A stretch of DNA of 64,000 nucleotides from contig NC_073409.1 of NCBI RefSeq assembly GCF_028641065.1, positions 20,398,001 through 20,462,000 on the forward strand, in the 5' to 3' direction. Both the position numbers and the translations under genes were made by a program. The DNA comes from Leucoraja erinacea (lineage: Eukaryota). The first letter of the stretch is position 1. Every line of letters begins with the position of its first letter. This document shows positions 1 through 64,000 of this stretch, one piece after another. The notes under the pieces are model-generated. The model searched no databases and was not told the origin of the DNA. It saw nothing but the letters and a program-made list of their open reading frames with translations.

Positions 1-702
1 GGTGTCAAATTAGGAAAAGGAGAAGTACAACGAGACATGGGTGTCCTTGTCCATCAGTCACTGAAAGTATCTATGCAAGTACAGCAGGCAATGAAGAAAG
101 GTAATGGCATGTTGGCTTTCATAACAAGAGGAGATGAGTGGAGGAGAAAAAAGGTCCTTCTGCAGTTGTACAGGGCTCTGGTGAGACCACACTTGGAATA
201 TTTTGTGCAGTTTTGGTCTCTAAATTTGACGAAGGACATTCTTGCTATTGAGGGAGTGCAGCATTGGTTCACGAGGTTAATTTCCGGGATGGCGAGACTG
301 CAATATGTTGAAAGAATGGAACAACTGTGCTTGTAAACGCTGGAATTTAGAAGGATGAGAGGGTTTCTTATAGAAACATATAAGATTATTTATGGATTGG
401 ACAAGCTTGAGGCAGGAAACATGTTCCCGATGTTGGGGGTGTATGGAACCAGGGGCCACTGTATAAGAATAATGGGTTGGCCATTTAGAACGGAGATGAA
501 GAAAAACTTTTTCACCCCAGAAGGCAGTGGAAGCTAATTCTCTGGATGTGTTCAAGAGAGAGTTAGATAGAGCTCTTAAAGGTAGCAGAGTCAAGGGATA
601 TGGGAACGGGGTACTGATTGTGGATGATCAGCCATGATCACAGTGAATGGCAGTGCTGGCTCGAAGGGCCGAATGGCCTACTCCTGCACCTATTGTCTAT
701 TG
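1..702 (+). mobile_element. CR1-clade LINE 3' fragment (RT C-terminus + tail), continues left of window
   Basis: ORFs 37-336 and 355-537 give typical CR1 ORF2 end motifs (LYRALVRPHLEY, LIETYKI, RTRGH-like); ends in TATTGTC tail repeats near 691-702. Confidence 0.9.
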
Positions 703-912
703 CCTTCTCCCCATAACTACTGACACCCTTACTAATCAAGAATCTATAAATCTCTGCCACGGCCAATATGATGAGGAGGATCTGATAGCAGACTCAAAAA
801 TTAAAAATCACTTGGCTCCAATTCAATCAGTTGAAAAACGGATCTCTTCCACTGGAAGGTTACAGTACAGTAGGAACATTACAAGAATAAACTAAGATTA
901 CTGAAAGTGAAG

Positions 913-1205
913 TGGCTCAGCGGTAGAGTTGCTGTCTCACAGTGCCAGAGACCCGGGTTCAATCCTGACCACCGGTGCTGTCTGTCCGGAATTTGTACGT
1001 TCGCCCCGTGATTGTGTGGGTTTGCTCCAGGTGCTCCAGTTTCCTCCCACACTCCAAAGATGTGCAGGTCTGTAGGTTAATAGGCTTCTGTAATTTGCAA
1101 ATTGTCTCTAAAGTGTGGATAGTGCAAGTGTACGAGGATCACTGGTCAGCCTGGACTCAGTGGGCTGAAGGGCCTGTTTGCACATTGTATTGCTAAAGTC
1201 TAAAA
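913..1205 (+). mobile_element. tRNA-derived SINE (HE1-like)
   Basis: A-box-like TGGCTCAGCGGTAGAG, B-box GGTTCAATCC, conserved body GTGGGTTT..CTCCAGTTTCCTCCCAC, tail GGGCCTGTTT..CTAAA. Confidence 0.8.
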
Positions 1206-1319
1206 TGTGAAATATAGTTGAGTGTGTTCTTGTCACCACTTGACTAAGTCAAATGTGTGCAATGTATGTATTCTGACATGTAATTGAGTCTGGACGACAA
1301 ACAACATGTAAACATGAAG

Positions 1320-1530
1320 GTAGACACAAAATCCTGGATTTACTAAAGGGGTCGGCAGTATCTCTGGAGAAAAAGAATGGGTGATGTTTTGGGTTAGAAC
1401 CTTTCAGACTTGTTCAGTCCTGAAACGTCACTCATCTTATTTGTCCAGTAATGCTGCCTGATCCGCGGAGCTTCTCCAGCATTTTGTCCCTACCTTCGGT
1501 GCAAACCAGCATCTGCAGTCCCTTCCTACT
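1320..1530. repeat. Palindromic MER6/Penelope-end-like repeat
   Basis: AGACACAAAA..CTGGA..GCAGTATCTCTGGAGA followed by its inverted counterpart (ATGCTGCCTGATCCGC..CTCCAGCATTTTGT); the same family recurs at ~9060, 20990, 35860, 47700 and 48345. Confidence 0.6.
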
Positions 1531-2269
1531 CAACATGCACGGTGATACAAAAAATGTTATTCATCGCCGGATGGAAATTGGTCTGCCAACAGTCACAACA
1601 CACAAGGTACACAAAAACTTGAAATTAAAAGTGCAAAAAAAGAAAAGGACAAGCGACTTTTGGCTGACTGCCGTGTGCACAACGCCTTCACCGGAATAAA
1701 CAACAAACCAACAAACACACGCAGGCTTAATCCCTGGGCAGGGGATTCTAAAACTAAAGTGCCCTCCTTTGTAAACATGATTTGGAAGCAGGAATAACCC
1801 ACTCAACCAGAGGGATAGGTTGGAACAAGAATATGGAACAACAGATACGGCAGGTTCTACTGGTTCAAGGAGCAAGACCTTGCAACACACAGAGCAGTGT
1901 CACACGTAATGGTGGAATGGTAAATTGTAACTTTGTAGATACAAACGTCGTAGCGGAATGATCGGAGAAACAGATCTTCCACCAGAATGACCTGTGATGG
2001 CCAAAAGGTTATTTGCTGATTTGGGATGTCCTGTAATTGTTGTCCATTTCAGTGTGAGAATGGGACACACCTGCATTACTCACCTGTAACATTCAAATGT
2101 ATTTAGCTACAGCACAGTGTTCTGCCCTGACTTGGCTTTTGGTCGGTAAATACATACATACGGATTGAGAACTGCGGTGGAAAATAGGGTTAGGAAGGAA
2201 CTGCAGATGCTGGTTCAAGGATTGTTTGACATAACAGGCACAGCTGTAATTCATTCGAGTACATGTAGA

Positions 2270-2550
2270 TTTAAGAGAGATAGCTTGGAAACAGGCCCAT
2301 CAGTCCACCGAGGCCACGCCGACCAGTGATCACGCCGTACACTCGCGCTCTCCTCCACACTCTGGTCAATTCACACATTGCAGAAGCTAATGAACCTACA
2401 AACCTGCACGTGTGGGGGGAAACCAGAGCATGCGGAGAAAACCAACCCAGGTCACAGGGAGAACGTAGAAACAGCACCCATAGTCAGGATTGAACCCGGG
2501 TCTCTGTCGCTGTCAGGCAGTAACTCTACCGCTACCTCACTGTGCCGCCG
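2270..2550 (-). mobile_element. tRNA-derived SINE (HE1-like)
   Basis: Reverse complement of the 913-1205 family (GGATTGAACCCGGGTCTCTG..CTCTACCGCT). Confidence 0.75.
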
Positions 2551-2554
2551 TTAA

Positions 2555-2790
2555 GGGTGAGGACAGATTTCGGAAGGAGGAGGAGAGTGTAGAGGAGAAC
2601 CGATTTAGTTTCTATTCAAGGAAGACCATAATGGCCCTGAGCCCCTCCTAGTGGGGAACGGTGGAATATACTGATCGTCCATGCTGGGGCAATGGGGACA
2701 TAGGAATTGAAAGTTATTGAATTGTTGAAGAGCTTGTGGGGTGTCTCGGATGTAAGTCGGAAGGGACTGGACAAAGGGGGACAAGGTAGT
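2555..2790 (-). mobile_element. Penelope-like element RT relic
   Basis: Paralogous to 52900-53130, which is contiguous with recognisable PLE RT motifs. Confidence 0.55.
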
Positions 2791-3009
2791 TTCATTTAGT
2801 TTAGTTCAGGGACACTGCACGGAAACTGGCCATTCGGCCCACTGAGTCCATGCCGACCAGAGATTACCGCACACTAACACTATCCCACACACAATTTAGA
2901 TTTTTACCAGGCCAATTAACCTCCAAACCTGAACGTCTTTGGAGGGTAGAGGTAACCCGGAGCACCCGGAGGAAACCCACGCAGGTCACGGGGAGAACGT
3001 ACAATCCGT

Positions 3010-4400
3010 ATGCAAAAAAAGTAATGATGGAAGTGTAAGGTGTGAAAAGCAGGCATCAAAGAGGACGGATATCAAGGGGACAAATTGTACGGGATTAGGG
3101 AACTGTAACATTGGAGTCTGTGCTTGAGTCTGTGGCGTCATGCCCAATGCGTAGGTGTGTGAGAGCTGGCTGGCGCCTGGACTCAGCACGGAAGGACGAA
3201 GTGGTTTAGCGGTGAAGCTAGTTTACAGCAGCATTACCCTAATCGGGATCGTTAAAACAGCTCTCAGTCTTCATCGGAGATCAGGCGAACACTGCAACAA
3301 ACGCAAGTGTGTATGTGAAACCCGCAACAAAACATGGGATAGACACAAAAAGCTGGAGTATCTCAGCGGGCCTTGAGAAAATGAACAGCTCGAGACACTT
3401 CTTCAGACAAAACATGGGTTTCAGTTTAAAGCGTAAAAGTAAAAACACAGTGAAATGGACCAGAAATGGAATAATGTATTTGGAATATTGACTATTGAGT
3501 GAAATCTGGGGCGTAGAAATGCGCGTGCATGGAGAATATAAAATATATGTGTTTTAGATAATATCGAGTATGAAAAAAATAAGCTCTCGGCAAGTTTGTT
3601 CAAGAAAAAAAGAAAATTAAATATTGCTATTCGTTGCCGAAACTGTAATTAGAAAGCATGCATTGTTACAACACAGAGACGGTGGAGAATTTGGAAGTGT
3701 TTTCAACTTACATACCTTGGGTATCAGTGAATTCGATGTAACCTGAATGTTAGAAAGATGTGACTGCGATGGGACTTGAACTCGCGGCTGCAGTGCCTTC
3801 ACCCGCTGCTGAATTAGCAGTGAAACAATCTCCTTCACTGGAGCCTCGGTCTCTGCGACCGCTTCCAGTCCCTACAAGAAAACAAAACGCCGGCCCCCCA
3901 CACCTTGCTCACGTCCTCGAGTAACACAGGAAAAGACTTCCGAATAAATACAACACCCAAGTACCCGCCCTCAAACTGTATCTAAAAATAACCGCAAATA
4001 TGAAAGCTCATTTGGTAAATACAATCGCGATGGAAGTTTCCTTTCCAATGTCGCTGAGATTTCAATCACGGGAAAGTGATCAACGATTTTCAGTTGATGG
4101 GGATAAATTCTAAGATGATCTTTGGTTGTGTAATGTTTGCTTTGATGCAATTATTTTTCATTCCGAGCTGGATGTTTGGTTGCTAATATTTTTTTTTTGT
4201 TGACAAGGACAAATTAAGTTTACTTGTTGCCTCGGAGCCAACACAAGGTTTAACCTCCTGACTCTGTTACCATAGACTTCCAGGAATACAAACTGATGAA
4301 GCGAGTTTTACATTTCCTTAATGCAAATATCAATGAACCAGATGGATTTTATAACAATCCAAAGGTTGCATGGGCTTTACATTTAAAGGTGCTTGGCAGT
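3010..4400 (-). repeat. Conserved inter-UGT block, copy 1 (contains GC-box/splice-donor module 3710-3975)
   Basis: Clearly alignable to 17430-18800, 29447-30530, 32340-33725, 55428-56720 and 59165-60243. Confidence 0.85.
3710..3975 (-). promoter_or_regulatory. Candidate promoter + non-coding first exon (GC box to AAG|GTATGT donor, exon end 3716)
   Basis: Minus strand reads GAGGGCGGG ... GATACCCAAG|GTATGTAAG; position conserved in paralogous blocks. Confidence 0.45.
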
Positions 4401-4599
4401 AGAGAGTAGTGGTGGATGAGTTTTTGTTTTGACTGGGGCACTGTGACCAGTGATGTTCCACAGGGACCAGTGCTGGGACCTTTACTGTTTGTGAATATAT
4501 AAATGATTTGGATATATAAATGAATTGAGTTTATAAATTATTTGGTGGATTGATTAATAACTTTGCAGACAAGCCAAATATTGGGCAGTTTACAAACCC

Positions 4600-4880
4600 A
4601 GCAGTTTAGTTTAGAGGTACCGTGCGGAAACAGGTCCTTTGGTCCATTGAGTTCGCGCAACCAGCGATCCGTCCACATTAACACTATCCTACACACAAAG
4701 GACAACTGACAATTTTCACCCAAGCCGATTAGCTTACACACCAGTGATCTTAGGAATGTATGAGAAAACAGGAGCACCTGGAGACATCCCATGCGGTCAC
4801 AGGGAGAACGTACAAACTCCACACAGACAGCACCCGTAGTCAGTATCAAACCCAAGTCTGCAGCTGCGCCACCGTGCCGC
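4600..4880 (-). mobile_element. tRNA-derived SINE (HE1-like)
   Basis: (TTTAG)n tail on left; SINE body; paralogous copy at 56937-57230. Confidence 0.75.
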
Positions 4881-5254
4881 ACTCTATTAATATTGATTTA
4901 TCTCATCTGAATGGATATTTTTAAGGTGGAGAATGGCAGATTCTTGATTATTACGGGTGTCAGGGGATTTGGGAAGAACGCGGGTAAAAGGGGTTGTGAG
5001 GGGAAATAGATCAGTCGTGATTGAATGGCACAGTAGTTCAATGGGCTGAAGGGCTGAATTCTGCTTCGATAACTTATGAACCAATAAACACCTTTTTCTA
5101 TTGTTAAATTGTGGTTAGTTTTCTGCCTGATTTATAGTTTAGCTCCCTGGTCAGTCAATGGATGCTGCATTCTGACAAACACATTTCACAGTTTATTCAA
5201 TGGTTATAACTCGTGTCATCTAAACTGTCCTTCCCCCTCTACTCATCGCAAACC

Positions 5255-5580
5255 GGTGGTGCAGCAGGTAGGATTGCTGTTGCATAGCACCGGAAACCAG
5301 GTGAGACCCTAAACTCTGGTACTGTCAGTGTGGAGTTTGCACGTTGGCCCTGTGACCATATGAGTTTCGCCCGGTTGCTCCGGTTTCCTCACACATGGCA
5401 AAGATGTGTGGGTTTGCAGGTTAATTGTCCTTTAAGTTGCCCCAAATGTGTCGGGAGTGGATGAGAAAGTAGGATGACATAGAACTAGTGTGAACGGGTG
5501 ATCGATGATCAGCATGGACTAGGTGGGTCGAAGGGCCTCTATCCTCGTGGTATTTCAAAACTAAACTAAACGAAACAAAT
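5255..5580 (+). mobile_element. tRNA-derived SINE (HE1-like)
   Basis: Degenerate A/B boxes, SINE body, (CTAAA)n tail; paralogous copy at 57810-58055. Confidence 0.7.
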
Positions 5581-6098
5581 AAATGGCACGAGTGCTAAGG
5601 GGCACTGTGATACAGAGAGATCTTGGATTGCAAATCCATTGCATCCTGAATGCAACAACACAAGTGCGGAGCGTAGTGAGGTCGGCATAAGGCTTGCCAT
5701 CATCTGTGGGGGCATTGAGTACAGAACGTTCCAATTCATTTTGTACATCACTTTGCCTTGGCCACATTGAGATTATTGCGTCCGTTTCCGCGTTGTATCT
5801 AAAGTGTAAAGGAGGCTCACTATGATAATGTACGACAATAATGGGGCACTGGAACGAAGGCAAACATGCTGACGGATTGAGAGTGAGAGTTGGTATGAGT
5901 GACTGGAAGAGGGAATAGTGCAGTAAAGGTCCACTCTGTCAGTGAATCACAAAGGGTTGTGCCCAGATAACCAAAGGCAACTTCATTGTGAATAACTGTC
6001 AGTAAATTTAAGGCTTCAGGAAAATGAGGTTCATCTATTTACATTTTTCATCTGCATATCAATGCACAAAGGTTATTATTTCACTCACATTTCTGGCT

Positions 6099-6104
6099 TT
6101 TATT
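6099..6104 (-). terminator. Candidate polyadenylation signal of UGT-A
   Basis: AATAAA ~110 nt after the stop, conserved at 16077, 23565 and 38686 in paralogous 3' UTRs. Confidence 0.5.
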
Positions 6105-6213
6105 AGCCCATGTTGAATCCATGTTTTGTGGAAAGGAGACTCCGTGGATCAAAGGCATGAAAAACTTTATTTGATTAATTTGAAATAACAAAATATACCA
6201 AGGGAAAAAAATC

Positions 6214-7812
6214 TCACTCAGTTTTTTGCTTTTTCCCACAAACACTACAACAAAGTTTCTTCAGTATTCCAACCACCAACACAGTGAGCAGGAGTAACAC
6301 AGACAACAGAAAGATCATCACATCTACACAATAGTAAGCGTACCAGGGGAGTCGGTGGGATTCTGAGCGCAAATGCCCCGCTCCTTTGTGTCGGGCAACG
6401 TACTCAACCCAGAAAACGGCTCTCTCCATTGGCGACTCTGGCTGGTCCCGATGGAGAGCGGAGAGTCTCTTCATGTTGTCCCCATAAGATGCGCCGTTTA
6501 ACACCTCGTTGAGTGCCTGCAACAGATCTCTGGAGTGCATGGTTGCAATGTTGATCACTTTTGCTGCTCCTCGGGATTCGAGTCTGACTACATTGTCAAA
6601 CTGGTCAAAAAACAGAGGCATGCCGATCACTGGCACCCCATGGTAGATGGCTTCATAAATCCCATTGGTGCCTCCGTGTGAAACAAAGGCTCGTGTGTTG
6701 GGGTGACCCAGCAGGTCGTTCTGAGGGATCCATTTTGCCAGCAGTGTATTATTCCCTATATTGGGAGGGGTCTCACCATCATATCTCCAGATAACCTTCT
6801 GGGGGATTTGAGATAAAGCGTCTGCTATTTTCATTGTAATCTCCATTGGCAAGGAATTGACCAGAGTCCCCATTGACATTACAACAAGTCCATGTTTACC
6901 TGAGCTTTGGACAAACTCCTCAAACTCTGCTGCCAGAGGCCGTGCTGGTTTACACTGGAAGCCTCCGATGTACACAAAGTTTGGCATGGTGGGTCTTGGG
7001 AATTCAAACACAAAATCCACCCTCATCAGCCACACATCGGCTCTGAGGAGAATCGACTTGAAGTCTGTGTCTGGTCCCAGATACCGATGGCAGATTTCAT
7101 TATAAAGTGGATGTATCAAAAACTCTACAATCAGCAGCTCATTAAGAGTTTGCAGGACATTTTGTGATCTTTGCAGAATATTCATCTTGTCTGTCAAATG
7201 TGAGCCAGTGCGTGGGATGTATGAAGGTGGTGAGGGGGCAGTGAGTAAATGACCTTCCCCACCAACTTGCCATCGAACGTTGTACACCAGCGGCAGTTTT
7301 AAATAATAAGCAAGCATTGAACCCATACCGAATGCCGGATCTGTAAGTATTAACTCAAAATTTGCATTTCCAAGTTGGTTCAACAAGCTATTGTTTTCGA
7401 ATAATGCTTTGATAATCTCTTTCGCCCATTGATGATACTCAAACATAAACATCAACATTTCATATTGGAGATTAATTTTGCCCCAGACTGTTGAGCCTTT
7501 CTGTAGGTTTTCTAATGTTATTTGTACAATATTTTCCAAAAGGTTGTAATTTTCAGATTCTCTTGGCATTTGAATCATAATGGATTGATACAAGTCTGGG
7601 CTCTCTTTGATATACAAGGACGTTGACTGACTGAGCACAGTGATGCTGTGGCCACGAAGGTTCAGCTCTTCTATCAAACATTTCATATTGATCCAGTGAC
7701 TCCCATCAACAGGCACGACCAATATTCTAGCTGCTCGGGTAATTGGACAAGACAAGGTGATGGTGACGCAAAGAACAAATGCAAATCTGCCTTTCCATCC
7801 AGGATTACCCAT
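6214..7812 (-). CDS. ugt5: UDP-glucuronosyltransferase, UGT5-like, single coding exon (copy A, 532 aa)
   Basis: Signal peptide, catalytic His in DGSHW, LTDP Asp, UDPGT signature WIPQNDLLGH..HGGTNG..DQ, C-terminal TM helix and KKQKTE dilysine ER signal; ATG at 7812 aligns with the starts of the other copies. Confidence 0.93.
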   Translation of the reverse strand: MGNPGWKGRFAFVLCVTITLSCPITRAARILVVPVDGSHWINMKCLIEELNLRGHSITVLSQSTSLYIKESPDLYQSIMIQMPRESENYNLLENIVQITLENLQKGSTVWGKINLQYEMLMFMFEYHQWAKEIIKALFENNSLLNQLGNANFELILTDPAFGMGSMLAYYLKLPLVYNVRWQVGGEGHLLTAPSPPSYIPRTGSHLTDKMNILQRSQNVLQTLNELLIVEFLIHPLYNEICHRYLGPDTDFKSILLRADVWLMRVDFVFEFPRPTMPNFVYIGGFQCKPARPLAAEFEEFVQSSGKHGLVVMSMGTLVNSLPMEITMKIADALSQIPQKVIWRYDGETPPNIGNNTLLAKWIPQNDLLGHPNTRAFVSHGGTNGIYEAIYHGVPVIGMPLFFDQFDNVVRLESRGAAKVINIATMHSRDLLQALNEVLNGASYGDNMKRLSALHRDQPESPMERAVFWVEYVARHKGAGHLRSESHRLPWYAYYCVDVMIFLLSVLLLLTVLVVGILKKLCCSVCGKKQKTE

Positions 7813-7838
7813 GCTGGAAATAGAAAATAGCACCGATC

Positions 7839-7868
7839 CTGTTGCAGAATTGACGAGACACGTTAGTA
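7839..7868 (-). promoter_or_regulatory. Branch point + 3' splice acceptor for UGT-A coding exon
   Basis: TACTAAC (7862-7868) then ..CTGCAACAG|GATC; exon would start at 7838, 26 nt before the ATG, the same spacing as in copies C, D and E. Confidence 0.7.
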
Positions 7869-8176
7869 AGCAACACACATTGGCAAAAAACAACATTTAG
7901 AAACAGCTGTGTGTTTTCTTGACATTACATTAAGCAAATCAAATGTGTGTCATAGAGTCATACAGTGTGGAAACAGGACCTTCAGCCCAACATACCCACA
8001 TCGACCAACTACACCAGACCCACCTGCTTGCGTTGAACCCATATCCTTGTCCTATCCACGTACTTGTCTAACTATTCCTTCAACATTGCGAAAGTTCCTG
8101 CCTCAACGACATGCTCCGGCAGTTCGTGCCTTCGGTGCATTCGTATTCCAATTTGGACGTCATGCAAATATGAATT

Positions 8177-8475
8177 GGGGCAGCACGGTGACACAGCGGT
8201 AGAGTTGCTGCCTTACAGTGCCAGAGACCTGGGCTCAATCCTTAATGCGGGTGCTGTCTGTACAGTTTTGATACGCTCTCCACTTGACCTGTGTGGATTT
8301 GCTCCGGATGCCCCTGTTTCCTTACACATTCCAAAGACATACGGGTTTGTATGTTAATATGCTTCACTTAATATTGTAAATTGTCCCTAGTGTAGGGCAA
8401 TGTTAGTGTGCGGGGATCGCTGGTCGGCGCGGACTCGACGGGCTGAAGGGCTCTGTATCTCTAAACTAAAGTAAA
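8177..8475 (+). mobile_element. tRNA-derived SINE (HE1-like)
   Basis: GGGGCAGCACGGTGACACAGCGGTAGAG head, body, (CTAAA)n tail. Confidence 0.8.
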
Positions 8476-8640
8476 TCTGCACTTTAGTCTGTTTGAACTG
8501 TTTTCACTATTTTACTGTTCTTTTACAAACCATGTTCTCGGGGTATCTAAATCTAAATTTTATTGGTTATTTATGTTATGACATCGGATGGAAGCTGCAT
8601 ACCAAATCTCGTTGCGCTTATGTGCAATGACAATAAAATA

Positions 8641-8709
<69 letters not shown>

Positions 8710-8722
8710 TATTATTATTATT
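8641..8722. repeat. (TAT)n microsatellite, tail of a LINE 3'-UTR fragment
   Basis: ~27 TAT units following GACAATAAA. Confidence 0.95.
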
Positions 8723-9269
8723 CTCTCTGTAACCAAGTGGGTTTCCCCCGGGTACTCCGGTTTCCTCCCACATCCTAAGCACGGGCAGGTTTGTAATTTA
8801 ATTGGCCTCTGTAAAATTGTCCTTAGTGTGCAGGGACTGGATGTAAAAAACGTGATAACATGGGACTCGGGTGAAGCTGTGATCAATTAGCGGCATGGAC
8901 CTGATGGGCAGAAGGGCCTGTTTCCATGACGTGTCTTTAAATCAGTCAAAGAGCAGGATTTTGCAATGCACAGAGCAGTGTAACACGGAGTGATGGAATG
9001 ATAAAGTCTCGGTTTACTTACCCAGAAGCAGCAAGTCCTAACAGAATGATTAGTCTGAGTCTGAAGAAGGGTTCCAGCTTGAAACACCATCCATCCTTTT
9101 GCTTCAGAGTTGGTGCCTGACCCGCTGAGCTACTCCAGCACTTTGTGTCTCTTCACATATACATCTGCACAGTGTCATTCTTTTTGCATATATTACACAT
9201 GCAGGCACCACCTTTTAAGACGCCATTGTTCAAAGTCCAAAGTCCGCTCAGCCCGCAAGATCGGTGTTT

Positions 9270-9590
9270 AATTTAGTTTAGTTTAGTTTAGAGATAGAGT
9301 GCAGAAACAGGCCCTTCAGCCCACCGAGACCGCACCGACCAGCAATCCCCGCACATCAACACTATCCTACACACAATAGGGACAAGTTACACTTAGACCA
9401 AGCCAAATAACCTCCTAACCTGTACATCTTTGGAGTGTGGGAAGAAACCGAACATCTCGGAGAAAACCCACGCTGGTCACGGGGAGGACTCACAAACTCC
9501 GCACAGACAGCACACCTCGCCAGGAACAAACCTGGGTGTCTGGCGCTGGAAGGCAGCAACTCTACAGCTACGTCACTGAGCTGCCCAATG
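9270..9590 (-). mobile_element. tRNA-derived SINE (HE1-like)
   Basis: (TTTAG)n tail, reverse-complement SINE body and head. Confidence 0.8.
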
Positions 9591-10409
9591 TACTGGGACA
9601 TTTTGCATGAACCGACATCCCTCTCCATTGATGTGTCCCGGGGGTTGCTCCTGCAGCCGACATTGAAGGCGCTGGAGGCAATATCACGGTTTAACCCGGC
9701 CCACTCCTAGCGTCCGACGTCTCCACACAGAATGATCAGAGAATCACAGCTTCCAGCACAATGACTTGGCCGCTGGGTCGTTTGCTGATTTGTGGTGCTC
9801 TGTAATGTTTGTCTATCTCACCTTCTGGGGGTGAGTGAAATGTGCCAAATATTTTTTTTTTGCGGTGAACTCAACTGATCTCAGATCAGTTAGTACCAGA
9901 TATTTGTTGCAGAAGACAAAATGTCACGTCGACTACCTTATATTATTAAATAAACGGTTTAGCTTCGGGTTCTTTCTTGAGAATTTAGGAGAACTGCTGA
10001 AGTGAAAAATACTAGATATTGTTGTTTGCAGCATTGGGAGTTAGATCAGCATTTGAGGCTGAGGTGTTGTCCCGCTGCAGGCAATATTAAACAATTCTAA
10101 ATTCGCAAGGAAGGTCCCCACACAAAACCACCTATTTCTGTCCTCCACAGATGCTGCCTAACATGCTGAATCACTCCAGTACTTGGTGTTCCACGTAAGC
10201 AGTTCCTTGAATCTCCACAATCCTTTTTTTGTTAGATTAGCAGGCAACTTCCGTTTCCAACCTCACTGGCCTGTGGTTATAAAGGCTCTGTTTAATTAGT
10301 CTTTGTGGTTTGAAACAAATGCATCTTGTGTATTATTCGACAGAACCCGGAAAGCGAGAGCTTTCTTCTGTCTTGTTCAGGATCGCACATAATGTGGAGC
10401 AGAGTATGC

Positions 10410-10685
10410 GCTGGCGCAGCGGTAGAGTTGCTGCCTCACAGCGCCAGGATCCCGGGTTCGATCCTGTCCATGGGCGCTGTCCTTACAATTTGTACATTCT
10501 CCCTGTGACCACGTGGGTTTTCTCCTGGTGTTCCAATTTCCTCCAACACTCCAAAGATTGTAGGCTAATCGGCTCGGCTCGGTATAATTGTAAATTGTCC
10601 CTTGTGTTAGTGTGTGGGGATCGCTGGTCGACGTGGACTCGGTGCCCCAAAGGGCCTGTTTCTGCGCTCTATATCGCTAAACGTT
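10410..10685 (+). mobile_element. tRNA-derived SINE (HE1-like)
   Basis: TGGCGCAGCGGTAGAG head, GGTTCGATCC B-box, body and tail. Confidence 0.8.
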
Positions 10686-10689
10686 AGTC

Positions 10690-11110
10690 ACCACATCATC
10701 AGTCCTCTACGCATCACACTGCCTCGGAAAGGCAGCCAACATAATCAAACACTTGTCCCACCCCGCTTCCCTCTGCTTCTGTCCGGCTGAAGGTGCAGAT
10801 GATTGAAAGCGCGTACCAACAGTCTCAGGAACAACTTCTTCCCTTCTGTTATCAGACTTCTGAACAGTTCTTTCATAAGCCAGGGGTCTGATTCACCTCA
10901 ACACCTTGTAAACATTGGACTTTGGCAATGGAACTAATGCATTACAATTCCGAGAACTATATTGTGCAATATGTGCCTTCCCCCTTGCTCTATTGATTGC
11001 ACTTTGTTTGAACTGATTGTATCGAAGAATGGTATATCTGATCTGATACGGGTAGCATGCAAAACAAACATTTGCACTGCACATCGTACATGTGTCAATA
11101 ATACACCTAA
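10690..11110 (+). mobile_element. Rex1/Babar-like LINE 3' fragment, degraded
   Basis: Encodes remnants of CL.KA.NII...SHP and R....RNNFFPSVIRLLN, followed by a TTTGCACTG..ACATGTGTCAATAA-type 3' UTR. Confidence 0.65.
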
Positions 11111-11611
11111 ACAGAAAACTAAACAACATATTTGCCGCAGAACCTGTTCCACATCTTTCTGGTATGTCTATCTTTAGCCACCACCCCTGTTTGTGAATGG
11201 TAATATTTCAGGTACAAGGTGGCCATCTTTGTAGCTCATATTTACAGTCATTCCCTCTTTGTGGTTTAACCATACGTTCAGCAGAGAAAACAGAGGATGC
11301 TGTGCTCCAACAGCAGTCCTGTTGCAAATACCTCTGAATGCTGTGGGTTGAGTAATGTTGGTATCTCTCATTCTCCAGGGCTGCCAACATTTGGTGAGAA
11401 CAGAGAGTGAAAAAATTGCGAGGGAGTGTAGCAACCGAGGGGGGGGGGGGGGGGGGGGGGATGGAGGACACCCCACTCCCATGGTAGGGAGCTTTTGCAT
11501 TTTTCAGCGTGAAATTATGCAATCTGGTGCATACTGTAGCAAATCTGTTAACTTACACTTGAATGCAACATTTATGCTTCAAATTGTTTCTGTAAAAGTC
11601 TGTTTTACTGT

Positions 11612-12178
11612 TGTGATGCGCTCCCTCTGCTGGTGTTAATTATGTACTAACCCGTTTCTCTGATTTCCATTAGTACCTCCTGCTGCCTGGCTGCTCCTGT
11701 ACCTGATTGGAGGCTTCTGGCCCAAGCTGCACCACGTGAGCCTGATGACTGAGCCTCAGCTTAAAAAGACCATGTGCACTGGCAGTCTCTCTCTGTCTCT
11801 CTCTTCCCCCTCAGACTGGTGGCAGCAGTCTGGTGTTGGTTTAGTTTGTTTGATTGCATAGTGTTCTTTATGTAGCTCTTCATTCTGTATTAACTTATTT
11901 TGCTTGGGAAGGATGGGACTGGCATTATTGTTTTTGTGGTTTTGTTTCAGATTTATTTTCACACTGAGGCAGGTTTAGAGTCTCTGGTCCGACGGCCCAT
12001 TGAGTGGTCAGCCAGAGCACCCTTTATCTTTTGTTTGCTAGCCCATCCGACCCCTCTTTGTTTGTTTGATCCAGGTTTAGTTCTTTTTGTTAGTGAAAAA
12101 TAAATAATTTTTCCATTTGAACCTGGTTTTGTATTATGTTATTGGCCTTTGAGGTATTTGATTTTGGCGGCCGTAACA
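11612..12178 (+). repeat. 5' LTR
   Basis: TGTGATGC...CCGTAACA, direct repeat of 13380-13890, contains AATAAA. Confidence 0.88.
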
Positions 12179-12184
12179 TAATTA

Positions 12185-12196
12185 TGGGGGCTCGTT
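12185..12196 (+). other. Primer-binding site, tRNA-Pro type
   Basis: TGGGGGCTCGT(T) just after the LTR matches the tRNA-Pro PBS TGGGGGCTCGTCC. Confidence 0.8.
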
Positions 12197-12345
12197 CAAA
12201 CTTTTGAGTAAACCCTAGACGTTTTGTGTACTTTGATAGGCTTTGGTTGAGCAGTGGTAGTCTGTTTGTGTAATCATTTTTTCTTCTTTGTGGTTCTAGT
12301 AACCTGTTGTTTTGGCTATTTTGGTAGCATTTGTGAGCGGGAAAA

Positions 12346-13205
12346 ATGGAATTTAAGGTGGAAGAGTTTGTTGAGGCTCCTAGCCTAGAGATGTTTGATC
12401 GCTGTACTAAGGACAATTTAGTGTTGCTTGCAGATAACTATGGCGTTTCTATTAATAAACAAGCAAAAAAACAGTCAATTAAGACGTTGTTAAGGACTGC
12501 TTTGGTTGAGAAAGAGGTGTTGCCTGGTAGTACTGACAGTCATAAATCTCCTATACAGCTAGTTCAGAACATGGAGGTCGTCATTAAACTGAAGGAGATG
12601 GAGCTTGAGTCACAGAGAATGGCCTTAAAAGAGAAAGAGCTCATGCATGCTCATGATCTTGAAATGAAACGGCTTGAGCTTGAGGAGGAAACCAAAAGGG
12701 CTGAATTTCAGCTGCGGGAGAAAGAATGAGATATTTCCCATCTCTTCTAAAGAGCATGAGTTTGATGTGAGCAGAAATATTCGTTTGGTTCCACCATTCA
12801 GTGAAAAAGCTGTTGATAAATATTTCACGGTGTTTGAGCGTGTGGCTATATCACTGAAATGGCCTAAGGACGTCTGGACATTGCTGTTGCAATGCGTCCT
12901 TGTAGGTAAAGCGCGTGAGGTATATTCGTCATTGCCTGTAGACAATAGCCTTGACTATGAAATTGTAAAATCTGCCGTCCTCAGAGCGTATGTGTTGATT
13001 CCCGAAGCGTATGGCCAAAAATTCCGGCGTTTCAGAAAATATGATAACCAAACATATGTTGAATTTGCTGGCGAAAAGGAGGCTCTGTTTGAACGCTGGT
13101 GTGCTTCTCAGGGGGTAAAAGATTTTGCCCAGTTAAAGTCCTTGATGATATTGGAGGATTTTAAAAACTGTCTTCCTGAAAGAGTGACAACATATTTTAA
13201 TGAGC
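12346..13205 (+). pseudogene. gag: gag (SCAN-like capsid region), frameshifted near 12725 and truncated
   Basis: VPPFSEKAVDKYF..FERVA..LKWP..W..LLQ..L.GKA..Y...YE.VK.AVLRAY..IPEAY.QKFR, typical of Gmr1-type gag. Confidence 0.8.
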
Positions 13206-13206
13206 T

Positions 13207-13296
13207 GGAGTTTACAGTTGCAGGGCTACAATCTGGAGGTCAGGCATATCCGTGGCAGGGATAATGTCTTGGCTGACGCATTGTCGCGCCAGTGAT
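13207..13296 (+). pseudogene. pol RNase H C-terminal remnant
   Basis: Translates WSLQLQGYNLEVRHIRGRDNVLADALSRQ-stop, followed by the PPT and LTR. Confidence 0.75.
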
Positions 13297-13379
13297 GTCT
13301 GAACTACTAAATAGTTTCTGAAATTTGGCGGTGGTCTTATTTTATTTTCAGAAGCATATTCAGTAACTTAGGGTGGGGG

Positions 13380-13890
13380 TGTTATGCTCTCCTTCTGCTG
13401 GTGTTAATTATGTACTAACCTGTTTCTCTGATTTCCATTAGTACCTCCCGCTGCCTGGCTGCTCCTGTACCTGATTGGAGGCTCCTGGCCCAAGCTGCAT
13501 CACGTGAGCCTGATGATGGAGCCTCAGCTTAAAAAGACCATGCGCACTGGCAGTCTGTCTCTCTGTCTCTCTCTTCCCCCTCAGGCTGGTGGCAGCAGTC
13601 TGGTGTTGGTTTAGTTTGTTTGATTGCATAGTGTTCATTATGTAACTTTTCATTCTGTATTAACTTATTGTGCTTGGGAAGGATGGGATTGGCACTATTG
13701 TTTTCCTGGTTTTGTTTCGGGTTTATTTTCACACTGAGGCAGGTTAAGTCTCTGGTCCGACGGCCCATTGAGTGGTAAGCCAGAGCACCCTTTATCTTTT
13801 GTTTGCTAGCTCATCCAACCCCCCTTTGTTTGTTTGATCCAGGTTTAGTTCTTTTTGTTAGTGAAAAATAAATAATTTTTCCATTTGAAC
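13380..13890 (+). repeat. 3' LTR (last ~57 bp missing)
   Basis: Preceded by PPT AGGGTGGGGG; breaks off at CCATTTGAAC and joins UGT sequence. Confidence 0.85.
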
Positions 13891-13896
13891 TACACC

Positions 13897-15968
13897 ATGG
13901 GGATTTTTGAAAACAAAACTTGGTTAAATCAATTTGAAAATGCAAACTTTGACCTAATACAAATCCTGTATTTGGCATTGGGCCAATGCTTGAAAATTAT
14001 TTAAAAGTGCCGCTGGTGTACAACATGCGATGGCAGATCAGTGGGGAAGCCCATTTTCTCACTGCCCCGTCACCACTTTCCTACATCCCACTCCGGGGCT
14101 CACTTCTCACAGACAAAATGGATTTTCTCCAATGAACAGAAAATGGCTCTTTCAACATTTTAGTTTTTGATGTATCCACTTTATAATGAAATCTGCCATC
14201 GGTATCTGGGACCAGACATGGACATCAAGTCGATTCTCCTCAGAGCTGATGTGTGGCTGATGAGGGTGGATTTTGTGTTTGAATTCCCAAGACCCACCAT
14301 GCCAAACATTGTGTACATCGGAGGCTTCCAGTGTAAACCAGCACGGCCTCTGGAAGCAGAGTTTGAGGAGTTTGTCCAAAGCTCAGGGAAACATGGACTT
14401 GTTGTAATGTCATTGGGTTCCATTGTTGACTCTTTACCAATGGAGATTACAATGAAAATAGCAGAAGCTTTATCTCAAATCCCCCAGAAGGTTATCTGGA
14501 GATATGATGGTGAGACCCCTCCCAATATAGGGAATAATACACTGCTGGCAAAATGGATCCCTCAGAACGACCTGCTGGGTCACCCCAACACACGAGCCTT
14601 TGTTTCACATGGAGGCACCAATGGCATTTATGAAGCCATCTACAATGGGGTGCCAGTGATCGGCATGCCTCTGATTTTTGACCAGTTTGACAATTTACTC
14701 AAGCTCGAATCCCGAGGAGCAGCAAAAGTGATCAATGTTGCAACCATGCACTCCACAGTTCTGTTGCAGACACTCAACGAGGTGATAAATGGCGCATCTT
14801 ATGGGGACAACATGGAGAGACTCTCCGCTCTCCATCGGGACCAGCCAGAGTCGCCAATGGAGAGAGCCGTTTTCTGGGTTGAGTACGTTGCCCGACACAA
14901 GGGAGCGGGGCATTTGCGCTCAGAATCCCACCGACTCCCCTGGTACGCTTACTATTGTGTAGATGTGATGATCTTTCTGTTGTCTATGTTACTCAAGTTC
15001 AAGTGAGTTTATTGTCATGTGTCCCTGATAGGACAATGAAATTCTTGCTTTGCTTCAGCACACAGAACATAGTAGGCATTTACTACAAACCAGATCAGTG
15101 TGTCCATATATCATTGTATAAATATATACACACATGAATAAATAGACTGATGAAGTGCAAATAACAGATAATGGGTTATTAATGATCAGAGTTTTGTCTG
15201 ATCAGGTTTAATAGCCTGATGACTGTGGGGAAGTAGCTATTCCTGAACCTGGTTTTTGCAGTCTTCAGGCTCCTGTACCTCCTACCTGAAGGTAGCAGGG
15301 GAATTAGTGTGTGGCCAGGATGGTGTGGGTCTTTGATGATACTGCCAGCCTTTTTAAGGCAGCGACTGCGATAAATCCCGTTGATGGAAGGAAGGTCAGA
15401 GCCGATGATCGACTGGGCAATGTTTACTACTTTTGTAGTCTTTTCCTCTCCAGGGCGCTCAAGTTGCCGAACCAAGCCACGATGCAACCGGTCAGCATGC
15501 TCTCTACTGTGCACCTGTAGAAGTTGGAGAGAGTCCTCCTTGACAAACCGACTCTTCGTAATCTTCTGAGGAAGTAGAGGCGCTGATGTGCTTTCTTGAT
15601 GTTTGCATTAGTGTTCTTGGACCAAGAAAGATCTTCAGAGATGTGCACGCTCAGGAATTTGAAGCTCTTGACCCTTTCAACCATCGACCCGTTGATATAA
15701 ATGAGACTGTGGTTCCCCATCCTACTCCTTCCAAAGTCCACAATCAGTTCCTTGGTTTTGCTGGTGTTGAGGGCCAGGTTATTGTGCTGGCACCATATGG
15801 ACAGTTGCTCAATCTCTCTTCTATATTCTGACTCATCCCCATCAGTGATAAATCCCACAACAGTGGTGTCGTCAGCGAACTTGATGACTCCTGCTCACTG
15901 AGCTGCCGGTTGGAACACTGAAGAAACGTTGTCGTATTGTTTGTAGGAAAAAGCAAAAGACTGAGTGA
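13897..15968 (+). pseudogene. UGT5-like pseudogene (copy B)
   Basis: Lacks the first ~140 codons; frameshifts and an in-frame TGA (~14133); TM segment split by a Rex1 insertion, then resumes at 15887 to KKQKTE-stop at 15968. Confidence 0.9.
14995..15886 (-). mobile_element. Rex1/Babar LINE, 5'-truncated, inserted in UGT-B
   Basis: ORF 15427-15858 (KTKELIVDF, KKAHQRLYFLRRL, FYRCTVES..TGCI..WFGN); short CTTGAA tail; ACTC repeated at both junctions. Confidence 0.9.
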
Positions 15969-16904
15969 ATTTATTTCCCTTGGTATATTTTGTTCTTTCA
16001 AATTAATCAAATAACTTTTTTCATGCCTTTGATCCACGGAGTCTCCTTTCCACAAAACATGGGTTCAACATGTGCTAATAAAAGCCAGAAAGGTGAGTGA
16101 AATAATAACCTTTGTAATTGATATGCAGATGAAAAGTGTAAATAGCTGAATCTCATTTTCCTGAAGGCTTAAATTTACTGACAGTTATTCACAATGAAGT
16201 TACCTTCGTTTATCTGGGCACAAATCTTTATGATTCACTGACAGAGTGGACCTTTACTGCACTATTCCCTCTTCCAGTCAATCATGCCAACTCTCACTCT
16301 CAATCTGTCAGCATGTTTGCCTTCGTTCCAGTACCCCATTATTGTTATACAATATCATAGTGAGCCTCCTTTACACTTTAGATACAATGTAGAAACAGAC
16401 CCTTCGGCCCATTCAGTCTGCGCTGTCCAGCGATCACTCCACACACAAGATAGACACAAAACGCTGGAGTAACTCCGCGGGTCAGGCAGCACCACTGGAG
16501 AAAAAGATTGGGTGACGTTTCTAGTAAGAATCCTTCCCAGACCCCGTACACTAGCATTAACCTACACATTAGGGACAATATAAAATTCATAAAACAAACC
16601 TAATTAACCGACAAGCCTGTATTTGTAGGGTTCGAGGAAACCGGAGCACGTGGAGAAAACCGCATGACAGCGCACTCTCCACTCTTCACTCCACTCCATA
16701 ACCATTATGTGATGTGGTGACCAGAAATGTACACAACACTCTAAATGTGGCCAAGGCAAAGTGATATACAAAATGAATTGGAACTTTCTGTACTCAATGC
16801 CCCCACAGTATGCCGTCCTCACTACCCTCCCCACTCGTGTTGTTATATTCAGGATGTAATGGATTTGTAATCCAAGATCTCTCTGTTTCGCAGTGCCATT
16901 TACT

Positions 16905-17190
16905 GTTTAGTTTAGGTTTGAGATACCACGTGGATACGGGCCCGTCAGCCCACCGAGTCGACCAGCGATCTCCGCACACTAACACTAGCCTGCACATACT
17001 ATGGACAATTTACAATTTGCCTCCAAACCTGTACGTCTTTGGACTCTGGGAGGAAACCGGATCTCCCGGGGAGAGCTCACGCCGGTCACAGGGAGAACGT
17101 ACAAACTCCGTGCAGACAGCACGCACAGACAGGATTGATCCTGGGTCCCTGGCGCTGTAATCAGCAGCTCTACTGCTGTACCACCGTGCT
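16905..17190 (-). mobile_element. tRNA-derived SINE (HE1-like)
   Basis: TTTAG tail and reverse-complement body; paralogs at 24393-24655 and 30950-31130. Confidence 0.7.
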
Positions 17191-17429
17191 GTACCGTATA
17201 CAGGGATTTCCCGGGTTATGTAAGTGTTGGTCTAAAATACTCAGACTGCTCGGTTTGTAAACTGCCCTTTTTTGTGTTGTCTGCAAACTTACTAATCAAC
17301 CCACCAAATTATTTAATAACTCAAATCATTTATATACCCAAATCATTTATGGACCCTGTGGACCAGTGCCCTAGTCAAAACAAAAACTCATCCACCACTA
17401 CTCTCTACTGCCAAGCAGCGTTTGAATGT

Positions 17430-18800
17430 AAAGCCCATACAATCTCTGGATTGTTATGAAATACACCTGGTTCATTGATATTTTTATTAAGGAAATGTAA
17501 AAATCGCTTCATCAGTTTGTATTCCTGGAAGTCTGGGGTAACAGAGTCAGGAGGTTAAACTTTGTGTTGACTCCGAGGCAACAAGTCAACTGAATTTGTC
17601 CTTGATAAAAAAATATTGCCAACCAAAAATGTTATGCAGCTCGGAATGAAAACTAGACGTAGCAAAGCAAACATTACACAACCAAAGCTCTTCTGAGACC
17701 TTGTCCCCATCAACTGAAAATCGTTGATAATTTTGATTGAAATCTCAGCGACATTGGAGAGGAAATTTCCATCGAGATTGTATTTCGCAAATGAACTTTC
17801 ATACTTGCGGTTATTTTTTGACACATTTTGGGGGCGGGTCCATTGGTGTTGTATTTGTCCGTAAGTATTTTCCTGTGTTACTCGTGGGCAAGTGAGCTAG
17901 ATGTGAGGGGGCCGGAGTTTTGTTTTCTTGTGGGGACTGGAAGCGATCGCAGAGTCCCAGACTCAAGCGAAGGAGATTGTTTCATTGGTAATTCAGCAGC
18001 GGGTGAAGGCACTGCAGCCGCGGGTTCAAGTCCCATCGCAGTCACATCTTTCTGACATTCAGGTTACATCGAATTCACTGATACCCAAGGTATGGAAATT
18101 GAAAACATTTCCAAATTCTCCACCATCTCTGTGTTGTATCAATGCAGGCTTTCTATTTACAGTTTCGACAACGAATAGCCATATTGAAAATTATTTTTTC
18201 CTTTAACAAACTTGCCAAGAGCTTATTTTGTTTCATGCAACATTTGTTCTCATGTTTCCCCTCGTATCTCGGTTCATCACCAATGGTTTTCATACTGGAT
18301 ATTATCTAAACACATATATTTTGTATCCTCCATACACACACATTTCTACTCCCCAGATTTCACTCAATAGTCAATATTCCAAATTCAATATTCCATTCCC
18401 GGCCCATTTGATTGCTTTTGCTTTTACTTGCTTTAAACTGAAGCCCATGTTTTGTCTGAAGAAGTGTCTCGACCCGTTCCTTCTCTCCAGAGATCTTGCC
18501 TGGCCCGCTGAGATACTCCAGATTTTTGTGTCTATCCCATGTTTTGTTGTGGGCTTCGCATACACACTTGCGTTTGTTGCAGTGTTCGCCTGATCTCTGA
18601 GGAAGAATGAGAGCTGTTTTAACGATCCCGATGTTCGCTGACAAGGGTAATGCTGTTGTAAACTAGCTTAATCGCTAAACCACTTCATCCTACCGTGCTG
18701 AGGCCAGGCGCAGGCTCTTACAGTTCACTAATCCCATACAACTTGTTTCCTTCATATCCGTCCCCTTTGATGTCTTGTTTTCACACCTTACCGTTCTGTC
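17430..18800 (+). repeat. Conserved inter-UGT block, copy 2
   Basis: Reverse-complement match to 3010-4400. Confidence 0.85.
17830..18095 (+). promoter_or_regulatory. Candidate promoter + non-coding first exon for UGT-C (donor after 18089)
   Basis: GGGGGCGGG GC box at 17830, CpG-retaining stretch, CCCAAG|GTATGG donor. Confidence 0.45.
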
Positions 18801-18801
18801 G

Positions 18802-20900
18802 TTACAATAGACAATAGGTGCAGGAGTAGGCCATTCGGCCCTTCGAGCCAACATCCAGAGAACCTGCTTCCACCGCCCTCTGAGGCAGATAATTCCACAC
18901 ACTCACCTCTCTGTGAGAAAAAGTGTTTCCTCATCTCCATTCTAAATTGCTTACCCCTTATATTTAAACTGCGCCCCTGGTTCTGGACTCCCCCAACATC
19001 GGGAACATGTTTCCTGCCTCAAGCGTGTCCGAACCCTTAACAATCTTATATATTTCAATAAGATCTCCTCTCATCCTTCTAAACTCCAGAGTGTACAAGC
19101 CCAGCTGCTTCATTTTCTCAGCATGTGGCAGTCCTGCCATCCTGGGAATTAACCTTGTAAACCAATGCTGCACTCCCTCGATAACAAGAATGTCCTTCCT
19201 CAAATTAGGGGACCAAAACTGCACTCCAGGTGTGGTCTCACTAGGGCTCTGTACAACTGCAGAAGGACCTCTTTGCTCCTATAATCGACGCCACTTGTGA
19301 TAAAGGTCAACGTGACATTCGCTTTCGTCACTGCCTGCTGTACCTGCATGCTTCCATTCACAGACTGAAGAACAAGGACAGCCAGATCCCGTTGTACTTC
19401 CCCTTTTCCCAAATTGACACCATTTAGATAGTAATCTGCCTTCCTGTTTTTGCTACCAAAGTGGATAGCCTCACATTTATCCACATTAAACGTCATCTGC
19501 CATGCAACTGCCCACTCCCCTAACCTGTCCAAGTCACCCTGCATTCTCATAGCATCCTCCTCACATTTCACACTGCCACCCAGCTTTGTGTCATCTGCAA
19601 ATTTGCTCATGTTACTTTGAATCCCTTCATCCAAATCATTGATGTATATTGTAAGTAGTTGCGGTCCCAACACCGAGTTTTTGCGGTACCCCACTAGTCA
19701 CTGCCTGCCATTCTGAAAGGGACCCGTTAATCCCCACTCTGTTTCCTGTCTGCCAATCATTTTTCTATCCATGTCAGCACTCCACCCCGAATACCATGTG
19801 CCCTAATTTTTCCACTAATCTGCTATGTGGGACCTTATCAAATGCTTTCTGAAAGTCCAGGTACGTTACATCCACTGGCTCTCCCTTGTTCATTTTCCTA
19901 GTTACATCTTCAAAAAATTTCAGAAGATTAGTCAAGCATGATTTCCCCTTCATAAATCCATGCTAACTCGGACCAACCCTGTTACTGCTATTCAAATGTG
20001 CGGCTAATTCATCTTTTATAATTGACTCCAGCATCTTCCCCACCACCGATGTCAGGCTAACTGGTCTATAATTCCCTGTTTTCTCTCTCCCGCCCTTCTT
20101 AAATAGTGGGATAACATTAGCTACTCTCCAATCTACAGGAACTGATCCTGAGTCTATAGAACGTTGGAAAATTATCACCAATGCATCCACGATTTCTAGA
20201 GCCACTCCCTTAAGTACCCTGGGGCGCAGATCATCAGGCCCTGGGGATTTATCAGTCTTCGGTCCCATCAGTCTGCCCAACACCATTTCCTGCCTAATGT
20301 GGGTTTCCTTCAGTTCCTCTGTCACTCCAGCTCCTCTGGCCACTACTATATCAGGAAGATTGTGTCCTCCTTTGTGAAGAAGGATCCAAAGTATCTGTTC
20401 AACTCGTCCGCCATTTCCTTGATCCCCATAATAAATTCACCCTTTTCGGTCTTCAAGGGTTCAACTTTGGTCTAAACTAGTTTTTTTTTTCTCTTCACAT
20501 ACCTAAAGAAGCTTTCACTATCCTCCTTTATATTCTTCGCTAGCTTACCTTCGTACCTCATCTTTTCTCCCCGTATTGTCGTTTTGGTTATCTTCTGTTG
20601 CTCTTTAAACGTTATCCAATCCGCTGGCTTCCTGCTCATCTTTGCTATGTTGTACTTCTTCTGTTTTATTTTTATACTGTCCTTGACTTCCTTTGTCAGC
20701 CACGGTCGCCCCTTACTCCCCGTGGAATCTTTCCTCCTCCTAAGAATGAACTGATCCTGCACCTTCTGTATTGTTCTTAGAAACACCTGCCATTTTTGTT
20801 CCACTGTCATGCGTGCTAGCGTATCTTTCCAGTCAAATTTGGCCAGCTTCGCCCTCATGCCCCATAGTCCCCTTTATTCAACTGTAACACTGACACCTCC
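18802..20900 (-). mobile_element. CR1 LINE, 5'-truncated and degraded
   Basis: ORFs 20472-20858, 19963-20343, 19200-19694 and 18964-19224 give ORF2 motifs (KSPGPD, NYRPVSLTSV, KFADDTKL); CAATAGA tail. Confidence 0.92.
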
Positions 20901-21104
20901 GAGCTACCCTTCTCCATCTCCTCTTTTTTGCATACCTCTATTTCATTTGTTCTACATCTCTCTACATCACCATCTATATCTCATTTCTCCCTCTCCACTC
21001 TCAGTCTTAAGAAGGGTCTCGACCCGGAAACGTCACCCATTCCGTCTCTCCAGAGATGCTGCCTGTCCCGCTGTGTTACACCAGCATTTTGTGTCTGTGT
21101 TCAT

Positions 21105-21740
21105 CCGATAATCCACAAACAGGACAGACCTGGCAGACCCATTGTTTTTGCCTGCACCGGCCCCATAAACCTCATCTCCAAATTCCACAATTCAGGGGCA
21201 GCACGGTGGCGCAGTACTAGAGGCCTGGGTTTGATGCTGACTACAGGTGCTGTCTGTACGGAGTTTGTACGTTCTCCCCGTGACTACCAAACTCTCCACA
21301 GACGTGCAGGTTTGTAGGTTAATTGGCATCTGTAAAATGTGAATTGTGCAAAGTGATCACTGGGCTGCGCAGCCTCGGTGGACTGATGGACCTGTTTCCA
21401 CGCTGTCTCTCAAAAGTTTAAAATCCTTTTGCACTCTCAAGAGGTCCAGCTACACCTGTTATGTGTGTTGGTTATGTCAAACAGTCCGTGAACCAAGCGT
21501 ACACTGGCACCATCCCCCCAACTGTTTCTCCACATTGACGACAGCTGCCTGCACCACCCGTGCCAAACTCTTTCATTTCATCAAAATCACCACGAGGGGG
21601 ACACAGTATCCACTGACGTCTACAACATACCCACTAACCCCCACTCTTTCATTTCATCAAAATCACCACGAGGGGGACACAGTATCCACTGACGTCTACA
21701 ACATACCCACTAACCCCCACAATTATCGAGACTACACCCT
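21105..21740 (+). mobile_element. Penelope-like RT relic interrupted by a SINE (21195-21415)
   Basis: IHKQDRPGRPIV (PLE LPKIHK..PGRPIVS motif), YTGTIPQLFLHIDD, STDVYNIPTNPHNY. Confidence 0.7.
21567..21718 (+). repeat. 76-bp direct tandem duplication
   Basis: ACTCTTTCATTTCATCAAAATC...CTAACCCCC occurs twice; single in the paralog at ~36437. Confidence 0.9.
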
Positions 21741-21787
21741 TGAGATAATCCAGTATTTAGTTTTCCTTTTTGCCAATGTTTGTCACT

Positions 21788-21817
21788 TACCAACATTTCT
21801 GGTCAATTCTACCACAG
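21788..21817 (+). promoter_or_regulatory. Branch point + 3' splice acceptor for UGT-C
   Basis: TACCAAC...CTACCACAG|GATC, 26 nt before the ATG. Confidence 0.65.
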
Positions 21818-21843
21818 GATCAGTGTGATCATCTTTCCTCAAC

Positions 21844-23454
21844 ATGGGTGGTCTTGGATGGAGAAGCAGATCAAATGTCATATTTATTCTCGGTATCATC
21901 TTCGCCCTGTCTTGTCCAATTACCCAAGCAGCTAGAATATTGGTCGTGCCTGTTGATGGAAGTCACTGGATCAACATGAAAATTCTAATGGAAGAGCTGA
22001 ACCTTCGTGGCCACAACATGACTGTGCTTTGTTACTCCGCAAACTGGTACAAAGAGAGACCCGATCTGTATCAAACCATCATAGTTCAAGCACAAGAAAA
22101 CATTGAAGCACCTTCAAGGAAAGAAACGATGGACAAGTTTTTGGTAATGTCGCTGGACAGGTTACAGAATAGTCACACACTATGGGGCAACATAATGTTA
22201 CAAATTTTAATGGTTACATTTACGTACAATGTACAGAGAATTTATCAAAATTTCAACATGGCGATTTTTGAAAACAAAACCTTGTTGAATCAATTTGAAA
22301 ATGCAAACTTTGACCTAATACTCACAGATCCTATATTTGGTACCGGGCCAATGCTTGCGTATTATTTAAAAGTGCCGCTGGTGTACAACGTTCGATGGCA
22401 GATGAATGGGGAAGCCCATTTTCTCACTGCCCCGTCACCACTTTCCTACGTCCCACTCCAGAACTCACGGCTCACAGACAAAATGGATTTTCTCCAAAGA
22501 ACTGAAAATGTAATTCACAGTGTAGTTCAACACTTGCTTTCAGAATTTTTGATATTCCCACTTTATAATGGAATCTGCCATCGGTATCTGGGACCAGACA
22601 CGGACATCAAGTCGATTCTCCTCAGAGCTGATGTGTGGCTGATGAGGGTGGATTTTGTGTTTGAATTCCCAAGACCCACCATGCCAAACATTGTGTACAT
22701 CGGAGGCTTCCAGTGTAAACCAGCACGGCCTCTGGCAGCAGAGTTTGAGGAGTTTGTCCAAAGCTCAGGTAAACATGGACTTGTTGTAATGTCATTGGGG
22801 ACCTTTATCCACTCTTTACCAATGGAGATTACAATGAAAATAGCAGAAGCTTTATCTCAAATCCCTCAGAAGGTTATCTGGAAATATGATGGTGAGACCC
22901 CTCCCAAGATAGGGAATAATACACTGCTGGCAAAATGGATCCCTCAGAACGACCTGCTGGGTCACCCCAACACACGAGCCTTTGTTTCACACGGAGGCGC
23001 CAATGGGATTTATGAAGCCATCTACCATGGGGTGCCAGTGATCGGCATGCCTCTGCTTTTTGACCAGTTTGATAATTTACTCAAGCTCGAATCCCGAGGA
23101 GCAGCAAAAGTGATCAACATTGCAACCGTGCATTCTACAGATCTGTTGCAGGCACTCAACGAGGTGATAAACGACGCATCTTATGGGGACAACATGAAGA
23201 GACTCTCCGCTCTCCATCGGGACCAGCCAGAGTCGCCAATGGAGAGAGCCGTTTTCTGGGTTGAGTACGTTGCCCGACACAAAGGAGCAGGGCATTTGCG
23301 CTCAGAATCCCACCGACTCCCCTGGTACGCTTACTATTGTGTAGATGTGATGATCTTTCTGTTGTCTGTGTTACTCCTGCTCACTGTGTTGGTGGTTGGA
23401 ACACTGAAGAAACTTTGTCGTATTGTTTGTGGGAAAAAGCAAAAGACGGAGTGA
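21844..23454 (+). CDS. ugt5: UDP-glucuronosyltransferase, UGT5-like, single coding exon (copy C, 536 aa)
   Basis: Intact ORF with signal peptide, DGSHW, UDPGT signature, TM helix and KKQKTE. Confidence 0.95.
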   Translation: MGGLGWRSRSNVIFILGIIFALSCPITQAARILVVPVDGSHWINMKILMEELNLRGHNMTVLCYSANWYKERPDLYQTIIVQAQENIEAPSRKETMDKFLVMSLDRLQNSHTLWGNIMLQILMVTFTYNVQRIYQNFNMAIFENKTLLNQFENANFDLILTDPIFGTGPMLAYYLKVPLVYNVRWQMNGEAHFLTAPSPLSYVPLQNSRLTDKMDFLQRTENVIHSVVQHLLSEFLIFPLYNGICHRYLGPDTDIKSILLRADVWLMRVDFVFEFPRPTMPNIVYIGGFQCKPARPLAAEFEEFVQSSGKHGLVVMSLGTFIHSLPMEITMKIAEALSQIPQKVIWKYDGETPPKIGNNTLLAKWIPQNDLLGHPNTRAFVSHGGANGIYEAIYHGVPVIGMPLLFDQFDNLLKLESRGAAKVINIATVHSTDLLQALNEVINDASYGDNMKRLSALHRDQPESPMERAVFWVEYVARHKGAGHLRSESHRLPWYAYYCVDVMIFLLSVLLLLTVLVVGTLKKLCRIVCGKKQKTE

Positions 23455-24877
23455 GATTTTTTTCCCCTTGGTATATTTTGTTCTTTCAAATTAATCAAAT
23501 AAAGTTTTTCATGCCTTTGATCCACGGAGTCTCCTTTCCACAAAACATGGATTCAACATGTGCTAATAAAAGCCAGAAAGGTGAGTGAAATAATAACCTT
23601 AGTGCTTGATATGCAGATGAAAAGTGTAAATGGCTGAACCTCATTTTCCTGAAGGCTTAAATTTACTGACAGTTATTCACAATGAAGTTACCTTTGGTTA
23701 TCTGGGCACAACCCTTTGTGATTCACTGACAGAGTGGACCTTTACTGCACTATTCCCTCTTCCAGTCAACCATGCCAAATCTCACTCTCAATCTGTCAGC
23801 ATGTTTGCCTTCGTTCCAGTGCCCCATTATTGTCGTACATTATCATAGTGAGCCTCCTTTACACTTTAGATACAATGTGGAAACAGACCCTTCGGCCCAT
23901 TCAGTCCGCGCTGTCCAGCGATCACTCCACACACAAGATAGACACAAAACGCTGCAGTAACTCAGCGGGTCAGGCAGCATCACTGGAGATAAAGATTATG
24001 TGACGTTTCTAGTAAGAATCCTTCCCAGACCCCATACACTAGCATTAACCTACACATTATGGACAATATACAACATTTTAACCATAGCTAATTAAACCAC
24101 AAGCCTGTATTTTGAGGGTTGGAGGAAACCGGAGCATGCGGAGAAAACCGCATGACAGCGCACTCTCCACTCTTCACTCTACTCCATAACCATTATGTGA
24201 TGTGGTGACCAGAAGTGCACACAGTAATCTAAATGTGGGCAAGGCAAAGTGATGTACAAAATGAATTGGAACTTTCTGTACTCAATGCCCCCACAGTATG
24301 CCGTCCTCACTACCCTCCCCACTCGTGTTGTTATATTCAGGATGTAATGGATTTGTAATCCAAGATCTCTCTGTTTCGCAGTGCCACTTACTGTTTAGTT
24401 TAGTTTTGTGATACCACGTGGATACGGGCCCGTCAGCCCACCGAGTTGACCAGCGATCTCCGCACACTAACAGTAGCCTGCACAAGCTATGGACAATTTA
24501 CAATTTGCCTCCAAACCTGTACGTCTTTTGAGTGTGGGAGGAAACCGGATCTCCTGTGGAAAGCCCACGACGGTCACGGGGAGAACGCACAATCTCCTTG
24601 CAGACAGCACGCATAGACAGGATTGAACCTGGGTCCCTGGCGTTGTAATCAGCAGTTCGGGTTATGTAAGGGTTGGTCTAAAATACTAATACTGCTGGGT
24701 TTGTAAACTGCCCAATTTCTGTGTTGTCTGCAAACTTACTAATCAACCCACCAAATTATTTATAAACTCAAATCATTTAAATATCCCAATCATTTATATA
24801 TTCACAAACAGTAAAGGTCCCAGCACTGGTCCCTGTGGAACAACACTGGTCACAGTGCCCCAGTCCAAACACAAACT

Positions 24878-27800
24878 TTACCAATCTAGCTGCTACAGCG
24901 GCTAACCTGATCGCCTCCGTCCTTCTTACAGTCAATCCCCACCAGATGCGAGCCGTGACCAAGACTGGATGTTCTTCTCCTCCTGCCATGCTGTAGATAA
25001 TTTTGGCACTCACAACAGTCATCCACCTCTGTGCACCTAGCCCACGACTAACCGTTATCACGGAGCTCTCAGTCCCTCCGCTCAGCATCATGTTCAAATA
25101 TTCAACTTTGCAGCTGATTGAACTCTTCAACTACTCCATCCCATCTTGCATCCCAGTCATCAAACAGCTCGGACTTCTACATCGATCCCGTTACATCCAC
25201 AGAGGCTCTCGCTGCAAGTTTGTTTACTTCCACCACGGACAATCCATTCCATCCATCTAGTCACCTGCACGCTCTGACGCACCTCTGAACAAAACTGAAC
25301 TACCCACTGTCCAATCATTTGCAAATCCACTCACTGCCCCCCCCCCCCCCCTCAACTGCAACACCCCCCTCCCCACTGACCATACGCACTGTTAACCGGG
25401 ACAACCTCAGATCTCTCCAGCCTGCCCCCATCCCACCCCCCTCTCACCATGCCAACTTTGCCCTCCTCAACACCCGATCATTCAACAATAATGCCCCTGC
25501 CCTCCATGAACTAATCCTTGACAACACTCTGGACTTCCTTCTGCTCACTGAAACCTGGCAACAACCAAATGACTTCTTCTCTCTCAACCAAACATCCCCC
25601 CCCCTGGTTTTAACTACATCTCCAAACCCCTCCCCTCCCGCCGTGGAGGTGCCCTCGCCGTTATTTTCAATCAGACCTTCCGGATCACAGAACTCACCCT
25701 CCCCCCAGTATCATTATTTGAATTCCTCGCTTTCAAAATCTTTCCTCCATTACAGTCATCCTCATTTACCGGCCACCTAAACCAAACCCCTCCTTCCTCT
25801 CCGATTTCACTGAACTCCTCACACTAGCCTCATCTCTCTCTCCACGTCTGCTGCTACTCGGTGACTTAAATATCCACATGGATTCCTCCACCTGCAAGCT
25901 CTCATCTGAATTCACCATTTTACTGGACAACTTCACTCTCACCCAACATGTCACCTTCCCCACCCATGATAAAGGACACATCCTCGACCTGGTCTGCTCC
26001 ACAAATCAACTGGTACTCGACCTCCATCCATGCCTCTTTCCCCTCTCTGATCATAAACTCATACGGTTCACCATCCCTTCTCCCACCCCCCGCCCCCGTC
26101 TCCTCAGAGAAATCACCTTCCGTAATCTAAAATCCATCGATCCCCACCATCTCCCTGACCTGCTCCCCACCACTCTCCCCCTGGACTCAACCCCCATCTC
26201 ACCTGATGATCTCACAAACCATCTCAACTTTACCTTGTCTACCTCCCTCAACACTCTGGCCCCCCTCAAAACAAAAATCGTAACTTTTAACACCTCTTCA
26301 CCCTGGTACACACCTGCACTCCGTAAGTTGAAACAGACTGGCTGCCAACTTGAACGACTCAAAAAGAAATCATCTCTCACAGTCCACCATGAAGCTTACA
26401 AACTCCACCTCACTGCCTACAAAGACGCCCTCATTGCTGCCAAGTCTACCTACCTCTCCACCATCTTCACCGACCCCTGACAAAACCCCAGAACCCTCTT
26501 CTCCACAGTGGGCAACCTCGTCAAGCCTCGGACCAACACTCTCCCTACCTCTACTCCGGATCTCTGCAACTCATTCCTCCACTTTTTCGCTGATAAAATT
26601 AACATAATTTATCAATCTTTATCCCCTGTATCTGACCCCCCAGCATCTACTCCAGCACCTGCCAAGGCCCCTCTTCTCCCCATCTCTACTGACCTCCCGA
26701 CCCCTCCTCCACACTGCCTCCTCTCCCAGTTTGACCCGGTCACCCCTCCTGAAATCTCCAAACTCATCAGCTCTTCCAAACCCACTACCTGCTCCCTTGA
26801 CCCCCTCCCCACTCCCCTGGTGAAGTCCTGCCTCCCCGTCCTCTGTGATCCCCTACCTCACTAACCTCTTCAACTCCTAACTGTCCCAAGGAACTGTCCT
26901 CTCCACCTTCAAAACTGCTGCTATCACCCCAATTTTAAAGAAACCTGGTCTGGATCCCTCCTCTCTCAACAACCACCGCCCAATCTCAATCCTCCCCTTT
27001 CTTTCTAAAACCCTGGAGCGTATCTTCACCTCACAACTTCAATCCCATCTCCATGCCAATAACCTATTCGAACCCCTCCAATCTGGTTTTCGGCCCCTCC
27101 ACAGCACAAAAACCACTCTCCTCTAAATCCTCAATGACCTCCTCACCTCTGCTGACACGGTTCCCTCAACATCCTCATCCTCCTCAACCTGAGTGCAGCC
27201 TTCGATACCGTGAGCCATAACATTCTGCTCACTAGACTCAAAGACCTCGGCATTGAAGGCTCTGCACTCAGCTGGCTCCGTTCCTACCTTTCCAACAGAT
27301 CCCACTTCATCTCTCTCTATAACCACATCTCTGCTACAGCCACAGTCACTCAAGGCGTTCCCCAAAGGCTCCATATTCGGCCCCCCCCCTCTTCATCATC
27401 TACATCTGCCCCCTTGGTCAGATACTCCGCAACTTCAACCTGGACTTCCACTGTCACACCGATGACACCCAGATCTACCGCAGCACCAAATCCCCCCACA
27501 ACCCTCCCCCCGCCCCCTCTCCCATATCAACTCCTGTTTGTCAGCTATAAAAAGCTGGATGCAACATAACTTCCTCAAACTCAACAGCGATAAAACAGAA
27601 TTCCTCCTCATAGGCTCAAATCCACACTCAGCAAAATCAATAATCCCACTCTCACCATTGACGGCACCATTGTCTCCCCATCTCCCCAGGCCCGCAACCT
27701 TGGCGTGATCTTTGATTCCACCCTCTCCCTTGAGCCTCACATCCGCCATGTCATTAAAACCTCCTTCTTTCACCTCCGCAACATCGCCCAAATCAGACCC

Positions 27801-29446
27801 TCTCTCACACCCCTTGCTGCTGACTCATGAAGACTCATCCATGCCTTCATCTCCTCCCGACAGGACTACTGCAACTCACTTCTCCTTGGCATCAGCTCCA
27901 GCTACATCAACCGACTCCAACTGGTCCAGAACGCAGCCGCCCGACTTATCACCCACACCAAATCCTGGCACCACATCACTCCAGTCCTCAAACAACTTCA
28001 CTGGCTTCCCATTTCCCACCGGATCACCTACAAAATCCTGGTCCTCACCTACAAAGCCCTCCACCATCTGGCCCCCCCATATCTCACTGACCTCCTCTCC
28101 CCCTACCAATCCTCCCGGTCCCTCAGATCCACATCAGCCGGTCTCCTCTCCATCCACAAATCCCCCTCACCGAGGAGGAGGAGCCATCTTGGGGAACGGC
28201 TGCTAACCAGCAGCCGTCCGCTTAATTCATTTTTTTCAGTTTTTAGTTAGTTTTGTTCGTCGTTTTTCCGGAGAAATGGACTTCTTATTGTGGGGGGAAG
28301 AAGGTAACCTTACTTCTAGGTCCCTACCTGGTCGGTGAGGCAGCTTTTTCTCTGGGCTGCCCGTCGACCCGTCCTCGTTGCCTATCAGCGGGCTTGGAGC
28401 GCCATTTCGTGGTGGGAACCGCCCAGCACCTCGGCTTCGTTGGTGGCACAGCGCTGGAGCACCATCGCGGAGCGGGCGATGCCTTGCCTGGGTCGCCGCG
28501 CTGGATCGACGTGCTGGAGCTCCGGTGAGCTGGACCGCCGAGAGCAACACCTCCGGGCTGCGCGTCTGCGGGCGGCGCCGACATTAACATCGGGAGCCTG
28601 GGAGCTCCAACTCGGTGCGTCCTTGTCGGCTTCGGAAGCCGACAATCCCCTGCTAGGAAGCGGCCGTTCCAGGTGGCCCAGCCGCTGTGAGGACTCACCC
28701 GATGCCGGGGCAAGACCACCCGGCTAGAACGGCCAGGAACATCGGGCCTCCGTTGAGGCAACAGCGGTGGCCTTAATAGGCCTGACTTTTGGGAGAACTG
28801 GGGTTGGGGACTGGACTTTTGTGCCTTCCCCCACAGTGGTAACCACTTAGGGGGGATGATTTTTCTGTGTGTAAAGTACTTTGTTAGTCTGTGTCCAAGA
28901 TGGCTGCTATGAAGGGAGAGTGGACGCTAGCGCGCTTTAGCTGCCTCTGCTCTCTCTTCACATTGTGTTTTTATTTATTTTTATATTTTGTATCTTTAAT
29001 AATTTGTGTGTTGATGATGTCCTTATTATTTATTTTTCTCCGACTATATATATTTTTTTCTCTTCTGTTTAATCTTTGTAAGGTGACCTTGAGATTTGAA
29101 AGGCGCCTGATAATAAAATTTATTACTATTATTATTATTAAATCCAATCTCTGCAGTTTTGGGGACAGAGCCTTCTCCAGGGCAGCTCCCAGGCTCTGGA
29201 ACTCCCTTCCCCAACTGATCCGCAATTCTGAGTCCCTCACCATCTTCCAGTCCCGCCTCAAGACCCATCTCTTCACCTCTGCTTATCCTTAGCCTCACGT
29301 CCCCCTCCCTTTACATCTGTGCTTGAATTGTTGCTCATTTTTTGGTTTGTTTTGTTTTGTATTTGTTTTTGTTTTTGTTTCTTGCCTTGTAAAGCGACTT
29401 TGAGCTTGAAAAGCGCTATATAAAATCAATTAATTGTTATTATTAT
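24878..29446 (+). mobile_element. L2-clade LINE, near full ORF2, degraded, with nested insertion
   Basis: APE motifs (LLLTETW, LGDLNIH, THDKGHILDLV, SDHKL), RT motifs (PTTCSLDP, AAFDTV, LKLNSDKTE), TGTAAAGCGACTTTGAG..AAAAGCGCTATATAAA end and (TAT)n tail. Confidence 0.92.
28164..29139 (+). mobile_element. GC-rich non-autonomous retroelement with L2-like tail, nested in L2
   Basis: AAATCC TSD (28158-28163 / 29140-29145), (ATT)n tail, L2-type 3' end TGTAAGGTGACCTTGAG..GAAAGGCGCC. Confidence 0.75.
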
Positions 29447-30530
29447 TAACTTTCATACTTGCGGTTATTTTTAGATACTGTTTGGGGGCGGGTACTTTGG
29501 TGTTGTATTTGTCCGCAAGTATTTACCTTACTCGCTGGCAAGTGAACAACGTGTGAGGGGGCTGGCGTTTTGTTTTCTTGTGGGGACTGGAAGCGGTCCA
29601 GTGTCCCAGGCTCCAGTGAAGGAGATTGTTTCACTGGCAATTCAGCAGCGGGTGAAGGCACTGCAGCTTCAGGTTCAAGTCCCATCGCAGTCACATCTTT
29701 CTGACATTCAGGTTACATCAAATTCACTGATACCCAAGGTATGTAAGTTGAAAACACTTCCAAATTCATTACCATCTCGGTGTTGTATCAATGCATGCTT
29801 TCTATTTATCATTTTGGCAATGAATAGCAATATTGAAATTTATTTTTATCTTGAACAAACTTGCCGAGAACTTATTTTGTTTCATGCAACATTTGTTCTC
29901 ATGTTTTCCCTCGTATCTCGGTTCATCACCAATGGTTTTCATACTGGATATTAGCTAAACACATATATTTTGTATCCTCCATACACACACATTTCTACTC
30001 CCCAGATTTCACTCAATAGTCAATATTCCAAATCCATTATCCCATTCCCAGCCTATTTGACTGTTTTTGCTTTTACTTGCTTTAAACTGAAGCCCATGTT
30101 TTGGCTGAAGAAGTGTCTCGACCTGTTCCTCCTCTCCAGAGATCTTGCCTGGCCCGCTGCGATACTCCAGATTTTTGTGTCTATCCCATGTTCTGTTGTG
30201 GGCTTCGCATACACACTTGCGTTTGTTGCAATGTTCCCCTGATCTCTGATGAAGAATGAGAGCTGTTTTAACGGTCCCGATGTCCGCTGACAAGGGTAAT
30301 GCTGTTGTAAACTAGCTTAATCGCTAAACCACTTCATCCTTCCGTGCTGAGGCCAGGCGCCTGCCCAGCTCTCACACCTAGGCATTGGCCATGACTCCAC
30401 GGACTCAAGCAGACTCCAATTTTACAGTCCTCTAATCCCATACAACATGTTTCCTCGATATCCGCCCCATTGATGTCTCTTTTTCACACGTTACCCTTCC
30501 ACCATTAGTTTTTTGCATATCTCCATTTCA
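29447..30530 (+). repeat. Conserved inter-UGT block, copy 3 (GC box ~29484, donor after 29738)
   Basis: Matches 17795-18800; CCCAAG|GTATGTAAG donor. Confidence 0.85.
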
Positions 30531-30531
30531 C

Positions 30532-30949
30532 CTATATTACTAAAACTCTGACCTTAACCACTTCCTGGTTTTCTGTTTCATGTGAGTTTTTAGCCATCTT
30601 ACTCGGAGTCCCCCTCCCTGCATAGGACAAGAGGATTTTTCCCATCGATGAAAAGTAAAAGAGTTATTAATGTGTAAAAAATGCTGAGATTCTCTCTGCT
30701 GCGCCTGCTGGTGGGAGGGGAGAGGGACTATAAAACCCGGAAGTGTTGTACCTCGGTCAGTCTCTGCAAGATGGAGGAAGCGAGAGGGTCACGTCATGCC
30801 TCTCTGAGCTGTGAATAACACTGAACACATGTCTACTCAACTGTGTGCCTTTAATGTGGTTTGAAAATGAAAATGTGGTTGCTTTGAAATGCTGCACTGG
30901 AAATGGTTGTTGCTGGAGGTTGCTTTAAAATGCTGCACTGGAAATGGTT
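30532..30949 (+). mobile_element. Unclassified interspersed repeat (possibly Helitron-like), truncated at the duplication junction
   Basis: Starts CTATATTACTAAAA; reverse complement of 58740-59158. Confidence 0.45.
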
Positions 30950-31387
30950 TACAATTTGCCTATAAACCTGTACGTCTTTGGACTGTGGGAGGAAACCGGA
31001 TCTCCCGGGGAAAGCTCACGCTGGTCACGAGGAGAACGTACAAACTCCGTGCAGACAGCACCCACAGACAGGATTGAACCTGGGTCCCTGGCACTGTAAT
31101 CAGCAGCTCCACTGCTGTACCACCGTGCTGTACCGTATACAGGGATTTCCCGGGTTATGTAAGTGTTGGTCTAAAATACTCAGACTGCTCGGTTTGTAAA
31201 CTGCCCATTTTTTGTGTTGTCTGCAAACTTACTAATCAACCCACCAAATTATTTAATAACTCAAATCATTTATATACCCAAATCATTTATATATTCACAA
31301 ACAGTAAAGGTTCCAGCAATGATCCCTGTGGACCAGTGCCCTGGTCAAAACAAAAACTCATCCACCACTACTCTCTACTGCCAAGCA

Positions 31388-32339
31388 ACATAGAAACATA
31401 GAAACATAGAAATTAGGTGCAGGAGTAGGCCATTCGGCCCTTCGAGCCTGCACCGCCATTCAATATGATCATGGCTGATCATCCAACTCAGTATCCCGTA
31501 CCTGCCTTCTCTCCATACCCTCTGATCCCCTTGGCCACAAGGGCCACATCTAACTCCCTCTTAAATATAGACAATGAACTGGCCTCAACTACCCTCTGTG
31601 GCAGAGAGTTCCAGAGATTCACCACTCTCTGTGAGAAAAAAGTTCTCTTCATCTCGGTTTTAAAGGATTTCCCCCTTATCCTTAAGCTGTGACCCCTTGT
31701 GCTGGACTTCCCCAACATCGGGAACAATCTTCCTGCATCTAGCCTGTCCAACCCCTTAAGAATTTTGTAAGTTTCTATAAGATCCCCTCTCAATCTCCTA
31801 AATTCTAGAGAGTATAAACCAAGTCTATCCAGTCTTTCTTCATAAGACAGTCCTGACATCCCAGGAATCAGTCTGGTGAACCTTCTCTGCACTCCCTCTA
31901 TGGCAATAATGTCCTTCCTCAGATTTGGAGACCAAAACTGCACGCAATACTCCAGGTATGGTCTCACCAAGACCCTGTACAACTGCAGTGGAACCTCCCT
32001 GCTCCTATACTCAAATCCTCTTGCTATGAAAGCCAACATACCATTCGCTTTCTTTACTGCCTGCTGCACCTGCATGCCTACCTTCAATGACTGGTGTCCC
32101 ATGACACCCAGGTCTCGCTGCATCTCCCCCTTTCCCAATCGGCCACCATTTAGATAATAGTCTGCTTTCCCGTTTTTGCCACCAAAATGGATAACCTCAC
32201 ATTTATCCACATTATACTGCATCTGCCAAACATTTGCCCACTCACCCAGCCTATCCAAGTCACCTTGCAGTCTCCTAGCATCCTCCTCACACCTAACACT
32301 GCCCCCCAGCTTCGTGTCATCCGCAAACTTGGAGATGTA
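31388..32339 (-). mobile_element. Young CR1 LINE 3' fragment
   Basis: Uninterrupted RT C-terminal frame from SKFADDTKL to the stop at 31488; (ACATAGAA)n tail; absent from paralog A at ~17418. Confidence 0.93.
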
Positions 32340-33725
32340 AACGTTTGAATGTAAAGCCCATACAATCTCTGGATTGTTATTAAATCCACCTGGTTCATTG
32401 ATATTTTTATTAAGGAAATGTAAAAATCGCTTCATCAGTTTGTATTCCTGGAAGTCTAGGGTAACAGAGTCAGGAGGTTAAACTTTGTGTTGACTCCGAG
32501 GCAACAAGTAAACTGAATTTGTCCTTGATAAAAAAAATATTGCCAACCAAAAATGTTATGCAGCTCGGAATGAAAACTAGACGTAGCAAAGCAAACATTA
32601 CACAACCAAAGCTCTTCTGAGACCTTGTCCCCATCAACTGTAAATCTTTGATAATTTTGATTGTAATCTCAGCGACATTGGAAAGGAAATTTCCATCGAG
32701 ATTGTATTTCGCAAATGAACTTTTGTACTTGCGGTTATTTTTTTGACACATTTTGGGGGCGGGTCCGTTGGTGTTGTATTTGTCCGTAAGTATTTTCCTG
32801 TGTTACTCGTGGGCAAGTGAGCTAGATGTGAGGGGGCCGGAGTTTTGTTTTCTTGTGGGGACTGGAAGCGGTCGCAGAGTTCCAGGCTCCAGTGAAGGAG
32901 ATTGTTTCACTGGTAATTCAGCAGCGGGTGAAGGCACTGCAGCCGCGGGTTCAAGTCCCATCGCAGTCACATCTTTCTGACATTCAGGTTACATCGAATT
33001 CACTGATACCCAAGGTATGTCAATTGAAAACATTTCCAAATTCTCCACCATCTCTGTGTTGTATCAATGCATGCTTTCTATTTACAGTTTCGACAACGAA
33101 TAGCTATATTGAAAATTATTTTTTCCTTTAACAAACTTGCCAAGAGCTTATTTTGTTTCATGCAACATTTGTTCTCATGTTTTCCCTCGTATCTCGGTTC
33201 ATCACCAATGGTTTTTCATACTGGATATTATCTAACCACATATATTTTGTATCCTCCATACACACACATTTCTACTCCCCAGATTTCACTCAATAGTCAA
33301 TATTCCAAATTCAATATTCCATTCCCGGCCCATTTGATTGCTTTTGCTTGTACTTGCTTTAAACTGAAGCCCATGTTTTCTCTGAAGAAGTGTCTCGACC
33401 CGTTCCTTCTCTCCAGAGATCTTGCCTGGCCCGCTGAGATACTCCAGCTTTTTGTGTCTATCCCATGTTTTGTTGTGGGCTTCGCATACACACTTGCGTT
33501 TGTTGCAGTGTTCACCTGATCTCTGAGGAAGAATGAGAGCTGTTTTAATGATCCCGATGTTCGCTGACAAGGGTAATGCTGTTGTAAACTAGCTTAATCG
33601 CTAAACCACTTCATCCTACCGTGCTGAGGCCAGGCGCAGGCTCTTACATTTCACTAATCCCATACAATTTGTTTCCTTCATATCCGTCCCCTTTGATTTA
33701 TCGTTTTCACACCTTACCGTTCTGT
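32340..33725 (+). repeat. Conserved inter-UGT block, copy 4 (GC box ~32755, donor after 33014)
   Basis: Near-identical to 17420-18800; CCCAAG|GTATGT donor. Confidence 0.85.
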
Positions 33726-33729
33726 CGTT

Positions 33730-35775
33730 ACAATAGACAATAGGTGCAGGAGTAGGCCATTCGGCCCTTCGAGCCAACATCCAGAGAACCTGCTTCCACC
33801 GCCCTCTGAGGCAGATAATTCCACACACTCACCTCTCTGTGAGAAAAAGTGTTTCCTCATCTCCATTCTAAATTGCTTACCCCTTATATTTAAACTGCGC
33901 CCCTGGTTCTGGACACCCCCAACATCGGGAACATGTTTCCTGCCTCCAGCGTGTCTGAACCCTTAACAATCTTATATATTTCAATAAGATCTCCTCTCAT
34001 CCTTATAAACTCCAGAGTGTACAAGCCCAGCTGCTTCATTTTCTCAGCATATGGCAGTCCTGCCATCCTGGGAATTAACCTTGTAAACCAATGCTGCACA
34101 GGTGTGGTCTCACTAGGGCTCTGTGCAACTGCAGAAGGACCTCTTTGCTCCTATAATCGACGCCTCTTGTGATAAAGGCCAACGTGCCATTCGCTTTCTT
34201 CACTGCCTGCTGTACCTGCATGCTTCCATTCACAGACTGAAGAACAAGGACAGCCAGATCCCGTTGTACTTCCCTTTTTCCCAACTTGACACCATTTAGA
34301 TAGTAATCTGCCTTCCTGTTTTTGCTACCAAAGTGGATAACCTCACATTTATCCACATTAAACGTCATCTGCCATGCAACTGCCCACTCCCCTAACCTGT
34401 CCAAGTCACCCTGCATTCTCATAGCATCCTCCTCACAGTTCACACTGCCACCCAGCTTTGTGTCATCTGCAAATTTGCTCATGTTACTTTGAATCCCTTC
34501 ATCCAAATCATTGATGTATATTGTAAGTAGCTGCGGTCCCAACACCGAGTTTTGCGGTACCCCACTAGTCACTGCCTGCCATTCTGAAAGGGACCCGTTA
34601 ATCCCCACTCTGTTTCCTGTCTGCCAATCATTTTTCTATCCATGTCAGCACTCCACCCCGAATACCATGTGCCCTAATTTTTCCACTAATCTGCTATGTG
34701 GGACCTTATCAAATGCTTTCTGAAAGTCCAGGTACACTACATCCACTGGCTCTCCCTTGTTCATTTTCCTAGTTAAATCTTCAAAAAATTTCAGAAGATT
34801 AGTCAAGCATGATTTCCCCTTCATAAATCCATGCTAACTCGGACCAATCCTGTTACTGCTATTCAAATGTGCGGCTATTTCGTCTTTTATAATTGACTCC
34901 AGCATCTTCCCCACCACCGATGTCAGGCTAACTGGTCTATAATTCCCTGTTTTCTCTCTCCCGCCCTTCTTAAATAGTGGGATAACATTAGCTACTCTCC
35001 TATCTACAGGAACTGATCCTGAGTCTATAGAACATTGGAAAATTATCACCAATGCATCCACGATTTCTAGAGCCACTTCCTTAAGTACCCTGGGGCGCAG
35101 ACCATCAGGCCCTGGGGATTTATCAGTCTTCGGTCCCATCAGTCTACCCAACACCATTTCCTGCCTAATGTGGATTTTCTTCAGTTCCTCTGTCACTCCA
35201 GCTCCTCTGGCCACTACTATATCAGGAAGATTGTGTCCTCCTTTGTGAAGAAGGATCCAAAGTATCTGTTCAACTCGTCCGCCATGTCATTGATCCCCAT
35301 AATAAATTCACCCTTTTCGGTCTTCAAGGGTTCAACTTTGGTCTAAACTAGTTTTTTTTTCTCTTCACATACCTAAAGAATCTTTTACTATCCTCCTTTA
35401 TATTCTTGGCTAGCTTACCTTCGTACCTCATCTTTTCTCCCCGTATTGTGGTTTTGGTTATCTTCTGTTGCTCTTTAAAGTTACCCAATCCGCTGGCTTC
35501 CTGCTCATCTTTGCTATGTTGTACTTCTTCTGTTTTATTTTTATACTGTCCTTGACTTCCTTTGTCAGCCACGGTCGCCTCTTACTCCCCGTGGAATCTT
35601 TCCTCCTCCTAAGAATGAACTGATCCTGCACCTTCTGTATTGTTCTGAGAAACACCTGCCATTTTTGTTCCACTGTCATGCGTGCTAGCGTATCTTTCCA
35701 GTCAAATTTGGCCAGCTCCGCCCTCATGCCCCATAGTCCCCTTTATTCAACTGTAACACTGACACCTCCGAGCTA
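33730..35775 (-). mobile_element. CR1 LINE, duplicated copy of 18802-20900
   Basis: Same junctions and same ORF fragments (34075-34608, 34834-35214, 35458-35727). Confidence 0.92.
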
Positions 35776-35974
35776 CCCTTCTCCATCTCCTCTTTTTTGC
35801 ATATCTCTATTTCATTTGTTCTACATCTCTCTACATCACCATCTATATCTCATGTCTCCCTCTCCCCTCTCAGTCTGAAGAAGGGTCTCGACCCAGAAAC
35901 GTTACCCATTCCATCTCTCCAGAGATGCTGCCTGTCCCGCTGTGTTACACCAGCATTTTGTGTCTGTGTTCATC

Positions 35975-36535
35975 CGATAATCCACAAACAGGACAGACCT
36001 GGCAGACCCATTGTTTTTGCCTGCACCAGCCCCATAAACCTCATCTCCAAATTCCACAATTCAGGGGCAGCACGGTGGCGCAGCACTAGAGGCCTGGGTT
36101 TGATGCTGACTACAGGTGCTGTCTGTACGGAGTTTGTACGTTCTCCCCGTGACTACCAAACTCTTAAGAGATGTGTAGGTTTGTAGGTTAATTGGCATCT
36201 GTAAAATGTGAATTGTGCAAAGTGATCACTGGTCAGCGCAGCCTCGGTGGACTGATGGACCTGTTTCCACGCTGTCTCTCAAAAGTTTAAAATCCTTTTG
36301 CACTCTCAAGGGGTCCAGCTACACCTGTTATGTGTGTTGGTTTTGTCAAACAGTCCGTGAACCAAGCGTACACTGGCACCATCCGTCCCAACTGTTTCTC
36401 CACATTGACGACAGCTGCCTGCACCACCCGTGCCAAACTCTTTCATTTCATCAAAATCACCACGAGGGGGACACAGTATCCACTGACGTCTACAACATAC
36501 CCACTAACCCCCACAATTAACGAGATTACACCCTT
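35975..36535 (+). mobile_element. Penelope-like RT relic with nested SINE (copy of 21105-21740)
   Basis: Same PLE RT motifs. Confidence 0.7.
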
Positions 36536-36909
36536 GAGATACAGCACGAAAATAGTCCCTTCGGCCCATTGAGTCCACCCTGACCATCGATGACTCATTC
36601 ACGCTTGTTCTGTATTATCACAATTTCCGATCCACTCTCTGCAGACTAGAGGCAATATAGATACGCCAATTAACCTACAAATCCGCATGTCTTTCGGATG
36701 AGGGAAGAACCCGGTAGTGGACTAAGTCAGCAGGTCAAGGACCATCGCTGGTGAATGGAAACAGTTAATGTTTCGGGAGTCAAGAGGGCGGCGGCAGGAG
36801 AATGGGGTTGAGAGGGCAAGATAGATAAGCCATGATTGAATGGCAGAGTAGACTTGATGTGCTGAGGTACTCCAGTATTTTGTTTTCCTTTTTGCCAATG
36901 TTTGTCACT

Positions 36910-36939
36910 TACCAACATTTCTAGTCAATTCTACCACAG
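36910..36939 (+). promoter_or_regulatory. Branch point + 3' splice acceptor for UGT-D
   Basis: TACCAAC...CTACCACAG|GATC, 26 nt before the ATG. Confidence 0.65.
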
Positions 36940-36965
36940 GATCAGTGTGATCATCTTTCCTCAAC

Positions 36966-38576
36966 ATGGGTGGTCTTGGATGGAGAAGCAGATCAAATGT
37001 CACATTTGTTCTCGGTATCATCTTCGCCCTGTCTTGTCCAATTACCCAAGCAGCTAGAATATTGGTCGTGCCTGTTGATGGAAGTCATTGGATCAATATG
37101 AAAATTCTATTGGAAGAGCTGAACCTTCGTGGCCACAACATGACTATGCTTTGTTACTCCGCAAACTGGTACAAAGAGAGACCCGATCTGTATCAAACCA
37201 TCATAGTTCAAGCACAAAAAAACATTGAAGCACCTTCAAGGAAAGAAACGATGGAATTTGTTTTGGTAATGTCGCTGGACAGGTTACAGAATAGTCACAC
37301 ACTATGGGGCAACATAATGTTACAAATTTTAATGGTTACATTTACGTACAATGTACAGAGAATTTATCAAAATTTCAACATGGCGATTTTTGAAAACAAA
37401 ACCTTGTTGAATCAATTTGAAAATGCAAACTTTGACTTAATACTCACAGATCCTATATTTGGTACCGGGCCAATGCTTGCGTATTATTTAAAAGTGCCGC
37501 TGGTGTACAACGTTCGATGGCAGATGAATGGGGAAGCCCATTTTCTCACTGCCCCGTCACCACTTTCCTACGTCCCACTTCCTGGCTCACTTCTCACAGA
37601 CAAAATGGATTTTCTCCAAAGAACTGAAAATATAATTCACAGTGTAGTTCAACACTTGCTTTCAGAATTTTTGATATTCCCACTTTACAATGAAATCTGC
37701 CATCGGTATCTGGGACCAGACACAGACTTCAAGTCGATTCTCCTCAGAGCTGATGTGTGGCTGATGAGGGTGGATTTTGTGTTTGAATTCCCAAGACCCA
37801 CCATGCCAAACATCGTGTACATCGGAGGCTTCCAGTGTAAACCAGCACGGCCTCTGGCAGCAGAGTTTGAGGAGTTTGTCCAAAGCTCAGGTAAACATGG
37901 ACTTGTTGTAATGTCATTGGGGACCTTTGTCAACTCTTTACCAATGGAGATTACAATGAAAATAGCAGAAGCTTTATCTCAAATCCCCCAGAAGGTTATC
38001 TGGAGATATGATGGTGAGACCCCTCCCAATATAGGGAATAATACACTGCTGGCAAAATTGATCCCTCAGAACGACCTGCTGGGTCACCCCAACACACGAG
38101 CCTTTGTTTCACACGGAGGCGCCAATGGGATTTATGAAGCCATCTACCATGGGGTGCCAGTGATCGGCATGCCTCTGCTTTTTGACCAGTTTGACAATTT
38201 ACTCAAGCTCGAAGCCCGAGGAGCAGCAAAAGTGATCAATGTTGCAACCGTGCATTCTACAGATCTGTTGCAGGCACTGAACGAGGTGATAAACGACGCA
38301 TCTTATGGGGACAACATGAAGAGACTCTCCGCTCTCCATCGGGACCAGCCAGAGTCGCCAATGGAGAGAGCCGTTTTCTGGGTTGAGTACGTTGCCCGAC
38401 ACAAAGGAGCGGGGCATTTGCGCTCAGAATCTCACCGACTCCCCTGGTACGCTTACTATTGTGTAGATGTGATGATCTTTCTGTTGTCTGTGTTACTCCT
38501 GCTCACTGTGTTGGTGGTTGGAACACTGAAGAAACTTTGTTGTATTGCACTGAAGAAAAAGCAAAAGACGGAGTGA
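36966..38576 (+). CDS. ugt5: UDP-glucuronosyltransferase, UGT5-like, single coding exon (copy D, 536 aa)
   Basis: Intact ORF, closest paralog of copy C; carries W-to-L at the start of the UDPGT signature (LIPQNDLLGH). Confidence 0.93.
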   Translation: MGGLGWRSRSNVTFVLGIIFALSCPITQAARILVVPVDGSHWINMKILLEELNLRGHNMTMLCYSANWYKERPDLYQTIIVQAQKNIEAPSRKETMEFVLVMSLDRLQNSHTLWGNIMLQILMVTFTYNVQRIYQNFNMAIFENKTLLNQFENANFDLILTDPIFGTGPMLAYYLKVPLVYNVRWQMNGEAHFLTAPSPLSYVPLPGSLLTDKMDFLQRTENIIHSVVQHLLSEFLIFPLYNEICHRYLGPDTDFKSILLRADVWLMRVDFVFEFPRPTMPNIVYIGGFQCKPARPLAAEFEEFVQSSGKHGLVVMSLGTFVNSLPMEITMKIAEALSQIPQKVIWRYDGETPPNIGNNTLLAKLIPQNDLLGHPNTRAFVSHGGANGIYEAIYHGVPVIGMPLLFDQFDNLLKLEARGAAKVINVATVHSTDLLQALNEVINDASYGDNMKRLSALHRDQPESPMERAVFWVEYVARHKGAGHLRSESHRLPWYAYYCVDVMIFLLSVLLLLTVLVVGTLKKLCCIALKKKQKTE

Positions 38577-39122
38577 TTTATTTTTCCCTTGGTATATTTT
38601 GTTCTTTCAAATTAATCATATAAAGTTTTTCATGCCTTTGATCCACGGAGTCTCCTTTCCTCAAGACATTGATTCAACATATGCTAATAAAAGCCAGAAA
38701 GGTGAGTGAAATAATAACCTTTGTGCATTGATATGCAGATGAAAAGTGTAAACAGCTGAACCTCATTTTCCTGAAGGCTTAAATTTACTGACAGTTATTC
38801 ACAATGAAGTTTCCTTTGGTTATCTGGGCACAAACCTTTATGATTCACTGACAGAGTGGACCTTTACTGCACTATTCCCTCTTCCAATCAACCATGACAA
38901 CTCTCACTCTCAATCTGTCAGCATGTTTGCCTTCGTTCCAGTGCCCCATTATTGTCGTACAATATCATAGTGAGCCTCCTTTACACTTTAGAGATACAAT
39001 GTAGAAACAGACCCTTCGGCCCATTCAGTCTGCGCCGACCAGCGATCACTCCACACACTAGATAGACACAAAATGCTGGAGTAACTCAGCGGGTCAGGCA
39101 GCATCACTGGAGAAAAAGACAG

Positions 39123-41193
39123 TGCACGCTCTGTCGCACCTCTGAACAAAACTGAACTACCCACTGTCCAATCATTTGCAAATCCACTCACTGCCCCCCC
39201 CCCCCCCCCCCCTCAACTGCAACACCCCCTCCCCACTCACCACACGCACTGTTAACCGGGACAACCTCAGATCTCTCCAGCCTGCCCCCATCCCACCACC
39301 CTCTCACCATGCCAACTCTGCCCTCCTCAACAGCCGATCGCTCAACAATAAAGCCCCGGCCCTCCATGAACTAATCCTTGACAACACTCTGGACTTCCTT
39401 CTGCTCACTGAAACCTGGCAACAACCAAATGACTTCTTCTCTCTCAACCAAGCATCCCCCCTGGTTTTAACTACATCTCCAAACCCCTCCCCTCCCGCCG
39501 TGGAGGTGCCCTCGCCGTTATTTTCAATCAGACCTTCCGGATCACAGAACTCACCCTCCCCCCAGTATCATTATTTGAATTCCTCGCTTTCAAAACTCTT
39601 TCCTCCATTACAGTCATCCTCATTTACCTGCCACCTAAACCAAACCCCTCCTTCCTCTCCGATTTCACTGAACTCCTCACACTAGCCTCATCTCTCTCTC
39701 CACGTCTGCTGCTACTCGGTGACTTAAATATCCACATGGGTTCCTCCACCTGCAAGCTCTCATCTGAATTCACCATTTTACTGGACAACTTCACTCTCAC
39801 CCAACATGACACCTTCCCCACCCATGATAAAGGACACATCCTCGACCTGGTCTGCTCCACAAATCAACTGGTGCTCGACCTCCATCCATGCCTCTTTCCC
39901 CTCTCTGATCATAAACTCATACGGTTCACCATCCCTTCTCCCACCCCCCGCTCCCGCCTCCTCAGAGAAATCACCTTCCGTAATCTAAAATCCATCGATC
40001 CCCACCATCTCCCTGACCTGCTCCCCACCACTCTCCCCCTGGACTCAACCCCCATCTCACCTGATGATCTCACAAACCATCTCAACTTTACCTTGTCTAC
40101 CTCCCTCAACACTCTGGCCCCCCTCAAAACAAAAATCGTAACTTTTAACACCTCTTCACCCTGGTACACACCTGCACTCCGTAAGTTGAAACAGACTGGC
40201 TGCCAACTTGAACGACTCACAAAGAAATCATCTCTCACAGTCCACCATGAAGCTTACAAATTCCACTTCACTGCCTACAAAGACGCCCTCATTGCTGCCA
40301 AATCTACCTACCTCTCCACCATCTTCACCGACCCCTGACAAAACCCCAGAACCCTCTTCTCCACAGTGGGCAACCTCCTCAAGCCTCGGACCAACACTCT
40401 CCCTACCTCTACTCCGGATCTCTGCAACTCATTCCTCCACTTTTTCGCTGATAAAATTAACATAATTCATCAATCTTTATCCCCTGTATCTGACCCCCAG
40501 CATCTACTCCAGCACCTGCCAAGGCCCCTCTTCTCCCCATCTCTACTGACCTCCCGACCCCTCCTCCACACTGCCTCCTCTCCCAGTTTAACCCGGTCAC
40601 CCCTCCTGAAATCGCCAAACTCATCAGCTCTTCCAAACCCACTACCTGCTCCCTTGACCCCCTCCCCACTCCCCTAGTGAAGTCCTGCCTCCCCGTCCTC
40701 TGCCCCTACCACACTAACCTCTTCAACTCCTAACTGTCCCAAGGAACTGTCCCCTCCGCCTTCAAAACTGCTGCTGTCCCCCCAATTTTAAAGAAACCTG
40801 GTCTGGATCCCTCCTCTCTCAACAACTACCGCCCAATCTCAAACCTCCCCTTTCTTTCTAAAACCCTGGAGCGTATCGTCACATCACAACTTCAATCCCA
40901 TCTCCATGCCAATAACCTATTCGAACCCCTCCAATCTGGTTTTCGCCCCCTCCACCGCACAGAAACCGCTCTCCTCTAAGTCCTCAACGACCTCCTCACC
41001 TCTGCTGACACCGGTTGCCTTAACATCCTCATCCTCCTCAAACTCAACCGCGATAAAACATAATTCCTCCTCATAGGCTCCAAATCCATACTCAGCAAAA
41101 TCAATAATCCCACTCTCACCATCGACGGCACCATTGTCTCCCCATCTCCCCAGGCCCGCAACCTTGGCGTGATCTTTGATTCCACCCTCTCCC
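39123..41193 (+). mobile_element. L2 LINE, duplicated copy, left part (interrupted by L1)
   Basis: Matches ~25265-27729 with an internal deletion near 41040. Confidence 0.9.
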
Positions 41194-41555
41194 TTTTTTT
41201 TTTTTTTTTTTTTTGTTTATTTTATTAGAAGTTAATACAGCACAAAACAGTACAGTGGCACCTAATTTTAGGTCCCAACTATGTAATACCGTAATCCATT
41301 CTATGTACAACTTCTAGTTTTATGTTATAAGAAGGAAGTAAGCAGAACAAGAAAAAGAAAACAATAGAAAGGGGAAAAAGTGGAAAAATAGATGGTAGAG
41401 AGTAGAAAAACGTGAAGTGGGTATATAAAAAATAAAAAAAGGAAGAGAGAAAGTGGAAAGTAGAAATAGAAGAGAAGGCCCCTTAAAAGAGAATTTTTCA
41501 GATCTGTATTCTGAAATGTAGCTCTATCCGCGTCATGAACTGAAATCAGCAATCC

Positions 41556-44500
41556 TTACGGCACCGCTGCGTCACATGATTCCAAAAAGTCGATGAAAGG
41601 AGACCAACTCTTTAAGAATTGGTCATATTTATCTATTAGTCGGATTCTCATTTCTTCAAGGCGTGCTATGTCCATCATATTCCTAATCCACATTTTAACA
41701 GTTGGTGTGGTTGTATTTTTCCAAAATTTAAGTATCAATTTCTTTCCGATTATTAACCCATAATTAAAAAAAACATTTTGATCTTTATTTAAATTGGTAT
41801 CTTCTCCTATTATTCCAAATATAATCCATTCCGTTTTGGGTTCTATTCTTGACTTGAAAATCTTTGTAAATATATCAAATATATCACTCCAAAATTTATT
41901 CAACTTTGTACATCCAACAAATGAGTGTGTTATATTAGCGTTTTGAAACAAACATTTATCGCATCCGGGAGAGACGTTTGGATAAAATTTATTCAACCTC
42001 GTTTTTGAATAATATAGTCTATGTAATAATTTGAATTGAATTAAATTATGTCTTGCATTAATAGAACAGTTATGTGTATTCATCAAATACTTTTCCCATC
42101 TATCCTTCGAGATCTTTATCATTAGCTCTTGTTCCCAATCTTCCCTTAATGCTTCTGTTGAGGGTGATTCTCTATTTAATATATTATTATAAAAGTATGA
42201 TATTAATTTTTGTGAATCAGCCTTAATATTCATTGCTTCTTCTAAAGGATCTAAAAATATAGTTTGAAATCTATGTGTATATTTCTTCATAAAGTCACAT
42301 ACCTGTATATATTTAAAATATTGATTATCCTTCAATTTAAATTTTAATTTTAATTGTTGAAATGATAACAGTTTGCCCACTTCATACATGTCCCCTACTT
42401 TCCTAATCCCCAGTCTATCCCATTGTTGATATGTGTTGTCGATGAGAGAAGGTTTGAATGCGGGGTTGTTCAATAGTGGGGTTAGTACTGATAAATTATT
42501 TAATTTCAAGGATACTTTTATTTGTTTCCAAATTCTTATTATATTGTGAATAATTGGGTTCTTCTTATATATTATACTATTCAATTTTATCGGTGAGAGC
42601 AGGATCGTTCCTATATCGTGCGGATAGCACTCCTCTTTCTCCATTCTTATCCACTCCAACTGCTGAGTGGAACTATCCAGCCAGTATATTATGTTCTTAA
42701 TATGCACTGCCCAGTAGTAATATATAAAGTTAGGTAATGATAAACCCCCAACTTCTTTAGATTTGCACAAATGCTTTCGTTGAATTCTATGTGTTCTGTA
42801 GTCCCATATAAAATTAGTGATAGTGGAATCTAATTTTTTGAAAAAATATTTTGGAATATATATTGGGATCGCTTGAAACAAATATATTAATTGTGGTAAG
42901 AAAGTCATTTTTATAGCGTTAATTCTACCTATCAATGAGAGTGGAAGCGTTTTCCAAAATTTAATCGTATCATTCAGTTTATTTAATAGTGGTATAAAAT
43001 TGGCACTAAATAATGATTTGTGTCTTCTCGTAATTTGAATACCCAGGTACTTGAATTTTTCTGTTGCAATTTTGAAGGGGAATTTTAGTAAGTGTCTCGA
43101 ATCCTGTGGTTTTAAAGACATAATTTCGCTTTTATTCCAATTTATTCTATATCCTGAAAAAGAGCCGAATTCCTCAATTAGTGTTAATAAGGTGGGTATA
43201 CTCGTTTGTGTATTAGTAATATATAAAAGGATATCATCAGCGTATAATGAAATTTTATTCTTTGAGTCCTTGCTGTTATATCCGTGAATATTCGGGTGAT
43301 TTCTAATCCTTTCGGCCAGCGGTTCTATCATAAGGGCAAATAGCAATGGTGATAAGGCACACCCTTGCCTATTACCCCTTGATAAGTAAAATTTTGGAGA
43401 TAGCGTATTGTTAGTTAATATTCTTGCCGTAGGTCTATCATAAAGTAGTTTAATCCATCTAATAAAATTCTCTCCCATATTAAATTTTTGGAGTACCTTG
43501 TATAAATACTGCCATTCTACTTGATCAAATGCCTTCTCTGCATCCAACGTGACCACTGAGATATCTTCATTGTCCTTCTTATGAGAGTACATTATATTAA
43601 AAAGCCTTCTCAAATTATTAAATGATTGTCTTTTGGGTATAAATCCCGTTTGATCCGTATTTATTAAATTGTTAATATAATTATTTAGCCTTCTAGCTAG
43701 AATCTTTGCTAAAATTTTCTGATCCGTATTTAGAAGTGATATAGCTCTATAAGAACCAGGCTCATCTAAATCTTTATCTTTTTTTGGTATAAGCGTTATT
43801 GTTGCTTCTGCTAGGGTTTCTGGTAGTTTATTTTCAGTATAAGCCTGCGTGTATAAATTAAATAATCTTGGTACAATTGACTCCTGAAATCTTTTATAAA
43901 ATTCATTACTAAAGCCATCTGGTCCTGGGGTCTTCCCATTTTTCAATGAGTTTATTATTTGTTTTATTTCTTCACTAGTAATCCGTGCTCCTAATTGCTC
44001 TTGTTCTAAACTATCCAATTTTGGGAGCTTGCAATTATCTAAAACATTTGTAAATTTACTTACATCTGTCTTTATTTTGGATGTGTATAAATTATGATAA
44101 AATTGGGCAAACCTCTTATTAATATCCTTAGGCAATGTTAGAAACTCACCATTGTCCGATTTAATTTTTGTAATTGTTTTTTCCTTTTCTCGTTGCTTCA
44201 GTTGCCTCGCAAGCAGTTTATGTGGCTTATCCCCAAATTCGAAGTGTGCTTGTTTTGTAATTTGGAATAATCTTATTACTCTAGCCGATAATATTCTATT
44301 GACTTTATATTTCAGTAAAGTTATCTTATTATGTTTATTTATGGTTGGGTCAGTTGCATTGTCCAGTTCTAGTAATTTTATCTTCTGTTCTGTCCGCTGA
44401 AGTTCTCTTTTATTTTCCTTAATTTGAAAACTTTGGTAAGAGATTATGACACCGCGAATATATGCCTTGAAGGTTTCCCATAATAGCGGTGCAGAAATAC

Positions 44501-45366
44501 CCGGTGTGTCATTTATTTCGAAAAAAAGTTTTGTTTGTTCTTTTATATACTCATAACCCTGCGGGTTATTTAATATGTGTGCATTGAACCTCCAAAAAGG
44601 CTTTATACTCGGCATTCCCTCAATTTTAAGTATAAAAGTCAATGGTGAGTGATCAGAAATAATACTATTATGATATGATGGTTTATTCGTATACGGGATC
44701 AATTTTGTGTCCAGTAAGAAATAGTCAATTCGCGAATAAGTTTTGTGAACTGATGAATAAAATGAGTATTCCCTACCACTTGGATTTGCTATTCTCCAAA
44801 CATCAGCTATGTTATTATTTTTTTATATAAGTATTTAAAAATTCACAGGTCTTGGTTTTAACAAGACGCTTCCCTAGCTTTATTGATTTATCTAAATATG
44901 GATCTATAACACAATTGAAATCTCCCCCCATTATTATATTTTGAAAATTATGCTCTGCGATTAAATCTATTATTTTCCTAAAAAATTGTGGGTTATCAAA
45001 ATTAGGCGCGTAAATATTTATCATAGTTAATGGTGTATTGTAAATTTCTCCTGTGACTATAACATATCTTCCCTCTTTATCAGATATGGAATTCTTTAAT
45101 TTAAAAGGTATGCCCTTCCGAATTATAATGGCCGTGCCTCTTGCTTTAGAGGTGAATGAGGAGTAATAGGTTTGACCTATCCAATTTGCCCTTAATCTGA
45201 TCTGAGTTTGTTGTTTCAAATGTGTCTCTTGTAGGAACGCAATATCCATATTTAATGATTTTAATTGTGCCAGAATTTTACCTCTTTTAATTGGCTCATT
45301 CGCACCTCTGATGTTCCAACTACAGAAGGTGAGACCTCCGGTATTTATTCGACTATTATCTTGCAT
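41556..45366 (-). CDS. L1 ORF2 (APE endonuclease + RT + Cys-rich domain), one +1 frameshift in a T7 run at 44818-44824
   Basis: SWNIRG, FLQETH, NIYAPN, GGDFN, SRIDYF, SDH; KTPGPDG, DAEKAFD, RQGCALSP, LYADD; C-x2-C..H..C motif. Confidence 0.92.
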
Positions 45367-46294
45367 TGGCTATTATTACCAGACTGTATGCTTCATGTGA
45401 TGCAGCCAAGTACCTCAGAATCCCGAATCCAGAGTTGTCCTTCATAATTTCTACAGTAGTTCTACATCTCCTGGCATTATTAAACATAATTGAGGGGAAG
45501 GGAAAAACATAAAATAAAGTGTACATAAAAATGATTAAGTCATGCAACACATAATTGTGAATAAACAAAAAAAGTGAATGTAATTTATCAAAAAAGCGAT
45601 AAATTACAAAAAAGCCACCTAAGGTAGCTAGATTTGTTTTAAATTTGACCTCCGTCGATGAAATTATGCACTGGGCCCTATCCCCCTGTTAGAATTTGAC
45701 CCAACGTTAGTCGGTTCCCTCTAATTGTTACCAAAATTATCATATCAGGTCATCGCTGAACAGTTTAAAATAGAATAAAATAAAAGGGAAGGTAGAAGAT
45801 TTGGATTAAAATAAAAATAATTATGGGTTAAAATACCTCATCAAAAATTACACTTTTCATTTACCTGTATGTTAGTTAATTCATTATTAGTATTTAGTAA
45901 TTAAAATATATGTCTAACCTCCCCCACCCTTCCTGCTATATAGTTAATCGTGTTAGTATAGGACATTACGCCTTTAACGTTGGTTGAGTATATTGTGCGT
46001 AATTGGTTAATTAGTTAGTTAGTTATATGTGTAAATAATAGGTCATATAGTGTGAAACAGATGCCTCTTATCATGGCCATTTCAAAAGGCGACAATCTCA
46101 TAGTTCTCCGTGCTTCAGAGTTTGGTGACGTGCTTGCAACCTTGAGCTTTCATATGTGCTTTCAGTTCAGAAGATTAGTTCGGCCTGTGTTATTAAATAG
46201 CACATTCTCGGCAGATAAGACTGTCTGGTAACTGTCTGAAGCGTTCAAGTGTTGTAATTTGAACAGAAAAAACAGTTTCCAGACAAAATGTCAA

Positions 46295-47392
46295 TTAATC
46301 TGATCCTGGTTGAGTTTTGTTTAAAATCTCCTCGGCGTATTTGCAAGCAGCGTCCGGGTCGGTAAATGAGCGTTGCTTGCCCTTAAATGTAATTAGCATT
46401 TTTGCTGGATAGATCACGCCATAACGAACTTCAGAATGTCCATATAAAACACTGCTTGCCCTTTTAAACTCGCGTCTTTTTGCCAGAATTTCCCGAGGGT
46501 AATCCCTGTAGAATCTTACGATATTATCAGCGAATGTAAGATTTTCTCCATAGTTTATCTGCTTTAATAGAGTTTCCACAGTTGAAATATCTAGAAACTT
46601 TACAATAATTTGCCTTGGATTAGCATTATCGTGTTTTTGGAGGCGACCCACTCGATGAGCCAGATCTATCTTTGGTTTTTCAGGAAGTTTGAAAACATCT
46701 TTAAGTAGATTAGTAATAACATCACGCATTTGAAGGCCGTGTTCCGCACCCTCTTTAACTCCTATTAATCTCAGATTTTGTGTCCTAGACCTGGCCTCTA
46801 AATCTTGACATTTCTCATTCAGTTTATTCGTTAACTCCCAATTCGTATCGTGTTGTTTTTTCAGACCTGTTATCTCTTGGCTCATCTGTTCCATCTCACC
46901 CTCCATTTCTTCCATCAATTTTTCCATGTCTGTTAATTGCTTCAGCAGGATGTCATGTTTGTTGTTATAATCTCTCCGCATACTTTCCATTTCCTTCGCG
47001 GTGCTGGACTCCAAATCTTTAAACTGCTGATTCAGGGCTACATAAAGCTCTTTTACTTCGCCACAGCTATTATCAATTTTCTTAGAAAGATTGCCCTCCA
47101 TAGTGGAGAAGTTATTCTGAATTGTAGAATTCATTTTGGCAAGTTGCTTCTGAAGATCTTTACTAATGTCTTTAAGAATATTAGCTCTTACCGTTTCTTC
47201 CCAGCTTTTCATTTCTTTCTCCTTTGTATCACTTCTCGCAGCCATATCGCTTGTAGGTTGTTGAGGTTCCAGCTCCTCTTCCAAACTTTCAAACGTGAGT
47301 TCAGGGGTAGTTTCAAGCTCATCCAGAGCTTTTTGGAGCTGGAGACTGATTGTAGTTTTCTTGGGTCCTCTCTGACCTCTTCTCTTTCTCAT
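46295..47392 (-). CDS. L1 ORF1 (coiled coil + RRM + CTD), 365 aa from the first ATG
   Basis: DLEARSR.QNLRLIGVKEG, IDLAHRV, PRQIIVKF, FYRDYP, YPAKMLI. Confidence 0.9.
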   Translation of the reverse strand: MRKRRGQRGPKKTTISLQLQKALDELETTPELTFESLEEELEPQQPTSDMAARSDTKEKEMKSWEETVRANILKDISKDLQKQLAKMNSTIQNNFSTMEGNLSKKIDNSCGEVKELYVALNQQFKDLESSTAKEMESMRRDYNNKHDILLKQLTDMEKLMEEMEGEMEQMSQEITGLKKQHDTNWELTNKLNEKCQDLEARSRTQNLRLIGVKEGAEHGLQMRDVITNLLKDVFKLPEKPKIDLAHRVGRLQKHDNANPRQIIVKFLDISTVETLLKQINYGENLTFADNIVRFYRDYPREILAKRREFKRASSVLYGHSEVRYGVIYPAKMLITFKGKQRSFTDPDAACKYAEEILNKTQPGSD

Positions 47393-47694
47393 CCAGTTTT
47401 TACGATAAGATCGTTTTAAATCCCAAAACCACCAGTACCGTTTGATGGAGTCAGTACCCTTGACGTTCAGCAAACCTGATAAGAATTTTTAACTCGATCC
47501 TGGCATGGGAGTCGACTTTAAACGCGATTTGTCTGGAGGAGAGCTCAGTGCAGCTGCCTTCACTGCTTCATAGCAGCCACCGGAAGTTGCCAAGCCTAGC
47601 TTTCTGTTACCTCATTTAGCACAGTGCTAAAAACCTACCTCTTTGACCAATCGTTTGAAGGTCTATGATAAAACAGTAGCTTATTTCCAACAAT

Positions 47695-47905
47695 ACATGA
47701 AACTGCAGATGCTAGACTCTTGAACAAAATACAAAGTACTGGAGAAACTCAGCAGGTCAGGCAGCATCTGAGGAGGGTAGAAGCAAGGAACTGCAGATGC
47801 TGGTTTACAAAAGAAGACATAAAGTGCTGCAGTAATTCAGTGGGTCAGGCAGCATCTCTGGAGGACATGGATAGATGACATTTCGGGTCAGGAACCTTCT
47901 TCATT
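47695..47905. repeat. MER6/Penelope-end-like repeats
   Basis: GAACTGCAGATGCTGG..CTGGAG..ACTCAG..GGTCAGGCAGCATCT motifs in tandem. Confidence 0.55.
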
Positions 47906-49179
47906 TTTTTTTTACATTTGACTAAGCTCCACAAGGCAGCCGAGTCATTTTATTGTGTAATTAAAACACAATATAAATGCAAATTGTTGTTTGATTGCAT
48001 ACAAGCACAAATTAGTCAAGGGTCAAAATAGATTTGGAGAGATGCAAGTAACAATTTTCATGCTGAAAGCCCAGATCAGATCACACTTTGGGACTTCACA
48101 CCTGTGGGAGAATGGTCTCAAAGGGGCTTACAGATCGAAATTAAATCACAACAGCATCTGGGTTAAAAGAGTAAAATATGGGGGCAAACTGCACCTCTCA
48201 GGTTTATATTCAGTTGTTTGGACACTGTGGAATATAGATGCAAATGTAATCTAAATGTAAGAAAGGAAGATTTCAAACATAGCATATGACATTAGGACGC
48301 ATTTTGCACTCAATGAATTAAGAATATTTGAAGATAGTCATAACATGCTGGAGCAACTCAGCGAGACACACAGTATCACTGGAGAAAAAGAATAGGTGAC
48401 CTTTTGGGTCAAGACCTTTCGTCAGACTTTTTCAGTCCTGAAATGTCATCTATTCATTTTCTCCAGGGATTCTGCCTGACCCGCTGAGTTTCTCCAGTAC
48501 GTTGTATTTTGTTCAAGCACTTTTTTTATCTATCTTCGGTATAAACCAGCAACTGCAGTTCCTTCCTACTGAGCTCTTTCCACAGAAATTGCTTGGTCAA
48601 GAGTTAGTTGAAAGATGACATGATATTTTTTTCCATTGAGCAAACATATCGAGGCTGATGGGTCCAATGGGTAGATGATACCCTAACTGAGTGACACAAC
48701 AGGTTTGAGGAACGAAGTGACTCATGGATTGCAATCATTTAGTTAGTTAGTTTAGTTTAGAGTCAAGTGTACAATCAAAAGCTTTGGATGCGTGCTATCC
48801 AGTCAGCAGAAAGATAATAAATGATCACAATTGAGCTGCCCACAGTGTACTGGGAATAAGGTATTAATGTTCAGTGTAAGGTACAGTCAGCAAAGTCTAA
48901 TCAAGGATAGTCCAAGGGTCACCAAAGAGGCAGATAGTACAGCACTGTTCTCTGCTTGTGGTAGGATGATTCAGTTCCCTGCTAACAGCTGTGCTGTCTG
49001 CGTGACTGTGGGATTCATGTGTGAAAGAATTAGCCCTCCAGATGCTGAAAGTTATTAATATCTGATACATTCTTAAGGAATATTTAAACTTTATTAACTA
49101 ATCAACAATTATTACCAACAATTATAATTTTAAAATATATTTTTGTACCTATGAAGGCAATATAGATGGCCTGGGCATA

Positions 49180-49550
49180 CTGTAAATGTAGATGGGTCGG
49201 TGAGTAAGTTTGCTGATGACACTAAAATTGGAGGAGTTGTAAACTGTGAGGAAGGCTGTCAGAAGATACAGTGGGATATAGAACAACTGGAGAAATGGAC
49301 AGAGTAATTGCACATGGAATTTACCTGAGCAAGTGTGAGGTGTTGCACTTTGGGAGGTTGAATGTCAGGAGAGAATGTACAATGAATAGCAAGACCTTTA
49401 GCAGCATTGACATGCAGAGGAATTTCGGAGTCCAAGTTCATAGCAGCACAAGTGGATGGGGTGGTAAAGAAGGTATATGGTATGCTGTAATTGTGAGGGG
49501 CATTGAATGTAAGAGTCAGTAACTCATGATGCAGCTCTATAGGACTTTGA
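49180..49550 (+). mobile_element. Old CR1 RT fragment
   Basis: SKFADDTKIGG, KCEVLHFGR. Confidence 0.7.
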
Positions 49551-49924
49551 AGTTTGTAAAGGCTCCTATAAGTTCATCAGACATAATAAATGAAGTTGAT
49601 TGCATCTTATTTGATTTTATTCTGTAGAATTGTTGCAAATTTGGTTCAGTAATCACTTGGTATTTGTAAATGATACCCTTCTGTCTTGGCTGCCATCTGA
49701 CACACACACGATTGATTAACAATCACAATTTATTTTCCTGTGCCTATCAAAAAACAAATGCAATACTTTCACTGATCTGTGACTCAATTTTCATAAGATG
49801 TTTTGCAATATTGTGAATAATTTGGAAAGACGCATCAAATACAGGTATAACTTCCTTTTTATTAATTTGAAAGAACTTCAAAGACTCTATCCCAAGAACA
49901 AAATATACCAAGGGGAAAAAAATC

Positions 49925-51538
49925 TCACTCCGTCTTTTGCTTTTTCCCACAAACAATACGACAAAGTTTCTTCAGTGTTCCAACCACCAACACAGTGAGC
50001 AGGAGTAACACAGACAACAGAAAGATCATCACATCTACACAATAGTAAGCGTACCAGGGGAGTCGGTGGGATTCTGAGCGCAAATGCCCGGCTCCTTTGT
50101 GTCGGGCAACGTACTCAACCCAGAAAACGGCTCTCTCCATTGGCGACTCTGGCTGGTCCCGATGGAGAGCAGAGAGTCTCTTCATGTTGTCCCCGTAAGA
50201 TGTGCCGTTTATCACCTCGTTGAGTGCCTGCAACAGATCTGTAGAGTGCATCGTTGCAACATTGATCACTTTTGCTGCTCCTCGGGATTCAAGTCTGACT
50301 ACATTGTCAAACTGGTCAAAAAGCAGAGGCATGCCGATCACTGGCACCCCATGGTAGATGGCTTCATAAATCCCATTGGTGCCTCCGTGTGAAACAAAGG
50401 CTCGTGTGTTGGGGTGACCCAGCAGGTCGTTCTGAGGGATCCATTTTGCCATGAGTGTATTATTCCCTATATTGGGAGGGGTCTCACCTTCATATCTCCA
50501 GATAACCTTCTGGGGGATTTGAGATAATGCTTCTGCTATTTTCATTGTAATCTCCATTGGTAAAGAGTGGACAAAGGTCCCCAATGACATTACAACAAGT
50601 CCATGTTTACCTGAGCTTTGGGCAAACTCCTCAAACTCTGCTGCCAGAGGCCGTGCTGGTTTACACTGGAAGCCTCCGATGTACACAATGTTTGGCATGG
50701 TGGGTCTTGGGAATTCAAACACAAAATCCACCCTCATCAGCCACACATCAGCTCTGAGGAGAATCGACTTGATGTCCGTGTCTGGTCCCAGATACCGATG
50801 GCAGATTTCATTATAAACTGGATGTGTTAAAAACTCTGAAATCAAGCGGTGAAAGAGACTGTGAATGATATTTTCTGTTCTTTGGAGAAAATCCATTTTG
50901 CCTGTGAGAAGTGAGCCAGGAAATGGGATGTAGGAAAGTGGTGACGGGGCAGTGAGAAAATGGGCTTCCCCTGTCATCTGCCATCGAACGTTGAACACCA
51001 GCGGCACTTTTAAATAATACGCAAGCATTGGCCCGGTACCAAATATAGGATCTGTGAGTATTAGGTCAAAGTTTGCATTTTCAAATTGATTCAACAAAGT
51101 TTTGTTTTCAAAAATCGCAATGTTGAAATTTTGATGTAGTCTATGGAATTTGTACATAAACGTAGCCATTATATTTTGTAATATTATGTTGCCCCATAGG
51201 GTGTGACCATTCTGTAACCTGTCCAGTGACATTAGCACAATTCTTTCCATCACTTCTTTCCTTGAAGGTGCTTCAATGTTTTCTTGTGCTTGAACTATGA
51301 TGGTTTGATACAGATCGGGTCTCCCTTTGATGTACCAGTTTGCGGAGTAACAAAGCATAGTGATGTTGTGGCCACGAAGGATCAGCTCTTCCATTAGAAT
51401 TTTCATATTAATCCAGTGACTTCCATCAACAGGCACAACCAATATTCTAGCTGCTTGGGTAATTGGACAAGACAGGGCGAAGATGATACCAAGAACAAAT
51501 GTGACCTTTGATCTGCTTCTCCATCCAAGACCACCCAT
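49925..51538 (-). CDS. ugt5: UDP-glucuronosyltransferase, UGT5-like, single coding exon (copy E, 537 aa)
   Basis: Intact ORF with all UGT motifs, TM helix and KKQKTE. Confidence 0.95.
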   Translation of the reverse strand: MGGLGWRSRSKVTFVLGIIFALSCPITQAARILVVPVDGSHWINMKILMEELILRGHNITMLCYSANWYIKGRPDLYQTIIVQAQENIEAPSRKEVMERIVLMSLDRLQNGHTLWGNIILQNIMATFMYKFHRLHQNFNIAIFENKTLLNQFENANFDLILTDPIFGTGPMLAYYLKVPLVFNVRWQMTGEAHFLTAPSPLSYIPFPGSLLTGKMDFLQRTENIIHSLFHRLISEFLTHPVYNEICHRYLGPDTDIKSILLRADVWLMRVDFVFEFPRPTMPNIVYIGGFQCKPARPLAAEFEEFAQSSGKHGLVVMSLGTFVHSLPMEITMKIAEALSQIPQKVIWRYEGETPPNIGNNTLMAKWIPQNDLLGHPNTRAFVSHGGTNGIYEAIYHGVPVIGMPLLFDQFDNVVRLESRGAAKVINVATMHSTDLLQALNEVINGTSYGDNMKRLSALHRDQPESPMERAVFWVEYVARHKGAGHLRSESHRLPWYAYYCVDVMIFLLSVLLLLTVLVVGTLKKLCRIVCGKKQKTE

Positions 51539-51564
51539 GTTGAGGAAAGATGATCACACTGATC

Positions 51565-51594
51565 CTGTGGTAGAATTGACCAGAAATGTTGGTA
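51565..51594 (-). promoter_or_regulatory. Branch point + 3' splice acceptor for UGT-E
   Basis: TACCAAC...CTACCACAG|GATC on the minus strand, 26 nt before the ATG. Confidence 0.65.
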
Positions 51595-51977
51595 AGTGAC
51601 AAACATTGGCAAAAGGAGAATAAAGACACAAAGTGCTGGAGCACCTCAGAGAGGTAACTCATCACTTCAGGGATAGATTACATCAGAAGTTCTCGTGGCA
51701 GAATTAGGCCATTCGGCCCATCAAGTCTACTCTGCCATTCTATCATTGCTAATCTATCTTTCCCTCTCAACACCATTCTCCTGCCGTCGCCCCATAACCT
51801 CTTGACTCCCGAATCATTAACTATTCCTGTTTGCCAGCGATGGTGCTTGACCCACTGAGTTAGTTCGCCACCGGTTTCTGCCCACATCCCGAAGAATTGC
51901 GGATTTGTAGTTTAATTGGTGTCTCTATATTGCCTCTAGTGTGTAGAGAGTGGATGGGAAATTGTGATAATACAGAA

Positions 51978-52538
51978 CTGAGACCAATTCTGGAGTACGG
52001 CGTACAATTTTGGTCGCCCAATTATAGGAAGGATGTCAACAAACTAGAGAGAGTACAGAGGAGATTTACTAGAACATTGCCTGGGTTTCAGCAACTAAGT
52101 TACAGAGAAAGGTTGAATAAGTTAGGTCTTTATCCTCTGGAGCGCAGAAGGTTAAGGGGGGACTTGATAGAGGTCTTTAAAATGATGGGAGGGATAGACA
52201 GAGTTGACGTGGACAAGCTTTTCCCATTGAGAGTAGGGAAGATTCAAACAAGAGGACATGACTTGAGAATTAAGGGACAGAAGTTTAGGGGTAACATGAG
52301 GTGGAACTTCTTTACTCAGATAGTGTGTGAAAGGAGCTTCCAGTGGAAGTGGTGGAGGCAGGTTCGACTTTATCATTTAAAAATAAATTGGATAGTTATA
52401 TGGATTGGAAAGGAATGGAGGGTTATGGTCTGAGTGCAGGTAGATGAGACTAGGGGAAAATAATTGTTCGGCACGGACTTGTAGGGCCGAGTTGGCCTGT
52501 TTCCGTGCTCTAATTGTTATATGGTTATGTGGTTATAT
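51978..52538 (+). mobile_element. CR1 LINE 3' fragment nested in a SINE
   Basis: RPILEYGVQFWSP..LERVQRRFTR..TRGH; (TTATATGG)-type tail. Confidence 0.88.
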
Positions 52539-52614
52539 AACTAGCGTGAACGAGTGATCGATGGTCTGGGTGGACTCAGTGGGCCAAATGGACTATTTCC
52601 GTGCTGTATCTCAA

Positions 52615-52768
52615 AGGTGTAGTCGAGATAATTGTGGGGGTTAGTGGGTTTGTTCTTGACATCAGTGGATCATTTGTCCCCTTGTGGTGAGGTTGATGAA
52701 ATGAAAGAGTTTAGCCTGGGTGGAGCAGGCAGCTCCGATGCTGTCCGATGCTGTAGTCAATGTGGAGA

Positions 52769-52811
<43 letters not shown>

Positions 52812-53130
52812 ATGGTGCCAGTGTACGCTTGGTTCAAGGCCAATTTGACATAACCAACAAAAGTAACAGGCATAGCTGGAGCCCATGCGAGTGCCAATGA
52901 GTTGTTGAGGGTGGGGAAAGATTTTGGAAGGTGGTGGAGAGTGTAGAGGAGAACCGATTTGGTTTCTGTTGAAGGAGAACCATAAGGGCCCTGAGCCCTT
53001 TCAAGTGGGGAACAGTGGAATATACTGAACGTCCATGCTGAGGCAACGGGACCTTGGAATTGAAAGTTGTTGAAGAGCTGGTGAGGTGGGTCGGATGTAA
53101 ATCAGAAGGGACTGGACAACGGGTGGGACA
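52615..53130 (-). mobile_element. Penelope-like RT relic (with a G38 run at 52773-52810)
   Basis: TRMGSSYAC-like motif and IGAACSTQAKL; paralogous to 21430-21740 and 2555-2790. Confidence 0.7.
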
Positions 53131-53334
53131 AGGTAATTTAGTTTAGTTTGGAGATACAGCACGGAAACAGGCCCACCGGCCCACAGAGTCCGCGCCGACC
53201 AGCTATCCCCACACACTAACACTATCCCACATACATTAGGAACAATTACAAGTTTACCAAGCGAATTAACCTTCAAATCTGTACGTCTTTGGAATGTGGA
53301 AGGAAACCGGAGCACCCAGAGCAAGCCACTGGCT

Positions 53335-53855
53335 TACCACTAGGTGGCGCCAACAATAGCTGCCTCGCCAACAGACTGTCTGTCCTTTCCTTTTGTTGTA
53401 TGTTTTGTATGTGTTAAATGAATGTTTTAGTGTTCTTTAAGTTGTTTCATGCGGGGGAGTGGGGGGGACTTTTTCTAATCTCACCACAACGGAAAAGCAT
53501 TTTTTTCCATATCGCATCTCTGCGGCCGAACATCGAGGAATTGGTGGCCTTTGCTGGAGTCCGACCATCGTGGAGCTTGTGGTCTCTGGTTAGAGACCGA
53601 TTTCGGGAGCTCCAAGCCGCAAGAGCTTGGACCGCCCTGACTGCGGATGGTTCGACTGCCCCGACCGTGGGAGAATAAAGAGTAAGGAGATTGGACTTCA
53701 TTGCCTTCCATAACAGTGAGGAATCTGCTGTGGTGGATGTTTATGTTACCTTTTATGTAGTTGTGTGTCTTGGTGCTTTTGTTTTTGTATGGCTGTATAG
53801 TAATTCGAATTTCACTGTACCTTCATTGGTATGCGTGATAATAAATTGAATTTGA
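53335..53855 (+). mobile_element. Non-autonomous element with Rex1-like 3' tail, nested in a SINE
   Basis: Interrupts the SINE that starts at 53135; ends TTTCACTGTACC..GTGATAATAAA-TTGAA. Confidence 0.5.
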
Positions 53856-53883
53856 AAACCCACGCAGGTCACGGGGGAGAATG

Positions 53884-55417
53884 TCAGTGGGCGGGGGGGG
53901 GGGGGGGGGGGGGGGGGGGAGCTTTCTGGAGCGCTAGTATGGTTGTTGTGGGTTGAAGGGACTGGTTTCCAGAGGTCTAGTATGGACATTGTCGGCCAAA
54001 TGGGGTGGCAGCTCAGTCGGCTCGGCTGGTGGGCTGGCAGTTGACTCACGGCTATTCCTTGAAATTCCATTTAAAGCAGGGTGCAAGGCCATTGAATTCA
54101 AGTGCAGTTTCCTGCCACTTCAAGCAGGGTGCAAGGCCACTACATTCAAATGCAGTTTCATACCATTTCAAGCAGGATGAAACCACCATAAAACCACACA
54201 AAACACCACATAAACACCACACTCACAGATCAGTAGACATTCAGTGCGTTCAGTTGATTTACAGATCAGACAGAGTCGTGATCTCTCCTTCCCCCATCTT
54301 GCAGAGACTGAGCCACACCCACACTTCCGGGTTTTATAATCCCTCCCCTCCCACCGGAAGGGGCGTGGACATCATGGCGTGATTGACAGGAGAGAGATTC
54401 TCAACATTTTTTGAACACTAATAACACTTTTATGTTTCATTGAAGGAAGAATCATCTGCACCTGATGAGCGGAGGGGGACTGAGTTTTATATAAAATCAA
54501 TATACAGTGCAAACAGTAAGTTAGCAAGTTTAGACATTTAATCATTTCCCATTTCAAACCAACCACTACCAACCATTTGCTGTGCTTTATTTCAAACCAA
54601 CCATCACCAACCATTTGCTGTGCTTTATTTCAAGCCAACCACATTATCATTTTCAAACTACATTAAGGGCACTCAAGGTCAGTAAAACCACACTCAGTTT
54701 AGTAGACATGTGTTCAGTGTTATTCACAGCTCAGACTGAGACGTGACCCTCTCACTCCCCCATCCTACAGAGACTGACTGAGGCACTCAACACTTACATA
54801 GAAACATAGAAATTAGGTGCAGGAGTAGGCCATTCGGCCCTTCGAGCCTGCACCGCCATTCAATATGATCATGGCTGATCATCCAACTCAGTATCCCGTA
54901 CCTGCCTTCTCTCCATACCCCCTGATCCCCTTAGCCACAAGGGCCACATCTAACTCCCTCTTAAATATAGCCAATGAATTGGCCTCAACTACCCTATGTG
55001 GCAGAGAGTTCCAGAGATTCACCACTCTCTGTGTGAAAAAAGTTCTTCTCATCTCGGTTTTAAAGGATTTCCCCCTTATCCTTAAGCTGTGACCCCTTGT
55101 CCTGGACTTCCCTAACATCGGGAACAATCTTCCTCCATCTAGCCTGTCCAACCCCTTAAGAATTTTGTAAGTGTAACTTCCGGGTTTTATAGTCCCTCTG
55201 GTAGGGGCATGGCCTTCAGGAGAGAAACACAACTTTTTTTAAACACTAATAACACTTTTAATTTTAAGCGATGGGAAAAAAAGCTCTTGTCCTGCACAGC
55301 GAGGGGGACTCTGAGTAAGATGGCCAAAAATTACAGCCCTAAGTGGCAATGTTCTTTTCTAAAATCAATATACAGAACAACAGGAAGTGGTCAAGATCAG
55401 ACTTTTACTAATATAGA
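53884..55417 (-). mobile_element. Unclassified repeat (possibly Helitron-like) with internal 48-bp minisatellite
   Basis: Minus-strand start TCTATATTAGTAAAAG; duplicated internal module; same family as 58056-59158. Confidence 0.45.
54796..55170 (-). mobile_element. Young CR1 3' fragment (same subfamily as 31388-32339)
   Basis: Near-identical to 31395-31770; (ACATAGAA)n tail. Confidence 0.9.
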
Positions 55418-55427
55418 TTAATTAGAG

Positions 55428-56720
55428 ATATGTCAAAATGTAACGATGGAAGAGTAGGTTTGAAAACGAGACATTAAAGGGGACGGATATCAAGGAACAG
55501 GTTGTATGGGATTCAGGAACTATAACAATGAAGTCTGTGCTTGAGACGGGAGTCATGGCCAATGCGTAGGTGTGAGAGCTGGGCTGGCGCCTGGCCTCAG
55601 CACGGAAGGATGAAATGGTTAAGTGATTAATGCTAGTTTACAACAGCATCAGCTTTGTCAGCGGACATCGGGATTGTTAAAACAGCTCTTATTCTTCATC
55701 AGAGATCAGGGGAACATTGCAACAAACGGAAGTGTGTATGCGAACCCACAACAAAACATGGGATAGATACAAAATCTGGAGTATCTCAGCGGGCCAGGCA
55801 AGATGTCTGGAGAGAAGGAACAGGTCGAGACACTTCTTCAGACAAAACATGGGCTTCAGTTTAAAGCAAGTAAAAGCAAAAACAGTCAAATGGGCCGGGA
55901 ATGGAATATTGAATTTGGAATATTGACTATTGAGTGAAATCTGGGGAGTAGAAATGTGTGTGTATGGAGGATACAAAATATATGTGTTTAGATAATATCG
56001 AGTATGGAAACCATTGGTGATGAACCGAGATACGAGGGAAAAAATGATAAATAGAAATCATGCATTGATACAATATAGAGATGGGGAATTTAGAAGTGTT
56101 TTCAACTTATATACTCATCAATTAATTCAATGTAATTTGAATGTAAGGAAGATGTGACTGCGGTGGGACTTGGACTCTCAGACACTGCGGCCGCTTCCCG
56201 TCCCCACAAGAAAACAAAACACCGGCCCCCTAACACCTTGCTCCCTTGCCCGCGAGTAACACAGGAAAATACTTACGGACAAATACAACACCAAAGCACC
56301 CGCCCCCAAACTGTATTTTAAAATAGCCGCAAGTATGAAAGTTCATTTGGTAAATACAATCACGATGGAAGTTTCCTCACCAATGTCGCTAAAATTTCGT
56401 CGAAATGATGAACGATTTTCAGTCGATGGGAACAAAGTCTAAGAGTTTTGGTTGTGTAATGTTTGCTTTGATGCGTTTATTTTACATTCCGAGTGCATAA
56501 CATGTTTGGTTGGTCTTTTTTTTTGGCAAGGATAAATTCAGTTGACTTGTTGCCTCGGAGTGAACACAAAATTCAACCTCCTGACTCTGTTACCCTAGAC
56601 TTCCAGGAATACAAACTGATCAAGTGATTTTTACTTTTCCGTAATAAAAATATTAATGAACCAGGTGGATTTTATAACAATCCAGAGATTGCATGGGCTT
56701 TACATTCAAACGTTGCTTGG
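55428..56720 (-). repeat. Conserved inter-UGT block, copy 5 (donor degraded, internal deletions)
   Basis: Matches 3010-4400; GC box kept at ~56300 but CCCAAG|GTATGT lost at ~56110. Confidence 0.8.
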
Positions 56721-58056
56721 CAGTAGAGAGTAGTGGTGGATGCGTTTTTGTTTTGACCAGGGCACTGTGACCAGTGTTGTTCCACAGGGACAGTGCTGGG
56801 ACCTTTGCTGTTTGTGAATATATAAAACATTTGAATATATAAATTATTTGAGTTTATAAATGATTTGGTGGGTTGATTAGTAAGTTTGCAGACATGACAA
56901 ACATTGGGCAGTTTACAAACCCAGCAGTATGAGTATTTTAGTTTAGTTTAGAGGTACCGTGCGGAAACAGGTCCTTCGGTCCATTGAAATCGCGCAACCA
57001 GCGATCCGTCCACATTAACACTATCCTACACACAAAGGACAACTGACAATTTTCACCCAAGCCAATTAGCTTCCACACCTGTGATCTTAGGAATGTATGA
57101 GAAAACAGGAGCACCTGGAGACATCCCATGCGGTCACAGGGAGAACGTACAAACTCCACACAGACAGCACCCCTAGTCAGTATCAAACCCAAGTCTGGCG
57201 CTGTAGGGTGCAACTACCACTGCGCCACCGTACGGCCCTCTATTAATATTAATTTATCTAATCTGAATGGATATTTTTTAAGGTGGAGAATGGCAGATTC
57301 TTGATTATTACGGGTGTCAGGGGATTTGGGGAGAAGGCAGGTGAATGGGGTTGTGAGGGGAAAATAGACCAGTCATGATTGAATGGCACAGTAGTTCAAT
57401 GGGCGGAAGGGATGAATTCTGCTCCGATAACTTCAGAGCTGTAAGGTATTCTCGACCGAGGTAAAGCTTCATTGTGACTAGCACAAAAGACAGGTCCACA
57501 CGGGGTTTGTGTTCCAGAGCAAGAGCACGTTTAATCTGCAATCATTGCCTTTTATCTTGAAGGTCACTTGACCTCAGTCACGAGGCTCATGCACGAGTTT
57601 CTGTTACATTGATTGCAAAGACATCACATACATCACAAGAACTGATTAGTACCCTTTTCTATTGTTAAATTAGTTTTCTGCCTGATTTATAGTTTAGCTC
57701 CCTGGTCAGTCAATGCATGCTGCATTCTGACAAACACCTTTCACAGTTTATTCAATGGTTACAAGTCTTGTCATCTAATCTGTCCTTCCCCTCTACTCAT
57801 TGCAAATAAGTGGTGCTGCAGGTAGGGTTGCTGTTGCATAGCACCGGAAACCAGGTGAGACCCTAAAATCTGGTACTGTCAATGTGGAGTTTGCACATTG
57901 GCCCTGTGACCATATGAGTTTTGATCGGTTGCTTCGGTTTCCTCACACACGCCAAAGATGTGTGGGTTTGCAGGTTAATTGGCCTCTAACTTGCCCCCAA
58001 ATATGTCGGGAGTGGATGAGAAAGTGGGATAACAGAACTAGTGTGATCGATGATCA

Positions 58057-58310
58057 GCAGGGTGCAAGGCCACCAAATTCAAATCCAGTTTCATACCATT
58101 TCATGCAGGGTGCAAGGCCACCAAATTCAAAATTCAAGTACAGTTTCATGACTCGTCAAGCAGGGTGCAAGCCCACCAAATGCAATGTTGTTTCATGCCA
58201 TTTCAAGCAGGGTGCAAGGCCACCACATTCAAATGCAGTTTCATATCATTTCATGCAGGTGCAAGGCCACCACATTCAAATGCAGTTTCTTACAATTTCA
58301 AGCAGGGTGA
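58057..58310. repeat. ~48-bp minisatellite (5-6 units)
   Basis: GCAGGGTGCAAGGCCACCA.ATTCAAAT.CAGTTTCAT.CCATTTCA. at 58057, 58105, 58160, 58207 and 58255. Confidence 0.85.
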
Positions 58311-58693
58311 AACCACCATAAAACCCACACAAAACACCATAAAAAACTCCACACACAGTTCAGTAGACTGTTCAGTTGATTCACAGGGTGGACAGAGTCG
58401 TGACCTCTCCCTCCCCCACTTTGCAGAGTCTGAGTCACAGCCACACTTCCGTGCTTTATAATCCCTCCCCTCCCCCACCGGAAGTGGCGTGGCCTTCATG
58501 GCGTGATCGACGGGAGAGAGATTCTCAACATTTTTAAATACTAATAACACTTTTATTTTTCATTGATGGAAAGAATCCTCTGCACCTGATGAGCGGAGGG
58601 GGCCTGAGTAAGATGGCCAAAAATCACATCCTTAAGTGGTAGCGTTTTATCTAAAATCAATATACAGTGCAAACAGGAAGTTGTCAAGTTTAG

Positions 58694-58815
58694 ACCAACA
58701 ACCATTTGCAGTGCAGCATTTCAAAGCAATCTCCACCAACAACCATTTCCAGTGCAGCATTTCAAAGCAACCTCCACCAACAACCATTTCCAGTGCAGCA
58801 TTTCAAAGCAACCAC
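58694..58815. repeat. ~38-bp minisatellite (3 units)
   Basis: CCAACAACCATTT.CAGTGCAGCATTTCAAAGCAA x3. Confidence 0.85.
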
Positions 58816-59164
58816 ATTTTCATTTTCAAACCACATTAAAGGCACACATTTGAGTAGACATGTGTTCAGTGTTATTCACTGCTCAGAGAGGCATGACGTG
58901 ACCCTCTCGATTCCTCCATCTTGCAGAGACTGACCGAGGTACAACACTTCCGGGTTTTATAGTCCCTCTCCCCTCCCACCAGCAGGCACAGCAGAGAGAA
59001 TCTCAGCATTTTTTACACATTAATAACTCTTTTACTTTTCATCGATGGGAAAAATCCTCTTGTCCTATGCAGGGAGGGGGACTCCGAGTAAGATGGCTAA
59101 AAACTCACATGAAACAGAAAACCAGGAAGTGGTTAAGATCAGAGTTTTAGTAATATAGGTGAAA

Positions 59165-60243
59165 TGGAGATATGCAAAAAACTAATGGTGGAAGGGTAAC
59201 GTGTGAAAAAGAGACATCAATGGGGCGGATATCGAGGAAACATGTTGTATGGGATTAGAGGACTGTAAAATTGGAGTCTGTGCATGAGTCCGTGGAGTCA
59301 TGGCCAATGCCTATGTGTGAGAGCTGGGCTGGCGCCTGGCTTCAGCACGGAAGGATGAAGTGGTTTAGCGATTAAGCTAGTTTACAACAGCATTACCCTT
59401 GTCAGTGGACATCGGGACCGTTAAAGCAGCTCTCATTCTTCATCAGAGATCAGGGGAACATTGCAACAAACGCAAGTGTGTATGCGAAGCCCACAACAAA
59501 ACATGGGATAGACACAAAAAGCTGGAGTATCGCAGCGGGCCAGGCAAGATCTCTGGAGAGAAGGAACAGGTCGAGACACTTCTTCAGCCAAAACATGGGC
59601 TTCAGTTTAAAGCACGTTAAAGCAAAAACAGTCAAATAGGCTGGGAATGGGATAATGGATTTGGAATATTGACTATTGTGTGAAATCTGGGGAGTAGAAA
59701 TGTGTGTGTATGGAGGATACAAAATATATGTGTTTAGATAATATCCAGTATGAAAACCATTGGTGATGAACCGAGATACGAGGAAAAACATGAGAACAAA
59801 TGTTGCATGAAACAAAATAAGTTCTCGGCAAGTTTGTTCAAGATAAAAATAAATTTCAATATTGCTATTCGTTGCCGAAATGATAAATAGAAAGCATGCA
59901 TTGATACAACACCGAGATGGTGGAGAATTTGGAAGTGTTTTCAACTTACATACCTTGGGTATCAGTGAATTCGATGTAACCTGAATGTCAGAAAGATGTG
60001 ACTGCGATGGGACTTGAACCTGCAGCTGCAGTGCCTTCACCCGCTGCTGAATTGCCAGTGAAACAATCTCCTTCACTGGAGCCTGGGACACTGGACCGCT
60101 TCCAGTCCCCACAAGGAAACAAAACGCCGGCCCCCTCACACCTTGTTCACTTGCCAGCGAGTAAGGTAAATACTTGCGGACAAATACAACACCAAAGTAC
60201 CCGCCCCCAAACAGTATCTAAAAATAACCGCAAGTATGAAAGT
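59165..60243 (-). repeat. Conserved inter-UGT block, copy 6 (GC box ~60205, donor with exon end 59954)
   Basis: Reverse complement of 29447-30530. Confidence 0.85.
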
Positions 60244-62010
60244 TAATTATAATAACAATAAATTGATTTTATATAGCGCTTTTCAAGCTCAAAGTCGCTT
60301 TACAAGGCAAGGCAAGAAACAAAAACAAAAATAAATACCAAACAAAACAAACCAAAAAATGAGCAACAATTCAAGCACAGATGAAAAGGGAGGGGGACGT
60401 GAGGCTAAGGATAGGCAGAGGTGAAGAGATGGGTCTTGAGGCGGAACTGGAAGATGGTGAGGGACTCAGAATTGCGGATCAGTTGGGGAAGGGAGTTCCA
60501 GAGCCTGGGAGCTGCCCTGGAGAAGGCTCTGTCCCCAAAACTGCGGAGATTGGATTTAATATTAATAATAGTAATAAATTTTATTTTCGGGCGCCTTTCA
60601 AATCTCAAGGTCACCTTACAAAGATTAAACAGAAGAGAAAAAAAACATATAGTCGGAGAAAAATAAATAATAAGGACATCATCGATACACAACTTAAAGA
60701 TAGAAATCATTCCAAAGATACAAAATAAAAAAAAATAAAAAAAACACAATGTGAAGAGAGAGCAGAGGCAGCTAAAGCGCGCCAGGGTCCACTCCCACTT
60801 CCGACAGCCATCTTGGACACAGACTAACAAAGTACTTTACACACAGAAACATCATCCCCCCTAAGTGGTTACCACTGTGGGGGAAGGCACAAAAGTCCAG
60901 TCCCCAACCCCAGTTCTCCCAAAAGTCAGGCCTATTAAGGCCACCGCTGTTGCCTCAACGGAGGCCCGATGTTCCTGGCCGTTCTAGCCGGGTGGTCTTG
61001 CCCCGGCGTCGGGAGAGTCCTCACAGCGGCTGGGCCACCTGGAACAGCCGCTTCCTAGCAGGGGATTGTCGGCTTCCGAAGCCGACAAGGACGCACCGAG
61101 TTGGAGCTCCCAGGCTCCCGATGTTAATGTCGGCGCCGCCCGCTCCGCTCCGCAGACCCGCAGCCCGGAGGTGTTGCTCTCGGCGGTCCAGCTCACCGGA
61201 GCTCCAGCACGTCGATCTAGCGCGGCGACCCAGGCAAGGCATCGCCCGCTCCGCTCCGCGATGGCGCTCCAGCACTGTGTCGCCAACGAAGCCGAGGTGC
61301 TGGGCGGTCCCCACCAGGAAACGGCGCTCCAAGCCCGCTGGTAGGCCACGAGGCCGGGCCGACGGGCAGCCCAGAAAAAAAGCTGCCTCGCCAACCAGGT
61401 AGGGACCTAGACGTAAGGTTACCTCATTCCCCCCACAATAAGAAGTCCATTTCTCCGAGAAAACGCCGAACAAAACTAACTAAAAACTGAAAAAAAATGA
61501 ATTAAACGGACGGCTGCTGGTTAGCAGCCGTTCCCCAAGATGGCTCCTCCTCCTCGGTGAGGAGGATTTGTGGATGGAGAGGAGACCGGCTGATGTGGAT
61601 CTGAGGGACCGGGAGGGTTGGTAGGGGGAGAGGATGTCAGTGAGATATGGGGGGGGGGCAGATGGTGGAGGGCTTTGTAGGTGAGGACCAGGATTTTGTA
61701 GATGATCCGGTGGGAAATGGGAAGCCAGTGAAGTTATTTGAGGACTGGAGTGATGTGGTGCCAGGATTTGGTGTGTGATGAGTCGGGCGGCTGCGTTCTG
61801 CACCAGTTGGAATCGGTTGATGTAGCTGGAGCTGATGCCAAGGAGAAGTGAGTTGCAGTAGTCCAGTCGGGAGGAGATGAAGGCATGGATGAGTTTTCAT
61901 GAGTCAGCAGCAGGGGGTGTGAGAGAGGGTCTGATTTGGGCGATGTTGCGGAGGTGAAAGAAGGAGGTTTTAATGACATGGCGGATGTGAGGCTCAAGGG
62001 AGAAGGTGGA
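60244..62010 (-). mobile_element. L2 LINE, right part of the duplicated copy (inverted), with nested GC-rich element 60558-61563
   Basis: Reverse complement of 27717-29446; picks up exactly where 39123-41193 stops. Confidence 0.92.
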
Positions 62011-64000
62011 GACTTCCGGTGGCTGCTATGAAGCAGTGAAGGCAGCTGCACTGAGCTCTCCTCCAGACAAATCGCGTTTAAAGTCGACTCCCATGCCAGG
62101 ATCGAGTTAAAAATTCTTATCAGGTTTGCTGAACGTCAAGGGTACTGACTCCATCAAACGGTACTGGTGGTTTTGGGATTTAAAACGATCTTATCGTAAA
62201 AACTGGATGAGAAAGAGAAGAGGTCAGAGAGGACCCAAGAAAACTACAATCAGTCTCCAGCTCCAAAAAGCTCTGGATGAGCTTGAAACTACCCCTGAAC
62301 TCACGTTTGAAAGTTTGGAAGAGGAGCTGGAACCTCAACAACCTACAAGCGATATGGCTGCGAGAAGTGATACAAAGGAGAAAGAAATGAAAAGCTGGGA
62401 AGAAACGGTAAGAGCTAATATTCTTAAAGACATTAGTAAAGATCTTCAGAAGCAACTTGCCAAAATGAATTCTACAATTCAGAATAACTTCTCCACTATG
62501 GAGGGCAATCTTTCTAAGAAAATTGATAATAGCTGTGGCGAAGTAAAAGAGCTTTATGTAGCCCTGAATCAGCAGTTTAAAGATTTGGAGTCCAGCACCG
62601 CGAAGGAAATGGAAAGTATGCGGAGAGATTATAACAACAAACATGACATCCTGCTGAAGCAATTAACAGACACGGAAAAATTGATGGAAGAAATGGAGGG
62701 TGAGATGGAACAGATGAGCCAAGAGATAACAGGTCTGAAAAAACAACACGATACGAATTGGGAGTTAACGAATAAACTGAATGAGAAATGTCAAGATTTA
62801 GAGGCCAGGTCTAGGAGACAAAATCTGAGATTAGTAGGAGTTAAAGAGGGTGCGGAACACGGCCTTCAAATGCGTGATTTTATTACTAATCTACTTAAAG
62901 ATGTTTTCAAACTTCCTGAAAAACCAAAGATAGATCTGGCTCATCGAGTGGGTCGCCTCCAAAAACACGATAATGCTAAACCAAGGCAAATTATTGTAAA
63001 GTTTCTAGATATTTCAACTGTGGAAACTCTATTAAAGAAGATAAACTATGGAGAAAATCTTACATTCGCTGATAATATCGTAAGATTCTACAGGGATTAC
63101 CCTCGGGAAATTCTGGCAAAAAGACGCGAGTTTAAAAGGGCAAGCAGTGTTTTATATGGACATTCTGAAGTTCGTTATGGCGTGATCTATCCAGCAAAAA
63201 TGCTAATTACGTTTAAGGGCAAGCAACGCTCATTTACCGACCCGGACGCTGCTTGCAAATACGCCGAGGAGATTTTAAACAAAACTCAACCAGGATCAGA
63301 TTAATTGACATTTTGTCTGGAAACTGTTTTTTCTGTTCAAATTAAACCACTTGAACGCTTCAGACAGTTACCAGACAGTCTTATCTGCCAAGAATGTGCT
63401 ATTTAATAACATAGGCCGAACTAATCTTCTGAACTGAAAGCACATATGAAAGCTCAAGGTTGCAAGCACGTCACCAAACTCTGAAGCACGGAGAACTATG
63501 AGATTGTCGCCTTTTGAAATGGCCATGATAAGAGGCATCTGTTTCACACTATATGACCTATTATTTACACATATAACTAACTAACTAATTAACCAATTAC
63601 GCACAATATACTCAACCAACGTTAAAGGCGTAATGTCCTATACTAACACGATTAACTATATAGCAGGAAGGGTGGGGGAGGTTAGACATATATTTTAATT
63701 ACTAAATACTAATAATGAATTAACTAACATACAGGTAAATGAAAAGTGTAATTTTTGATGAGGTATTTTAACCCATAATTATTTTTATTTTAATCCAAAT
63801 CTTCTACCTTCCCTTTTTATTTTATTCTATTTTAAACTGTTCAGCGATGACCTGATATGATAATTTTGGTAACAATTAGAGGGAACCGACTAACGTTGGG
63901 TCAAATTCTAACAGGGGGATAGGGCCCAGTGCATAATTTCATCGACGGAGGTCAAATTTAAAACAAATCTAGCTACCTTAGGTGGCTTTTTTGTAATTTA
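62011..64000 (+). mobile_element. L1-clade LINE, second copy (5' UTR, ORF1, inter-ORF spacer; runs off the window)
   Basis: Inverted, near-identical copy of ~45600-47587. Confidence 0.95.
62207..63304 (+). CDS. L1 ORF1, 365 aa from the first ATG
   Basis: Six amino-acid differences from ORF1 at 46295-47392. Confidence 0.9.
   Translation: MRKRRGQRGPKKTTISLQLQKALDELETTPELTFESLEEELEPQQPTSDMAARSDTKEKEMKSWEETVRANILKDISKDLQKQLAKMNSTIQNNFSTMEGNLSKKIDNSCGEVKELYVALNQQFKDLESSTAKEMESMRRDYNNKHDILLKQLTDTEKLMEEMEGEMEQMSQEITGLKKQHDTNWELTNKLNEKCQDLEARSRRQNLRLVGVKEGAEHGLQMRDFITNLLKDVFKLPEKPKIDLAHRVGRLQKHDNAKPRQIIVKFLDISTVETLLKKINYGENLTFADNIVRFYRDYPREILAKRREFKRASSVLYGHSEVRYGVIYPAKMLITFKGKQRSFTDPDAACKYAEEILNKTQPGSD

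Follow-up and report, generated by a model that had tools for sequence, protein, structure and literature searches.

The variable and constant clusters of vertebrate Ugt1 and Ugt2a (Li and Wu 2007, PMC1885805) join diverse N-terminal substrate halves to a near-invariant C-terminal half; one shared set of constant exons is reached by splicing, and gene conversion was reported not to be predominant. For zebrafish Ugt5, Huang and Wu (2010, PMC2819257) report both shared and private first exons. In Ugt5a1-4 and Ugt5b1-4 a non-coding exon lies upstream of tandem single coding exons, the coding exons alone having been duplicated behind one promoter, and these genes are the published form of the cross-splicing idea. 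Ugt5c1-3 and the single Ugt5d, e and f genes are clustered, with the whole ORF in one exon, a short leader and their own 5' non-coding exon, and the first exons of Ugt5c are mutually dissimilar. The paper places Ugt5 in teleosts and amphibians, and sharks have no match in its text. An arrangement of non-coding first exon plus single coding exon is already known from bony fish.

The skate Leucoraja erinacea has a cluster of 14 uninterrupted UGT ORFs of 532-537 aa, each whole in a single exon. A sequence-only reading of a 64-kb window of this cluster (the whole stretch of DNA analysed) had likened the layout to teleost Ugt5, and the comparison agrees with PMC2819257: like Ugt5c1-3 and Ugt5d, e and f, the class-B skate genes combine a whole ORF in one exon, a short leader and a 5' non-coding exon, and as in Ugt5a1-4 and Ugt5b1-4 a non-coding exon lies upstream of tandem single coding exons. 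The differences are that the skate cassette and gene appear to have been duplicated together, in both orientations, and that the 12 skate first-exon copies are ~90% alike, as copies duplicated with their genes would be. Variable coding first exons with shared constant exons of the Ugt1/Ugt2 type were not found, every cluster gene holding a complete ORF with its own C-terminal half.

Genes and block copies in the window

Six copies of the inter-gene block were located (Table 1), the number that had been claimed, and in five of them the donor GATACCCAAG followed by GTATG(T/G) gives the proposed exon ends at 3716-, 18089+, 29738+, 33014+ and 59954-. By chance 0.02 copies of the donor 11-mer are expected on both strands; the copies are duplicates and therefore not independent events. 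The copy with donor 33014 sits in a 4.2-kb duplicate (96%) of 17419-21644. An inverted 3.3-kb duplication links the copy with donor 29738 to the 59954 copy, and both lack the 17250-17790 upstream region. The intact gene that partners the 3716- cassette lies immediately outside the left edge of the window (G000:C33:20395046-20396650).

All four intact UGT ORFs of the window (7812-, 21844+, 36966+ and 51538-) are preceded by TACTAAC or TACCAAC, then CAG/GATC, then a 26-nt leader, as had been read from the letters. Acceptors and leaders had further been called interchangeable; the acceptors are alike across all classes, and the leaders are identical within class B only, that of the 7812- gene being different. 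The cluster genes have the features of the UGT superfamily, namely a full-length UDPGT domain (for the 21844 gene PF00201, E 6.5e-159, residues 31-534) and hydrophobic ends (signal peptide and C-terminal membrane anchor) visible in the alignment. AATAAA occurs 43 and 110 nt past the stop of the 21844 gene. Its intron has an RVT_1 match at 19203-19697, below the cut-off, and a pile-up of reads on repeats in both directions.

Table 1. Features of the window, in window coordinates
Feature	Position	Strand	Remarks
Block copy, donor 3716	3606..4012	-	Partner gene outside window
Single coding exon, class A, 532 aa	6214..7838	-	Intact ORF; ATG 7812
Inverted remnant, intron part of predicted class-A cassette	9836..10100	+	Promoter-like part and donor absent
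UGT fragment	13888..14994	+	5'-truncated, with stop codons
Block copy / class-B non-coding first exon	block 17790-18200, exon 17790..18089	+	5' end approximate; GC box 17830-17839; donor after 18089
Intron, 3728 nt	18090..21817	+	LINE and SINE fragments; skipped in contigs
Single coding exon, class B, 536 aa UGT	21818..23454	+	26-nt leader, ATG 21844
Spare block copy, donor 29738	29445..29847	+	No own coding exon
Block copy, donor 33014	32714..33125	+	Nearest cassette upstream of 36966 gene
Single coding exon, class B, 536 aa	36940..38576	+	ATG 36966
Single coding exon, class B, 537 aa	49925..51564	-	ATG 51538
Damaged block copy (sixth)	56048..56347	-	Internal deletion, altered donor
Block copy, donor 59954	59845..60248	-	Nearest intact-donor cassette upstream of 51538 gene

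The GC box that had been ascribed to the block (GGGCGGG) is present in 12/12 copies of the cluster. The accompanying claim of a CpG-retaining stretch holds in direction (CpG observed/expected 0.74 against 0.51 in the window) and is weak in size, 19% of 260-nt tiles reaching 0.74. The repeat background covered 80 kb of contigs C17 and C20. CpG islands are characterised by GC over 50% and a CpG excess that stands out across several hundred bases. The 200-nt tiles of 17600-18199 did not have these properties of a CpG-island promoter (GC 36-51%, observed/expected 0.73-1.02) and were unexceptional in the window. CpG decay across copies (exon 0.21, coding 0.25, intron 0.32, 3' flank 0.50) leans towards protection, and with only 4-64 sites it is given no weight.

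Splicing of the block exon to UGT coding exons

Contigs that join the block exon to a UGT coding exon were found in three of five public sequence runs (X1, X18 and X3), none of them recorded as RNA. A search of public runs listed no holder recorded as RNA, an outcome that is given no weight. The junction 18089>21818 that the earlier reading had proposed is present as an exact GT..AG joint in two X1 contigs, with only 22 nt on the short side, and in one X18 contig with 196 nt on the short side. In an X3 contig 89 letters separate the exon from the coding region, the spacing that a class-B start should give. The block exon is thus spliced to class-B coding exons as a class; class-B units hardly differ in their junction sequence, so the joint does not single out one copy. 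The X18 contig agrees with the 21844 gene at 34/34 listed coding sites and differs from the 18089 exon at five positions, only the 33014 copy being equally close, and its 61 letters past 23425 do not fit the 21844 gene. Such contigs can be mosaics of copies. Between copies there are 6-26 differences in the exon and, for class B, 47-106 in the coding regions.

No exon-to-UGT joint was among those listed for X4 (15 of 174 joints) or X24 (15 of 51). X24 comes from another organism and is the only raw poly(A) run; it has ~5 sense-strand reads on the exon. These start near 17790, ~40 nt upstream of the GC box, without crossing the joint. With this number of reads on the exon, none fell on the 5' coding half of class B or class A. 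Sense reads were also observed on the 3' coding half, where they best fit class C (3 mismatches at 27 sites versus 5-13 for class B). One X1 contig extends to 17697, which is 135 nt upstream of the GC box. Because the reads begin at ~17790 and this contig reaches 17697, the GC box is probably inside the transcript or at its start. The idea that the block is promoter and exon 1 is therefore borne out as far as the non-coding first exon and its use of the predicted donor and acceptor are concerned; for the promoter, the ~5 X24 reads from ~17790 are weakly suggestive, and transcription would start close to the block's 5' edge.

The block might instead be an internal non-coding exon with the true promoter further upstream. 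The contig reaching 17697 and the modest CpG enrichment fit this reading, and several non-coding exons are known for Ugt5b and 5g1 of zebrafish (PMC2819257). However, no joint into the block was among those listed, the 17697 contig is co-linear with the genome and the X24 reads end near 17790, and we regard an internal exon as very unlikely.

Confinement of the block to the UGT cluster

A genome-wide transposon family had been named beforehand as the finding that would overturn the first-exon reading. A 24-mer from the exon had 10 matches genome-wide, all in one UGT cluster (C33, 20.26-20.46 Mb), and 14/14 matches to the block DNA were inside the cluster; the block is confined to it and is not a transposon. 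A dispersed transposon, or DNA passively duplicated and playing no part in UGT transcripts, would suit a block that is no better conserved than the adjoining intron (mean distance 0.078 versus 0.053, seven copies) and that carries the tRNA-like motif GGTTCAAGTCCC. Against it stand the confinement to the cluster, the splice seen in contigs, the lack of the read pile-up seen on SINE and LINE pieces, and Rfam, where the block had three matches, all far below the gathering score, and no family near threshold. The spliced contigs rule it out unless they derive from DNA of a processed copy absent from the assembly; all ten 24-mer matches are donor-carrying block copies, and a processed copy that might mimic the joint is therefore absent from this assembly. 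We consider a passive block scarcely credible. A tRNA or SINE origin of the block was also considered and set aside, there being no genome-wide copies; such an origin, if any, would be very old.

Pairing of cassettes and genes

Each of the ten class-B coding exons has a block upstream, and all 12 blocks are upstream of, and co-oriented with, class-B exons. Distances between blocks correlate with distances between genes (Mantel r 0.47, p 0.0065, nine pairs; with the youngest copy omitted, r 0.38, p 0.048). The block is quite probably the class-B non-coding first exon, likely duplicated with its gene, each cassette mainly serving the next coding exon downstream. Splicing would run from the CCCAAG/GT donor to the CAG/GATC acceptor 26 nt before the class-B ATG, and duplication of cassette and gene as one unit, together with a nearest-acceptor rule, would give this pairing. 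The repeated unit may often comprise a class-A plus a class-B gene. The spare copies 29738 and 59954 could be alternative first exons for 36966 and 51538, as no other such acceptor lies between. The likeness of acceptors and leaders would stem from duplication in recent times and from sequence exchange.

For class-A genes a first-exon cassette of another kind is predicted, found at three places (with a donor near G000:C33:20249008) and without similarity to the class-B cassette by BLAST, and these genes would use this cassette of their own. None was found in the 9 kb upstream of the class-A 7812 gene, and comparison of upstream regions and a motif scan found no first exons for classes C and D.

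The sequence-only reading had held that any upstream cassette could splice to any downstream coding exon. Transcripts would then pass the poly(A) site of the first gene and be joined to an acceptor further on (18089>36940, 59954>7838 or 33014 to class C). The shared exon of zebrafish Ugt5a1-4 is a precedent (PMC2819257), acceptors are alike across all classes, the intact 7812 gene lacks its own cassette, and X24 has exon reads together with class-C-like coding reads. On the other side, there is one cassette per class-B gene with correlated histories, the class-A cassette is different, mixed orientations reduce the possible pairs, and AATAAA lies close behind the 21844 and 36966 genes. No joint of a cassette to the class-A acceptor 7838 was listed in four runs, a test with little power since depth was zero at 7350-7494 in all four. 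Free mixing of first exons and genes looks unsupported and unnecessary, and we judge such a matrix of promoters and genes unlikely. Two distinct stingray UGT sequences, named isoforms X1-X5 with consecutive accessions, seemed at first to favour a shared first exon. Their isoform X1, however, fuses two coding regions into 869 aa; this can account for the merged naming, and they were dropped as evidence.

Family membership

At least one 5' non-coding exon, the Ugt5 criterion, is present for class B in the spliced contigs of X1, X18 and X3. In a quick tree of 27 rows, one clade (SH-aLRT 99) united the cluster genes, a gene on contig C17 and ray-finned relatives; five multi-exon skate UGTs and two proteins with UGT2 names fell outside it. 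Neither this tree nor the protein search matches included a protein named Ugt5. RefSeq has models of skates, rays and sharks named UDP-glucuronosyltransferase 2C1-like or 2A2-like, among them L. erinacea proteins identical to cluster genes; Amblyraja radiata has a 92% relative. Whereas these names suggest UGT2, the tree sets the skate cluster apart from multi-exon UGT1/UGT2. Several RefSeq models have more than one transcript per protein, which may be 5' UTR variants. For the label si:ch73-334d15.1 no useful paper was found among those listed. The results extend the Ugt5-type layout to cartilaginous fish, for which the open-access literature yielded no paper, and would make the family older than the divergence of these from bony fish. 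They settle how the 5' part is built in an expanded detoxification cluster whose genes are misnamed, and alter no major open question.

Homogenised C-terminal halves

Fourfold-site (silent) divergence between classes is 0.27-0.51 in the front half of the genes versus 0.04-0.08 in the rear half. Trees of the two protein halves disagree with each other across sharks and rays: by AU test, 'all skates' was rejected for the N half (p 3e-40), as was 'class D across species' for the C half (p 4e-9). The C-terminal halves of all 14 genes are likely kept alike by sequence exchange, which would act on the sugar-donor halves while the N-terminal substrate halves stay distinct. No paper reporting such homogenisation in Ugt5 was found. 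We hold it quite probable that gene conversion keeps a 'constant region' in these intronless genes and that their substrate halves predate the separation of sharks and rays. The wider proposal of two layers in cartilaginous fish, in which cassettes would also splice past their own gene to later or promoterless exons (7812, class C), we think improbable. The homogenised halves suggest that intronless genes can reach the UGT1 variable and constant design by recombination, not splicing. The C-terminal domain matches human UGT2B structures.

The repeated block within the UGT cluster

A search of the 2.19-Gb genome and comparison of 364 kb of DNA around the window (G000:C33:20398001-20462000 in genome positions) revealed a cluster at 20.24-20.53 Mb containing 14 intact single-exon UGT ORFs and several broken ones; the ORF at 21844 is a full-length UGT. 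Among proteins named for the little skate, Leucoraja erinacea, some are identical to products of these genes. By similarity of their 5' halves we distinguished four classes, labelled here A (2 intact), B (9 intact, 1 frameshifted), C (2) and D (1). Genes are named by the position of the ATG and cassettes by that of the donor.

The block feature is real. All six copies described in the window by the sequence-only reading are present, as are the five donors that it placed at 3716-, 18089+, 29738+, 33014+ and 59954-, and the branch point, CAG|GATC acceptor and 26-nt leader were found for 4/4 intact genes in the window. The CpG-retaining stretch exists but is weak (o/e 0.74 vs 0.51, with 19% of tiles reaching 0.74). 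The cluster as a whole carries 12 blocks, with an exact donor in 10, a near-exact donor after a deletion in one and a damaged donor in one. Mean distance between copies was 0.078 for the block and 0.053 for the adjoining intron; the block is thus no better conserved than the intron, and its repetition reflects duplication.

The block is not a dispersed transposon, as genome-wide matches were confined to the UGT cluster. The 301-nt block query gave 14 matches, all inside the cluster, and the region upstream of the block gave 15, none outside it. Because this DNA search skips common words, the main weight for confinement falls on a pattern search with an exon 24-mer, which allowed two mismatches and gave 10 matches in the cluster only. 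SINE and LINE pieces in the intron drew read pile-ups of hundreds to thousands, and the block showed no such pile-up.

Positions of intact UGT genes in the window and of predicted class A first exons
Feature	Position	Strand	Class	Basis
UGT gene 7812	6214-7812	-	A	
UGT gene 21844	21844-23454	+	B	
UGT gene 36966	36966-38576	+	B	
UGT gene 51538	49925-51538	-	B	
Cassette, predicted first exon	G000:C33:20248726-20249336		A	motif-based prediction
Cassette, predicted first exon	G000:C33:20328011-20328618		A	motif-based prediction
Cassette, predicted first exon	G000:C33:20297967-20298376		A	motif-based prediction

Splicing of the block to UGT coding exons

Five public sequencing runs were compared, four for each region examined (17200-23700 and 3580-7900). 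The predicted junction 18089>21818 was recovered in runs X18 and X1 within 17200-23700, as a joint that skips 3728 bases bounded by GT..AG. In X18 it lies in one 1867-nt contig (17892-18087 plus 21816-23425); in X1 it lies in two contigs whose short side, 22 nt, is under the 31-nt guide value. Within 3580-7900, X18 and X3 each gave one contig running from the exon to the coding region through 89 unmatched letters, which from their length we take to be a class B leader plus start. Exon-to-coding joins were therefore present in 3/5 runs, each from a different study and under a different organism code; none of these runs is recorded as RNA. However, each of the 10 places where the exon 24-mer matches the genome is a copy with its donor, which leaves this assembly without a processed copy. 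No exon joint appeared among the 15 of 174 joints listed for X4 or the 15 of 51 listed for X24. Since the junction sequence is near-identical across class B units, the result holds for the class rather than for a single copy: at that level the block is a spliced first exon.

Pairing of cassettes with coding exons

It had been proposed that any cassette could splice to any coding exon. This was unsupported: 10/10 class B coding exons have their own co-oriented upstream block, and cassette distances correlated with the distances of their own genes (r 0.47, p 0.0065, 9 pairs; r 0.38, p 0.048 without 33014). Two block copies are surplus: 29738, ahead of 33014, and the damaged copy at 56 kb, flanked by 59954 and the 51538 gene. 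The X18 contig matched 21844 at 34/34 listed coding sites (33 and 31 for the next-best genes) and differed from the 18089 exon at 5 positions; only 33014 is within 6 differences of that exon, the others being at least 12 away. This fit agrees with cognate pairing, but the contig may be a mosaic, since 21844 does not account for its final 61 letters. We consider it quite probable that each cassette pairs with the next gene downstream, one to one.

That one cassette splices to several coding exons seems improbable. Against one-to-one pairing, X24 gave first-exon reads (17790-18089) together with 3' coding reads (22625-23492) nearest class C (3 mismatches in 27 sites), and zero reads on class A or class B 5' coding halves, with few reads in all; either thin coverage or, in that organism, splicing of a cassette to a diverged gene could account for this pattern. 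No joint to the class A acceptor at 7838 was found among the joints listed, though this was a weak test, with zero depth at 7350-7494 in 4/4 runs; X3 contributed one short unspliced piece spanning that acceptor. Cross-splicing has a published precedent in zebrafish: in its account of Ugt5 genes as one coding exon plus 5' non-coding exons, Huang and Wu (PMC2819257) describe these exons as shared in Ugt5a1-4 and 5b1-4 and private in 5c.

The class A cassette

Class A genes or remnants lie directly upstream of five blocks. The predicted class A cassette bears no likeness to the class B block. It contains what we take to be a GC box and a TATA-like word, together with TGACTCA and a CAGTG|GTAAGG donor, altered in one of the three places. 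The 7812 gene (6214-7838 with its leader) has an intact ORF, while its first exon was seemingly removed at the breakpoint of an inversion; an inverted remnant at 9836-10100 (+) is all of such a cassette left to it. The gene is either silent or reliant on another exon.

Start site and promoter role

Raw poly(A) reads of X24, from another organism (~5 reads), covered the exon in sense from ~17790 and nothing further upstream, and an X1 contig, whose best fit is the deleted block copy at 20259729, extends to 17697. This probably places the GC box at 17830 inside the transcript or at its start. We infer a promoter function for the block.

Copies 29738 and 59954 have, in place of the usual upstream region, other sequence (29400-29445, +; 60248-60290, -), presumably resembling a retroelement tail, that ends in GCGCTATATAAAA ~35 nt before the block core. 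This replacement sequence might supply the two copies with a TATA-like box.

Homogenised C-terminal halves and relatives

Across all 14 intact genes (G000:C33:20.24-20.53 Mb), between-class divergence at fourfold-degenerate sites was 0.27-0.51 in columns 1-250 versus 0.04-0.08 in columns 251-530, shifting sharply near codon 240. The latter level equals that within class B (0.057). In protein trees with named shark and ray sequences (40 rows, other species as proteins only), the N halves of different species came together class by class, and the C halves followed lineage. For 20 of these rows, AU tests with groups chosen after inspecting the tree rejected an all-skates grouping of N halves (p 3e-40) and, for C halves, a class D grouping (p 4e-9). 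The likely cause of this pattern is gene conversion or unequal exchange, and the C-terminal halves are likely a constant region kept by gene conversion. In contrast, the account of Ugt1 and Ugt2 in PMC1885805 describes conversion there as not predominant.

In a quick tree the skate genes and their ray-finned relatives formed a group separate from the multi-exon UGTs (SH-aLRT 99); named Ugt5 sequences were not among the rows. A search of the open-access literature turned up no report that treats this cluster, or Ugt5 of cartilaginous fish. The main value of the findings lies in the extension to cartilaginous fish and in the homogenised C-terminal halves.

Two further single-exon UGT groups occur at G000:C17:20718556-20739911 and C20:4650120-4657836. 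In all three C17 genes CAG|G likewise precedes the ATG by ~26 nt, and these genes group with those of the C33 cluster; the C20 gene forms a separate long branch.

Within the window, a pair of 513-nt direct repeats (94%) around ~1.3 kb (11612-13890), immediately before a truncated UGT fragment at 13888, resembles a reduced LTR element. A long reverse-transcriptase ORF (41556-45369, -; 1088 aa between stops, PF00078) and a 2-kb inverted duplicate (45600-47587 and 62012-64000; 99.4%, open frame of 397 aa, no Pfam match) are young mobile elements within the cluster.

Follow-up and report, generated by a model that had tools for sequence, protein, structure and literature searches.

Two full-length L1 retrotransposons stand head to head in a UDP-glucuronosyltransferase (UGT) gene cluster of the skate, each with one target-site duplication (TSD) at its 3′ end and the TSD of the other element at its 5′ end. 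We consider it likely, at a probability of about three in four, that ectopic homologous recombination between these inverted elements, L1#1 and L1#2, flipped the interval between them after both had inserted. That about 14.4 kb including the gene UGT-E had been flipped between head-to-head L1s, as a preliminary description of this DNA proposed, is supported by the crossed TSDs, by both junctions and by the continuity of a tandem paralog. The window is the whole stretch of DNA analysed (64,000 nt; G000:C33:20398001-20462000), and positions above 64000 continue its numbering into the same genome, G000. Together with 60 kb upstream and 77 kb downstream, 201 kb were read, which hold 0 N bases.

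Each L1 is flanked by the target-site duplication of the other

The two elements are:

41196-47587, minus strand: L1#1, full length; ORF1 frame open at 46295-47488; ORF2 (45369-41556) split over two frames, with the break near 44824
62012-68407, plus strand (5′ part 62012-64000 in the window; G000:C33:20460012-20466407): L1#2, full length; ORF1 open; ORF2 interrupted by two stops and a one-base gap

They are 99.42% identical over 6396 alignment columns, with 33 mismatches and 4 gaps. Both are non-LTR retrotransposons of the L1 clade, as seen in the type of their ORF1p, the APE and RT domains of ORF2, the 3′ poly(A) and TSDs of variable length. LINE-1 ORF1p is the best PDB match of ORF1 (E 2.3e-9), with a Pfam match below cutoff. 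ORF2 contains the Pfam domains Exo_endo_phos (N-terminal APE endonuclease, 2.8e-12) and RVT_1 (reverse transcriptase, 2.4e-45), and it matches LINE-1 ORF2p at E 1.7e-150 versus 5e-27 for R2.

The flanks of the two elements contain four TSD copies:

41181-41195, plus strand: outer copy of TSD1, TCCACCCTCTCCCTT; adjoins the poly(T) (the poly(A) end) of minus-strand L1#1
61996-62010, minus strand: inner copy of TSD1, whose reverse complement is TCCACCCTCTCCCTT with one mismatch; at the 5′ end of L1#2, with one G between
47590-47604, minus strand: inner copy of TSD2; at the 5′ end of L1#1, with two extra bases at 47588-47589
68408-68422 (G000:C33:20466408-20466422), beyond the window: outer copy of TSD2, GGAAGCTAGGCTTGG; directly behind the poly(A) of L1#2

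Direct comparison bore out the first two of these, which the preliminary description had reported as a 15-mer at the poly(A) end of L1#1 and its inverted, singly mismatched partner at the 5′ end of L1#2. It had further predicted that the poly(A) of L1#2, near 68.4 kb, would be followed by the counterpart of 47588-47603. A matching flank is indeed found at 68408-68422, although the 16-mer does not occur verbatim, as the CA at 47588-47589 lies outside the TSD; GGAAGCTAGGCTTGG is the reverse complement of 47590-47604, exact over 13 nt and matching at 14/15 positions overall. The contrary case named in advance, in which L1#2 ends in its own copy of TSD1, is absent: the 201 kb contain exact copies of TSD1 at 27717 and 41181 and a singly mismatched one at 61996.

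To set this arrangement against the rest of the family, we used 37 of the 38 other top matches of a genome search with the first 389 nt, of which the best 40 of 160 candidates had been scored, so that the sample leans to close relatives. Ten of these copies lacked one end in the fetched stretch and 27 were parsed with both ends. An own TSD of 6-19 nt flanks 20 of the 27 (19 loci, as L056 and L060 share flanks); three others have poly(A) without a TSD, and four have no usable 3′ end. The family thus normally makes its own TSD, which counts for the inversion reading. For L1#1 and L1#2, own-pair flank scores are 3 and 5 versus 13 and 12 for the crossed pairs. Of the 812 cross-pairings between 5′ and 3′ flanks, only four reach a score of at least 12: the L1#1/L1#2 swap in both directions and L056/L060 in both directions; the latter two are one duplicated locus, and the next best score is 9. 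These cross-pairings rule out a chance TSD match, and they confirm that the crossed arrangement is truly present in the assembly and far exceeds chance. Exact-pattern searches for swapped partners of the TSD-less copies L079, L087 and L074 gave 0 matches each.

A tandem paralog keeps the uninterrupted order

The features that bear on the ancestral order are:

17419-30949, plus strand: duplication unit A, with the first exon and coding exon of UGT-C, an L2-type element and a copy of the E first exon
27717-27731, plus strand: empty (pre-insertion) TSD1 site inside the L2-type element of unit A, continuous with both broken halves of unit B
32342-41195, plus strand: left part of duplication unit B, containing UGT-D (36966-38576); 96.4-96.9% identical to unit A
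58741-62010, minus strand: right part of duplication unit B, reversed; 95.7% identical to unit A
47590-62010, minus strand: inverted interval of unique sequence; 14,421 nt with both inner TSD copies counted in

The element interrupted at TSD1 is one that the preliminary description took to be an L2, and the name Gypsy-like, also applied to repeats here, is likewise an assumption. Within unit A the TSD1 site is uninterrupted, as had been claimed. The stretch 27572-27731 aligns to 41035-41195 on the plus strand (96.9%), and 27717-30949 aligns to 62010-58741 on the minus strand (95.7%, 3274 nt). The second match confirms that the L2-type element broken at TSD1 resumes on the minus strand at 62010 and is followed by the order of unit A, and comparison with unit A agrees that reversing the interval restores both the element and unit B. 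Because the tandem paralog keeps the empty TSD1 site, the inverted order reads as derived and the paralog as the keeper of the ancestral one. An inverted duplication in place of an inversion was rejected, as 47588-48300 has one full-length match in G000 and the right part of unit B occurs once, reversed.

The same reversal was also expected to make genes B, C, D and E co-directional. It does so, and they then agree in direction with the downstream UGT matches; however, UGTs upstream vary in orientation, four of them forming a block that faces the opposite way, so that orientation alone is weak evidence. A search for an inverted repeat pair at the edges of the older minus-strand UGT block found only short matches of 70-84%. 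Gene B is a 5′-truncated fragment (aa 136-511 by tblastn), which corrects its first description.

UGT-E moved with its first exon

49925-51538, minus strand: UGT-E, intact single coding exon, 537 aa, Pfam UDPGT
59954-60250 (upper exon limit approximate), minus strand: upstream non-coding exon block of UGT-E, identified from a spliced contig and splice signals

One contig of run X17 skips 8389 nt, the skipped stretch ending in CT..AC (GT-AG on the minus strand), and joins the exon at 59954 to the coding exon at 51564. The intron, 51565-59953, has a GT donor at 59953 and an AG acceptor before 51564. No such skip occurs among the contigs listed for X1, X3 and X14. UGT-E falls into one 90% cluster with C and D, the named members of which are skate proteins called UDP-glucuronosyltransferase 2C1-like or 2A2-like. 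The UGT first-exon block is itself duplicated, with seven full-length copies in the 201 kb. Since the spliced upstream exon lies inside the interval, UGT-E moved whole, upstream exon included. For this reason the gene is probably little affected, although it is now separated from co-directional first exons upstream. The flipped piece measures at least 14.4 kb; with an exchange at the 3′ tip it may take in almost the whole of both L1 bodies as well, about 27 kb in all.

Private substitutions point to an exchange near one end of the elements

With three redundant copies left out of the count, L1#1 carries 23 private substitutions and L1#2 carries 3 (p = 9e-5 for equal age), and this unequal load suggests different times for the two insertions. 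On the L1#1 side 12 of 16 coding changes are non-synonymous, and each of two probes covering its private changes has one match in G000, in both cases L1#1 itself. An unsampled subfamily as their source is ruled out by these probes, and together with the non-synonymous excess they make the changes look like post-insertion decay. The clock is noisy, as private changes are patchy: L1#1 has none in positions 3544-5620 (p = 0.005), and 3 of 15 other copies are also patchy.

Seven private changes of L1#1 fall in L1 positions 662-1401 and ten in 5621-6314, and L1#2 has none in either stretch. If the elements are rejoined as they would have been before a mid-element switch, the two ends carry 0 versus 10 private changes in one element and 7 versus 0 in the other (joint probability 7e-6 if decay is uniform); in the assembled phase the counts are 7 versus 10 and 0 versus 0 (p = 0.47). 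The value of 7e-6 probably overstates the case because decay is patchy in the family, but its direction seems clear. The loads agree at both ends of each element, which disfavours a mid-element switch, whether real or made by an assembler, and would place the exchange at a tip. It most likely occurred in the identical first 661 nt or in the last ~63 nt plus poly(A) (~80 nt). Subfamily chimerism was uninformative for mapping the crossover, as L1#1 and L1#2 differ at only 3 of 46 diagnostic sites.

46927-47587, minus strand: 5′-most 661 nt of L1#1, which L1#2 matches without a difference at 62012-62672; includes L1 position 588 (window 47000 and 62599)

Identity over 661 nt is not striking by itself, since there are also gaps of 650, 746 and 897 nt. 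The allele at position 588 is found in 2 of 25 exact genome-wide matches in G000, and both lie at the L1#1/L1#2 locus. A shared rare allele of this kind is the mark that an exchange between the two elements would be expected to leave, as a crossover-linked conversion patch, and it favours the 5′ tract. Organism D, in turn, favours the last ~80 nt. There the inner TSD2 junction is present in one contig each of runs X17 and X19 (two samples of one study), which hold 30-32 and 27-29 L1-side bases, respectively, and read on across TSD2 into flanking sequence, where they show three differences; a 31-base bridging rule is reached by X17 only, and only when counted from the TSD edge. No empty TSD2 site was found among the contigs listed for X1, X3, X17 and X19, of which X1 and X3 list no contig over the TSD2 flank. 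Organism D diverges from the assembly by 0.56-0.76% (nine pieces), which makes the TSD2 insertion likely to be at least that old and predicts 16-21 private changes for its element. The 23 of L1#1 fit this figure; the 3 to 5 of L1#2 do not (P 0.002 or less).

A crossover in the 5′ tract would make the body of L1#2 the TSD2 element and would need the overwriting of that body as an extra event. A crossover at the 3′ tip fits the ages but would need an exchange within ~80 nt and a separate conversion at 588. We tentatively put the exchange in the first 661 nt, at a little under even odds, and regard the last ~80 nt as possible but, taken singly, rather unlikely. The TSDs themselves, with one mismatch in each pair (2 in 30 nt versus 1 in 289 nt in the controls, p = 0.024), hint that both insertions may be older than the body of L1#2 suggests, and would be odd if one insertion were very young.

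Recombination after insertion would thus follow three steps. A UGT unit would have been duplicated in tandem (the copies are now about 4% diverged); two L1s would have inserted separately, about 14 kb apart and at different times (23 versus 3 private changes); and the inverted copies would then have paired and undergone one crossover, with a short gene-conversion patch and the exchange most likely at one tip.

Insertion-coupled exchange and assembly error

Inversion and insertion could instead have been a single germline event. Nascent DNA of a new L1 at TSD1 could have engaged, at the 3′ tip, the older L1 that lies inverted nearby, or two simultaneous insertions could have swapped second-strand partners; taking both forms together, we think this improbable. 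It would account for the old body of L1#1 remaining with the 5′ junction common to organism D and the clean L1#2 with the other, the 3′ flanks alone being swapped, and the 3′ tip is presumably where reverse transcription starts. Crossed TSDs with two poly(A) bridges are, moreover, a signature described in tumours and cell lines, in the parts of those reports cited here (10.1101/2024.08.27.596794; 10.1101/2024.12.14.628481). The synchronous form, however, requires equal ages, which the 23 and 3 private substitutions contradict (p = 9e-5) unless the sequence of L1#2 has been overwritten since, and the single-insertion form needs an extra step for the common allele at position 588. Both L1s are also full length and offer 6.4 kb of 99.4% homology, so that ordinary recombination suffices; the cell-line report, in its cited part, excludes recombination in its own cases partly by the absence of such homology (10.1101/2024.12.14.628481). 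That a new L1, 14 kb from an older inverted one, swapped strands at the 3′ tip, so that UGT-E and the body of the old L1 were flipped in a single step, a germline inversion by retrotransposition itself, is our own conjecture and would be an outside chance.

An assembler may also have crossed within the near-identical L1s of a genome that is not inverted. Such an error is favoured by repeats that are 6.4 kb long and 99.4% identical and whose family has many young copies; the order is that of the assembly, and the 24 runs listed are all contigs. Three other full-length copies lack a TSD, and at 2 of 46 diagnostic sites L1#2 carries an isolated allele of another subfamily, which polishing could cause. 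The private loads speak against a join in mid-element, which when undone leaves them lopsided. A misjoin would have to sit no more than 661 or ~80 identical bases away from unique flank, a distance that long reads should cross easily, and there is no N gap in the 201 kb. We regard it as very unlikely.

Relation to known systems and meaning

Recombination between L1s after insertion assigns the locus to an already published class of event, of which it is a clean new case. Lee et al. 2008 (PMC2603318) described L1 recombination-mediated inversion (L1-RMI or RRMI) in human and chimpanzee with the same definition and the same TSD test; in the cited part of that article, 13 human-specific cases average 14,294 bp, with no exchange hotspot along the element. 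As there, opposite-orientation L1s span both breakpoints of the skate interval, and TSDs are unmatched within each element and crossed between the two. In contrast, this locus belongs to a skate rather than a primate, both L1s are full length and young, and the exchange most likely maps to a tip. Polarity (for TSD1) comes from an in-cis tandem paralog, where Lee et al. used an outgroup genome, and the inversion is known from assembly sequence. The L1-coupled reciprocal inversions and translocations attributed to synchronous insertions in tumours and cell lines (10.1101/2024.08.27.596794; 10.1101/2024.12.14.628481) likewise have two bridges with poly(A) tails, each lying between halves of two different TSDs. 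As described in the cited parts, however, those are somatic, mostly 5′-truncated and of one age, whereas the skate pair is full length, highly homologous and eightfold different in private changes. Zebrafish Ugt5 genes form tandem clusters in which one large coding exon is preceded by a 5′ non-coding exon, according to the cited part of PMC2819257. UGT-E resembles them, by gene structure alone, in its single coding exon, its spliced 5′ non-coding exon (one run, one contig) and its place in a tandem cluster; in the skate cluster, however, the first-exon block itself is duplicated. A limited search of the open-access literature by title or abstract start found no publication on the locus, which does not prove that there is none.

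The two TSD pairs, the ancestral copy in cis and a conversion mark can all be read at the locus, which makes it an unusually complete and self-documenting inversion made by retrotransposons outside mammals. A 3′-tip, insertion-coupled route, if shown, would raise its importance: a germline inversion made by retrotransposition would, if true, be the heritable counterpart of the L1-coupled reciprocal rearrangements of tumours and cell lines. A single assembly could suffice to count such inversions across a genome, by matching crossed TSDs between its full-length L1s. For the skate, the locus represents a young L1 family reshaping a skate-type UGT cluster of detoxification genes.

State and age of the LINE-1 family

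The two full-length LINE-1s flanking the inverted 14.4 kb were compared with other genomic copies of their family (L053-L089), a sample that leans to close relatives. These copies fall into two subfamilies separated at 46 sites, and in two of them, L068 and L089, segments of the two types are combined in a mosaic of similar pattern. Several copies carry just 1-3 private changes, that is, changes seen in one copy only, and the family is therefore very young. ORF1 is open in both flanking elements. ORF2 of L1#1 has a frame break near 44824, and two of the three private substitutions of L1#2 are ORF2 stop codons (L1 positions 3839 and 4875), to which a one-base gap is added. Three full-length copies, L074, L079 and L087, have a poly(A) and lack a target-site duplication; in L079 and L087 the private changes are also patchy. 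A search with exact patterns for a swapped partner of these three copies found none.

Repeats in and around the window

Further repeats were recorded as follows (positions beyond 64000 continue the window numbering).

11612-13890: element between 511-nt direct repeats (94% identical), adjoining the 5′-truncated UGT-B
79611-87129: pair of 560-nt direct repeats, 98.4% identical, about 7 kb apart
87619-88285: tandem array of a unit of about 50 nt
15.3-11.9 kb upstream of the window: minisatellite of 3.4 kb

The element beside UGT-B, which we take to be Gypsy-like, contains a gag-like frame at 12668-13264; no target-site duplication was seen at the ends of its 511-nt repeats as aligned. The 560-nt pair is possibly a young LTR element.

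Organization of the UGT cluster

Four UGT (UDP-glucuronosyltransferase) copies lie on the minus strand in a stretch that starts some 39 kb before the upstream edge of the window and reaches window position 7896, with plus-strand copies on either side. This block is an older inversion or an inverted duplication, and its edges show no clear inverted repeat. Upstream of UGT-D are two first-exon blocks (29442-29792 and 32714-33068): one duplicates the block of UGT-E at 97% identity and is a remnant of the tandem duplication, and the other belongs to UGT-D itself. UGT-D may therefore have two first exons. Among distant UGT paralogs (window 21844, 36966, ~103 kb and ~128 kb), the 3′ parts are 90-91% identical, whereas the whole genes are ~83% identical, which hints at homogenisation or at stronger constraint on the C-terminal half.
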